From Ranitomeya imitator (Eukaryota), in the NCBI RefSeq assembly GCF_032444005.1, contig NC_091286.1:218302001-218366000 (forward strand): a stretch of 64,000 bases of DNA, given 5' to 3'. The notes beneath the pieces are model-generated. The model worked only from the letters and a program-made list of their open reading frames with translations, was not told the DNA's origin and did not search any database. This document shows, piece by piece, positions 1 through 64,000 of this stretch. Each line of letters starts with the position of its first letter. Within the stretch, counting starts at the first letter, position 1. A program made the position numbers and the translations under genes.

Positions 1-125
1 GTTTGATGGCTTGTGACTATCCATCATCCTCTTGATTACATTCCAGAGGTTTTCAATTGGGTTTAGGTCTGGAGATTGGGCTGCCCATGACAGGTTTTTG
101 ATGTGGTGGTCTCTTAATTTTTGCC
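1..125 (-). pseudogene. Tc1/mariner transposase C-terminal fragment
   Basis: Minus strand reads WQKLRDHHIKNLSWAAQSPDLNPIENLWNVIKRMMDSHKPS, the SPDLNPIE catalytic-E motif of DD34E transposases. Runs off the window start. Confidence 0.8.
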
Positions 126-569
126 AGAGCTGTAAATAGGTTTTCATACTTTAGGAAATATAGTACTTTCTTAAATTGTAATTTTAAACAGAATGGCATG
201 CGTATTTGTTCTATTGGTAATCTTTCATTTACCTTCCTGACTATATAATTTCTCCGTTTCTCCATGCAGGAACATGCTTTACAAAAATGTCATAACTTCC
301 AGCATGAACATAATGCCTGTGCTTGTTACATAAGGAAATTATGACATGCATGACATTTACACTCATTGGTTTAATGCCAGGAAGCTTTGTACTAAGTGTT
401 CTTCTTATAGAAGTCCTCATAACAAGCTTCTGAAATCTGTTCCTAGCAGATTGAGACATTTTCATGTATGGAATATATTTTTAACCAATTAACATAGCGT
501 ACCATATATTTTTTTTCTATTTCATATTTATTTATTTTGATTTCTTCTTTTTGTGCCTGATGATGCGGT

Positions 570-651
570 GAAAGTGTGAGCAGGCTGGAAGATGCAGCGA
601 CAGACAGGAGGCAGATCAAGGGTTAACAGGTTTTAATAAAACAAGGAGTTA
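570..651 (-). mobile_element. Gypsy element B: distal leader fragment left of the Harbinger insertion
   Basis: Matches 12395-12465 (gcaggctgg...gacagacaggaggcagatcaagggttaacaggttttaataaa.caaggagtta). Joins 5994 onward when the Harbinger and one TTA are removed. Confidence 0.8.
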
Positions 652-1208
652 GGCTGGTTTCACATTTGCGGTTGTGTACGCAGCGTTTCTACCGCAATTA
701 TCCACATGTGTCGTGTATTCTTATATTTAACATTAGGGACGCATGTGTCTGCGATCGGTTGCGTTTTGCCGTGTTTGATGACGCATGCGTCGTTTCGTCG
801 TCTGCGGTTTGGCGCGGTAAGCGCTACATGTAGTAATTTTAGAAGAGTCAATTTGCCGCCTAGAAACGTATGCAGTTGTTAGCGGAAAGAATGCGGCAAA
901 AAAACGCGTTACGGTCTTTGTGAACGCATGCGTTCGCAAGCACATGTGTTTGCTTGCGTTTGTAAACGCATGCGTTGCATTACAGGAAAACATGTCTAGA
1001 CACTGATTAGCCACCCCCCACATACAAACTGATAAAAGGAGCGAGTGGGCATTTACAGGTCACTATACAGCAGACTGGGAAGCAGACCAGACAGAGGAAA
1101 GCACCTTGGAGGAAACAAGAGTATATCAAAGCCAATGCCTTTATTTTCTATTTTCTGTCTCTATATGTCCTAATTTCTGCCATTTTTTTTCTTTCTGCAT
1201 GCATCAGA

Positions 1209-3590
1209 ATGTCATTATCTTCTGAGGAGGAGCAACGTCCTGGGCCTGCACAAGCCGAACATGTCAGTGAATTGAGTACTCACCTCCTCAGATTGGTAAG
1301 TATTCACCGTCACATCTACACATGTGACAATTTTGTTTTCCTTTCTTTAGAGCACTTCTTCCACTGCGGCAGAGGCTGAGCAGGAGCAGCGGGTTCACGG
1401 TCGGGTGGCAAGGCGGCAGCGTGTAAGTATACAAGTATACCTGGCTGACTGTTTATTGTATCCTCACTGTACTATTCTTAAATGTTCATTTCCTTACTTT
1501 CCTCTTTCTTTACCTTTTTCTTCTTGACTCCTTTTTTTTCTTGACTTTCAATATTCATGCCAGTTTTCAGTCTCTGTTTTCTTTCTTTTCCTTATGTTAA
1601 TCTCTCCAAAATTAATGTCTTTTTTTATTTTTTAGGTTCCAGAATGGGATGAGGACCTCATTGAAAATGACCTCCAAATCTCCCTGGTCCATGAGCGAGT
1701 CCCGTTGTGGGACACCCAAGTTCCGCGGCGCTGCACAGGACAACGTGACGATCCAGCGGCTATGGAATGAGGTGGCCAACGCGATATGGGATGGCTGGGA
1801 CAACGCCCCGACTCGGGTCCGAAATGCATTTTGTAAGTATTGCAATGCGGTGTCCTTGCAGTGACCTTGGCCGGGATCACACAACTGTGTGTGATGAGAA
1901 AAACTCTCAGGAATTTCTCTCATCACACACAGTTGTGTGATCACGGCCAAAAGTCCATTGTCTAACCATTATTTTATGTTTTTTCAACAGTGCTCAAAGT
2001 CAAAACACGTTGGCGTTCGATGAAGGATCGCTTCAACATGGACCTTCGTCAAGAGAGCCGGCTTCCTAGTGGTTCAGGTGCTAGGATCTGAAAATATAAA
2101 TACCAACGCATTCTGTCATTTTTGAGACCGGTCCTTGCCCAGAGAACGTAAGTATTTTTTTGGTGTATTAGGTTGTGTTGTATTGCCATTATCTGTATGT
2201 TTCTATTCCACAGGAGTTGGTGTTTTGTAAATGTTTGGTATTAATATTTTTTTCTTCTTTTTTTTACAGCAAATGGAGCAGCACTCTTGACCCAGGTTCT
2301 GGAGCGGTTCTTCATCAGACAGCCACGGACCCATCCCAGCCATCCAGCAGCGCTGCAGCAAGTCGACCTGTCACACAAACTGGAGACCAGGAAGCTAGTC
2401 CATCAGGTGTTCACCTTTCCCAGTCCTCTTCCCCTTTTTTTGAGGCTCTTCCCGGCAGCGGAAGAGGGTCTCGGACAGGTCACTCATGCCCGAGTTTTTG
2501 CACTTGAGCTTGGTCTTTCATGATGGACTCAAGGCGATGGGTGACCGACTAGATACTAGCCATTTGAATACACGTATCCAGAAGGTCACCAAAAGCATTG
2601 ACCAAGTAAAAGCTGACCTCCAGAGGCCAGCACATAATTTTTTTAATCAAATTAATCAGTGCATGTCGGAACACCTTACTCTGATCTCCAGCTTAGTGTC
2701 ATGCAGGCCTGCAATGCTGCTTACGTGCAGGCAATGCAGCAGAGTCGGTATTTTCAGCAGACAGTGGCGGCATATCCACCTGTGCCAACACTGTCACGCT
2801 TGACCTCAATGCCAAGCTCTGCTGCATACCACTGCACGGCCACCTCCATTCCAAGCACTGCCGGACACCACTACAGCACCACCACCATGCCGAGTGCTGT
2901 TGGACAGCCAAACGCCACCACCATGACAACTGCTGCTCCAGCTTGGACCTTGTCCACTGCCACCACCATGCAGCAGCAGGACCCTGGCATGGCCTTCCGC
3001 TCCACCACCACCACGATGCAGCAGGACCCAGACATGGCCTTCTGCTCCACCACCAAGATGCAGTAGGACCCTGGCATGGCCTTCCGCTCCACCACCACCA
3101 CGATGCAGCAGGACCCTGGCATGGCCTTCCCCTCCACCACCACCACCACGATGCAGCAGGTCCCTGGCATGGCCTTTCGCTCTACGAGCACAATGGACCC
3201 TGGCATGGCCTTTTACTCTACGAGCACAATGGAATCTGGCATGGCCTTCCGCTCTACGAGCATAATGGACTCTGCCATGGCTGTATGCTCTACGAGCACA
3301 ATGAACTCTGGCATGGCTGTGCGCTCTACGAGCACAATGCAGCAGCCGGACCCTGACAGGTCGCCCACCATGACCAGGCCGCAACAAATGAGCCCACTGA
3401 GGCTCCCCAGACCATGTAGATCCAAAAAAGGGAAAAAAATATCACCTCCCAATGTGTCTGTAATGTCAGGTTTGTCTCACCCTTCTATTGTGTCTCAGGC
3501 CTCTCATGTGTCAAGCCCCATCCCCGAACTCCCAAACCCCACTACTTTAATTGCCCCTTCTCCTGCCACCCCTGCGTCGTCCACACTTAA
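1209..3590 (+). pseudogene. Harbinger accessory MADF (Myb/SANT-like) + BESS-like DNA-binding protein, multi-exon, with stops and frameshifts
   Basis: GT-AG exons (~1209-1262, 1351-1422, 1636-1831, 1991-2147, 2268 onward) give LISLVHERVPLWD...LWNEVA...KVKTRWRSMKDRFN...KYKYQRILSFLRP (MADF). PAHNFFNQINQCMSEHLT..LQLSVMQAC is BESS-like. Premature stops near 2090 and 3064. Confidence 0.85.
2966..3345 (+). repeat. Coding minisatellite (~39-48-bp then 36-bp units) in the MADF gene
   Basis: Repeats encode QQDPGMAFRSTTTTM and DPGMAFYSTSTM. Unit-length changes keep the frame. Confidence 0.85.
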
Positions 3591-4315
3591 TGTTTGGTTA
3601 TTTGTGTATTTCGTCGCCGGCAGCAGACACCGTGAGCCTAATAAAACACTGCGCCGCACAGTATATTTTTTTGCCAACTCATAGGTCCAGTACTTATTAA
3701 GTACAACACTGCAGCTTTGCGTGTTTGGGTATAGAGCTATGAGGTGGCAAAAAAATATAACTTGTATTTTCTCCATAATCTCTTCAGTCTGATTAATCTG
3801 TGTCGCAGACTGAATACAAAGCAGAACTATACTTAACAGTTCATGTGTCATAAATAGTGAGTTCATGATGCACAAAACTCTGCGTCATGAACTCATTATA
3901 TATGACACCTGACCTGTTGAGTAGAGAACTGCCTTGTGTACGTAATCTATTTCACACAAACCAATGTAGGTCATACAAGGCATATCTATACTCACCTGGA
4001 CAGTTGTCAGAAATAATGAATTCATGAGGCTGTTATTTTTGCCTCATTAATTCATTATTTCTGACACTTGACTTGATGAGTGTAGATCTGCTTTTTATTA
4101 TACCTCCATCTTCTCTTTAGTCTGTGTCCAATAGATACTGCAGAACAGAATCTGGACGTAATGACGTCAAATACCTTTCCACTATCAACATAAGTGGTTT
4201 TTAGAGGAAATACATAGGAGACCCGGTCAAGATAGCAAAACATGAATTTTATTAACAAAAAATATTATTAACATTTAAAACATAACTGGTACAGGCCAAA
4301 ACTCAACAGGAAATT

Positions 4316-5661
4316 TTACACAATATTGTCTTGCCATGCCACACGTCCAATATCAGAATCAAAATAGGCAGCAAATAGGTCCTGCCTGTGGCCAACTTCA
4401 ACTGTTGACCATAGCGGGTGATGCTGGTAATCTGGCAATGGGTTTGCAACAGGTTCATCCAGTTCAATGTTGGGTTGCTCCTTAGCCATTATGTAATTGT
4501 GGAGAACCACGCAGGCTTTGACCACCTCATCGACTGTCTCCATTTTTAGTTTAATGGCTGTCACAAGAATGCGCCATTTTAAGATAAGAATCCCAAAGGT
4601 GCACTCCACTGTTCTTCGGTCCTGGTCAGTCTGTAGTTATAAATCAATTTAATGTGTGGTTCAAGTCCCGACTGGATTATGGCTTTAGTAGGTTTTCACA
4701 CATCTGAAAGGCCTCATCCCCAACCATAAGAAATGGCATCGGTGGGCCTTGAGTGTTGGGGAGAGGTCGTGGCAGTGGAAAATTAAAATTTCTTCCATAC
4801 ACACGTCAGCCCATATCTGAGTTCTTAAAAGTCTGTGAGTGATTCCCACGGCCAAAAGGAGCTTTTCCACAGCGATGAAGCAACAGTCCGCATCTGCTAT
4901 TGCCATGAGCACAACTGAAAAATATTTTTTGTAGTTGAAGTACTCCGATCCAGTTCTGGCGGGTTTGATAATGCATATGTGCTTTCCATCTACCGGTCCC
5001 AAACAGTTGGGGAAATCACACACACTCCAGAATTTTTCAGCAATGTCCTCCGTGGGTAGGGGTATAAACTCATCCTGGAGAACATTCCACAAAGCCCGGC
5101 AGGTGTCCGCAGCTATTCCCAACAGGATGGAAATCCCAAGCCGGTACTGAAAGTGGAGGGATGATAAGCTCTCTCGGGTTGCCAGAAATCTGAAATAAGA
5201 ATAAAAAAATAAATTTACAATCAATTGCATTTATGGTGGTGTTTAGCTAAAGACCTAAAGGAAAATACAAATACATGGCAGACCAACAATAACTATGACT
5301 GGCATTTGATTAGAATTATTACGTACCTTAATGTAACCAGGAGACGTTCCTCTGCTGGAATCACTCTACAGAGCTGGGTGTCCTGTCTCCAGATGGCTCC
5401 TTGGACACGACCAAGCAATTCCCGGAGAGAGTCTTGAGACTCGGGGAATTTGTCCGGGTTGGCATTAAGCTCACCGTATAGCGTGTGGTGGGCTCCACGG
5501 CTCTCCCAGAGTTCAATAATGGGGTGTCACCAAAAACGCCTTTGCCGTGTCCTTCTCGGTCGTTCTCTATTTCTTTGTTGCTCCCAAGCAAACGCACAGG
5601 CAAGAAAAAGCTTGATGCTTAAATCCAGGTTGAAATAAAAGCTCTCCATGTGAAGATCCAT
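4316..5661 (-). pseudogene. Harbinger (HARBI1-like) DDE transposase, 2 exons, disrupted
   Basis: ATG at 5661 (MDLHMESFYF...RRFW*HPII); intron ~5190-5326; FPNCLGPVDGKHI, LMVGDEAF (frameshifted) and VECTFGIL..KWRIL motifs; stop at 4316. Confidence 0.92.
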
Positions 5662-5993
5662 CATGACACATGATACAGTAGCAAACTGTGAAGATTTCAG
5701 CAGTCCAAGGGTCTATATATAGATATCCCATAATACACGCCCACTGTAGTCCCATTGGCAGTGTCTGGTTATCTAGATTTTTCTCCTGTTGAATGTTTCA
5801 CCATGCGTACAAAAAATGCAAACGCATGCAAAACGCATGGAAAAGCTTGAAAACGCAGCATTTTTTAAACGCATGCGTTAACGTATGCATCTAAAAAACA
5901 CTGCGTTTGTACACGTTTCAAAGCGTTTTTTCCTTCATTCGCGGTTGCGGATTAAATGCTGCGGATTCTAACGCAAATGTGAAACTAGCCTTA

Positions 5994-6964
5994 CTCCACG
6001 CAGGGAGATAGGAAAAACATGAGGTAAAATGCAGGCAGAAAAAGAAATACAGGGGTTTGGTTAGGGGAAAATCAACGCAGGAAAAACAAAGAAAGTCGTT
6101 CTTAAAGAAGTCACTTATCCATCGTGCGTCTTCATCACAGAAACGACCCTGGAGTAAATAATGGCACCAAAGGCCGTTGGCACAATGTGGATCTAGTGTG
6201 GTACTGAAGAAAGCGATGATACGTTCCCAGCTGGCAACGGTGAGTCTTTAAAACGTCCTGTGGAGTCCTCAGTAAGGAGACTATGTGAATCCTCAGTAAG
6301 GAGCGGCAATGTATAGGCCACAGTCCTGTGAAAATTAAGCAAAGCTCGATGAATATGCATTGGGGATTCAGGAAGCGGTACCCGGTCCACGTCTCAGTCT
6401 CTGTCAGGAGGCACACACGCAGCACTGACTGTTATAGAGCGATTGGCACCTCGATGTCTCGAAGCCAACCTGCCACGGCGGGTTTCTCATCAGAGTCTCT
6501 GTGGTAGGTTTCTCTCATGGCCGAGCCCACATCTACACTCCTAAAGGTCCCTGAAGTTGGAGCTCTCACTCTCCTCAGCCTCGCACTGCGCCTTCCTGCC
6601 AACTCTGTCAGTTCCAGCATGCTGCGCTGCCCCAGGTGATCCTTAGCCACGCCCCCTGTCAGCCCATAGAAAGATTGATCCGGTTGCCTAAACTTTCCCC
6701 GGACAACAGAGGAGACAGCCCTGACAGTTCCAGACCCAGCACAAGAAAAACACCCCCAGCCCGGTTTCTCTTCTTACACTCCTCCTCTCTTTTCGCTTGC
6801 CATTCCACGGGCGAGAGTTCTTGTAATAAGCATTGACATTCTTCCATTTTCTGGATGGCTCGCTTCCAAATAAATTTATCTTCATGGTATAGGTTGCGGG
6901 GATATTCTGGCAGTCACAGTTCATGGGGAGGATACCTTTATCATCCCTTCCACTCACACCAATT
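5994..6964 (-). mobile_element. Gypsy element B: PBS and long leader
   Basis: Homologous to the element A leader 12466-13090. TGG-initiated PBS-like sequence (tggtgtgagtgg) 3 nt after the LTR end at 6965. Confidence 0.75.
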
Positions 6965-8162
6965 TGTCACGAACCGGGGTTGTTTGGTTGCTGCTGGTTC
7001 TTTCTGAAGGGGATTTATCTATATCCCACTTCCCAGTTCCAGTTTGCAACTTGCTGCTCTCTGGCGCCCTCCTTATCCTAAGGTCAGACCAGGTACTACA
7101 CCTAGGATAATAATTCGCCAGAAAGGCTGCCTTTCTTTGTACTAGCGAATTGGCACACTGCAGGGAGGGCGATCTAACAACTCCCACTCAGGCGGGAACA
7201 ATAATTATCAATGCCGCAGGTCTCTACAAAGCCTCCCAATTGCACAGGACACAGCTGCCACCAGCTCCAATTTCTTAATTATTAACAGGTCCATAGCTAA
7301 CCCATATTAGTAGCGTAATTCACTTCAGAGGACGTGACCTTATGTTATAGAGCAAGGAGAGACAAGCTAGTAAATTTTATATTTTACTCCAAAAAAGTAG
7401 GCAGTGTTTACAGAGGTACAAAAAGATATTATAAAGAAAACAATTATCATATGTACAATACAGTGCTGTGGGGGAAGGGCGAGCATATATTCAGATGCAT
7501 CACCCCTGTCTTTCAGCAGGACCCCAGACAAAGACACGTGAAGACTGGTGCTTTACTCACTTATTTCCTAGCCTAAAACCAAAGCGCTCCCCCTGGGGTG
7601 ACCTCACTTAGAGGCTGAAACCTCCCCTTTACTTAGAGTTATGGCAAAGATTTTTATGTCTAGCTCGCTGTATGACTCTCGTATACGAAAGACACAATGA
7701 TCAGGATGTGCCTCACATCAGGGGGATTCTTTTAAGTCTAAACACGGTGTAATTATATGACCCACTTATGGAGAAACACGCTCTTTGCACTCATCGGGTT
7801 TAGCTTCTAGCGATTTCAGGGAGTTATAGCTCCCTCAATGGACATCCGGAATATATAATTCTTATATCTCTAACCCTGATCGGTGCCAATAGACATAACC
7901 TTCGGAGAACAATAGAATCTCATGCTTTCTGTACCAGTTTTAACCAGTACCAGGTGGGAAGGGGAATGAGAAGGATAGGGAGACTTGTCTGCTGCAGCAT
8001 AGAGCCATATAAATTCTTGAGGGAGAGGGGAAATGAGGGGTTTGATTACACACTCAGGCAGAGTGGGAAGATGGGGGTCAGAAAAGCCCACAGCGTGGGT
8101 CTGAAAAGCCATGGAACTTTTAAGTAGATACTCAAACATGGCATATTCACATTATCGTGACA
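6965..8162 (-). mobile_element. LTR (~1.2 kb), 5' LTR of Gypsy element B
   Basis: Inverted termini tgtcacga...tcgtgaca (TG...CA), followed on the minus strand by a PBS-like TGG. Confidence 0.7.
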
Positions 8163-10749
8163 CGGGCTGTTCCACGTTCAGTGCATCGTAAGTCAGATTG
8201 AGTAAAGGAATCTTCGGTGGTAGAGTCAGGAAGAACAGGCAAAGATGGGGATGCGCCCAAAAGCAGTGGAACAGCCAATTTAGGAGCTTCATCCCCCTGT
8301 TCCTCTTCGGGGAAAGCATGGGGTAATTCTAGAAATTTTTCTTCATCAGAATCGACAGCTACAGGTGGAAACCATTTAGGGGTACTTGGTGATTCTTCTA
8401 CTTGGTCAGGATCCATTGAGAGGCATGGATGTAGCATGTTCCGATGTACCACTCAAGTGGGGTGTCTTCTTTACCTTCAAGCTGAATCTCATAAACTGGA
8501 CCTTCAGAGCTGGTCTTTTGCTTCACCCGGTACGGGGTCTTCTCCAACTTGCCTAGGGGATGTTTATCTTGAACTAGCACATGATCTCCAACCTTGAGAG
8601 CTGTCCCTTGTAGAGGAGTTATCTCCAAGTGTTCCAGCTCCCGAAACTTGGTCTGCACAAGTCGATGTAGTGTTTGCAAACAGTGATGATGTTCTCGGAC
8701 CCAGGTAGACACCCCCGTCCGTGGGTAGTCCTCCTCTGGGTCCATCTCCAGCTCAGTGATTTCTCATCCTGGTCAGCCGAATAGCAGGGTGTAGGGTGTG
8801 TACCCAGTGGTACGATGTACTTGATTATTGTACACACAAGCCAGTTTAGCTACAAACTCAGGCCAGCGTACTTTTCTGTCTTCCTATAATGTCCTCAACA
8901 TCTGGATCAAGGTTCAATTGAACCATTCACAGGCTCCATTTCGCTAGGGGTGATAAGGCATTGTCCGGGATTTCTCAATTTGGTACATGCAATGTAGTTC
9001 TTCACCCCTGAAAGCAGGCACCTTGATCAGAGTGAATTCTCTTCGGACAGCCATAAACTTGGATGAAATCCCTACAAATAGCCTGAGCCGCTGATTCAGC
9101 AGTCTGATCCTAGGTTGGAGTTACCACTGCAAATTTAGTGAAGTAGTCTGTCACCACCAATGTTCGTATCCACGATGGGCTGGGCCTATAGTTAGATAAT
9201 CTATCATGAGTACCTCCAGGGGAGCAGAAATCACAATGGTTTGTGTGGGAGCTCTCTGATCAGAAGGTTTCGCTAACTCTCAACTCCTACACTGCCGACC
9301 GGCTTCCTCTACAGCGGCTTTCAATCAAGGATAGTAAACTACCTATTGTAGCCACTGAAATGTCTTCTCTTGTCAAAAGTGAGCACCTCTTTCATTGTCC
9401 TCCGTGGCCACCTTGTGGAGCAATGTTTCGGGGAGCACCACTTGCTAAGTGATCCCCAGCTCTCGACTTAGCCGAATCTTTCGATACAACAAACTATTGG
9501 AGTTTTTCCCACTGTCGAAGGAGTTCCTGAAGACAGGGCGTGTCTCTCTTCTTTATGGGGAAGCTGTTTGAGGGCCACCCACTGTCTTATTTGAGTGAGT
9601 TCTCCATCTTACTGTTGGATTCATAACCAATCATCACGGGATCGCCTCAGGGTGCATTTTCGGAGTGACGTCTGCATTTTTCCCTGCGTAGCCACCATCG
9701 TCCTGGCGGAGTGTCGGAACTCAAGGATTTCTTCAGCGTCCAGTTCTTCATCCCTGTTGGGGCCAGGTCGCTCTTATGTCACTGTGGATAAAGCGTCTGC
9801 GTGAGTGTCCTCAGCTCCTTTCCGACACTGCTCCAGAGCCCCTAATTTCACATTCTCCAGGTGGGCTAAAGGATTGTCGGTGCACAGTAGAATTTCAGAC
9901 CCCGACAGATATTCAGCTACTTCACTTTTGGGTGGAAGCTTGATATTGTCGTCTCTGAGATTAACACATCGCACTGGAACATTTCCATCCTGGACAGTGG
10001 CTAGCGTCCATGCAACAAGAAGCCCTAGAGGTAGCTGTTCCATAAAAGCTGGTTCTATCTAAACTTCAACACCTTCCTGGGGCATACAGCCGTGGATGGG
10101 CACGGTTTGACCTGGTGGTAAGATAATGTTGGTTGCGGCTGGAACGATTACTTTTCCCAAAGATTTTCCGTCACTCGAGATCTCTTGGGCCTGCGCCACC
10201 CTGATCAATTGCTGAAGCACCCTCCTTTGGGGAGTGCGAGGGCTCCATTGCTTTAAAAACACGTCTGACGTCTCGTTAATCAGAAGATTTCCGAGTTCTT
10301 TTAGCACATTCATCCCTAGAGTCACAGTTGAGCCATTGCCAGAGTCTCCTGTGGTCAACACGACTCCTTTCCGATCCACATTCTTACCGCACATGGTGAT
10401 CTGCATCCAGACTACCCCTGCGACTGGGATGGGCAACTTGATTAGCAGCAGTTAACTTGATCACTGGGCCCCATTCAGGCCGCATCATCTTGGGGAAATG
10501 TTTTCTGAAGTATGACTCCGGCACCGGGGTTACTTGAGAGCTGGTGTCAACTAAACAGAATGGCCCGACCATCCATATCGGCCCATACGAGGGGACATGA
10601 GGAAACTAAACTTGTGGGACTTTTAACTCTCCTTACTGACTGTTCAGGCAACAGGCGGTGTCCCCCAGCCACGGAACCCCCTAATTTAACGGTTGACATT
10701 GAAGGGGTCGCCCCCGCTGACACATCCCCGAGCCAGGTGTCCAGGTTCC

Positions 10750-12371
10750 CCACAATTGTAACAAGTGGGTTGCTCCTCTCTGTGAGTGCTTCTCATTTCC
10801 CGTCAAGGCTCCAGACTATTTCTCTCTTCGGGGGGTGCGGTGGTGCTGGGCGTTTCCTCTTGGAGTCAGACAACTCTTTTCGTATGTCCTGGAGTCCCTT
10901 CAGCATTTTGCTCACCCAACTTGGTTCGGTCGCCAGCGCTAGAGATACCTCCCCGCTCCATACCTTCCCCATCAAGGCTGTAATCCCCTGCTCCTGCTCA
11001 TGCGAGCGCGCCTCGACTCCAGCTTCCAGAAAGGTCATGCGCAGATTCACCAATAAGCACTCTCGCAAGACCTGTTTCAACAGCGTATCCCTCAAGCCTG
11101 CCACTAACAGATCTTGCAACACTATATCAGAAGGCCCTATGCCTACGCCATCACGCTTCACAATTATAGTATGAATCTCTTGCAGTGCATTCATGTACTA
11201 AGTCATGGTCTCCCCCTCCCATTGTATATGGCTAAATAACCACATGTGTAATTCTCCAACATCAATAGGGTCTCCCTACATCTCCTCCAGTATTCATAGA
11301 ACCTTGCCGAAGGCCCGTTCAGTGGGGGGCCAGAGCATGACATTGCTCCTCGGTTTCCTGTCTAAAGCCATCACAGCAACCTGTGCCTCTAATGCCAGGG
11401 TCATGGGGTGCATTCTCAACATACCCCTGACCTGCTCAGTCCAGTCCCACAACAGTGTGTTGCTGCCAGTAAATTTGGGGAGGTTACTCAACATTGCCCC
11501 TGTTATGGACCTGGTGGTTAGGAGCACACGGAATGACCTGATGGTTAAACTAACACAGGACAAGCTCTGGGAAGTGGGAGCTCTGCTGACCGCAATCCCT
11601 AATCCTATCATACACACTAGAAATAGCCGTGGAGCGTACCTAACTCTGCCTAGACGCCTCTTCACGGCCTAAGAGCTAACTACCCCTAGAGAAAGGAAAT
11701 AAAGCCTACCTTGCCTCAGAGAAATTCCCCAAAGGAAAAGGCAGCCCCCCACAAATATTGACTGTGAGTTAAGATGGAAGTCACAAACACATGAATGAAA
11801 CAAGTTTCAGCAAAGGGAGGCCAGACTTACTAAACAGACTGAGGATAGAAAAGGTATCTTTGCGGTCAGCACAAAAAACTACAAAAAGACCACGCAGAGT
11901 GTGCAAAAAGACCCCCGCACCGACTCACGGTGCGGAGGTGCCACTCTGCATCCCAGAGCTTCCAGCTAGCAAGGCAAAATCATGATAGCAAGCTGGACAA
12001 GAAAACAATGAACAACAAATAAACTAGCAGGGACTTAGCTTCTGCTTGGGTAGACAGGTCACCAGAAAGATCCAAGAGCGAACTGAACCAGTACTAGAAC
12101 ATAGACAGCTGGCATGGAGTAACGATCTGAGTGGAGTTAAATAGAGCAGCCAGCCAAAGAATAAACTAGGTCACCTGTGGAAGGAACCTCAGAACCAGCA
12201 GCTCCACTCACAGCCACCAGAGGGAGTCCATGGACAGAACTCGCCGAATTTCCATTCATGACCACAGGAGGGAGTCCGATAACAGAATTCACAACATGCC
12301 CCTAAGGATATGCTGAACCTCGAGGCACACCCAACCGCTCGGTCTGCCGCCTCTGTGCCTGTAGTCTGCAT
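10750..12371 (-). pseudogene. PNMA/Ma-type gag of element A, split by a solo LTR
   Basis: ATG at 12371 (MQTTGTEAAD). Removing 11501-12296 plus one 6-bp TSD restores SRFSISLGAMLSNLPKF, colinear with element C PRASLPLRAMFSNLLKF. Confidence 0.8.
11501..12296 (-). mobile_element. Solo LTR of the chromovirus family (796 bp), 6-bp TSD TGCCCC
   Basis: tgttatg...cacaaca termini; homologous to 19813-20615 and 53187-54009; TGCCCC at 11495-11500 and 12297-12302. Confidence 0.92.
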
Positions 12372-13119
12372 TCTGCCAACTATGCTAAGTGTTAGCAGGC
12401 TGGCATATGCAGTGACAGACAGGAGGCAGATCAAGGGTTAACAGGTTTTAATAAACCAAGGAGTTACTCCACGTAGGGAGATAGGAAACGTGAGATCGGT
12501 GTGGTACTGTAGAAAGCGATGATACGTTCCCAGCTGGCAACGTTGAGTCTGTGAAACGTCCTGTGGAGTCCTCAGTAACGAGACTCTGGTGACCAGCAAT
12601 GTATAGGCCACAGTCCTGTCAAAATTAAGCGAAGCTCGGTGAATATGCATCGGGGATTCAGGTAGCGGTACTCGGTCCACGTCTCAGTCTCTGTCAGTCG
12701 GCACACGAGCAGCACTGACCATTATAGAGCGATTGGCACCTCGATGTCTCGGAGCCAACCTGCACATGGCAGGTTTCTCATCAGAGACTCTGTGGTAGGT
12801 TTCTCTCATGGCCAGGCATGCATCTCTGCTCCTAACGGTCCCTGAAGCCAGAACTCTCAGTCTCTTCAGCCGCGCGCTGCGCCTTCTTGCCAACTCTGTC
12901 TGTTCCCACGCTCTGCGCTGCCCCTGGTAACTCTTAGCCACGCACCCTGTCAACCCATACAAAGATTGATCTGGTTGCCTAAATGCCTGCATCCCCCAGA
13001 CAGCAAAGGAGACAGCCCCGACAGTTCCGGACCCTGCAGAAGAAAGGTACCCCCAGCCCGGTTTCTTTTCTTACAAAGTCTTCTCAGAAACTGCATCTGA
13101 TGGAGATTACTACAATCCC

Positions 13120-13925
13120 CAGGGCCGACGTCAGCACCTGGTAAGTGCCGGTGCTCTGAGCAAGCGGAGGAACCCAATCGACGTCGGGGAAACCAGCGTA
13201 CTATGGGTGTCCGGTCGCCTGCGATTGGGCCACCCCACTTGCAATACTTACCTCTCCGCGTCCCCACGCTGCAGCATCTTCTGCATCCTCTGACTGTGAG
13301 TTTCAGGTCAGTGGTGCGTGACGTCACTAGTGTGCATCCTCTGCCTGAGCAGTCACATTGCAGAGAGCCATAAGCTGCTGACGCTGAGGAGCCGGAGCAG
13401 AGCAGTGGCCAGCAAGGAGAGGTGAGTATTTCACTTTTTTATTATTTTTTTTGATGTTTGGAGCATCTTACGGGGCCAATTAAATATGAATCATCTTATG
13501 GGCCAATTACATATTGAGCAGTATATCGGACCCATTTCATATGGAGCATCTTATGGGGCCAATTACATATGGAGCATGTTATGGCGCTCATGATTCTATA
13601 TGGAGCATTATATGGGGCTCATTATACTGTATGGATCAGTAGATGGGGCTCATTATTCTGTATGGAGCACTATGTGGTGCCAATAATACTGTATGGAGCA
13701 ATATATCGGGCTCATTGTTCTTTATGGAGCGCTATGTATTGCAAATAATACTGTAAGGAGGACTATACAGTCCAGGTTATGAGCTATGAGCCAAGTGAAA
13801 TCTTTGGCATTGTACTATACCTATATTTCCCTGCTGTATATGTGCATCATGAATTGTGGTATGTGTTTAAAGGGGCCCAATGAGACTTTATCGCCGGCGC
13901 CCACAAAAACCTGGAGCCAGCACTG
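13120..13925. mobile_element. Non-autonomous hAT element (806 bp), 8-bp TSD ACAATCCC
   Basis: ACAATCCC at 13112-13119 and 13926-13933; imperfect CAG-initiated TIRs; internal tacttacctctcc...ggagaggtgagta symmetry. Confidence 0.85.
13460..13770 (+). repeat. ~32-bp minisatellite (atatggagcatcttatggggcc...) inside the hAT
   Basis: About 9-10 diverged tandem units. Confidence 0.75.
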
Positions 13926-13996
13926 ACAATCCCCTAAAATTCTTGCTGAACTTTCACAAAATTTTAACACATCATAGAAAAGTATCAAAGTTTGAT

Positions 13997-14070
13997 ACAC
14001 ATGTGGTCAAAATTGTTGGTACCCCTCGTTTAATGACAGAAAAATCCACAATGGTCACAGAAATGATGAT
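13997..14070. mobile_element. Tc1-like terminal inverted repeat fragment
   Basis: TA followed by cacatgtggtcaaaattgttggtacccc resembles Tc1-family TIR starts; no partner end seen. Confidence 0.45.
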
Positions 14071-15074
14071 TGCAGATGGAGTGCGTCACAACAACGCTTT
14101 ACTGTTTATGGGAACGTATTGGTATGCCAGGACATGTGTACGCATGCGTTCGATACGCATGCGTACTTCACATTAACCATGTCCAGGAAGCTATGTGACC
14201 ACCTTCAAAATCACTGATGTATGAAAGGGGGTCTGGAGACAGATAGTCCATTACTCTCAAGACACTGGAGCAGACAGCAGCACTGGCTATGTAAGTATAG
14301 AACCTGTGTAATGTCTGTCTCTCTGACTGCAGTCTGTACTTTGTACCATTTTTTTTTTGTCTGTTCCTTGTAGACTGGTGGAATCTCCTGGTGCTGCAGT
14401 GAGTATCTCCTTGTGCTCCTGGGTCTCCTGGTGCTGCCGTCTTTCCTGGTGAGGACAACACTGTCTATGTAAGTATAGACTTATGGAAAATGTCTTTCTG
14501 TTTCTCTAATCCTTTTTCTGTTCCTTGTAGACTGGTGGAATCTCCTGGTGCTGCGGTGTGCCTCCTTGCGCTCATGGGTCTCCTAGTGCTGCCGTCTGTC
14601 CCTTGCCTGCTCTGACTGCTGTGCTGTTGTACTTCTGCCTGTAATGTAAGCAGAGGCGTTGCTAGGATTTTGGCTCAGGGGGGTGAAGCTTCTGAGTGGG
14701 CCCCTAACCAGGTAACCTTGATTACAACTGATGCTCCCTAATACTGGAGGAGAACCTCAGCAGATGACCGCGCTATTACTGAAAATAATCTCTATATAAC
14801 GACCAACATGGATATTACCGCCATATGGTCAGTGGTAGATACCAATCCTACAGAACATATAAGAGATCACTGCACAGTTACAGATAATGTCTTACCGCTG
14901 ACGTTCTTTATGATGGAGTCGTCACTTTTCCCGTCTTTTCCATCTGGCCCAGACCGACATGACAACTTCTTCCAGCAACGACTCGTCTGCAGAGAATACA
15001 ACAAAGACACGTTTCACTTCTCACATTCCAGCCCCATCACCATCTATTCCCAACCTGCACAAACTCCTCATCCT

Positions 15075-15432
15075 GCTGATACCCCAATACTGAGCCGCTG
15101 CTGCCGTATGTGACATTATTACTGCATCTGATACCTCAATACTGAGCCACTGCTGCTGTATGTGCCTATTACTGCACCTGATACCCCAATACTGAGCCGC
15201 TGCTGCCGTATGTGACACTATTACTGCACCTGATACCCCAATACTGAGCCGCTGATGCTGTATGTCCCTATTACTGCACCTGATACCCCAATACTGACCG
15301 CTGCTGCCGTATGTGTCCCTATTACTGCACCTGATACCTCAATACTGAACCACTGGTGCTGTATGTCCCTATTACTGCACCTGATACCCCAATACTGAGC
15401 CGCTGCTGCCGCATGTGTCCCTATTACTGCCC
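15075..15432 (+). repeat. ~52-bp minisatellite (ctgataccccaatactgagccgctgctgccgtatgtg...)
   Basis: About 7 tandem units. Confidence 0.9.
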
Positions 15433-15771
15433 CTGCTGTGTGGTTCTCTGTGTCCTCTAAATTCTAAGGCGCCCCTCTATAATATAGCAATGCCAGGTGC
15501 AAGTGCCCTAGAAAGCAGAGCCCATATTTTGCCCCCTGGAAAGTAATATTGTCCTGTGTGCCCCTTTGATAGTCACAGTAACCCGAGTTACCCTATAACA
15601 ATAAGTGCCCACTTTACATTTAATAATGTCCCGAGTCTCCCCCTTTACAGCTCCCCTATACACAGTATGATGCTCTCTTATACACAGAATTCTGACCCCT
15701 TAGTAACCTCCAAACTGATGGCTCCAACACTGTAATCTCCACACTGTATGATGCCCCTCTAGATAGCCTCC

Positions 15772-15910
15772 ATATAGTATAATGCACCAGATCATCCTAA
15801 ATATAGTATAATGCACCAGATAGTCCTCAATATAGTATAATGTACCAGATAGTCCTCAACATAGTATAATGTACCAGATAGTCCTCAATATTGTATAATG
15901 TACCAGATAG
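15772..15910 (+). repeat. ~29-bp minisatellite (atatagtataatgtaccagatagtcctca)
   Basis: About 5 tandem units. Confidence 0.85.
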
Positions 15911-15914
15911 ACCC

Positions 15915-16885
15915 AGTAGTATAAGGTAGCACCTGCAGGCAGACCCTGTAGTATAAAGCAGCACCCCTATAGGCAGACCCTGTAGTATAAGACAGCACCC
16001 CTATAGGCAGACCCTGTACTATAAGGCAGCACCCTTATAGGCAGACCCTGTAGTACAAGACAGCACCCCCATAGGCAGACCAAGTACTATAAAGGCAGCA
16101 ACCCTATAGGCAGACCCTGTAGTAAAAGGCAGCACCTCCATAGGCAGACCCTGTAGTATAAGGCAGCACCCCAATAGGCAGACCCTGTAGTATAAAGCAG
16201 ACCCCCCATAGGCAGACCCTGTAGTATAATGCAGACCCCCCAAAGGCAGAACCTATAGTATAAGGCAGACCCCCCATAGGCAGACCCTGTAGTATTAGGC
16301 AGACCCCCCATAGGCAGACCCCGTAGTATAAGGCAGACCCCCCAGAGGCAGACCCTGTAGCATTAGGCAGATCCCCCATAGGCAGACCCTGTAGTATTTG
16401 GCAGACCCCCATAGGCAGACCCTGTAGTATAAGGCAGACCACCCCATAGGCAGATCCTGTTGTATTAGGAAGACCCCCCATAGGCAGATCCTGTAGTATA
16501 AGGCAGACCCCCCACAGGCAGACCCCGTAGTATTAGGAAGACCCCCAAAGGCAGACCCTGTAGTATAAGGCAGACCCCCCATAGGCAGACCCTGTAGCAT
16601 TAGGCAGACCCTCCCATAGGCAGACCCTGTAGTATTAGGCAGACCCCCCACAGGCAGACCCTGTAGTATTAGGCAGACCCCCCATAGGCAGACCCTGTAG
16701 TATTAGGCAGACCCCCATAGGCAGACCCTGTAGTATTAGGCAGACCCTCTCCCATAGGCAGACCCTGTAGTATTAGGCAGACTCCCATAGGCAGACCCTG
16801 TAGTATTAGGCAGACCCCCCTCATAGGCAGACCCTGTAGTATTAGGCAGACCCCCATAGGCAGATTGTGTACTATAAGGCAGCAC
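15915..16885 (+). repeat. ~35-bp minisatellite (cccccataggcagaccctgtagtattaggcagac)
   Basis: About 27-28 tandem units with no unique spacers. Confidence 0.92.
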
Positions 16886-18185
16886 CTCTTAAAAAAATAA
16901 ATAAATACTCACCTCTTCTTCCTGGTTCCTGTGCTGCTCTGAGCTCCCGCTCGCCTCGGCGCCGGGCAGTGACTCATTGCATTCCCTGTCAGCGTCGCCG
17001 ACGTCAGACGCTGACAGGGGGATGATGGGGGAAGGAGCGCAGCCCAGTGCTCCTTCCCTCATCATTGCGGTCAGCTGTATCGGCTAAATGTTACTGTAGC
17101 GTAGCTCCGGGTGGGCCCCCCTCAGAGCAACAGCCCCGGGGCGTCCACACCCTCTGCCCCCCCGGTAGCTACGCTACTGAATGTAAGTATTGATGTCCAT
17201 GGATTTTTTATTTTTTTTGTCTACATAGTGTTTTGCTCATAACAAGTTTAATTTTTCTTCTCTGTTTTTTTCTGTAGTGTTTCACTTGACTGCTGCCTGC
17301 TTTACCAATTTGTCCTCCTCCAGTGAAGCCTCCTAGAGTGAACTTGACCCTGATTACATAATCATTTTTGATATACTGATTGGTATGTATTGAATGGCAA
17401 TACTATAAATGTGGTAAATCCTGTATTTTCAGATACCTTCCGGTGTGGAAGAGCAGGAGCAGTCGAGTGGAATTAAGCTTCCCAGGGTAGTTGGACTCAA
17501 GTTTCTGAGGAGGAAAGACGGGGTGTAAGTATTCTTTTCATCAGAGTTGTAATAGAATTTGTTTGCAGCTTTACTTAAAAATCTTTTTTTCAATTTGATC
17601 TATAGGTTCCACAAGGGGAAGAAGCCATCTTGGAAATTGACAAAAAAATTCTGTTGGTAAATATTGCCAGAAATTCTGTTGGTAAGTATTGCAATGTGGT
17701 CTGACATGGCAGTGAACCTGTTAATGTATGTGCATTGTTTTCCAATTAATTTTTTCCTTTTTTTACCCCTTCACAGTGAAGAGAATCAAAATCTGCTGGC
17801 GTTACGTGAAGGACCGCTTCAACAAGGACATCAGAGAGGATATTCGGGTTCAAAGCGGTGCTGCTCAAAGGTTAAGAAAATATAAATACCACCGCATCCT
17901 TGGTTTTCTGAGGCCTGCGCTTGCTCAGTGAACGTAAGTATCTTTTGCGGGGTTTTTTGTTTTTTTTTGTTTTACTAATGTTTTGCTTTTATCTTTCACA
18001 CAGAACCTGGTGCAGCACAGCACAACCTGGATCATCCTCTGTTGAAGCGGCCCCTCATCGACCAGCCAACAAACATACGCAGTCCCAAACATCCACCAGC
18101 GATAAAGCGACCTGGCAGGCTTCACAGGCTGGGGAACATGCAGCTGGTCCATCTGGTTTTCCCCTCTACCAGCCCTCTTCCTCTG

Positions 18186-19812
18186 CTTTACGTCTGAAAT
18201 ACGCTTCTGGCATGGTGGTCACTTGTGATCGAGTATCGATCAAGCAACGGACAGCTCACCCATTCACTTCAACTCAGACAGTAGGGCTCGTGGAAACTAG
18301 ACATTCAGGACTACCTTCTCTCCTCTTTGGCCTATCCGGCTCCAGGTGGCTTCCCCCAGCCACAGAGCCCACTAGTTTAAGGCTGCCGAGGTAGGGACTG
18401 CCCCCACCTCACACATCCTTGGGCATAGTGTCCAGTATTTCCACACTTAAAACAAGTCGGACTCCATTCTGTACAGGTTGGTCCCACTCTCTGGTGAGGT
18501 TCGATGAACAAGCTGGACTCCGAATCACTCCAGTCTGTAGGCACATCTTGGGCTGTGGGGGGGCTCTTCTTAGGCCAGACCACTCTTCCCGCATTTCTCG
18601 TATTTCCCTCCGGATCTCCCGGAACCTCTCTGGCTCAGCAGCGGGCGAGGTGGGTACCTCATTGCTCCAGACCATCCCTGCCAAAGCTGCTGTCCCTTGC
18701 TCCTGCTTCCTCACGCGTGCTTCCGCCCCAATCTCTAGGAACGTCATGCGCGGATTGGTACACAGGCGCTCCCGCAAAGCTTGCTTAAGCAACGCATCCC
18801 AGAGGCCCACCACAAATTGGTCCTTCCATATCACATCAGGAGTCCCCACTCCTATTGCTCCCGACATCATCCCGCTTAGCAATAGACGCGTGCACCTCCT
18901 GTAACGCATTCATGTATTGGGTCGCTGATTCCCTCTCCCTCTGGACACGGCGAAACAATCACATCTGCAATTCCTCGACATCAGTGGGATCTCCATGCAT
19001 CTCTTCCAAAATTTGCAACACCTCAGTCAGAGTGTCCCGGTTATGCGGGGCCCGAAACATTACAGAACATCTAGCCACCCCATCCAGGGCCTTCACAGCA
19101 ATCTCCTCTTGCATAGCAGGGGTCATAGGGCGCATCCTCAACATGCCTTTAACCTGCTCAGTCCAGTCCCATAGCATTATATTGCTCCCTGTGAATTTCA
19201 GGAGATTGCTAAACATGGCCCTCAGCGGCAAGCTGGCCCTCGGGGCATTCACGACCGATTGGTCTGCAGCCTCTGCGTTCATGGATTGCATCCTGCTGAC
19301 TACGCTAAGTTTAAGTAGGTACCGGGATGCAGTAACACAGGGAAGACAAAGCAAGGGTTAACAATAATGCAATTTAATTATAACAATAGGGAAAACTCGC
19401 AGGGAGACAAGTTAACAAAGGAAATTGTAATATAACACAGCAGTCTTGGTATGAAACTTATCGTGACTCCTAAATTCCTCAGATGCATGTAGTCCAGTGG
19501 GGATGGTAGTCCCTGCAACAGCTGGCACAGTGTCTTCAGGTGTCACCCGCCCATACATGAACAAGCTTCTGGCAGCAACGGGCGGTCTCTGGTTTTGCCC
19601 GCTGAGCCCCTAGTCCATTTATCTGTGCAACAAAAGTGCTGGGAAGGGTTGCTACAAAGGTCTCTGTCCTATGCGTGCTCCACTGCATGCCTCTGAAAGA
19701 TGGGGAGAACACCACAGGATCCAGCACCTGTCACCTGCTTCTCAATGCGAGCACCGCACTGCTTAGTGGAGCGCCCGACGCTATGCACTGTCACTAACTC
19801 CCGGGGGCCCTC
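18186..19812 (-). mobile_element. Decayed Ty3/Gypsy element C (leader, PNMA-like gag with zinc knuckle, start of protease)
   Basis: gag from ATG 19291 (MQSMNAEAAD...LWDWTEQVKGML), frameshifted; CFKCGNTGHYAQGC CCHC knuckle; protease CLIDTRSQVTTMPEAYFRR; truncated at ~18186. Confidence 0.85.
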
Positions 19813-20615
19813 TGTTATGACAGGCAATTCAGTAACACAATGTACATAGCGATCAGAGCACATACAGTGATCTGACAATAACCCAAAATAATAGAACGAG
19901 CTCTGAGACGTGGAAACTCTGTAGACCGCAATTCCTGATCCTCTCCAAACACAACTAGAGGCAGCTGTGGATTGCGCCTAACGCTCCCTATGCAACTCGG
20001 CACAGCCTGAGAAACTAACTAGCCTGAAGATAGAAAAATAAGCCTACCTTGCCTCAGAGAAATACCCCAAAGGAAAAGGCAGCCCCCCACATATAATGAC
20101 TGTGAGTAAGATGAAAAGACAAACGTAGGGATGAAATAGATTCAGCAAAGTGAGGCCCGATATTCTAGACAGAACGAGGATAGGAAAGATAACTTTGCGG
20201 TCTACACAAAACCCTAAAGAAAACCACGCAAAGGGGGCAAAAAGACCCTCCGTACCGAACTAACGGCACGGAGGTACACCCTCTGCGTCCCAGAGCTTCC
20301 AGCAAAACAAATAGACAAGCTGGACAGAAAAAATAGCAACAAATAGCAAAGAAGCACTTAGCTATGCAGAGCAGCAGGCCACAGGAATGATCCAGAGAAA
20401 CACAAGTCCAACACTGCAACATTGACAGGAAGCATGGATCAAAGCATCAGGTGGAGTTAAGTAGAGAAGCAGCTAACGACCTCACCAGATCACCTGAGGG
20501 AGGAAACTCAGAAGCTGCAGTACCACTTTCCTCCACAAACGGAAGCTCCCAGAGAGAATCAGCCGAAGTACCACTTGTGACCACAGGAGTGAACTCTGCC
20601 ACAGAATTCACAACA
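19813..20615 (-). repeat. 3' LTR (803 bp)
   Basis: tgttatg...cacaaca termini; direct repeat of 24814-25587. Confidence 0.95.
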
Positions 20616-23600
20616 GTACCCCACCCTTGAGGAGGGGTCACCGAACCCTCACCAGAGCCCCCAGGCCGACCAGGATGAGCCACATGAAAGGCACGAACAA
20701 GATCGGGAGCATGGACATCAGAGGCAAAAACCCAGGAATTATCTTCCTGAGCACAACCCTTCCATTTAACCAGATACTGGAGTTTCCGTCTTGAAACACG
20801 AGAATCCAAAATCTTCTCCACAATATACTCCAATTCCCCCTCCACCAAAACCGGGGCAGGAGGCTCAACAGATGGGACCATAGGTGCCACGTATCTCCGC
20901 AACAATGACCTATGGAATACGTTATGTATGGAAAAAGAATCTGGAAGGGTCAGACGAAAAGACACAGGATTAAGAACCTCAGAAATCCTATACAGACCAA
21001 TAAAACAAGATTTAAACTTAGGAGAGGAAACCTTCATAGGAATATGACGAGAAGATAACCAAACCAGATCCCCAACACGAAGTCGGGGACCCACACGGCG
21101 TCTGCAATTAGCGAAAAGTTGAGCCTTCTCCCGGGACAAGGTCAAATTGTCCACTACCTGAGTCCAAATCTGCTGCAACCTGTCCACCACAGTATGCACA
21201 CCAGGACAGTCCGAAGACTCAACCTGTCCTGAAGAGAAACGAGGATGGAACCCAGAATTGCAGAAAAATGGCGAAACCAAGGTAGCCGAGCTGGCCCGAT
21301 TATTAAGGGCGAACTCAGCCAAAGGCAAAAAGGACACCCAGTCATCCTGATCAGCAGAAACAAAGCATCTCAGATATGTTTCCAAGGTCTGATTGGTTCG
21401 TTCGGTCTGGCCATTAGTCTGAGGATGGAAAGCCGAGGAAAAAGACAAGTCAATGCCCATCCTACCACAAAAGGCTCGCCAAAACCTCGAAACAAACTGG
21501 GAACCTCTGTCAGAAACAATATTCTCTGGAATGCCATGCAAACGAACCACATGCTGGAAGAACAAAGGCACCAAATCAGAGGAGGAAGGCAATTTAGACA
21601 AGGGTACCAGATGGACCATCTTAGAAAAGCGATCACAGACCACCCAAATGACTGACATCTTTTGAGAAACGGGAAGGTCAGAAATAAAATCCATAGAGAT
21701 ATGTGTCCAAGGCCTCTTCGGGACCGGCAAGGGCAAAAGCAACCCACTGGCACGAGAACAGCAGGGCTTAGCCCGAGCACAAATCCCACAGGACTGCACA
21801 AAAGTACGCACATCCCGCGACAGAGAGGGCCACCAAAAGGATCTAGCCACTAACTCTCTGGTACCAAAGATTCCAGGATGACCAGCCAACACCGAACAAT
21901 GAAGTTCAGAGATAACTCTATTCGTCCACCTATCAGGGACAAACAGTTTCTCCGCTGGGCAACGATCAGGTTTATTAGCCTGAAATTTTTGCAGCACCCG
22001 CCGCAAATCAGGGGAGATGGCAGACACAATTACTCCTTCCTTGAGGATACCCGCCGGCTCAGATAAACCCGGAGAGTCGGGCACAAAACTCCTAGACAGA
22101 GCATCCGCCTTCACATTTTTAGAGCCTGGAAGGTACGAAATCACAAAGTCAAAATGGGCAAAAAACAACGACCAACGAGCTTGTCTAGGATTCAAGCGCT
22201 TGGCAGACTCGAGATAAGTCAAGTTCTTATGATCAGTCAATACCACCACGCGATGCTTAGCTCCTTCAAGCCAATGACGCCACTCCTCGAATGCCCACTT
22301 CATGGCCAGCAACTCTCGGTTGCCCACATCATAATTTCGCTCAGCAGGCGAAAACTTCCTGGAAAAGAAAGCGCATGGTTTCATCACTGAGCAACCAGAA
22401 CCTCTCTGTGACAAAACAGCCCCTGCTCCAATCTCAGAAGCATCAACCTCGACCTGGAACGGAAGAGAAACATCTGGTTGACACAACACAGGGGCAGAAG
22501 AAAAACGACGCTTCAACTCTTGAAAAGCTTCCACAGCAGCAGAAGACCAATTGACCAAATCAGCACCCTTCTTGGTCAAATCGGTCAATGGTTTGGCAAC
22601 ACTAGAAAAATTGCAGATGAAGCGACGATAAAAATTAGCAAAGCCCAGGAACTTTTGCAGACTTTTCAGAGATGTTGGCTGAGTCCAATCATGGATGGCT
22701 TGGACCTTAACCGGATCCATCTCGATAGTAGAAGGGGAAAAGATGAACCCCAAAAATGAAACCTTCTGCACACCAAAGAGACACTTTGATCCCTTCACAA
22801 ACAAAGAATTAGCACGCAGGACCTGAAAAACCGTTCTGACCTGCTTCACATGAGACTCCCAATCATCCGAGAAGATCAAAATGTCATCCAAGTACACAAT
22901 CAGGAATTTATCCAGGTACTCACGGAAGATGTCATTCATAAAGGATTGAAACACTGATGGAGCATTGGCAAGTCCGAACGGCATCACTAGATACTCAAAA
23001 TGACCCTCGGGCGTATTAAATGCAGTTTTCCATTCATCGCCTTGTCTGATTCTCACCAGATTATATGCACCACGAAGATCTATCTTAGTGAACCAACTAG
23101 CCCCCTTAATCCGAGCAAACAAATCAGATAACAATGGCAAGGGGTACTGAAATTTAACAGTGATCTTATTAAGAAGGCGGTAATCTATACACGGTCTCAG
23201 CGAACCATCCTTCTTGGCTACAAAAAAGAACCCTGCTCCTAATGGCGACGATGACGGGCGAATATGCCCCTTCTCCAGGGATTCCTTCACATAACTGCGC
23301 ATAGCGGTGTGCTCAGGCACGGATAAATTAAACAGTCGACCTTTTGGGAATTTACTACCAGGAATCAAATTGATAGCACAATCGCAATCCCTATGCGGAG
23401 GCAGGGCATCGGACTTGGGCTCATCAAATACATCCCGGTAATCAGACAAGAACTCTGGAACCTCAGAAGGGGTGGATGACGAAATTGACAGAAATGGAAC
23501 ATCACCATGTACCCCCTGACAACCCCAGCTGGACACCAACATGGAATTCCAATCCAATACTGGATTATGGGCTTGTAGCCATGGCAACCCCAACACGACC

Positions 23601-24676
23601 ACATCATGCAGATTATGCAACACCAGAAAGCGAATAACCTCCTGATGTGCAGGAGCCATGCACATGGTCAGCTGGGTCCAGTATTGAGGCTTATTCTTGG
23701 CCAAAGGTGTAGCATCAATTCCTCTCAATGGAATAGGACACTGCAAGGGCTCCAATAAAAACCCACAACGTTTAGCATAATCCAAGTCCATCAAATTCAG
23801 GGCAGCGCCTGAATCCACAAACGCCATGACAGAATACGACGACAAGGAGCATATCAAGGTAACGGACAGAAGAAATTTTGACTGTACCGTACCAATGGCG
23901 GCAGACCTAGCGAACCGCCTAGTGCGCTCAGGACAATCAGAGATAGCATGAGTGGAATCACCACAGTAGAAACACAGCCCATTCAGACGTCTGTGTTCTT
24001 GCCGTTCAACTCTGGTCATAGTCCTATCGCACTGCATAGGCTCAGGTTTAATCTCAGGTAATACCGCCAAATGGTACACAGATTTACGCTCACGCAAGCG
24101 TCGACCGATCTGAATGGCCAAAGACATAGACTCATTCAAACCAGCGGGCATAGGAAATCCCACCATGACATCCTTAATGGCTTCAGAAAGACCCTTTCTG
24201 AAAATGGCTGCAAGCGCAGATTCATTCCATTGAGTGAGCACGGACCATTTTCTAAATTTCTGGCAATATAGCTCTATCTCATCCTGAGCCTGACAAAGAG
24301 CCAGCAAATTTTTTTCTGCCTGATCTACTGAATTAGGCTCATCGTACAGCAATCCAAGTGCCAGGAAAAACGCATCGATATCACTCAATGCAGGATCTCC
24401 TGACGCAAGAGAAAATGCCCAGTCCTGAGGGTCGCCACGCAAAAAAGAAATGCCGATCCTAACCTGTTGCGCTGGGTCACCAGAGGAGCGAGGTTTCAAA
24501 GCCAGAAACAGTTTACAATTATTCTTGAAACTCAGAAATTTAGTTCTATCTCCAAAAAACAAATCTGGAATAGGAATTCTCGGTTCTAACAAAGAATTCT
24601 GAACCACAAAATTTTGAATATCTTGAACTCTTGCCGTGAGCTGATCCACACATGAAGACAGACCTTTAATGTCCAT
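20447..24676 (-). CDS. Gag-Pol polyprotein (1409 aa from ATG 24676): gag, CCHC, protease, RT, RNase H, integrase, chromodomain
   Basis: Single uninterrupted ORF: CFYCGDSTHAISDC; FVDSGA; YLDDIL; DASEIGAGAVL, TDHKNL, ADALSR; HCSVLAGH..CGIC; MDFI, SDRGSQF, QTERTN; YIVEKILDSR...YLVKWKG..EDNSW. Confidence 0.96.
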   Translation of the reverse strand: MDIKGLSSCVDQLTARVQDIQNFVVQNSLLEPRIPIPDLFFGDRTKFLSFKNNCKLFLALKPRSSGDPAQQVRIGISFLRGDPQDWAFSLASGDPALSDIDAFFLALGLLYDEPNSVDQAEKNLLALCQAQDEIELYCQKFRKWSVLTQWNESALAAIFRKGLSEAIKDVMVGFPMPAGLNESMSLAIQIGRRLRERKSVYHLAVLPEIKPEPMQCDRTMTRVERQEHRRLNGLCFYCGDSTHAISDCPERTRRFARSAAIGTVQSKFLLSVTLICSLSSYSVMAFVDSGAALNLMDLDYAKRCGFLLEPLQCPIPLRGIDATPLAKNKPQYWTQLTMCMAPAHQEVIRFLVLHNLHDVVVLGLPWLQAHNPVLDWNSMLVSSWGCQGVHGDVPFLSISSSTPSEVPEFLSDYRDVFDEPKSDALPPHRDCDCAINLIPGSKFPKGRLFNLSVPEHTAMRSYVKESLEKGHIRPSSSPLGAGFFFVAKKDGSLRPCIDYRLLNKITVKFQYPLPLLSDLFARIKGASWFTKIDLRGAYNLVRIRQGDEWKTAFNTPEGHFEYLVMPFGLANAPSVFQSFMNDIFREYLDKFLIVYLDDILIFSDDWESHVKQVRTVFQVLRANSLFVKGSKCLFGVQKVSFLGFIFSPSTIEMDPVKVQAIHDWTQPTSLKSLQKFLGFANFYRRFICNFSSVAKPLTDLTKKGADLVNWSSAAVEAFQELKRRFSSAPVLCQPDVSLPFQVEVDASEIGAGAVLSQRGSGCSVMKPCAFFSRKFSPAERNYDVGNRELLAMKWAFEEWRHWLEGAKHRVVVLTDHKNLTYLESAKRLNPRQARWSLFFAHFDFVISYLPGSKNVKADALSRSFVPDSPGLSEPAGILKEGVIVSAISPDLRRVLQKFQANKPDRCPAEKLFVPDRWTNRVISELHCSVLAGHPGIFGTRELVARSFWWPSLSRDVRTFVQSCGICARAKPCCSRASGLLLPLPVPKRPWTHISMDFISDLPVSQKMSVIWVVCDRFSKMVHLVPLSKLPSSSDLVPLFFQHVVRLHGIPENIVSDRGSQFVSRFWRAFCGRMGIDLSFSSAFHPQTNGQTERTNQTLETYLRCFVSADQDDWVSFLPLAEFALNNRASSATLVSPFFCNSGFHPRFSSGQVESSDCPGVHTVVDRLQQIWTQVVDNLTLSREKAQLFANCRRRVGPRLRVGDLVWLSSRHIPMKVSSPKFKSCFIGLYRISEVLNPVSFRLTLPDSFSIHNVFHRSLLRRYVAPMVPSVEPPAPVLVEGELEYIVEKILDSRVSRRKLQYLVKWKGCAQEDNSWVFASDVHAPDLVRAFHVAHPGRPGGSGEGSVTPPQGWGTVVNSVAEFTPVVTSGTSADSLWELPFVEESGTAASEFPPSGDLVRSLAASLLNST

Positions 24677-24802
24677 TGTAACACCTGTGTCCTGAACCAC
24701 CCAAATGTCTAGGGGAAAAAAAAGACAAATCACAGTGCAAAGGAAAAAAAAATGGTCTCAGAACTTCTTTTTTCCCTCTATTGAGAATCATTAGTACTTT
24801 TG

Positions 24803-24811
24803 GCTTCCTGT
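24803..24811 (-). promoter_or_regulatory. Non-tRNA primer-binding site (ACAGGAAGC), candidate self-priming site
   Basis: Begins 2 nt after the 5' LTR; no TGG; exactly complementary to GCTTCCTGT in the LTR (plus-strand 25426-25434). Confidence 0.7.
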
Positions 24812-24813
24812 AC

Positions 24814-25587
24814 TGTTATGACAGGCAATTCAGTAACACAATGTACATAGCGATCAGAGCACATACAGTGATCTGACAATAACCCAAAATAATAGAACGA
24901 GCTCTGAGACGTGGAAACTCTGTAGACCGCAATTCCTGATCCTCTCCAAACACAACTAGAGGGAGCTGTGGATTGCGCCTAACGCTCCCTATGCAACTCG
25001 GCACAGCCTGAGAAACTAACTAGCCTGAAGATAGAAAAATAAGCCTACCTTGCCTCAGAGAAATACCCCAAAGGAAAAGGCAGCCCCCCACATATAATGA
25101 CTGTGAGTAAGATGAAAAGACAAACGTAGGGATGAAATAGATTCAGCAAAGTGAGGCCCGATATTCTAGACAGAACGAGGATAGGAAAGATAACTTTGCG
25201 GTCTACACAAAACCCTAAAGAAAACCACGCAAAGGGGGCAAAAAGACCCTCCGTACCGAACTAACGGCACGGAGGTACACCCTCTGCGTCCCAGAGCTTC
25301 CAGCAAAACAAATAGACAAGCTGGACAGAAAAAATAGCAACAAATAGCAAAGAAGCACTTAGCTATGCAGAGCAGCAGGCCACAGGAATGATCCAGAGAA
25401 ACACAAGTCCAACACTGGAACATTGACAGGAAGCATGGATCAAAGCATCAGGTGGAGTTAAGTAGAGAAGCAGCTAACGACCTCACCAGATCACCTGAGG
25501 GAGGAAACTCAGAAGCTGCAGTACCACTTTCCTCCACAAACGGAAGCTCCCAGAGAGAATCAGCCGAAGTACCACTTGTGACCACAG
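24814..25587 (-). repeat. 5' LTR, outer end truncated
   Basis: Matches the 3' LTR up to ...gtgaccacag, then diverges into unrelated sequence; no TSD. Confidence 0.93.
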
Positions 25588-26766
25588 TGTTGTTAATATC
25601 AACATTGAGCTAAATTAATTTCAGCCTATTGGTTCGGCTCTCCACAACAGTAGCGGTTTCTCAGGTGGCTCCCTCGGGAAAATTAATTGTCCACCTCTGT
25701 GTTATATTATTATTTGCACTATATACACTGTAGTTACATGGATTTTACTAATTGACTCGTTATGTTACGTATACTAATGTGATTGCTCTTATATAAAGCA
25801 CTGTTGTTCACTGTTTTGCTGCATGACAAAAGTTCAGTTTATGAGTTGCAACCTTGCCATCTTACTTGTGGGTAAATAAATTACCAATTTTCTTCATCTG
25901 AAAGTCTTCTGAGCGCTGCCTGCATTTTTCCTTTTCTCTAAAATACATAGATGCATTACTTTGCTGCCAATAATTTGCCATGTAGGGATGATACATTTCT
26001 TACTGGAGCTGGAGTTTTCTCAATGGCAGCCTTATAAATTGAGTGCTTACTTTATGAACCTGTTACGATATAATGGAAACTGTGTTATAGCTGTTAAGCT
26101 GAGATGATGTTTTAAGTTCTTCTAAATTATCATGCCATTTTGTAAACTTATCTGTCTTCATTACTCACTTGGCAGAGCCAGGACTTTTCACTGTTGGAGC
26201 GAAAGACGGAATATCTGAAAGAATGATTCTTGGCTTTAGTTTAAAGTATTTAGTGAGAAGTGTCTGTGCATGCATGGATGTAAACCATCATTTTCAACCA
26301 ATTAATGGTCATCTGAAGTTGTTCTATTAAGTGAACACTAGTAGTAGTCCAGATAACCATAACTCACCAGTTAGTGCAATACTGGTTAGCTAATGAAAAA
26401 AATCTACAAAAGATCATACGTAAAGTCATTTTTCTGAATGTGTTTATTATTATTATTATTTATTTGTCTTTAAATTGTGCCTTGTGGAGCCATTATTACC
26501 TTTTTTTTTTTTTGCTGTTTTTCACTTGCAATTCATCGCATGCATGTTTGTATCTTACACAGTAATACTTTTGGGCATCCTATAGATATGCTCTCAGAGA
26601 ATAATGTGAGCAATGCTCTCTTGGTAAAGATCATAAAAATTAACCCTAAAAAGGCACTTATCTCTGGAACTCTATGGCTAATTTAAAAAAAAAAATAAAA
26701 ACAAAATGGGAAAAGCTGGAATAACATAGGAGTAAAAACTTTTGATCTGATGATATTTCCTCTTTA

Positions 26767-26943
26767 AGGGGGCAGATAGATGGCTGTATTTCTCGTGTGA
26801 GGACTGTATTGTAATCCTCGGACTGACAGTTCTCTCTCCTGACCGAAGCATGACAGCTGCACATAAATACATCACGGTGTCATGCTCAGGTCAGGAAAGA
26901 TGTCGGTCCTCGCATGAGTTATATGGCTGTCTATCTGCGCCCT
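26767..26943. mobile_element. Harbinger/Tourist-like MITE (~177 bp)
   Basis: TIR taagggggcagatagatggctgtat / rc taagggcgcagatagacagccatat; TWA flanks. Confidence 0.7.
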
Positions 26944-27186
26944 TAGCCTCAGTTTACTTGATTAACTAAGGTACCACACAATATGTGTGTACAGATTCCT
27001 GAGATGCCAGTCTGGTAATGATTAGAGATGCATAAATATAAATAAATGATGCATCCAAAAGGATCCAATGGTTATTGTTTTTTATTTTGTATATGTTGTG
27101 GCATGTCAGCTCACTCAGCTGTTCTCCAATGTAGACACAGGAACACTTTGTGTTAAAGTCTCTGGGTGGTTTATTGCTCCCTTCAG

Positions 27187-27289
27187 AGCTTGCATCTGGA
27201 GAATTCCTTCCTCCAAACATACAGAGGAGAAAAAAACACAATCGCTGGACATTTAACTTTGCCAACAACAACCTTGAGGTGGAGATATT
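27187..27289 (+). CDS. Candidate 103-bp host-gene exon (unidentified)
   Basis: Pyrimidine-rich acceptor tttattgctcccttcag and donor gtgagta; open frame xLASGEFLPPNIQRRKKHNRWTFNFANNNLEVEI; lies in non-repetitive sequence. No protein family recognised. Confidence 0.35.
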
Positions 27290-27299
27290 GTGAGTAGAC

Positions 27300-27638
27300 G
27301 TCACGCCCGCCCATTTCTCACCTACTCACCAAAACCCAGACCCTTGTAATGCCTCGTTTAACCCCTTCAGCACATAACATGCTGGACAGAAACGTATGGG
27401 TTTCAGATCACAGAAGAAAGCAATCTTCGTGATACATATCTCCCCTCACATACAGCGCCAGTGATCCTGTCACATATCTCCCCTCTCTGCCCAAAGCTGG
27501 GGGTTTGGCACATTCAGACACCAAACAGGGAATTTGGGAGAGAGCATCTGTGTTACCATGTAAATTTCTGGGTCTATGCACTATGTGGAAACTGAAATCT
27601 TGGAGACCTAAGAACCACGTAGTCACCCAGGCATTCTT
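27300..27638 (-). mobile_element. Gmr1-type Gypsy: RNase H C-terminus, PPT and 3' LTR remnant
   Basis: NAWVTTWFLGLQDFSFHIVHRPRNLHGNTDALS continues in frame from 34094 once the L1 is removed; agaggggagata PPT followed by TG. Confidence 0.8.
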
Positions 27639-27919
27639 TTTTTTTATTTTTTTTTTATTTAATAGGTTTTTATTAAAGTCGAATATGAACAATACAATTT
27701 ATGCATTTTTCCATTATTTTACAAAATTTTTACATTTTCCAAATCCCCAACAATCCCAACAAAACCCGAACCTCCCCCTCCCCTGACAGCTCATACCCAT
27801 TTATACTTTTGTTACCAGTATGGATGGTTCTTTGAGCCATTTGACTCACTTATGTCCGCTTGTTCCTTTAGCACTCTCTTCCTTTCAGAGGCCCTCATCC
27901 TCCCATTTCCCATAACTAC

Positions 27920-30900
27920 TCATCCTAGCTCGAGCCACGGAGACCACATTTTGTCAAACGTTTCTATTTTCCCACGTCTTTTGTAGACCCCCTTTTCCAA
28001 ATTGAGACCATGTTTAACATATTTCAGAAATTCACCCCTTGTAGGCGGTTCCTCCTTGATCCAGTTCCTTGCTATTACCTTCCTTGCCATATATAATAGC
28101 CTAGCTATTGCTATCTTCCAGGTGTTGTCCACTCTAATTTCCTCTACATGTCCCAGTATACACACTATCGGATCTCTCGGCACTCTGCATTTATACGCCC
28201 CTTCCACACGGCTCATTACCACCAACCAGAAAGCAACCAGTCTTGGACATGTCCACATCATGTGGTATATTCCTGCATTCTCAGTTTTACATCTCGGGCA
28301 CTCAGAGTCAGCACGCAACCCCGCTCTGCACAACACTTCCGGTGATTTATAGACTCTGTGCAAGATGTACAGCTGCGATAGTCTATACAGCTCGCTCAGT
28401 GACACTCGTGGAACCCACTCCAACACCGACTCCCAGGTTTCATCCTCCATTGGGCCTAAATCTCTTTCCCATTTCGCTCTTGCTTTTAGGGGGAAGTCTA
28501 GCAAATATGCATGTAGAAGGTCCTTATAAAGGGTGGTAATGACTCCCCTTGTGGATCCTTCCCCACACACGTATTCCAGAACTATGTCCTCCTGGATCTC
28601 AATACCACCGCCCTTGTTTTGAGCTTTAAAAGCATGTTTCATCTGAGCATATTGATACTCCCCAGTCGGTCTCAATCCAAACTCCCCTTGCAGCTGCGAA
28701 AAGGACTTTAATCCTCGTTGTTGAACTATCTGAGCCACCAAGTGGATTCCTTTGGCCTGCCACTCCGCCAGCACTCCAAGGGCCGCAAACTCAACCAAAT
28801 TATTATTAAGCCATATTGGTGTAAATTTAGTCAGCCCGAATCTGTCGCAGTCTGGTCCATAATTTATGTATCAAAAACATAGTTGGGTATAATTTCCCCA
28901 ATACTTTCAAGGTGCCATCCTCCAAACACTGCGCCACCGGTCGTCAGTCCGTCACCCTCTCCATCAAGTGCTGTACCGCACTGGCAGACGCCTCCCGCGC
29001 CCAGCCCTTCAAATGCTGGCTCTGGGCTGCAAGAAAATATAACTCAGGATTGGGTAAAGCCAATCCTCCATCTTCCTTGGGTCGCTGAAGCGTCTCCAGG
29101 CGAATACGTGGGTACCGCCTCCCCCATATCAGACTTCTAAAAAGAGCACTAATCTGCCGGAATTTCCCACGTGGAATCCAAACTGGCGCATTATGTAGGA
29201 CGTAAAGTAATTTGGGCATCAGAACCATTTTAATGAGATTAACCCTACCCACCACCGATAAGTGCAATTTATTCCACGCATCCACTTTTGCTTTAAGGGC
29301 GCCCATGAGAGGTGTCAAATTCCTATACAAAAACTCTGTAACTGGCATCGAGATCCATATTCCCAGGTATTTGAAAAGGGATGCCACCTTAAGCCGCCCC
29401 TCTCCCAATGGCTCACTTCTGCTCTCCTCCACCCCACCCACCTCAAAGAGGACCGATTTATCCCAATTTATCCTCAGTCCCGACAAGTCTCCAAATTTCC
29501 CAATGATCTCGATAGCCCCATTCAAGGCTTCATCAGGGTCCGCCAGGAACAGTAAGATGTCATCTGCATATAACGCGATCTTCTCCTCAACACTCCCATA
29601 TCTGAACCCAGGGACCTCATCCGATTGTCGTATCTTGGCGACCAGTGGCTCCACAGCTAAGGCAAACAGAAGGGGCGACAGTGGGCAACCCTGCCTCGTA
29701 CCTCTGGCCAACTTTATAGGCTGAGAGAGTTCCCCATTCACTCTAATTCTAGCTGTTGGTAGTGAATATAACAGTTGAGTCCACGCCACAAATTGTGGAC
29801 CAATACCCATACACTTCAACACCCGCCAGAGATATCCCCACTCCACACTGTCAAACGCCTTATGGGCATCCAAGGACGCAATAACCCTTCGGCCACAGTT
29901 GTCAGACTTCAGCTGCAGGTTCATATGCAGCCTCCGCAGATTAACCGCTGTAGACCTGTCAGGCATAAAACCAGACTGATCTGGATGTACAAGGTTAGCA
30001 ATGACGCTGGACAAACGGGTAGCTAACACCTTGGCCAAGAGCTTGACATCGATGGTTAACAGAGAGATTGGCCGATATGACTCAGGCTTCCCCAGATCCT
30101 TATCCTCCTTCGGAATAACCACTATAGTGGCCTCCCTCATAGATGCTGGGAGATACCCTTGGCGTCCAGCCTCCTCCAGTACCAACTTTAATCTAGGAAT
30201 CAGCACTTCCCCCAAACTTTTATAGATTTCAGCTGGTAACCCATCGACCCCAGGTGCTTTCTCATTGGCCATAGACTTCAGCGCCCGACTCAGTTCCTCC
30301 TCGGTGATAGGGGCATCGAGGCTCACCCTATCCTCACTCAATTTCGGAAGACCCAGACTCTCAAGGAAAGTCTCCGTATCTCCGGCTGACTCATTGACCC
30401 TGGAGGAATATAAGTCCGCGTAGAAGTCCGCAAAGACCTTTATAATTTCAGGTGTTTCAAATACCCTGCTCCCCCCATCCGAAACCAACGAGTGCACATA
30501 CGAGGTACTACGCTGAGCCGCGACTACCACCGATAGCATGTGACCCACTGTTTCTCCCTCCTGAAAATAAGCCACCCTCTGAAACTCCCGCTTCCTTTCA
30601 GCTTTTCCCAGCAGAATCTTTTCCATACAATTTTGCGCTATTCTCAGCCTTTTCTCTGCTTCGGAAGTCCCCAGCACTACCATCTCGTCCTCTGCGGCTT
30701 TCAGCTCCTCCATCGCCACCCTCTCCGCCTCCCTTGTCCTCCTCTTAAGGTACTGTCACACTAGACGATATCGCTAGCGATCCGTGACGTTGCAGCGTCC
30801 TCGCTAGCGATATCGTCCAGTGTGACAGGCAGCAGCGATCAGGCCCCTGCTGGGAGATCGCTGGTCGGGGAAGAAAGGCCAGAACTTTATTTCATCGCTG

Positions 30901-32401
30901 GACTCCCCGTAGACATCGCTGAATCGGCGTGTGTGACACCGATTCAGCGATGTCTTTGCTGGTAACCAGGGTAAACATCGGGTAACTAAGCGCAGGGCCG
31001 CGCTTAGTAACCCGATGTTTACCCTGGTTACCATCCTAAAAGTAAAAAAACAAACAGTACATACTTACCTACAGCCGTCTGTCCTCCAGCGCTGTGCTCT
31101 GCACTCCTCCTGTACTGGCTGTGAGCGTCGGTCAGCCGGAATGCAGAGCGGTGACGTCACCGCTCTGCTTTCTGGCTGCCCGGCGCTCACAGCCAGACCA
31201 GAGAAGCAGAGCGCCGAGGACAGACAGCAGAAGGTAAGTATGTAGCGTTTGTTTTTTTACTTTTTAGGATGGTAACCAGGGTAAACATCGGGTTACTAAG
31301 CGCGGCCCTGCGCTTAGTTACCCGATGTTTACCCTGGTTACCGGGGACCTCGGGATCGTTGGTCGCTGGAGAGCTGTCTGTGTGACAGCTCTCCAGCGAC
31401 CAAACAGCGACGCTGCAGCGATCCGTATCGTTGTCGGTATCGCTGCAGCGTCGCTATGTGTGACGGTACCTTTACACCTACTAATGTCTCTAAATAGTAA
31501 CCCTCTCAGGAACGATTTCATTGCATCCCAAACAGTTAGAACATCTGCACTCCCATCATTTAAAGCAAAGAATTCCGTCACCTCCTTCCCTATACCGTCC
31601 AAGTCAATACTCTGTAACCAGTTAGGATGGATCTTCCATTCTCTCCCACTTTGCGGTCCGTGTCCCCAACAACCTAACCTCCACCTCAATTGGACTGTGA
31701 TCCGAAAGGGCCCTCGACAGATAACGCACCTCTCCCACCATTGTGTCCAACAGGCGGTTACCCAGCGCCATATCAATTCTGGATAGAGTAGCATGAGCCG
31801 GCGAGTAGCACGAGTACCCTCTCTCCCCAACATGTCTAACTCTCCATAGATCAATCATGCCTATTTCATGCACATAGGTACCAAATGTTGTAGTGTGCCC
31901 CTCCGACCTGTTCTGGGTGTTCTTATTTTTATCCCAAAAGTCGTCACAGATATTGTTCAAATCCCCAATAATTAAAAGTGGTAGTGGTTCCCATCGTTCC
32001 ACCTTCTCCAACACCTCCCTGATCTTCTTACTTGAATATGGAGGTGGAATATACATTGCCGCAACACACAATCTCACTCCATACAATATACATTGTATCA
32101 CCACATACTGACCCTCAGCATCCACGCATACTTTCACCTCTTCATACTGCACTCCCATCGGCACCAACACTGACACCCCTCTTGAGTACGTCGAAAAGGT
32201 AGAATGATACCCTTTCTGTATCCACCGTCTATTCAGTACATCCACTTTCTCCTGTATCAAGTGCGTCTCTAACAAGCATATCATAGAAGCCCGCTGATCC
32301 TTCGCATACTGCAAGCTCGCAGCTCTTCTTGACTTATCCGCCAGACCGCTCACATTCCAACTCAATATCTTAAAGCGGTCTCCTATTATGTGACTCATCA
32401 T
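27920..32401 (-). pseudogene. L1 ORF2 (APE endonuclease, RT, C-terminal Cys-rich), disrupted
   Basis: ILSWNVSGL, IGDLN, SDHSP; YRPISLL, GTRQGCPLSPLLF, YADD; CPRC...HMMWTC. MITE at 30748-31471, nonsense codon at 28944-28946, frameshift near 28830. Confidence 0.93.
30748..31471. mobile_element. Harbinger-type palindromic MITE (724 bp), TTA TSD
   Basis: TIR aggtactgtcacac / rc aggtaccgtcacac; TTA at 30745-30747 and 31472-31474; removal restores ORF2 (DISRCKRRTREAERVAMEEL). Confidence 0.93.
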
Positions 32402-32838
32402 CTTTAATTATGTCGTTACTCCCGATTCTGAGCTGTCTAACTTCCCTCCCCACCCTTACCCCCCCCTCCCCCACACCCCCCAATACTATACATTCTGCCT
32501 CTTATCAAGAGTGGGGCACCATCACCCATTGCGAACACTCTTGTTAGCGTAACCTTCTCCTTCCGCCTCCCGCTACCGTTTATAACAGAATTCGGCGCAA
32601 GTCTTAGAAGAACAATATAATTCAACCTGTATTACATTACAACTACAAGAAACTAAATAAACTTTAGTACGCTGCACACCCTTCCTCCCTCGTACTTCTC
32701 CGCCGTATCAGCACTCCCAGTGCATTCCCTGAATAATACCCAACCTGCACATTTCAATTATCAATGTACTGTCAGTCAAACTCTTTTTCTCCTTTTTAAA
32801 AGAATTAAAATACCTCCCGACTAACCCACCCCACATTT

Positions 32839-33906
32839 TCAATCTCCTTTCCCTTTAAGCTTTTTAGCGTTAAGATCTATCCACTGGGTAGCGTCCTCCG
32901 GCGTCTGGAAAAAATGAATCTTATCCAACGCTACCACTCTCAGTCGTGCCGGAAACATCATGGAGTACTGCACTCCCAGTTCTCTCAGCCGTCTCTTGAT
33001 ACCCGTGAACATCATCCGTTGTTTCTGTACCAGGGCGGAATAGTCAGGGTAAATAGCAATTCTTTGACCTCCAATTGTCAGATCCGTCATGTCTCTAGCC
33101 TTCCTCAGGATAATGTCTCTGTCTCTGTAGTTTAGGATTTTGGCAAGCATGGTACGGGGACTTGCTCCAGGGACAGGTGGTTTCGGTGGGACCCTGTGGG
33201 CTCTTTCTACCGCAAATACTTTTGTCAGTGCTGCATCACCAAAAGTCTCAAGGAGCCAACTTTCAATATACTCCGTGGGATTCCTCCCCTCAGTTTTTTC
33301 AGGGATACCCACTATACGAATGTTATTTCTTCTGGACCTATTCTCCAGATCCTCATTTTTTGCAGCCAGCTCCGATATTGCCTGAGTAAACTTCCTCTCC
33401 GCTTTCTGCAGCTGCACTATATGGTCTTCTGCAGTGCTCACTCTTTCCTCCACAGCCCCCACACGTTTGTCAATCTTCTGCAGGGCTGCATTTATCTGGG
33501 CTGTATCCCCCTTGACCTCCTGTATCTGCTGGGTAAGGGATTGTTTGCATGATGATACCAGTGCAAAGACATCTCTAAGGGTGGGCTCTGCTCCTGACTC
33601 CTTATCTTCAGGTCCCCCTACTACCACCGCCATGTCACCATCCCTGCTCCCCTGTTGTACCTCCTGCTCCTCTGCTGGGCTTTCCTCCTCTCCTTCTGTG
33701 TCTGTGTCTGCTCCGGCGTCCTCCTCTGCTTTTCCTGTGTTCCCTGCGGCCTCCACTCTAGCAAACTGCTGGAGCTTTGCCGCCGCCGCCGCCATTCTCT
33801 TCTGGCATGCCGCGTTGTCCTTCTCCGCCTTCTCTCTGGCGTCGGCGCCATCTTGGCTGATCCCAGCCTCGCCGGCTCCTGCATCTCTTTGCCTCCTCCT
33901 GGTCAT
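32839..33906 (-). CDS. L1 ORF1p (355 aa; coiled coil, RRM, CTD), intact
   Basis: EDLENRSRRNNIRIVGIPE, ERAHRV, IAIYPDYS, YSMMFPARLRV motifs; no stops. Confidence 0.92.
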   Translation of the reverse strand: MTRRRQRDAGAGEAGISQDGADAREKAEKDNAACQKRMAAAAAKLQQFARVEAAGNTGKAEEDAGADTDTEGEEESPAEEQEVQQGSRDGDMAVVVGGPEDKESGAEPTLRDVFALVSSCKQSLTQQIQEVKGDTAQINAALQKIDKRVGAVEERVSTAEDHIVQLQKAERKFTQAISELAAKNEDLENRSRRNNIRIVGIPEKTEGRNPTEYIESWLLETFGDAALTKVFAVERAHRVPPKPPVPGASPRTMLAKILNYRDRDIILRKARDMTDLTIGGQRIAIYPDYSALVQKQRMMFTGIKRRLRELGVQYSMMFPARLRVVALDKIHFFQTPEDATQWIDLNAKKLKGKGD

Positions 33907-34078
33907 ATTTATTGACCTCGGGGCCGCCTCTATACACCGCCGCACTCCCGGGACTCTCCTGCAGCCGGTACGCGCCTTGAATCGCCACTCAGCTGCGGCT
34001 TATAAGGATAATGTCAGCGTTAGCAGCGGGAGCGCTCTATCACCCGTCCGCTCACATGGACGTTCAGGCCACACCCCC

Positions 34079-35923
34079 CACCCAGGCATTCTTACCCTAC
34101 TTTTCCCTCAAACATCTCAGAGGGGCATGGCCTGACACTAGCTTAAACCTAAAGCCTAGCAGGTAACATTTCAGAGTATCTACTGCCCGTTTTATGGCTA
34201 AGCACTCCTTCTTGACAATGGCATAGTTTCTCTCGAAAGAAGAGAGCTTCCAGCTCAGATACAGGATGGGATGTTCTTCCTCATTTATTTCTTGAGACAG
34301 CACGGCTCCAAGGCTGACTTTTAACGCATCTGTCTGGACCACTAATTTTTTGCTGAAGTCCAGTGCAATCAAAACTGGATGTTTACACAAATACCGCTTT
34401 AGCTCCTGGAACGCCATCTCAGTCTCAGCAGTCCATTTAATCACCGTTGATTTGATGTCTTTAAGAAGATCCATCAAAGGTGTTGCAAAAACTGGGGATA
34501 TACCGATGGTAATATTCCACAATTCCAAAAAACACCCTCACTTGCTTCTTGGAAAGCATTTGTGGCCACTTCTGAATCACCTCAACCTTGCTTATTTGTG
34601 GCTTGATTTCACCTCATGACATAGCCTAAGTACTTGGCCTCTTCCTTCCCTATGGTACATTTTTTCGGGTTTATGGTGAACCCTGCATTTCTCAACACAT
34701 CCAGCATAACCTGTACCTTTGGTAGCTGATTACCCCAGTCAGGGATAAAGAACACAATGTCATCTAGGTAGGCCACAGCATACTTATGCAAAGCTAGGAT
34801 CAGATCCATAGCCCTCTGGAAGGTTGCTGGGGCCCCCTGAAGTCCGAATGGCATTCTGATGTATTGTAAACACCCATCAGGTGTCGAGAAGGACATCTTC
34901 TCCTTGGCACTCTGGGACATGTGGATCTGCCAGTAGCCCTTCGTCAGTTCGATGGTTGTAACATACATCGCAGTTCCAAATCTTTCATAGAGTTCGTCCA
35001 CTCAATGCATTGGATACGCATCACAACTGGAGACCTCATTTAGCCTGCGGTAGTCATTACAAAACCGCCATGCACCATCGGGCTTTGGCATGAGGACAAT
35101 GGGACTTGACCATTCACTTTTTGACTCCTCTATCACCAGGGGGTCTAGCATTCTCTTCACCTCATTTGACATTACCTCCTGTTGTGCCTCGGGAATTATA
35201 TAGGGCTTGAGGTTCACCCTTACATGTGGCTCTGTCAATACGCCATGCTACACCACCTGCGTATGACCTGGCAACTCAGAGAACAGGTCCCGTTTCCGCT
35301 GCAACAGCTCCTGACACCGTTGCCTCTGGGCCAGCATTAGAGTCTCTGCAATTGTGACATTGTCCACTGTGGCTTTAGGACTAGCTCCCAGGCAAGTGGT
35401 TTCCAGTGATTCCAGATCACGCCAGAGCTTGAGCAAGTTCACATTATATATTTTGTGTATATAGCTTCCTTCGACCTGCCTGGTGTACCTTGTAATTCAC
35501 CTCACCCAGTTTTTCCACCACCTCGTATGGGCCTTGCCACTTGGCTAGGAACTTGCTCTCCACCGTTGGGATAAGCACTAGCTCGTGGTCCTCAGGCTGG
35601 AAGTGCCTCAGCATCACTGATTGGTTATACACCTTTTGGCCCCTATGCCTGGAAAAACTGCGCCTTTACGATAGGCATTACTTTCATCATCCTCTCCTGT
35701 AACTGGGCGACATGCCTTATGATGCTCTGGTGTGGTATGACCTCGGCTTCCGAGGTTTCCTTGGCGATTTCCAGGAGCCGTCGCAGATGGCGACCACTCA
35801 AGAGCTCGATCGGCGAGAAGCCAGTGGAGTCTTGAGGAACTTCTCTGATGGAGGAAAATAGAAATGGAAGCAGATAGTCCCAGTTTTGACTGTCCTTCTC
35901 AATGACCTTTTTGAGCATGGCCT
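34079..35923 (-). mobile_element. Gmr1-type Ty3/Gypsy pol remnant with IN-RT-RH order
   Basis: Minus strand: IN tail (WDYLLPFL..REVPQDSTGFSP; AKWQGPYEV; HVNLLK), then RT (WSSPIVLMPKPDG..FCNDYRRLN; YLDDIV), then RNase H (QTDA..LGAVLSQ; ECLAIK). Frameshifted. Confidence 0.9.
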
Positions 35924-35927
35924 TTAA

Positions 35928-36077
35928 AGGGAACCTGTCACCCTCAAAATCAAAAGTGAGCTAAGCCCACCAGCATCAGGGGCTTATCTACAGCATTCTG
36001 GAATGCTGTAGATAAGCCCTCAATGTATCCTAAAAGATGAGTAAAAGAGGTTAGATTATACTCACCCAGGGGCGGTC
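35928..36077. mobile_element. T2/Kolobok-type MITE fragment
   Basis: TTAA followed by agggaacctgtca terminus; internal palindrome gggcttatctacagcattc/gaatgctgtagataagccc. Confidence 0.65.
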
Positions 36078-36609
36078 AAAATACTGACCTGACACCTGTA
36101 GGCACGTGTCTCTGAAACCCCAGTTGACCTACAGTATACTCACGTGTACCAGCAGCTATTCTAAACAGACAAGTTTTGGTCCTCTTCATCTGTTTATTGG
36201 AGTAAGTAAATAATTATATAGAACTAGTTTGCATGTCATTATATCCATGTTGATATAGGGTATTAACTACCGTATCACTTCATTAGCTTCTACCATTGGA
36301 CACTCCATCCTCCTATGGCTCTATGAATAGTTTTCAACTTCCTCAACTACAAAAGTGAGTACACCTTACTTTTTGTTATTCACATCACAACATACAGTAT
36401 AACCTTTTTTCAGCTTAGCGTGGTGAATATTGTAATAGATTTTTTCAGTTCTATGTATTAACAGGGTCAGACACAGCACCTGTTATTCACCAGCAGCAGT
36501 TTTTTCTTTCTCCCCTAGTGGATAGCGCCAGTGTATTGTAGTTCAATAAATTAAAAAAGCATCCCTTTAGCCTTACTATTTACTTTACTGTAAGTATTGA
36601 GTATGTTAT

Positions 36610-37706
36610 TGTGGCGCCCCAGAGGGTTCCGTCACCACAGAGGTATTGCACATCAGCCAGAGGTGTAATATTCCGCTCTCGGGTAAGAAGGGCACACTAC
36701 TAAGTACCCACACACTAACACCCAACACTACACCTCTCCAGGCCAAGGAGGAACTAGGTAGAAGGAGTGGGTGGAGAGAGTGACAGTTAGAGGAGTTGTC
36801 ATGGAAACTAGAGGGAGGAGTTAGAGAGTGAGTAAGGAGAATTTGAGGAGAGCAGATGTGCAGGAAGAAGCTCCTGACAGAAAGAAGAGAGAGAAGAGGT
36901 CCTAGGAGCACGGATAGTGAGGAATCCACCCATAGGGCCCGAATCCATGCCAACCATAGTTGGGTGGAGGGACCAGGTCACAGTGGGGGAACCAGCCCCC
37001 AGACTAGTGGAAACTACAAGGCCCAGCTAGCCAGCCGGAGACTGTGGTAATTGTATGTGTCACAGCCACAACAACACACATTCGCTGAAAAGGCAGCCAC
37101 ATAGGATCAAGGGGACCAGGAGGACATCACCCGACAGGATCCGAGGCTGCTGGCTTGGGACACTGTGTGTGAAGGTGCAGGGCAGGAGAGGTGGGAGCCA
37201 GCGCAATGAGACGGCTAGGGAAGGCACATAAAAAGGGGATCCTGGCAAAGTGGACCCCAAATTACCTGAGAGCTGGCTGAACCACAGACCCGGAGGACAC
37301 AGCACCCGGCTGGGAATGCATTTAAGAACTGTGAATAAAAGTGTGGAAACTGCACCTTGCTGTGTCCTCTGAATTATTACTGGGTCACTTGCCCTGCATC
37401 ACAACATCCACCATCATTAACTTTAACTCTTTAACTGCCCTGGGGCCCAGCTCTACCCGTGGAGAGCTGCAACAACTTTGCTGCATCACCATCAGCCTCA
37501 GCGGTCCCCTTAAGCAGCGTCGGCCACTCATTGCAGAACACCACGGGTGGTGTCACAAACAAATCCCCTATAAACTTTATTTCCCCTTCAAATCAGAAAT
37601 TTTATTGGATGCCCAGTGCCACGGACCGGGTCACTGTTGCCGTGACAATCCCCTTAAGAACCGTCGGACTCGGCCCAAGTTCCGCACGGCCCCGGTGGGC
37701 GCTCCA
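36610..37706 (+). mobile_element. Solo Gypsy-type LTR (1097 bp), 4-bp TSD TTAT
   Basis: tgtggcgccc...gggcgctcca termini; TTAT at 36606-36609 and 37707-37710; AATAAA near 37335; same family as 47685-50044. Confidence 0.9.
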
Positions 37707-38140
37707 TTATTAACTTGAAATCCTCTTTTTCTTCCTTGTAATCTAATTGCCACACTAATTATTTTGCGTGATGAAAAGTTTTAAAACTTTTCTATTTCTG
37801 GTCCAGAACATTTTCTGGTAAATACAATTTTATTGCTCACAGGTGCACATGTTTCTTCACTATTCTCATGCATATTTTATATTGTGCGTACCTTACATCC
37901 AATTTTGAATTAGGGACTTATACATCAAATTATTATGCAAAATGTTTAAGGATAGCCATTTGTGATGTGTGAATATTAACATATCCAGTACTAACGAAAA
38001 GCCAAAATTTAGGGCTACATTTGTACCATCCTACATATAATCCAATGATTTAGAATTTTTGGGACAAGGCCCTTTAAACAAATGTAAATATTTTTTGGAC
38101 ATGAATATTGCATTGTTGGTGCAAAGACCAAAACTCTTGA

Positions 38141-38250
38141 CTAGGGATGAATGGACCAATGGAAGTTTTACCGAACTTGAATCCAAAGTACCTGAACCCA
38201 AACTTGAACCTGAATCCAAACCCCATTGCAATTAATGTAAACCCAAACTT
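38141..38250. mobile_element. hAT-type MITE end fragment
   Basis: tagggatgaat terminus and ccgaac/gaaccc repeats with ccccattg..ttaatg, as in other TAG-ended MITEs in this window. Confidence 0.45.
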
Positions 38251-39330
38251 TGGAGCTGGAAGATCTCTTTCGGTTTCTCTCTCTCTCTGTTGGGTACCCT
38301 TGATGAGTGCAACACAGAGGCAAAAATTGACCTAAAGTTGTCTCTTAATTTTTGGGTTTCTAACAGAAGGCAGCATGATGCCAAGCATGACCCCAAATGG
38401 TCAACCCTCCAGATAACGGACAGGGCTTCATCTTGAAGCTGTTGTGTTTCCATTACCTGCAGAGATTTTTGAATGCGCCAAGCATGGTAGAATTCAGGAA
38501 AACATGGGGGACTGTGTGGTGTGGAGGGATGGCCAGTAGGCCAACTCAAATTGTGGAGGTGTGGTTGCTAGAGATTTGGAAACTGCTGGTAATCTTGGTT
38601 CTGGCACCAGTTTCCCCCTCCACTTCAAAAGCAGGACTAGTCTAGGAAGTGGCATCACTCTCCCTCAACTGTAGTTTACGCGGCAGTGCAGTGACAGCTG
38701 ATAAAATTCTAGCTGACCTGTAAAGACATAAATTTGGTTCCTTTTCACACGCTTGTAACATGTTCCAGAATAAAGTGCTTTAAACGGTGAGTGGTATGCT
38801 ATTTTGGGTCTATATCTTCAAAACTGCAAAAATGTTAATGATAAGCAATGCATGAATGTGAACACAGGGTTTATTACATACACACCCTAGGTAGGACGAA
38901 CTGCTGCTGGTCATTAAATTTTATTCTCTGACACAATGAACAGGAGAGGAGTCATTTCTTATACACATCTGTTTCTTGAAACAGTCCCACACCGACTTCC
39001 ATTAAGTTTTGATGTTCACATTTGTATGAATCTAAAGAAATAAACAACAGAATTTATGCTTTATACTCCTTTCCACATAATTTTTGTGTGTTAACATAAA
39101 CAATTGATTGTGTAAATCAAATGAATGTTTCAATAGACACTGATATATACACAAAGTAGTAATTGGTTGGCTGAAAATAAATACGTGGCCATGATGTGTT
39201 GCTCTTGTTTGAATTGTTTATGAAAAAGCAACTGCTGGCCAAAAGTGGTTCAGCATATTTATAAAGATCAATTGTCTAAAAACATAAAAATAAAAAAAGT
39301 ATTAAAAACTTAGTGAAAAATCACACCCAT

Positions 39331-39557
39331 CACCTTTTGTTCTGCGCTGGAGTCCTGGGTTCTAATCCCACCCAGGACAACATCTGCAAAGTGTTTGAAT
39401 GTTCTCTCTGTGTTTGCGTGGGTTTCCTCTGGGTACTCCGGTTTCCTCCCACGTTCCAAAGACATACTGATAGGGAATTTAGATTGTGAGCCCTGCTTGG
39501 GAAAGCGATGATAATGTGTGCAAAACTGTAAAAATTATTATTATTATTATTATTATT
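39331..39557 (+). mobile_element. tRNA-derived V-SINE-like element with (TAT)n tail, 5' truncated
   Basis: Pol III B-box ggttctaatcc; V-SINE core tgcgtgggtttcctctgggtactccggtttcctcccac..ccaaagacat; L2-like tail ending in ttattattatt. Confidence 0.8.
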
Positions 39558-40243
39558 GTTCTGCCCATTAATGTGCAGCACGTTATTTCACAATATAGTA
39601 CCAGTTGTCACCATTAGAGGTCATTAGGTGCACATTTAGCCTGTTCTGTATCCAGGAGCTTATCGCTTTAAGTTTGTGTTCTGACTAGAACCCCCCCCCC
39701 CCCTACCGGTTTCCCGGGCAAAGTAGCCATTTTCCCCCGGACCTTGAGTCCTACACACATGTACCTGCCAAGTACTCATGCACTATTTCCTTTGTGGTTT
39801 TTACCTGATCATCCATTATATTGAATATCTCACAATATCATGTACTATTGTTGTTCATCGTTCACCATCTCAATAAATATAATAAATATGGACTTAAGAA
39901 CCTATACAGTCTTTTTACTGAGGCAATGGATGAAGGTTTAGCCGTATGCTGGAATCCACACAGCATCATACATGGAGGAAGGCAGAACACCTTTTGCTGA
40001 TGATCGGGGTACAGTGCCTGACAGACTGCTATACAGGTTTCATCCCATCAGATTATTTTACCCAGAAGCTGTTTTATCCCAAAGTTTTGAGCAAGCATGG
40101 ACCTTAAAAGACAAGAAAAAAATAAAGTGAACACTTTCTGTTAAAAAGAGACAGTTATTTTTCCACCAATACATACATCAATATTTTTATGCTTTGGCAT
40201 GTTTTTTTATGGGCCTCCCAAAATATGGCACTTTTCTTTAGCT

Positions 40244-41690
40244 CAGTGGTGTGAAATACTTTCTGTCCCCTTCCTTAGTTCTTATTCTTTTGCATGTTTG
40301 TCACACTTAAATGTTTCAGATCACCAAGCAAATTTAAATATTAGACAAAGATAACACAAGTAAACCCAAAATGCAGTTTTTAAATGAAGGTCTTTCTTAT
40401 AAAGGGAAAAATAAATCCAAACCTACAAGGCCCTGCAAGAAAAAGAAAAAGTGATTGCCCCCTAAACCTAATAACTGATTGGGTCACCCTTAGCAGCAAC
40501 AACAGCAATCAAATGATAACTGGCAATGAGTCTTTTACAACGTTCTCTGCAGGAATTTTGGCCCACTCATCTTTGCAGAACTGTTGTAATTCAGCCATAT
40601 TGGAGGGTTTCCAAGCATCTACCGCCTTTTTAAGGTCATGCTGCGGTATCTCAATTGGATTAAGGTCAGGACTTTCAGTAAGCCATTCTAAAGTCTTAAT
40701 TTTATTTTTTTTATGCCATTCAGAGGTGGACTTTCTAGTGTGTTTTGGATCATTGTCCTGTTGCATAACCTAAGTGCGCGTCAGCTTGAGGTCACGAACA
40801 GATGGCCGGACAATCTCCTTCAGGATTTTTTGGTAGACAGCAGAATTTATGGTTCCATTTACCACAGCAAGTCTTCAAGTTTCTGAAGCAGCAAAACAGC
40901 CCCAGACTATTACACTACCACCACCATATTTTACTGTTGGTATGATGTTCCTTGTCTAAAATGCGATGCTATTTCTATGCCAAATGTAATGGGACATACA
41001 CCTTCCAAAAAGTTCAACTTTTGTCTCGTCAGTCCAGAATATTGTGCAAAAATTCTTGGGGATCATCAAGATGTTTTCTGTCAAGACTGAGAAGAACCTT
41101 TATGTTATTATTGCTCAGCAGTGGTTTTCGTCTTGGATCTCTGCCATGCAGGCCATTTTTGCCCAGTCTCTTTCTTATGGTGGAGTCACGAACATTAACC
41201 TTAACTGAGGCAAGTGAGGACTGCAGTTCTTTGGATGTTGTTGTGGGTTCTTTTGTGACCTGTTACAAGAGTTGTTGCTGCACTCTTAGGGTAATTTTGG
41301 TTGGCTGTCCACTCCTAGGAAGGTTCAGCACTGTTCCATTTTTTTGGCAATTGTAGATAATGGCTCTCACTGTCCAAGTGTTGCAGTAATCAGGTCAGGG
41401 TGTGGTTAGGGAATTTGAACTCTGCTTCCCAAAGATGTGATAAACCACAGTTAATTTATGTTTTCAGGAATGGGGGAGATCACTTTTTCACATGGGGTTC
41501 TGTAGGTTTGGATTTCTTTTTCCCTTAATAATAAAAATCTTCATTTAAAAACTGCGTTTTGTGTTTACTTGTGTTATCTTTGTCTAATATTTAAATTTGT
41601 GTGACAAATCTGACACATGTCTGACACATGTGACAAACATGCAAAAGAATAGGAAATCAGGAAGGGGGCAAGCACATTTTCACACCACTG
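40244..41690 (-). mobile_element. Tc1-like DNA transposon, decayed
   Basis: TIRs cagtggtgtgaaa / tttcacaccactg followed by TA; long TIRs; transposase MQQDNDPKHT...SPDLNPIE on minus. Confidence 0.92.
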
Positions 41691-41763
41691 TAGGTGGTAG
41701 GTTTTTGGTGAAGGCAATGACAAAGGTAAAGGACATAAGGCATTATACTTTATTATAGTCTTA

Positions 41764-42039
41764 ACAGGGTTGTCCAGGTTTGGACTGAAAGTCTGCAGTC
41801 ACTGTATATAACTATAGGTTTCTGAATTCTCGCAATAAGTGCTTTGCATGCTTCCAGCCGTATTTGGACTGAATGTGCATGGTCTCAATATGAGTTGAAG
41901 AGATTGCACACGCCTAGTCAGAATGTGGCGAGAAATATGCAAAGCTCATATATGCAGTCACATGACCACCCACTCTCACCGCCAATGCAATGTAAGGACT
42001 CGAAAATCTGCAGCTTTCAACTCAAACTGGACAACCCTT
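41764..42039. mobile_element. T2/Kolobok-type MITE
   Basis: ttaacagggttgtccag ... ctggacaaccctt|ttaa. Confidence 0.75.
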
Positions 42040-42043
42040 TTAA

Positions 42044-42901
42044 AAATATTCTGTCAGCAGTATTTTGCTATGTAAACTACAGACAGGGCCATATTAATGC
42101 TGTAATATTGATTAAAATGATACCTGCGATGATGAAATCAGATTTGTTATTCTTGTGTAACTAGTGTTTAAAGTTTTGCTGCAATTATGTCTTCATGTAT
42201 TGTGGCGGGACTATGGGAAGTTTCTTTTCTTGTTGCTCTGGCCCCTTCGTCTACCTCCTGCAGGAATGTCAGATCATTGATCCTTCAGTGACCTGCCTCC
42301 TATTTTGAATATTATGCCTGCGCAATACTTCATTTTGTCTTAAAAATATTAGCTCTCAATCAAAATGGCACCGGCATCTAAAAGTCTACACTAATTGTCA
42401 CTCTGTGTTTGCGCTGCCCCCGTGCCCAGAGGACCAGCAAAAGACTGCACACACAGGAGCCCTTGCAGAAGAGGAGACGGTGAACATCGTATTGATCCTC
42501 TGGGAGCAGGGAGTGGCGCATGCGTAGATTGAGAATTAGTATAGGCTTTCAGATGCAACCATGCACGCACTGCCACCATTTAGAGAGGTGGTTAATGTTT
42601 TTTGGAGCTAAAATAAAGTACTGCGCAGGCGCAATATTTAACATAGGAGGCAGGTCACTGACGGATGAGCTATCTGTCATTCAAGCAGGAGGCAGACGAA
42701 GGACTAGAGCAATGAAAAAAGTGACTGCCCATAGCCCGCCCCGATGCACAAAGATATGATTGCAGCAAAACTTTAAACACTCGTTACACAAAGAACCACA
42801 AAATAGATTTCTTGACCGCAGGTATCATTTTAATCATTATAACAGCATTAATATGGATCGGTCTGTAGTTTATACAGGAAAATCCTGCTGACAGGTTCTC
42901 T
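42044..42901. mobile_element. T2/Kolobok-type MITE with ~150-bp TIRs
   Basis: ctgtcagcag...gcaattatgtctt is mirrored by aagatatgattgc...ctgctgacaggttctct; TTAA on both sides. Confidence 0.8.
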
Positions 42902-43351
42902 TTAAGGGAACTGAATAAAGACATCTGACAAGGTCTTTTTTCCTTTCCTTTAGTCAGGGCCTGAAGTAGCATTTTTGGCCTAAAGTTCATTCTGAGTTTT
43001 AATGAATTTGGCAAGCAGGCATTACCCAACTTCACCCATTGTGGACGAAACTGAGGTGAAAATGCCAAAAGTAGCTACATTTTTGTGCAGTTTCATTTTC
43101 CGACATGTTAGGTGTTAATACCAGAATTTTTACATAAACTCCGTGATTATTCGGGCCTATATCCCCAATTGATTAGGACTAATATTGTGCACATCAGTCT
43201 TAATGAACGCGGTTATCTTTGAGTGTTTTTTGTATGATTTGCAGGCATTATTTTAAAGAGGTGGCCTGAAACAAAAATCTATTTTAATCCTAAATCCCAA
43301 TATATTTAATGCCATAATCTAATCTTTTTTTCTAATATACTTTAATTAATT

Positions 43352-43707
43352 CGCAGGTCCTAAATTCCTAGGAGTTTAGTGAATGAGAATGACGTCGCGG
43401 CTTCTGATTGGTCGCGTGGCGGTCACATGAGCGGCACGCGACCAATCAGAAGCCGCGACGTCATTCGCAGGTCCTAAACGCGCTCATTTTAAACAAAGAA
43501 GCCTGCCGGTTACCAGCGTGATGTCCAGGGGCCGCCGGAGAGGTGAATATATCAATATTATTTATTTTAATTCTTTATTTTACACATCCCTATGGATCCG
43601 ATACCGATACCCGATACCACAAAAGTATCGGATCTCGGTATCGGAATTCTGATACCGCATGTATCGGCCGATACCCGATACTTGCGGTATCGGAATGCTC
43701 AACACTA
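43352..43707. mobile_element. hAT-type MITE, right half, with a 32-bp perfect hairpin
   Basis: gctcaacacta terminus; ccgata/tatcgg repeats; stem 43387-43418 pairs with 43435-43466. Confidence 0.7.
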
Positions 43708-44212
43708 GTCATCAGTAATGTCCATTTCAGGGGCTGGGTTAGTCCCAGCTCTGCTGATGATGCATCGGTTGGTTTTTCCAACGTATGCTCAGTAGATTCT
43801 TGTCACTTTGTAATATACACAGTGTCAGTGTGATCGCCAGCTCTGATCAGAAGTAATGAGCCAGCAAGAGAGCGTGTTGTCAATGCACATTGTAAGAAAA
43901 TTACCCAGTGTGCAAGAAAAGCATAGACTAGCGCTGCCCCCGCAAGTAATTCTTTTGAGTGATTTCTGAATGCTTTTTGGAGTGGATCTGCTTCAAACCA
44001 TGATAAAAATGTTGTGTGAATATACCCTAAACCTTTTCAGTGACTTCTATTGCGAAGTATTGAATGTCTTCTTAGCATTAGATTGTACATGTTACAGTAT
44101 GCTCACACAACATTTTTTTTTTCAGATAGTTTTGAAGTAGGTCCACTCCAAAAACCACTTGAAGAAGCGCTTAGAAACTGATCTAAAGGACCTTCCAATT
44201 AACTTATCTTTA

Positions 44213-44219
44213 ATATATA

Positions 44220-44259
<40 letters not shown>
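44213..44259. repeat. (TA)n microsatellite at the Tc1 target site
   Basis: Direct inspection. Confidence 0.95.
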
Positions 44260-44262
<3 letters not shown>

Positions 44263-45849
44263 GGGAAAACGTATTTAGTAAGTGACTAACTGTGCAAGTT
44301 CTCCCACTTAAAAAGATAAAAAGATGACAGAGGTCTGTCATTGACATCATAGGTAGACCACAACAATGAGAGTCAAAATGAGAAAACAAATCGAGAAAAT
44401 CACCTTGTCTAATTTGGCAAGATTTATTTTGAAAATTATGATGGAGAATAAGTATTTGGTCATTTACAGAAATTCATCTCAATATTTTGTTATATATCCT
44501 TTGTTGGCAATGACAGTGATCAAACGTTTTCCGTAAGTCTTCACAAGGTTGGCACACACTGTTGGTGCTATGTTGCCTCATTCCTCCATTCAGATCTCCT
44601 CTAGAGCAGTGATGTTTTAGGCCTGTTTCTGGGCAACACGGACTTTCAACTTCCTCTAAAGGTTTTTTATGGGGTTTAGATCAGCAGACTGGCTAGGCCA
44701 CTCCAGGACCTTCATATGCTTCTTATGAAGCCACTCCTTCATTGCCCTGGTGGTGTGCTTGGGATCATTATCATGCTGAAAGACCTATCCACATTTCATC
44801 TTCAATGCCCTTGCTGATAGAAGGAGGTTTGCACTCAAAATCTCACGATGCATGGCCCCATTCATTCTTTCATGTACATGGATCAGTCATCCTTGTCTCT
44901 TTGCAGAGAAACAGCCCCAAAGCATGATGTTGCCACCCCCATGCTTCACAGTAGGAATGTAGTTCTTTGAATGCAACTTAGCATTCTGTCTCCTCCAAAG
45001 ATGACAAGTTTTGTTTCTACCAAACAGTTCTTCTTTGGTTTCATCAAACCATATGACATTCTCTCAATACTGTTCTGGATAATCCAAGTGCTCTCTAGCA
45101 AACTTCAAATGGGCCCAGACATGTACTGGCTTAAGTAGGGGAACACGTCTGGCAATGCAGGATCTGAGTCCCTGGCGGCGTATGGTAGCCTTTGCTACGG
45201 TGGTCCTCGCTCTATGCAGGTCCTTCACTAGGTCCTCCCTTGTGGTTCTAGGAGTTTTGCTCACCATTATTGTGATCTTTTTGACCCCACGAGGTGAGAT
45301 CTTGAGTGGAGCCCCAGATCGATGGAGATTATCAGTAGTCATGTATGTCTTCCATTTTCTCATTATTGCTCCCACAGTTGATTTCATCACACCAAGCTGC
45401 TTGCCTATTGCAGATTCAGTCTTCCCAGCCTGGTGCAGGGCTACAATTTTGTTTCTGGTATCCTTCAACAGCTCTTTGGTCTTCACCACAGTGGAGTTTG
45501 GAATGTGACTGTTTAAAGTTGTGGACAGGTGTCTTTTATACTGATAACAAGTTCAATCAGGTGCCATTACTACAGGTAATGAGTAGAGGACAGAGGAGCC
45601 TCGTAAAGAAGTTACAGGTCTGTGAGTGCCAGAAAGCTTGCATGTTTTAAGTTGACCAAATACTTATTTTCCACCATATTTTGCAAAATATATGTTGCCA
45701 AATCAAACAAGGTGACTTTCTGGATTTGTTTTCTCATTTTGACTCTCATAGTTGTGGTCTACCTATGATGTAAACTACAGGCCTCTCTCATCTTTTTAAG
45801 TGGGAGAACTTGCACAATTGGTGGCCGACTAAATACTTTTCCCCCACTG
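44259..45849 (-). mobile_element. Tc1-like DNA transposon, full-length but decayed
   Basis: TIRs gtggggaaaac.gtatttagt / actaaatacttttcccccactg followed by TA; transposase MVKTKEL..TRNKIVALH...WFDETK with stops. Confidence 0.92.
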
Positions 45850-45932
45850 TATATATATTTCCTGTTCACTTGTTCAGGCTTTTGAGTGTCAGGTTCCCAA
45901 CAATGCCAAGCAGTTAAAAGAAGTGTTAGGAC

Positions 45933-46957
45933 TGGTGATGAATGAACGTGCTCAGATAACATCTTATCCAAGCACGCTCAGGTTTTATCGAAGCATCTCA
46001 GCATGCTTTTATATTATGTTCGAGTCTGAACAAGTGTGGGTGAAGCGATGGCCGGGGGACCACCACGGTGCAGGAAGACTGCTACACACAAGATGAGGTG
46101 CAAACAACAAAGGGTAGATTTATTGGAAGGCAAGGAATGAATTGGATGAGGAAGATGCAAACAGGGGTATACAATGGCAACAGACAATTTACAAGAGTAA
46201 TAAACTTTATCTTTTCCGTAAAATAGCACGGTGCTACAACTATTACAGACTCAAAATATGTCTAACAAGCAAATGTAAACAACAAACAAGTGATGATGCT
46301 ACTCTACGTATAACCTCCCTGGCCTTTACTAAGCAGGCCACACGGCTCCTGTGTACTGACTATTGAAGCCTACACTAGGCCCTAACAAGTGCACCAAACA
46401 GGAAGAGACGCACGGTGATGTTGGGGAATCAGATCCAGTCCCAGGGGGGCCCCCAGCAGTCTAATACGGTGGTGCGCACAGCTTTCTGTCAGCTCTGTGA
46501 AACGTGGTCTTCTCCTTGCTTCTGGATCCTAGGGATGCTCCTGGAAACTGTAAATCCCTTTCTCTGTATCTTCGTGGCTCTCTTGCAGCTATATAAGGAC
46601 ACAGTTCTTCTCTCTTTCAGCTGTCAGCACAAAAAGTCCTCTCTGCAGCAGCCTCAGCTCACACACGCTGCTCCAGCTCCACACCTGCACTCTGCACACA
46701 CTAGTTCATTCCAACGATTATTGCAGGGGAGGAGTAGAAAATTCCATCACGCAAGCGTGACAGCGTGTTCCTTACGGTCCATAACAGCACCACCCTCTTA
46801 CATGGGGATTCCCTAAAAACAGGCAACAGGTTGTCTAACAGCCACAAATCATGCAGCTGCAGAGACTCAAACATAATATACGAGTACGCCCAGATTCTCA
46901 GATAACACCCAAGCATGCTCGGATAAGATGTTAGCCGAGCACATTCGCTCATCACTA
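45933..46957. mobile_element. hAT-type MITE (TAGTGATGAGCG-like TIR), interrupted by a solo LTR
   Basis: tggtgatgaatgaac / rc tagtgatgagcgaat; 8-bp TSD gttaggac / gttaagac (7/8). Confidence 0.85.
46041..46802 (-). mobile_element. Solo LTR (762 bp), 4-bp TSD TGGG
   Basis: TG...CA termini; TGGG at 46037-46040 and 46803-46806; AATAAA on minus near 46120. Confidence 0.85.
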
Positions 46958-47684
46958 GTTAAGACCATTATTCAAACATTTTGGGCCTCAAAGACACTAC
47001 ATGCTTTACAATAGAAGTAAATGCGAAGGGATAAAATATTGGGGTACTGGGATAATGGGCCTCTTTTGGAGTGACTTGTGCACATTTCCTTAAAAAAGGC
47101 ATGTTTTACTTCAAAAAAACATCTGCAAAACCACAAAAGCTCAAAAAATGGCAACAAGAAATCCTAAAAAACCATCTGCAAAAAATATGCAAATGAACAC
47201 TACTGAAAAAAAAAATCAGTGAAAATGCCAGAATTTCCACTTAAAAATAGTTTTTGATTGCCTGAAAAAAACATTGTGTTAACATACTATTGCCTCATTG
47301 GAAAGCCTGAAGTATTTAAAAGTAGCTTGAAAGCCTAAATACTGTATATGAGCAGCTAGTATTTTTGAACGTTTAGCATAAGGCTGTGCAGATGTTCCAT
47401 CTTATGTTACGTGATTTAACTACTTCAGCATTTGAAACCTTGAAGTGCTTAAAAGAAGTGACATGCTCATTCTTCATGACATGCTCTGTATTCTATAAAG
47501 CAAGAAACTAAAGACACAGGCACAGGTAGAACGAAGGTAAAACCATTGGCAAAACTGCTTCAGGAAATCGACTGCCGTCATTTGCTTGTACTACCTGGAA
47601 AAACTCGACAGGTGCACTGGCGTCATAAGGTAGGTGCACATGATCAGTAGACACTGCGGGTTGGATGCTGCGTAGTTGCGCAGT

Positions 47685-50044
47685 TGGAGCACCCCCAAGG
47701 GCCGTGGGGTACTCGAGCCAGATCGTAACATTCTTAAAGGGGATGTGGTCACAGCAGCAGTGACCCGGTCCATGGCCCTTAGTGTCCAATTAAAGGTGAA
47801 ATAAAGGGGAAATAAAGTTTATGTGGAATTCTTTGTGATGCCACCTGTGGTACTTGGCAGTAAAGATTTTAGCCAACACTGCTTCAGAGTCCACTGGGGC
47901 TGGTGGTGATGCAGCAGAGTTGGTACAGCTCTCCACAGGTAGAGCTAACCCCAGGGCAACTGTATGTGTAAGTGATGAGATGATGGTGGCTGTCGTAGAC
48001 CGGGCAGGTGTTGTAGGAAGGACACAAGGACACAGCAAGGTGTCGTTTCCAATGCTTTACTCACAGTTCTCCAGTCCACAAATGCAAGCCTGATGCTGTG
48101 TTTGCAGGTTAGTGGTCCAGCAAACTCCCCGGCAAATTGGAATGCACCTTTCCAGGACTCGTTTCGTATGCCTTTTGCTGGCTGTCTCACTACACTGGCT
48201 TTCCTCTTCTCCTGCCCAGTGTCTTACCCACAGTGTCCAAAGCCAGCAGCCTCGAATCTGGTTGGGTGACGTTCTCTGCGTCCCCTGGATTCTATGCGGC
48301 TGCCTTTTTAGCGAAGTATGGGTGGATGTGGCTGTGCTTCTTGCAAAAGCGACAGCCTCCGGTTTCTTAGCTGAACTTGTAGTATTCCACTTAGTTGGTG
48401 CCAGTCCCCTTGGCTGCCATCTAGTCTCTTCACATCTGGATACGGGCCCCACGGGTGGCTTCTGCACTACCCGTGCCTCTAGGACCCCTTCTGTCCTTCT
48501 GGGAGCTTCTTTCTGTCTCTTCCTCTCAATTCTCTGTTCTGTCTGTCAGAAGCTGCAGACCTGCATGTCTGTTCAGCTCCATTTCTCTCACAATGTCTCT
48601 CTAACCCGCTCTGACATGGAGCTCCTTCTTAGCACATCTTTCTGCTTCCCCGTCCTCACAATCTGACTAATTTTCCCTCCTAATTAGATCCTCCCATACT
48701 CTACCTACCCCACCCACTCCTCCAACACCCTTTCCTACCCAGCTTGGGATGAGGCCTTCCTCCCTAAGGGTACGCCCAGGTGCTCCGACTGAACTGATGT
48801 GTGTTGGATGTGAGTGTCAGAGTCCTGGGTAGTGCTCCCTCCTTACTTGAGAGTAGGATACTGTAACACCCCAGGAAGCCGGTTGTTACAGTGGTATTGC
48901 CATGCCTTGAAACGAGGAAGATCCCTTTAACAGGTAACATGCCCATACAACACTGTTCTGCCTCCAGGCCAGAAAGGGGAGCTCTAGACCCGGATTCAGG
49001 GTAACTTCTCTATATATTCTTGATGGAAGAGGAGTTAGAGGCAGTCTGTCAGAGACAGGGACAGAGATAGTCTGTCTGAGAGGAGCGAGAAGTGAGGCTG
49101 GGGCCGTGCAGACACTTTGTTCTGCAGCTTCTGGGAAGGAAAGAGAAAAACAGAGCAGTCTGTAGGAAAGTGTGAAGGAGGAAGGAGCACAAGAAAAGTG
49201 AAGAGCTGGAGGGGAGCTGCGACTGAGCTCCCTCAATGCTGAAGCGCAAGCATACCGGAGGCTGTAAGTCCGCGATTGTGGGGGTAACTGTATGCCCCAC
49301 AGCAGAGACCGGTGGGCAGGAGATTTCAAGTCGTCTGTCCACCATTAACACCCGAAGAAATAGCAGCATATAGAGCCCAGAGTCGCAACCAGAGACACCT
49401 GTAAAAAAGTTTGAGTTGCCTGCCATGCGGGTAGTGTCCCACTTAAAGGGACAGAGAGAGAGTGAGGACCTTGTGTGAAGCCTTATGCATCAAGGGACTA
49501 CAACACAGCACAGTAAGGAAGGCTTCCAACCCCACCTAGCTAGGGGGATTCCAAATCACTTCCAAGCTGGCAGGACCTCACATTCACCTGTTACCGGTAC
49601 CCTGGACTGCGGCTGCATACTACCAGTAAAAGGAAAAGGGACTGCAACCTTCTGTTCTCCAATTCTTTCCGGCACTACGCAGCCTGTCATCTTTACCAAC
49701 TACACCGGGAGCCCTGGGGACTAAGCTTCACCTGTGGGAAGCCATACCATCCCTGCTACAGTACCATCATCCCCAGTGGACTCCTTTAAGCAGCGTCGGT
49801 CATCCCTGACCGAATACCACATGTGGTGTCATGAACAAACTTTATTCTTTATTCACAACAACCCCTTTAAAGACTTTCCATTTAACTTGGATGCCCAGGG
49901 GCCAGGTCGCTGCGACCGTGACCACCCCTTTAGCGACCACCAGACTTGGTACCGAGTACTCCAGGATCCTAGCGGGCACTCCAATACCACACCTCTGGAT
50001 GAGGTGCAGTACCTCTCTGGTGACTGGACCCCAAGGGCGCCACA
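47685..50044 (-). mobile_element. Outer solo LTR (reverse), 4-bp TSD CAGT, split by the inner LTR
   Basis: tggagcacccc...gggcgccaca termini; CAGT at 47681-47684 and 50045-50048; 49988-50044 is its 5' end; homologous to 36610-37706. Confidence 0.88.
48862..49983 (+). mobile_element. Inner solo LTR of the same family, 4-bp TSD ATAC
   Basis: tgtaacacccc...gggcactcca termini; ATAC at 48858-48861 and 49984-49987. Confidence 0.9.
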
Positions 50045-51943
50045 CAGTTGTGCAACGCCCAGATGTTACAGCCTAGTGGATGGGATTTCAAGAAAACCCA
50101 TGGCCATTATGTGGACAAAAGCCCGCAGTTCACCTGCGGAGATGGACAAGCAGCATGTATGCTTATCATGCAGAGACGTGAGTCTCTGCAAGATAAATTT
50201 CACCCATACAAAGTATTGGATGCGGTGATTCCAAACAGTTCAATTAACACATGCAGAGTCATCTGCGTTCAATAGCCGGTAGCACTTTGGACCCAGCAGA
50301 AATGTGCTGCGTCGAAAGCACTGCCAATTACTGACCGTGTCTGCACATACCTTAAAACACTGTCTTTTTCAAGCAGATTCCTCCTGAAAGCACCAACAAA
50401 GCACTTGATAAAATTAGCATACTTTACTGTGCACATGTTCAGTCTCTTTCTTCAATGACTTCCACTGTGATGTCACCCTCTATCCATACTTAACAGTATA
50501 AACCTACCGCAAGAATGACAACGAATCCACCCAAGAGCCAGTCTCAGGGTAACACCCTGAAGCGGCTCCATTTGGGAAAACTTCTCAGCTGCACCAGCAT
50601 CTAAAAGACCCCATGTGAACATAGGCTAAGGAAATTGTTTCCTGCAACTTTTTTTTCCAATGGAAATGCTCTTGGGGAGCATTTTTATTGGATTATTGTG
50701 ATATTTTTTGAGTTCCATAAAGAAAATGCTAAACTTTATTAACCTGGAAACACTGTCAAAACATCCCAAAATATGCCTGGTCATCCTCTGGACATCTTTG
50801 TAGCCTTCCCATTGTATTTTACTGTAAGTTGTGCGTTTTGCTGGTGGTAAACGCCTGGAGAATGTACATGTTACTTCTTTAAAATGTTTGGTGTCTTTTG
50901 AAAACCTGAGTGTTTCAAAGTAGCTCAAAAGACTGAACATATTGCACAATATGAAGTGACAAAAAAAAAGAAAAAGGCTTCAGGGGAACAAACTACCAAG
51001 AAAACACTAAAGAAACGGAATGATCCTTGCAGCATCTTCCACTTGCAAAATAGTTATCTACGATGTTAAAAATATAAAATGAAGCTATATGTCTTCAATA
51101 TCGCTGATTTAAGTTATATTTATCTCATGGGGTTACCTCTAGCTTTGATCTGTTGCTTTAATGATGTGTTTATGACTTTCATAACTGGGCCAACAGGGTC
51201 TGATACTCAAACATGCACTATTTTCCAATAGCTTTTGCTAATCACTGTGTTTCTAACTTCTCTCTTCTAAATTAGATGTCCCAAGAGATAAGCCATGTGT
51301 GTAGCTGCAGTATTTAGGGATCTAGAAAAGAATTGGATGCTGCAACATAGTCCACTACTTAGCATGGTAGGGAGATCGTTAAGATAGATCATATAAAATG
51401 TTTTCCAGTTCATATTATTTGAAAATATTGCTAAAAAAGTGTCTCAGGAGAAATGTTACCAAGCTTAGATAAAAGCAGGATACAGAATCCAAATTATTTT
51501 CTGAATCCAGAATTAAACTTTAAAGTTGTGGCTGGACAGATGCTTTTGGAGGTTTTATAGTCATTATCTTTGCTGCCTTAGAGATGTCCAGTTGTACCTG
51601 GGTTTGCTTATTCTTAGCTTTTTGGGGCCGTTTCCACTGGAGTTAACTCAAGTGGTACTCAAGTTTTTTACGATTCATAGCTGAAGGTTTTGCTGCCTTG
51701 TAACACACTATTTTCCGTGTACCTTTCCCTGCCCATTGCTGAGTCAAGCACTGCATTAGACAATCTGAGTCAAAGGAAGGGTCAACTCTATCCAATCTAT
51801 CAGTGTAGTCCAGTATCAACAATGAGGAAAGAGTAGAGTAAAGCAAATGCCTTCTAGTGTCACCGATAATGGTGTTTAGGGTGCCCCACTATATCAGTAT
51901 TGGTACACAGGAAGGAGGTTGACTTCATTTTGCTATTCTAATG

Positions 51944-52990
51944 ATCCTTCCCAGCCCTTATTATCACAAATGTCATTACACTTATGGTAAGGTTTTAATA
52001 CTAGAGATTAGGACCATCCTGAATAGGATTACCGTGATGTGGTGGGATGGCTTTTGAAGGGTTTTTTTTTAATCAAAAATAAGTTAACCAAGTAACCTAT
52101 ATTATTTTAACGCTTTGTTGCTTTTTATTTATTTGTTTATTTATTTAGTGGCAGGGTATTTGCTCATTTTGTTTTTCTCATTGGTTTTGTCTGTTTAGTT
52201 GCCAGTGTGAACATGCACTTAGGCTACGTTCACACTAGCGTTCTGCTAGTGTGCGTCGCCTTAGCGTCGGGCGACGCAGCAGCGACGCACGCGTCATGCG
52301 CCCCTATGTTTAACATGGGGGGCGCATGCGTTTTTGTGTGTTGCGTTTTGCAACACTTGCGTCTTTTTTGCCGCTAGCGTCGGACCAAGAAAACGCAGCA
52401 AGTTGCATTTTTCTTGCGTCCAATTTTCGGCAAAAAACGACGCACGCGTCGCAAAACGCAGCGTTTTTGCCGCGTTTTTGTGTGCGTCGTGCGTTGCGTC
52501 TCCGACGCAGCAGCGCGCAACGCTAGTCTGAACGTAGCCTTACATACTGCAACTTATATTCCGGTTCATTGCTTTTGTTTTTTGTTTTAGTCTCTGCACC
52601 CTGTGCAGATAGGGGTCGTGACATTCCTTTTCTTTGAGCTGGATATTATGTTTAAAAAGCTTCCCACTGATGGGTGTCCGTTAGTCGAGGCCTCGATCCT
52701 TCTCAGCCCTTATTCTCACAAATGTCATTAGACACATGGTAAGGTGTTAATACTAGAGATTAGGACCGTCCCGAATAGGGTCACCGTGACGTGGTGGGAT
52801 GGCTTTTATGTTTTTTGATCAATGAAATATGTTAACCAAGTTCCCTATATTATTTTCATGCACTGTTGCTTTTTATGTATTTACTGCAGGGTTTTTACTC
52901 ATTTTGTTTTTCTCTTGGGTTTTGTCTGTTTAGTGACTAGTGTGAACATGCACACCAATTTATTATATCCTGTTCATTGCTTTTGTTTTC
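51944..52990 (+). repeat. Diverged ~300-bp direct repeat pair (51944-52580 minus the MITE; 52696-52990)
   Basis: Shared atccttc.cagcccttatt.tcacaaatgtcatta...tactagagattaggacc...gtggtgggatggctttt...agtgtgaacatgcac. Confidence 0.8.
52222..52539. mobile_element. Harbinger/Tourist-like MITE (318 bp), TTA TSD
   Basis: tta|ggctacgttcacactagcg ... cgctagtctgaacgtagcc|tta. Confidence 0.92.
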
Positions 52991-53186
52991 TCTAATGAAA
53001 CATAGTCATATTTATCTGACTGACCATAGGCATGTAGCCAATTATGAAAAAAGGAAATCTGTCTTTTGCTATTGAATAAGTTTTGTATTTTGCATGATTG
53101 TTCCATGTTACATTTCTCTTTTGTAAAATGTTCTTGCACAATATTGGTAACTGTGTCTCAGAATTTTCTCTTCTCATTTAGAATTG

Positions 53187-54009
53187 TGTTATGACCTGGT
53201 GGTGAGGACAATACTGGACCTGGTGGTTAAGAGCACACGGAATGACCTGATAATTACTAATAATACAGGACAAGCTCTGAGACGTGGGAACTCTGCTGAC
53301 CGCAATCCCTAATCCTATCACACACACTAGAAATAGCCGTGGATTGCTCCTAACGCTCCCTATGCAACTCGTCACAGCCTAAGGAACTAGCTAGCCCTAG
53401 AGATAGAAAAATAAAGCCTACCTTGCCTCAGAGAAATTCCCCAAAGGAACAGGCAGCCCCCCACATATAATGACTGTGAGTTAAGATGAAAATTACAAAC
53501 ATAGAGATGAAATAGATTTAGCAAAGTGAGGCCCGACTTACTGAACAGACAGAGGATAGGAAAGGTAACTTTGCGGTCAGCACAAAAAACTACAAAAAGA
53601 CCACGCAGAGGGCGCAAAAAGACCCTCCGCACCGACTCACGGTGCGGAGGCGCTCCCTCTGCGTCCCAGAGCTTCCAGCAAGCAAGACAAAAATCAAAAT
53701 AGCAAGCTGGACAGAAAAAATAGCAAACAGAGAAAAACAAGCAGGAACTTAGCTTCTGCTGGGAAGACAGGTCACAAGAACGATCCAGGAGCGAACTAGA
53801 CCAATACTGGAACATTGACAGGTGGCAAGGAGCAATGATCTAGGTGGAGTTAAATAGAGCAGCCAGCTAACGAATTAACCTCGTCACCTGTGGAAGGAAC
53901 CTCAGAAGCCGCAGCCCCACTCACAACCACCAGAGGAAGCCCATGGACAGAACCAGCCAAAGTACCATTCATGGCCACAGGAGGGAGCTTAACAACAGAA
54001 TTCACAACA
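53187..54009 (-). mobile_element. Solo LTR of the chromovirus family (823 bp), 6-bp TSD GAATTG
   Basis: tgttatg...cacaaca; GAATTG at 53181-53186 and 54010-54015. Confidence 0.93.
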
Positions 54010-54159
54010 GAATTGCCACTAGAACGGTGTGCAATGATTTTGTACAAATATTCAACGCCGGGGATTATATATAACCCATCATCTTTAATGTGACTGCAAA
54101 TATAGCAAAATGTTGGTATTTAAAATGTAACCTTTAAGTCTTTTAAAATAATGAAAAAA

Positions 54160-54995
54160 GAAAAGAGTGTGTATATACAAGTGCCCTGAACAAGCTATAG
54201 TGGGATGAGTAGTAGCTTTAAGTCTAGGCTGCTGTTTCCAGCACATAAAAGACAGTGTCCAAAATCTTTATTTGACGCGTAACTTGGATTCCACTTGACA
54301 CAACCCTCTATATTAGCAGCAGTGTTGAATATAGGAGAATCTCTGACCAAATGGGTGAGATCAAGCCTTTTTATACATAGATACCTATCTAATTAAATTG
54401 TTAGTGTATTTATCAATGCATGTGCCTACTTATTGTTGAAAGGGAGTAACATGGTCCTAAAAAACCTCCTGTTTTCTGGTAGTGTATTTATGCTGCATAC
54501 TTAGGTGTTGTTTATTTGTTTGGAGGCACACACAGCCCAGCTACACTTTGTACCTTATATAGAGGATTTAAGGTGTTGTGGTGGATCAATAAAGTGATTA
54601 CAGATGTGAGATATCTCTATGAGGCCTATACTGTGATTGCATTCTGTTTAATACCACCGCTCTCCCTGCATCCTTCTTTTATTTGATATACCAATATAAA
54701 CACCCACTAAGGGCAATACCCTCATATCTCTGAGTTTTGACAGGTCTGATTACTATCAGGGTCTCAGAGGAGTCTGTGGATGGGAAAAAGTGGCTCTCAA
54801 GAAAATGAACTAAACAAGAAGGTAGCTAATAGCACCTCAAAATTAGCTTGAGAACACAGCGGTATTCAAGTAATGTGTCCAATAGAGATTTTGGTTACTG
54901 TCTATAATGTGCTGAAAACAGCAGCCTAGATCTAAAGGTACTACTCACCTCACTATAGTTTGTTCAGGGCACTTGTGTATATGCACTCTTTTCTA
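54160..54995. repeat. Inverted pair of ~130-bp repeats, probably Penelope-like terminal relics
   Basis: 54160-54292 is the reverse complement of ~54864-54995 (~80% by eye); decayed acgcgtc...aataaag motif. Confidence 0.55.
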
Positions 54996-55000
54996 ATTTA

Positions 55001-55500
55001 TAATAATAATAATAATTTTTATTTATATAGCGCCAACATATTCCGCAGCACTTTACAAATTATAGAGGGGACTTGTACAGACAATAGACATTACAGCATA
55101 ACAGAAATCACAGTTCAAAACAGATACCAGGAGGAATGAGGGCCCTGCTCGCAAGCTTACAAACTATGAGGAAAAGGGGAGACACGAGAGGTGGATGGTA
55201 ACAATTGCTTTAGTTATTTGGACCGGCCATAGTGTAAGGCTCGGGTGTTCATGTAAAGCTGCATGAACCAGTTAACTGCCTAAGTATGTAGCAGTACAGA
55301 CACAGAGGGCTATTAACTGCATAAAGTGAATGAGAACATGATGCGAGGAACCTGATTTTTTTTTTTTATATATATATATAAATAGGCCACACAGGGATCG
55401 TTAGGTTAATGCATTGAGGCGGTAGGCCAGTCTGAACAAATGAGTTTTTAGGGTACGCTTAAAACTGTGGGGATTGGGGATTAATCGTATTTACCTAGGT
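55001..55500 (-). mobile_element. L2/CR1-type LINE 3' fragment
   Basis: (TAA)n tail followed by tttatatagcgccaacatattccgcagcactttaca, typical of amphibian L2 3' ends. Confidence 0.7.
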
Positions 55501-55501
55501 A

Positions 55502-55934
55502 GTGACGTCACCGCTGTGCTCTGCTTTACGGCCAGCGCTGACAGTCAGTGCAGGGAAGCTGACGGCGGGGGACGTGACAGACATCGGAATGTGAGTATGT
55601 ACTGTTTTTTTTTTTTTACTTTTACAATGGTAACCAGGGTAAATATCGAGTTACTAAGCGCGGCCCTGCACTTAGTAACCCGATGTTTACCCTGGTTACA
55701 AGTGAACACATCGCTGGATCGGCGTCACACACACCGATCCAGCGATGACAGCGGGTGATCAGCGACCAAAAAAAGGTCCTGATCGTTCCCCAGTGACCAA
55801 CGATCTCCCAGCAGGGGCCTGATCGTTGGTCGCTGTCACACATAACGAGATTGTTAGCGGGATCGTTGCTATGTCATAAAAAGCGTGATGTTGCAACGAT
55901 ATCGTTAATGAAATCATTATGTGTGAAGGTACCT
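55502..55934. mobile_element. Right half of a palindromic MITE (family of 30748-31471)
   Basis: Starts at the central gtgacgtcac; shares the ggtaaccagggtaaa...tttaccctggttac hairpin; ends gtgtgaaggtacct|tta. Confidence 0.85.
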
Positions 55935-56033
55935 TTAGGTTATGCACCCTCTTCACTGCAAGACAAAGTGACAATACTGACAAATACTCACGTTTCATTG
56001 CACTATGGAACTACCTCTATGTGTTGTCAGGAT

Positions 56034-56560
56034 TAGTGATCAGCGAATTTGTTCGGAAAACGATAACCAAACAAATTCGGCACGAATATGGCACATTCGG
56101 ATTCGTGATCGGAAATCTGAGCAAAATTTAATAAAATCGGTAACATTCAGTAAAAGTGAGAGAAAATACTTGTGTTGCCACAAAAATATTTTTATCACCT
56201 TTGCAACGATAATGTTGGTGTATCATGAGCGCTTGGCACATGTTTGATGAGGGGAGGGGGTTTGCAGAGCTCAGATGCACAGCGTTCTCGTAAGCAGTCA
56301 TTTTTTTTCCTAACTTTATGTGTGCACATTACGGCTAGCCAGTCAGGACGCAGGAAACACCCACAATGTCCTGACACAACGGCTTATGTCATTGGCTGCT
56401 GAAATCACATGTCCCTCTCCATATAAATAGTGGACATCTTGTTTTAGCGCCATTTTGTCACTCTAACAGTGCAGAAAGGCTGCTCCTGACGCTGAAACTG
56501 TTAAAGATTTTATCTAGTTAGTTTGGCGGTTGTATATTAGTCAGATAGTGTAGCTAGATG
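56034..56560. mobile_element. hAT-type MITE left-end fragment
   Basis: tagtgatcagcgaa terminus, cgaat/attcg repeats, ggctagccagtcagg...attggctgc motifs; right end not found. Confidence 0.55.
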
Positions 56561-56779
56561 TGTCCAGTGTGGTTGTGAAATTTACCTTCCGGAATCTTTT
56601 TTTCATTTCCATTCATTTCCTTTTCCCTTTATATTTCCGTTATTATTTTCCTTATTTCTTATTTTCTTTTATTTCAGTTTGGACTCCTACCATGTATGTA
56701 CAAATGTATATATGCATTATATATCTGCAGTGTTTTCTAAGGATCAGCACCCCACAGCATCTCTCTATACACCCTACAA

Positions 56780-58515
56780 GAGTCCTCTAAGTAACGCTGT
56801 TGCGCTCCCTTCTTTCCCTATTCAGTTATGCTGGGGCGTTCCTAGCTGTCTGCTATAAAGTTATAGTTAGAAGACCTATACAATTTCCATGGGTCTTTTA
56901 GTAACGCTAAGGCGCTCTCTTTTTCTATAACGCTTATGCGTCCCTTCTACCTAGAGAGGTAGAATTTGAACACACATTTCACTACACTGCTATGCTGGGT
57001 ATCTGTCCAGCTCCATTGCGCATGCGCGGGCGCCATCTTGCGGGTCCGATGCACACAGCATAGACGCTGATGTCGGCATCGTATGTGGGCGCACACAGGT
57101 CCTGCAGGCACTACGCATGCGTCGGCATTTGTGGACTCTCCACACCGACTGCGCAGGTGCTGGCGTCCTGCATCACATCCGGTCACCTGACCGGCCGGGG
57201 CTTTATACAGCGCTGCTATTATTGTCATGGCAGCCGCTCCTTTAGCAAAGACACGGTGTGTGTCTGCTTCTACCACTTGGCCACCAACGCCGGCCCCCCA
57301 ACCACGAACGCTACCAGCAGACTGCGGATGTGAGAACACCATCTATCAGATAAGTGACTCAGCGTCCCCATCATACTATATCTTTACACCAGTTTCTTTT
57401 TCAGTTAAACCTTGGTACACCACTGCCCTCATTACATCTAGAATACTGGACCTGTATAGCTATATTGGGACTGTATCTACACACTGGCAGGTAGCGCATC
57501 CATTACAAAATTACCCACTATAGACCTACCTGGCAATCTACTTACCCTATATACGTCTGTTCCCACAGTTATATCCATGTGCACCATCCACATTCTGGGG
57601 ACATTTGGTGTATTTTTGCTTGATTAGTACTACATTCAAATCGGCAAGTATATTTTGGTTACCTGGTTATACTATATATGGACGCTATATAGATTTAACT
57701 CATAGACCTATTTCAAATATCTCCTTTAGCTAGTCTTATATGTGCGCTCCATACTACGCCGACGGGCCTGGCACACTTTGTACAACGGAAATACTAAACT
57801 GGCAAGTATAACACAGTCCAACTTTCTACCACCCATCCCATACAGACTTAACAGATAACTCACTTTTATCTATTCCTACAGCCACACCTATATGCATGCT
57901 CCACGATACGGCGACAATTGGTTCCCTATACTCTTATGATTAACAGTAAAAACATAGGTTGGCAAGTATGTTATAGCCTTTTTCCACCTAGATACGTTGT
58001 AGCCATTGGTGATATTCTTAATTATCTCTCATTACCTTCCATGTCCCATCATTCTTTCAGGACATTTATTTCTGGCTGATATCCTCAGCAACACTGTAGT
58101 GCAGCAGTAAACTAGGAACTTCCCACTAGGGTATGTTTTAGCATCTTTATCGTCTCATCCTCTAGCTCCATCGCATGCCGTACCTATCTCCATACCTCCC
58201 GATTGTTTGTTTCTTTTGTCCTCAAATCTTAGGAGCACTGACATCATTTGTTCCATTTTCAACTTGTTTTGACTTGGTTTTCTGACATTGTTTCACCGAA
58301 TTGTATATATGTAAATATGATCTGTATATAGTTACTCATTTGTTTTTATGTCATTTATTTCAGCGATACTGTGATCAAGGCCACGAGTTGGCCGAAACGT
58401 CTTATGCCTATCGCTTCACCTCTGTATTTTACCGCAACACTGGTTTCAATAAACTTTTTCACCTGCAACAAGCATTTTCCATAGTACGAGTGCAGTGATT
58501 TATATCTGGATATTG
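56780..58515 (+). mobile_element. Probable Penelope-like element 3' region/pLTR relic
   Basis: Ends in a hammerhead-like motif, then caataaa...gagtgcag as in Penelope pLTRs; no RT/GIY-YIG ORF seen. Confidence 0.4.
58362..58415 (+). ncRNA. Degenerate minimal type-I hammerhead ribozyme candidate
   Basis: agcgata/tatcgct helix I; GTGATCA (two changes from CTGATGA); helix II ggcca-cgagt-tggcc; GAAAC-GTC. Confidence 0.4.
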
Positions 58516-59329
58516 CATGGGACTAGAGTTGAGCGACCTTGACCTTTTTAGAGTCGAGCCGGGTTTCGCGAAACCCGACTATCTCAAAAGTCGGGTCGAG
58601 TGAAATCGGCCGATTATGACGTAAAGTCGGGATTGACCGAAACACGAAACCCAATGCAAGTCAATGGGGCAGCATAGTCGGCAGTGAGTGGGGGCCAGGA
58701 AAACACCTAGAGTGCCCATTTTAATGTCAAAACCATCCATTCTTCTTAATGAAGCTTGTCAAGCGTAATTTACCTTATAATAATTGGAAGGCATTTGAAA
58801 TTGGGGGTCATTTGGCAAAAGTTGTGGTGGGTAGGGCTGGTTCAAGTAATTAGTGGGCCCAGGAAATCTGGACCACGTCACGGCAGTGGAGCAGGGAGAG
58901 GTAAGTATTTCAACTTTGCAAGTGCTGTGAACCTGAGCAAGCAGGGGGGGCCCACTCGTTGGCATTGGCACTGGCACAGGGCCCCTCAAAGTACAGCGGT
59001 GTGTTTGCACGGCGGGGGCGCCTCCCACCGGCAGCAACACTTTTGCATACTATGAGAGGCCCTGTGCCAGTGACGTCGCCAACTAGTATTCCTCCCCCCA
59101 CCTGATGAAGGAACCTGCACTTTCATCTGCACCTTCCTCTTTGTCCCCGTGTAAGGTGGTATGGTATGCGGGAAGAGCAACCTGACTTTCAGCAGGGTCA
59201 CAATGTTGTTGTGTAGCGTGCACGGGGAATGTTGCGTTATGGGTCAATGTACCAGCAGACTCATCTATCACTGGCTGGGCAATGGGCAGGATGAGGAGGA
59301 AACACAGATATAGGCCCAAAGAATAAAGT

Positions 59330-60050
59330 TGGCTAAATGCAGTTCAAAATTGGTAACACAGGAATAACCAGGGGGCATTGCAGTGGAGGACAACTGGAAT
59401 GAGAGGCTGACACAGAGAGTAGGCCCAAATCAGTAAGTAGTCGAAATGCAGTTCAAAATTGGCAACCGTAGTAAACAGGCGGCACAGCTTTGTTCAGTGG
59501 AGGAGAACAGCAAGGAGTGGCAGACACCGATAGTAGGCCCCAACCCAACTAGTAGGCCAAATGCAGTCTAACATTAACAACTACTTAACGAGCGCCTGAA
59601 AACGGAATTTCAGGACAGGAAACCAGGAGAACAGCAAGGAGCGGCAGACACTGTTAGTAGGCCCCAAACCAACTAGTACGCCAAATGCAGTAGTTCCATT
59701 TAACCACAATTTAACGAGAGCCTGAAGATAGAAGCTCAGGAAAGGCAACCCGGAGAACACCTTGGAGTGGAACACACCATCTCTCTCCACCCCATACCCA
59801 TTTTGTAGGCCTAATGCAGTGTAGTTTTCTACAACTACTAAACGAGAGTCGGAAGACCGAAGCAATGGCAAGGAAACCTGGGGAACACCTTGGAGTGTAA
59901 CACACCATCTCTCTCCACCCGATACCCATTTTGTAGGCCTAATGCAGTGTAGTTTTGTACAACTACTAAACGAGAGTCGGAAGACCGAAGCAATGGCAAG
60001 GAAACCTGAGGAACACCTTGGAGTGTAACACACCCTCTCTCTACACCACG
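59330..60050 (+). repeat. Diverged ~115-128-bp tandem array inside the hAT
   Basis: Recurring gtaggcc....aatgcagt; near-identical ~128-bp units at 59760-60050. Confidence 0.8.
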
Positions 60051-60501
60051 GAAGGGCTGATTCTTAGGAAGGAAGGCTGTCGGAAAGAAGCAGGGCGCGT
60101 CCGAGGGTGATTATATTCTTATTAGGTATATACTCACCCTCGGACGCGCCCTGCTTCTTTATTTGTAATGAATGTTTATTTGCAATGTGGTTTTGACTTA
60201 CTCTATTTTTTTGGTAAATAATGATTTTATTATTTTCATTGTTTTGCATCTTCTTGGCAATAATATAAAGAAGACGCGACAGGACAACACTCGGTGGATG
60301 CCACATCTGTGTTTTAAATTGAAAAAAACTTTCAGTTAACTACTTGCAGGAGAAAGTTATTGTAGCTGGTGGCCATTTTTAGTACTGTACCAGATTTTTG
60401 TTGTATGTGTTTGTTTTTAATGTTAAAATGTCTGCATTTGATATCTCTCCAGTATTTTCTTTTTTATAAGCAAAATACTTATTTTTATATTTTCTGATGT
60501 T

Positions 60502-62050
60502 GGTTCAAGGGGTACACGGGCAGCAGTAGACAGGTCAGTGGAGGCCTAGTGGAAGGAGGGACCGCAGACAGGCTTCGAAGGCCTAACATAATAAATTGGG
60601 CTGGCTGTAGGCAATTTAAAATTGGTTCCAGGGGAACACGGGCAGCAGTGGCCTGGTCTGTGTAGTAGTAGTGGAAAGAACGGGCCGCAGACAGGCTTCG
60701 AAGGCCTAACATAACAAAAATTGGGATGTAGGCAATTTACAATTGGTTCCAGGGGAACACGGACAGCAGTAGACAGGTCAGTGGAGGCCTAGTGGAAGGA
60801 GGGACCGCAGACAGGCTTCGAAGGCCTAACATAATAAATTGGGCTTGCTGTCGGCAATTTTAAATTGGTTCCAGGGGAACACGGGCGGCAGTAGCCAGGT
60901 CAGTGTAGTAGTAGTGGAAAGAACGGGCCGCAGACAGGCTTCGAAGGCCTAACATAACAAAAATTGGGCTGTAGGCAATTTAAAATTGGTTCCAGGGGAA
61001 CACGGGCAGCAGTAGACAGGTCAGTGGAGGCCTAGTGGAAGGAGGGACCGCAGACAGGCTTCGAAGCCCTAACATAATAAATTGGGCTTGCTGTCGGCAA
61101 TTTTAAATTGGTTCCAGGGGAACACGGGCAGCAGTGGCCTGGTCAGTGTAGTAGTAGTGGAAAGAACGGGCCGCAGACAGGCTTCGAAGGCCTAACATAA
61201 CAAAAATTGGGATGTAGGCAATTTACAATTGGTTCCAGGGGAACACGGACAGCAGTAGACAGGTCAGTGGAGGCCTAGTGGAAGGAGGGACCGCAGACAG
61301 GCTTCGAAGGCCTAACATAATAAATTGGGCTGGCTGTAGGCAATTTTAAATTGGTTCCAGAGGAACACGGGCAGCAGTGGCCTGGTCAGTGTAGTAGTAG
61401 TGGAAAGAACGGGCCGCAGATAGGCTTCGAAGGCCTAACATAACAAAAATTGGGCTGTAGGCAATTTAAAATTGGTTCCAGGGGAACACGGGCAGCAGTA
61501 GACAGGTCAGTGGAGGCCTAGTGGAAGGAGGGACCGCAGACAGGCTTCGAAGCCCTAACATAATAAATTGGGCTTGCTGTCGGCAATTTTAAATTGGTTC
61601 CAGGGGAACACGGGCGGCAGTAGCCAGGTCAGTGTAGAAGTAGTGGAAAGAACGGGCCGCAGACAGGCTTCGAAGGCCTAACATAACAAAAATTGGGCTG
61701 TAGGCAATTTAAAATTGGTTCCAGGGGAACACGGACAGCAGTAGACAGGTCAGTGGAGGCCTAGTGGAAGGAGGGACCGCAGACAGGCTTCGAAGGCCTA
61801 ACATAATAAATTGGGCTGGCTGTAGGCAATTTAAAATTGGTTCCAGGGGAACACGGGCAGCAGTCGCCTGGTCAGTGTAGTAGTAGTGGAAAGAACGGGC
61901 CGCAGACAGGCTTCGAAGGCCTAACATAACAAAAATTGGGCTGTAGGCAATTTAAAATTGGTTCCAGGGGAACACGGGCAGCAGTAGACAGGTCAGTGGA
62001 GGCCTAGTGGAAGGAGTGACCGCAGACAGGCTTCGAAGGCCTAACATAAG
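60502..62050 (+). repeat. Satellite of 13 ~121-bp monomers alternating A/B (243-bp dimer)
   Basis: Monomer starts at 60502, 60624, 60745, 60867, 60988, 61110, 61231, 61353, 61474, 61596, 61717, 61839, 61960. A has tagacaggtcagtggaggcc; B has ..cc.ggtc.gtgtagtagtag. Confidence 0.95.
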
Positions 62051-62509
62051 AAAAATGTCAATACAATGGTATTGACAGTGCCAGGCATTGAAGGATGTCA
62101 GCGCATAGACTAAACATTGGTGGAGCTGTGAGAGAAAATTTTGCAAGTGGTAGAGCACTGTTTGAGCTGGGGGGGGACTGTCTTGTGGCCGGCGGTACAG
62201 GCCCAGGGCCCCTCATATTACAACGGTGTGTCTGACGTTGGGTGCGCACCACCACCGCCAGACACTTTATTGTACTATGAGGGACCTAGTGGCAGTGCCG
62301 TCGACCAAAAGCGGGCACACCCACCTCCTCAGACAAACAGTACTCTCACGGGTGCTGGCGCCAAGTGGCGATACCACGGCCCCGTGTGGGGACTTTGGCC
62401 ATTTAGGGAGGTGTTAACATGTTGGATGCTGGACAATCAGGTGCTGCAAATTACGAGATTGGAAAAGTCGTTCAGAATAGTCCACAGGCAAGACCTTTAC
62501 ATAGGAAAG

Positions 62510-64000
62510 CTAGGTGTCAGCCGGGCAAGGTGGGGCAAAAGATTTCGAAATCCAGTTGTGGTTCATTTTAATGAAGGCTAGATCATCTACATTTTGGGTA
62601 GCCAGACGAGTCCTTTTTTCTGTTAGTATTGAACCTGCAGCACTGAATACTCTTTCTGATAGGACACTAGCTGCCGGGCAAGCAAGCTCCTGCAATGCAT
62701 ATTCTGCCAATTCTGGCCAGGTGTCTAATTTTGATGCCCAGTAATCAAATGGGAATGACGGTTGAGGGAGAACGTCGATAAGGGATGAAAAATAGTTAGT
62801 AACCATACTGGACAAATGTTGTCTCCTGTCACTTTGAATTGATGCTGCAGTACCTGTCCTGTCTGCGGTCATAGCAAAATCACTCCACAACCTGGTCAGA
62901 AAACCCCTCTGGCCAACGCCACTTCTGATTTCTGCCCCTCTAACACCTCTGGTCTGCTGGCCCCTGCAGCTCGTGTTAGAACAATCACGGGCGCTGTGTG
63001 CAGGGAATGCCAGAAGCAAACGGTCAACAAGAGTTGATTGTTTGGTTGCTAATATTAGTTCCAAGTTCTCATGTGGCATTATATTTTGCAATTTGCCTTT
63101 ATAGCGAGGATCAAGGAGGCAGGCCAACCAGTAATCGTCATCGTTCATCATTTTTGTTATGCGTGTGTCCGTTTTGAGGATACGTAAGGCATAATCCGCC
63201 ATGTGGCCCAAAGTTCCAGTTCTCAAATCTGCGGTTGTGCTTGGTTGAGGGGCAGTTTCAGGCAAATCCACGTCACTTGTGTCCCTCCAAAAACCAGAAC
63301 CCGGCCTTGCCGCGCCAACAATTTCCACTGGCCCCGGAAAAGCTTCCTCATTAAAAATATAATCATCCCCATCATCCTCCTCGTCCTCCTCCTCCTGTTC
63401 GCCCGCTACCTCGTCCTGTACACTGCCCTGGCCAGACAATGGCTGACTGTCATCAAGGCTTTCCTCTTCCTCAGCTGCAGACGCCTGATCCTTTATGTGC
63501 GTCAAACTTTGCATCAGCAAACGCATTAGGGGGATGCTCATGCTTATTATGGCGTTGTCTGCACTAACCAGCCGTGTGCATTCCTCAAAACACTGAAGGA
63601 CTTGACACATGTCTTGAATCTTCGACCACTGCACACCTGACAACTCCATGTCTGCCATCCTACTGCCTGCCCGTGTATGTGTATCCTCCCACAAAAACAT
63701 AACAGCCCGCCTCTGTTCACACAGTCTCTGAAGCATGTGCAGTGTTGAGTTCCACCTTGTTGCAACGTCTATGATTAGGTGATGCTGGGGAAGGTTCAAA
63801 GAACGCTGATAGGTCTGCATACGGCTGGAGTGTACGGGCGAACGGCGGATATGTGAGCAAAGTCCACGCACTTTGAGGAGCAGGTCGGATAACCCCGGAT
63901 AACTTTTCAGGAAGCACTGCACCACCAGGTTTAAGGTGTGAGCCAGGCAAGGAATGTGTTTCAGTTGGGAAAGGGAGATGGCAGCCATGAAATTCCTTCC
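62510..64000 (-). CDS. hAT (Ac/ZBED-type) transposase, C-terminal ~496 aa, open to the window edge
   Basis: GRNFMAA..HIPCLAHTLNLVVQ (CxxH), DVATRWNSTLHML, LLDPRYK, dimerisation domain YW..KLDTWPELA..ALQELACPAASVLSERVFSAAG; no stops. Confidence 0.93.
   Translation of the reverse strand, partial: GRNFMAAISLSQLKHIPCLAHTLNLVVQCFLKSYPGLSDLLLKVRGLCSHIRRSPVHSSRMQTYQRSLNLPQHHLIIDVATRWNSTLHMLQRLCEQRRAVMFLWEDTHTRAGSRMADMELSGVQWSKIQDMCQVLQCFEECTRLVSADNAIISMSIPLMRLLMQSLTHIKDQASAAEEEESLDDSQPLSGQGSVQDEVAGEQEEEDEEDDGDDYIFNEEAFPGPVEIVGAARPGSGFWRDTSDVDLPETAPQPSTTADLRTGTLGHMADYALRILKTDTRITKMMNDDDYWLACLLDPRYKGKLQNIMPHENLELILATKQSTLVDRLLLAFPAHSARDCSNTSCRGQQTRGVRGAEIRSGVGQRGFLTRLWSDFAMTADRTGTAASIQSDRRQHLSSMVTNYFSSLIDVLPQPSFPFDYWASKLDTWPELAEYALQELACPAASVLSERVFSAAGSILTEKRTRLATQNVDDLAFIKMNHNWISKSFAPPCPADT

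Follow-up and report, generated by a model that had tools for sequence, protein, structure and literature searches.

We identified, in a 64,000-nucleotide stretch of Ranitomeya imitator DNA (the window), a minus-strand LTR retrotransposon that very likely primes minus-strand synthesis with the first 9 nt of its own RNA and not with a tRNA. It belongs to the Ty3/gypsy chromoviruses, within the vertebrate Tf1/sushi lineage, and is labelled here as family or subfamily W. We regard self-priming as likely because the pairing of the predicted primer with the primer-binding site (PBS) persists through 12 covarying sequence types. Self-priming of vertebrate Tf1/sushi elements has already been proposed in print, and the new point here is the covariation of primer and PBS: among the papers listed by literature searches, which did not extend to subscription papers, none mentions in its title or abstract a covariation test in vertebrates or a cap copy in a PBS. 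A near-invariant C after the PBS may in addition, on evenly balanced evidence, be a DNA copy of the m7G cap.

The window element

The following features of the window, all on the minus strand, are needed for the argument.

24814..25587, minus strand: 5' LTR of 774 bp, from which the first 29 nt of U3 are missing, as is the target-site duplication upstream of it (from the LTR alignment; the upstream flank is unrelated)
25458..25464, minus strand: TATA-like box TACTTAA (TATTTAA in sister subfamilies, TATATA or TATAAA in distant families), its putative function suggested by its position
25426..25434, minus strand: predicted self-primer GCUUCCUGU, the predicted first 9 nt of the genomic RNA, which covaries with the PBS in 12 types
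24812..24813, minus strand: 2-nt spacer GT from the LTR end to the PBS, mirroring the AC between the polypurine tract (PPT) and the 3' LTR
24803..24811, minus strand: PBS ACAGGAAGC, not of tRNA type, the exact complement of GCTTCCTGT
24802..24802, minus strand: C that follows the PBS almost without exception and faces the predicted m7G cap
20447..24676, minus strand: single gag-pol ORF of 1409 aa, with Gag (CCHC), protease, RT, RNase H, integrase, SH3 and chromodomain
20616..20628, minus strand: PPT with TAC spacer; the G-run is interrupted in the window copy
19813..20615, minus strand: 3' LTR, 803 bp, TGTTG...TAACA
11501..12296, minus strand: solo LTR of sister subfamily A, with the primer-position 9-mer GCCAGCTGT at 12113, TATTTAA at 12143 and the 6-bp target-site duplication (TSD) GGGGCA
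53187..54009, minus strand: solo LTR of sister subfamily B, with the primer-position 9-mer GCCACCTGT at 53826, TATTTAA at 53856 and the 6-bp TSD CAATTC

The initial annotation had pointed to a tRNA-independent arrangement at the 5' LTR, and its description was accurate. The minus strand reads GT-ACAGGAAGC-CAA after the LTR, with no TGG: the LTR end ...TCATAACA lies at 24814, GT at 24813-24812 and ACAGGAAGC at 24811-24803. The complement GCTTCCTGT stands inside the LTR (plus-strand positions 25426-25434), its G 30 nt away from TACTTAA as counted from the first T of that box (25464), and both solo LTRs carry TATTTAA (12143 and 53856). In the window copy the match between ACAGGAAGC and GCTTCCTGT is exactly 9 nt, with no extension on either side. 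LTR pairs fixed the element ends, with a 2-nt spacer before the PBS and AC between the PPT and the 3' LTR; both W cDNA ends would therefore read ACTGT.

Chromovirus traits are present throughout the element, which has TG...CA LTR ends, a PPT and the order gag-PR-RT-RNase H-IN. A profile search placed a chromodomain at the integrase C-terminus (PF00385, aa 1311-1358 of the stop-to-stop ORF, above cut-off). The catalytic motifs of RNase H are present in the ORF, and the enzyme is predicted to cleave the primer. The closest relative with a solved structure is Ty3 Gag-Pol. The ORF runs through the PPT into the 3' LTR, where its stop codon TAA adjoins the TATA-like box, and two other uninterrupted copies share this layout; since the length of the PPT G-run differs among copies, their integrase tails must differ too. 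Gag-pol is a single ORF in subfamilies W and A (1444-1456 aa from stop to stop), and family F has Gag and Pol in separate frames.

The insertion is young, as had been proposed, because only 2 of 775 aligned bases differ between its 5' and 3' LTRs. Its further description as potentially active applies to the family but not demonstrably to the window copy: the ORF is uninterrupted and retains all catalytic motifs, but the 5' LTR is truncated, the PPT G-run is interrupted and 31-33 amino acids differ from two other uninterrupted copies. Among full-length W copies, 2 of 14 have an uninterrupted gag-pol. The retrotransposon group is extremely abundant, with 120,000-128,000 first-look candidates in each Gag search of the genome. 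The exact 32-nt junction of LTR end, PBS and leader has 3,158 genomic matches, a variant with one base changed (CC in place of CA after the PBS) has 741, and a reversed control pattern has none.

Primer and PBS covary

From 180 loci we kept 130 5' LTRs, including that of the window, after setting aside 38 solo or 3' LTRs (used as a control), 6 duplicates and 6 loci without a locatable LTR end. Three Gag searches with more distant queries added further families, each with its own primer/PBS pair. In 100 of the 130 copies, the 9 nt that start at LTR end +2 have a perfect complement within the 800 nt before them; by family, perfect pairing was found in 27/30 (W), 9/14 (A), 5/8 (B), 16/28 (C), 8/10 (D), 8/10 (E), 27/28 (F) and 0/2 (G). 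Background and control were far lower: of 13,000 9-mers taken at leader offsets 15-114, 31 (0.24%) were matched by a complement in the 800 nt before them, as were 2 of the 38 control flanks. Other offsets gave 0-2 matches each, except +1 (18) and +3 (27), which are overlapping 10-nt matches. The 30 copies without a perfect complement comprise 17 with 1-2 mismatches and 13 without a locatable R site.

Copies within one family are not independent; the independent unit is therefore the primer/PBS type. Eleven types occur in the 130-copy set, and a twelfth, GCCTCCTGT/ACAGGAGGC, occurs in 7 copies. Across the 12 types, primer positions 2-8 (7 of the 9 letters) vary yet stay paired, while G1 and the final U are invariant; in family F the primer is 10 nt long. 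The two solo LTRs of the window allowed a prediction, in that their 9-mers GCCAGCTGT and GCCACCTGT called for the PBSs ACAGCTGGC (A) and ACAGGTGGC (B), and full-length A and B copies were then found to carry them. Of 113 located primer sites, 107 have a TATA-like box at a distance of 30-31 nt, under a loose TATA pattern that was written after the sequences had been seen and that allowed sites within a 16-nt range. The spacer from the LTR end to the PBS is GT in 105 copies, TT in 22 and another dinucleotide in 3 (n=130), and no TGG follows the LTR in the located 5' LTRs. Taken together, the proposal of self-priming with a primer of about 9 nt is strongly supported by compensatory covariation across at least seven families of this genome and in fish-like relatives.

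Variation within W counts in part against this pattern. All 26 copies with a changed seventh PBS base in a W context were examined: 7 are compensated, 10 stand over an unchanged W-type R and 1 over a B-type R, with the remainder over other R variants (5) or without R (3). The uncompensated variants (at most 26 against 3,158) may reflect decay after insertion. Self-complementarity was also examined in 35 metagenome loci with sufficient upstream DNA. Four of them, which group with fish proteins, have 10-nt pairs of three further types, each then followed by C; nine distant loci have 11-12-nt pairs, and one has a TGG-type PBS without a self-complement.

We also folded the leader from the predicted start. 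The primer/PBS helix reached a probability of 0.85-1.0 per pair in the window copy and at least 0.67 in 6 of the 8 folded copies, with 0.4 and 0.01 in the other two; these values stand without a shuffle control. The predicted duplex has 9 bp and -13.9 kcal/mol. W alone has a predicted 8-bp hairpin at the U5 end.

The C after the PBS

The PBS is followed by C in 128 of the 130 copies, in 100 of 100 listed junction copies and in all four fish-like relatives, and the next base is variable. This C usually has no genomic partner, because T stands before the primer (position -1) in 99 of the 100 copies with perfect pairing and throughout 10 of the 11 types, yet C follows the PBS in 99 of those 100. 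Reverse transcriptases can insert C opposite an m7G cap. We consider it about an even chance that the extra C is such a cap copy, made when the capped primer is copied into the PBS. In Tf1, about half of the cDNA has the PBS copied into DNA at its 3' end, according to an excerpt of PMC11042837.

Under an explanation that we place somewhat below even, self-priming would operate but the C would be either an inherited base under selection, for pairing or stacking with the cap or for a tenth pair with a genomic G, or a non-templated addition by RT. Older W lineages do have a G before the primer (18 of 43 baseline copies), with which the C can pair, and the Tf1 RT is reported in part of PMC11042837 to put non-templated bases on most cDNA 3' ends. 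Against both variants stands the constancy of the C opposite T at -1, with a variable base next to it.

The cap copy makes a prediction that we tested, namely that CC should arise where transcription begins at a G one base earlier. A G at -1 was found in 23 of 27 CC copies with a locatable R (from the first 30 of 741), compared with the 18 of 43 baseline copies (first listed of 3,158); the Fisher p of 0.0004 is inflated by kinship. The weighted frequency of CC is about 30% in G(-1) lineages and about 5% in T(-1) lineages, making it roughly six times commoner with an upstream G, which argues against a C that is merely inherited or non-templated. We also placed CC on a tree built from the LTRs of 69 copies, excluding 3 that lack R and 1 with a B-type LTR. 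It requires 18 changes there, where shuffles require 21, and strong branches force at least 5 of the 18. No linkage with CC was seen for any of the 9 LTR variants shared within the main G lineage. Because CC is scattered over the tree without a linked variant, the base after the C appears to have been rewritten repeatedly.

Other observations favor the inherited or error-prone alternative. Subfamily B has 3,912 CC copies against at most 235 CA copies, despite T at -1 in 25/29 and 22/26 copies; because B is mostly CC with T at -1, the CC state can be inherited and flips in about 5% of cases without a G. These flips in T(-1) lineages go in both directions (in W and in B) and suggest that the second position, at the boundary of a C/A run, is error-prone anyway. 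Nine distant relatives that are fungal- or plant-like vary in the base that follows the longest complement: 5 have C, 3 have T and 1 has A.

Two stricter formulations were rejected. A universal cap rule for all Tf1/sushi elements fails in the distant relatives, which vary (C in 5/9), and a rule of CC only with G at -1 fails in A and B, which are mostly CC with T at -1.

For vertebrate self-priming chromoviruses, the evidence leaves at even strength a broader model in which the capped primer would be copied back in each cycle, cap included. The PBS and its C would then form a heritable record of the parent's start site and m7G cap, preserved in thousands of copies across the genome, start shifts would appear as CA/CC variants, and primer and PBS would co-evolve by templating and not by paired mutations.

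Other origins of the pairing

A primer of the same sequence could come from elsewhere, either from a second RNA molecule in trans or from the internal copy of R at the RNA 3' end. The 9-mer is in both LTRs, and sequence covariation is blind to cis versus trans. An internal R copy, however, has sequence upstream, so pairing and copying should pass G1 into the T at -1; instead, the complement ends at G1 and C follows. An internal source would also need two cuts, and priming in trans by the 5' end of another RNA amounts to the same mechanism. We consider this origin improbable.

It is less plausible still that a host tRNA, tRNA fragment or other small RNA primes synthesis while the helix between R and PBS serves a structural role in packaging, dimerisation or translation control. 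The duplex is indeed short (9 bp, -13.9 kcal/mol), and the tRNA screen covered part of the anuran set, namely 197 tRNA genes from the same genome in 5 anticodon types (Lys, Cys, Gly, Ile). Within that set, none of 11 primers shares more than 6 nt of its 3' end. Moreover, the PBS lacks TGG, 12 PBS sequences would need 12 host RNAs that each match their own family's R by coincidence, and the helix sits exactly at the required priming start.

A chance match between the PBS and an LTR 9-mer, which a single 9-mer achieves within 800 nt in 0.24% of trials and for which many places were scanned, is refuted because primer and PBS covary, with compensatory change in 12 types, a sharp peak at offset +2 and a fixed distance from the TATA-like box.

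A proposed priming cycle

Self-priming by the W element can be laid out as four steps, which differ in what they draw on. Pol II would start at a G located 30 nt after the TATA-like box, which in W is a weak variant; from this spacing we infer G25434 as the transcription start. Nucleotides 1-9 of the RNA would then pair with the PBS about 620 nt downstream, a complementarity that is plain in the DNA and predicted for the RNA. By analogy with Tf1, RT/RNase H would cut after U9, and the freed 3' OH would be extended over the GT spacer and U5, giving a cDNA with ACTGT at both termini and a minus strand beginning ACTGTTATGA. Finally, the pattern of C suggests that the capped primer may stay on the cDNA and be copied by plus-strand synthesis, so that the PBS would be rewritten in each cycle, R changes would be carried into it and a C would be added opposite the cap. 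Such rewriting from a retained primer would explain the easy origin of compensated types.

Relation to known elements

The closest named proteins come from dendrobatid frogs (up to 98% identity), followed by other amphibians and fish. The RT-RNase H stretch is 60-64% identical to proteins named Ascaphus, Xenopus, Cyprinus, Labeo and Esox. A quick RT tree of 42 rows, which contained no named sushi, Amn or Tf1 reference and lacked family E (no RT match), placed W inside a vertebrate set of 32 rows (support 88) with Xenopus, Ascaphus and fish proteins. A scan of viral contigs found no relatives of the W element. W shares its chromodomain and its amphibian and fish RT grouping with the vertebrate Tf1/sushi elements (the GyDB V-clade, with sushi-ichi and Amn-ichi/ni/san). 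Butler 2001 is reportedly the cited source for self-priming in the Tf1/sushi group. W LTR ends loosely fit the Sushi motifs TGTYANR/CNTNACA given in an excerpt of PMC3601003. Amn-san is described, in the accessible part of PMC4131045, as the most abundant LTR group in frogs and as the commonest LTR elements in Xenopus tropicalis.

The earlier statements about Tf1 and its group agree with the literature as far as the accessible text goes. In Tf1, the first 11 RNA bases pair with the PBS and RNase H cuts between bases 11 and 12 (PMC7175516), and pairing of the self-primer with the PBS and the RNase H cut also appear in PMC5341516, matching the annotation's account of priming from the first ~11 nt. 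That self-priming had already been proposed for the whole group is likewise borne out by portions of three papers, which describe it as common among Tf1/sushi elements and as involving a three-duplex pretzel (PMC10085805), or give its range as 'from yeast and vertebrates' (PMC6317226) or as 'from fungi to vertebrates' (PMC4600332).

Like Tf1/Tf2 of S. pombe (and Tj1, Tosmo1-3 and Tcry1), the frog elements have a chromodomain integrase and, right after the 5' LTR, a PBS complementary to the RNA 5' end, which here is a predicted one; W also has a single ORF, as do Tf1/Tf2. Unlike that of Tf1, the frog primer has 9-10 nt and not 11, and the loop is 400-640 nt. The two side helices of the pretzel, which Tf1 requires, were not found: constrained local folds gave z of -1.9 to +1.4 in 17 copies, a method that can miss short pseudoknotted helices, and duplex searches in 19 copies gave no consistent partners for them. 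W Gag carries a CCHC motif, whereas the fission-yeast elements are described without one in the accessible part of PMC10085805. The TSD of the W/A/B clade is 6 bp, in contrast to 5 bp in Tf1-like yeast elements. Tf1/sushi elements outside yeast mostly use a -1 frameshift according to the same part of PMC10085805, whereas W and A have one ORF and F has two. In Tcn1-clade chromoviruses of plants (moss and club-moss), self-priming was predicted from sequence in 83% of elements; this clade differs in its 5-bp TSD in 100%, its two ORFs and its hosts (both from an excerpt of PMC6317226).

Target duplications, tandems and neighboring repeats

In W/A/B the TSD is 6 bp long and often of the form G/C....C; 15 of 16 full-length pairs have an exact one, and so do 11 of 17 solo LTRs. 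Sister families C, D and F show an exact 5-bp TSD in 7 copies and a 6-bp TSD in none. Head-to-tail tandem copies 5.0 kb apart, with one shared LTR that has a PPT before it and a PBS after it, occur at C1:134215711-134230742 and also at C1:48795575, 61917148 and 118874175; they resemble the Tf1/Tf2 tandems made without integrase that are described in an excerpt of PMC11042837. In an array at C1:57236959 with a 4.53-kb period, each LTR is preceded by sequence other than a PPT, and this array resembles a segmental duplication.

In the window, the W element and the solo LTR of subfamily A both lie inside decayed, same-orientation Gag-like frames of another retroelement type (18300-19812 and 10500-11500). 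Judged from translations, a broken LINE-like element spans 27900-34100 on the minus strand, with ORF1-like (32839-33999), endonuclease-like (31622-32407) and RT-like (28944-30755) parts. Tandem repeats are present at 15860-16890 (34 nt), 60500-62014 (243 nt), 2900-3340 (36-45 nt) and 13570-13750 (31 nt).

Implications

Experimental proof of self-priming comes, according to the literature, from fission yeast only, and vertebrate cases have been deduced from single sequences. Finding 12 covarying pairs within a single frog genome, from families that have thousands of recent copies, makes the vertebrate case much firmer and pins the primer down to the base. If the extra C is a cap copy, genomic DNA by itself would reveal the start-site use of a retrotransposon, and one could test what becomes of the self-primer, a question left open in Tf1. 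For these frogs, self-priming would mean that a major driver of genome growth works without tRNA and may lie beyond the reach of PBS silencing by tRNA fragments.
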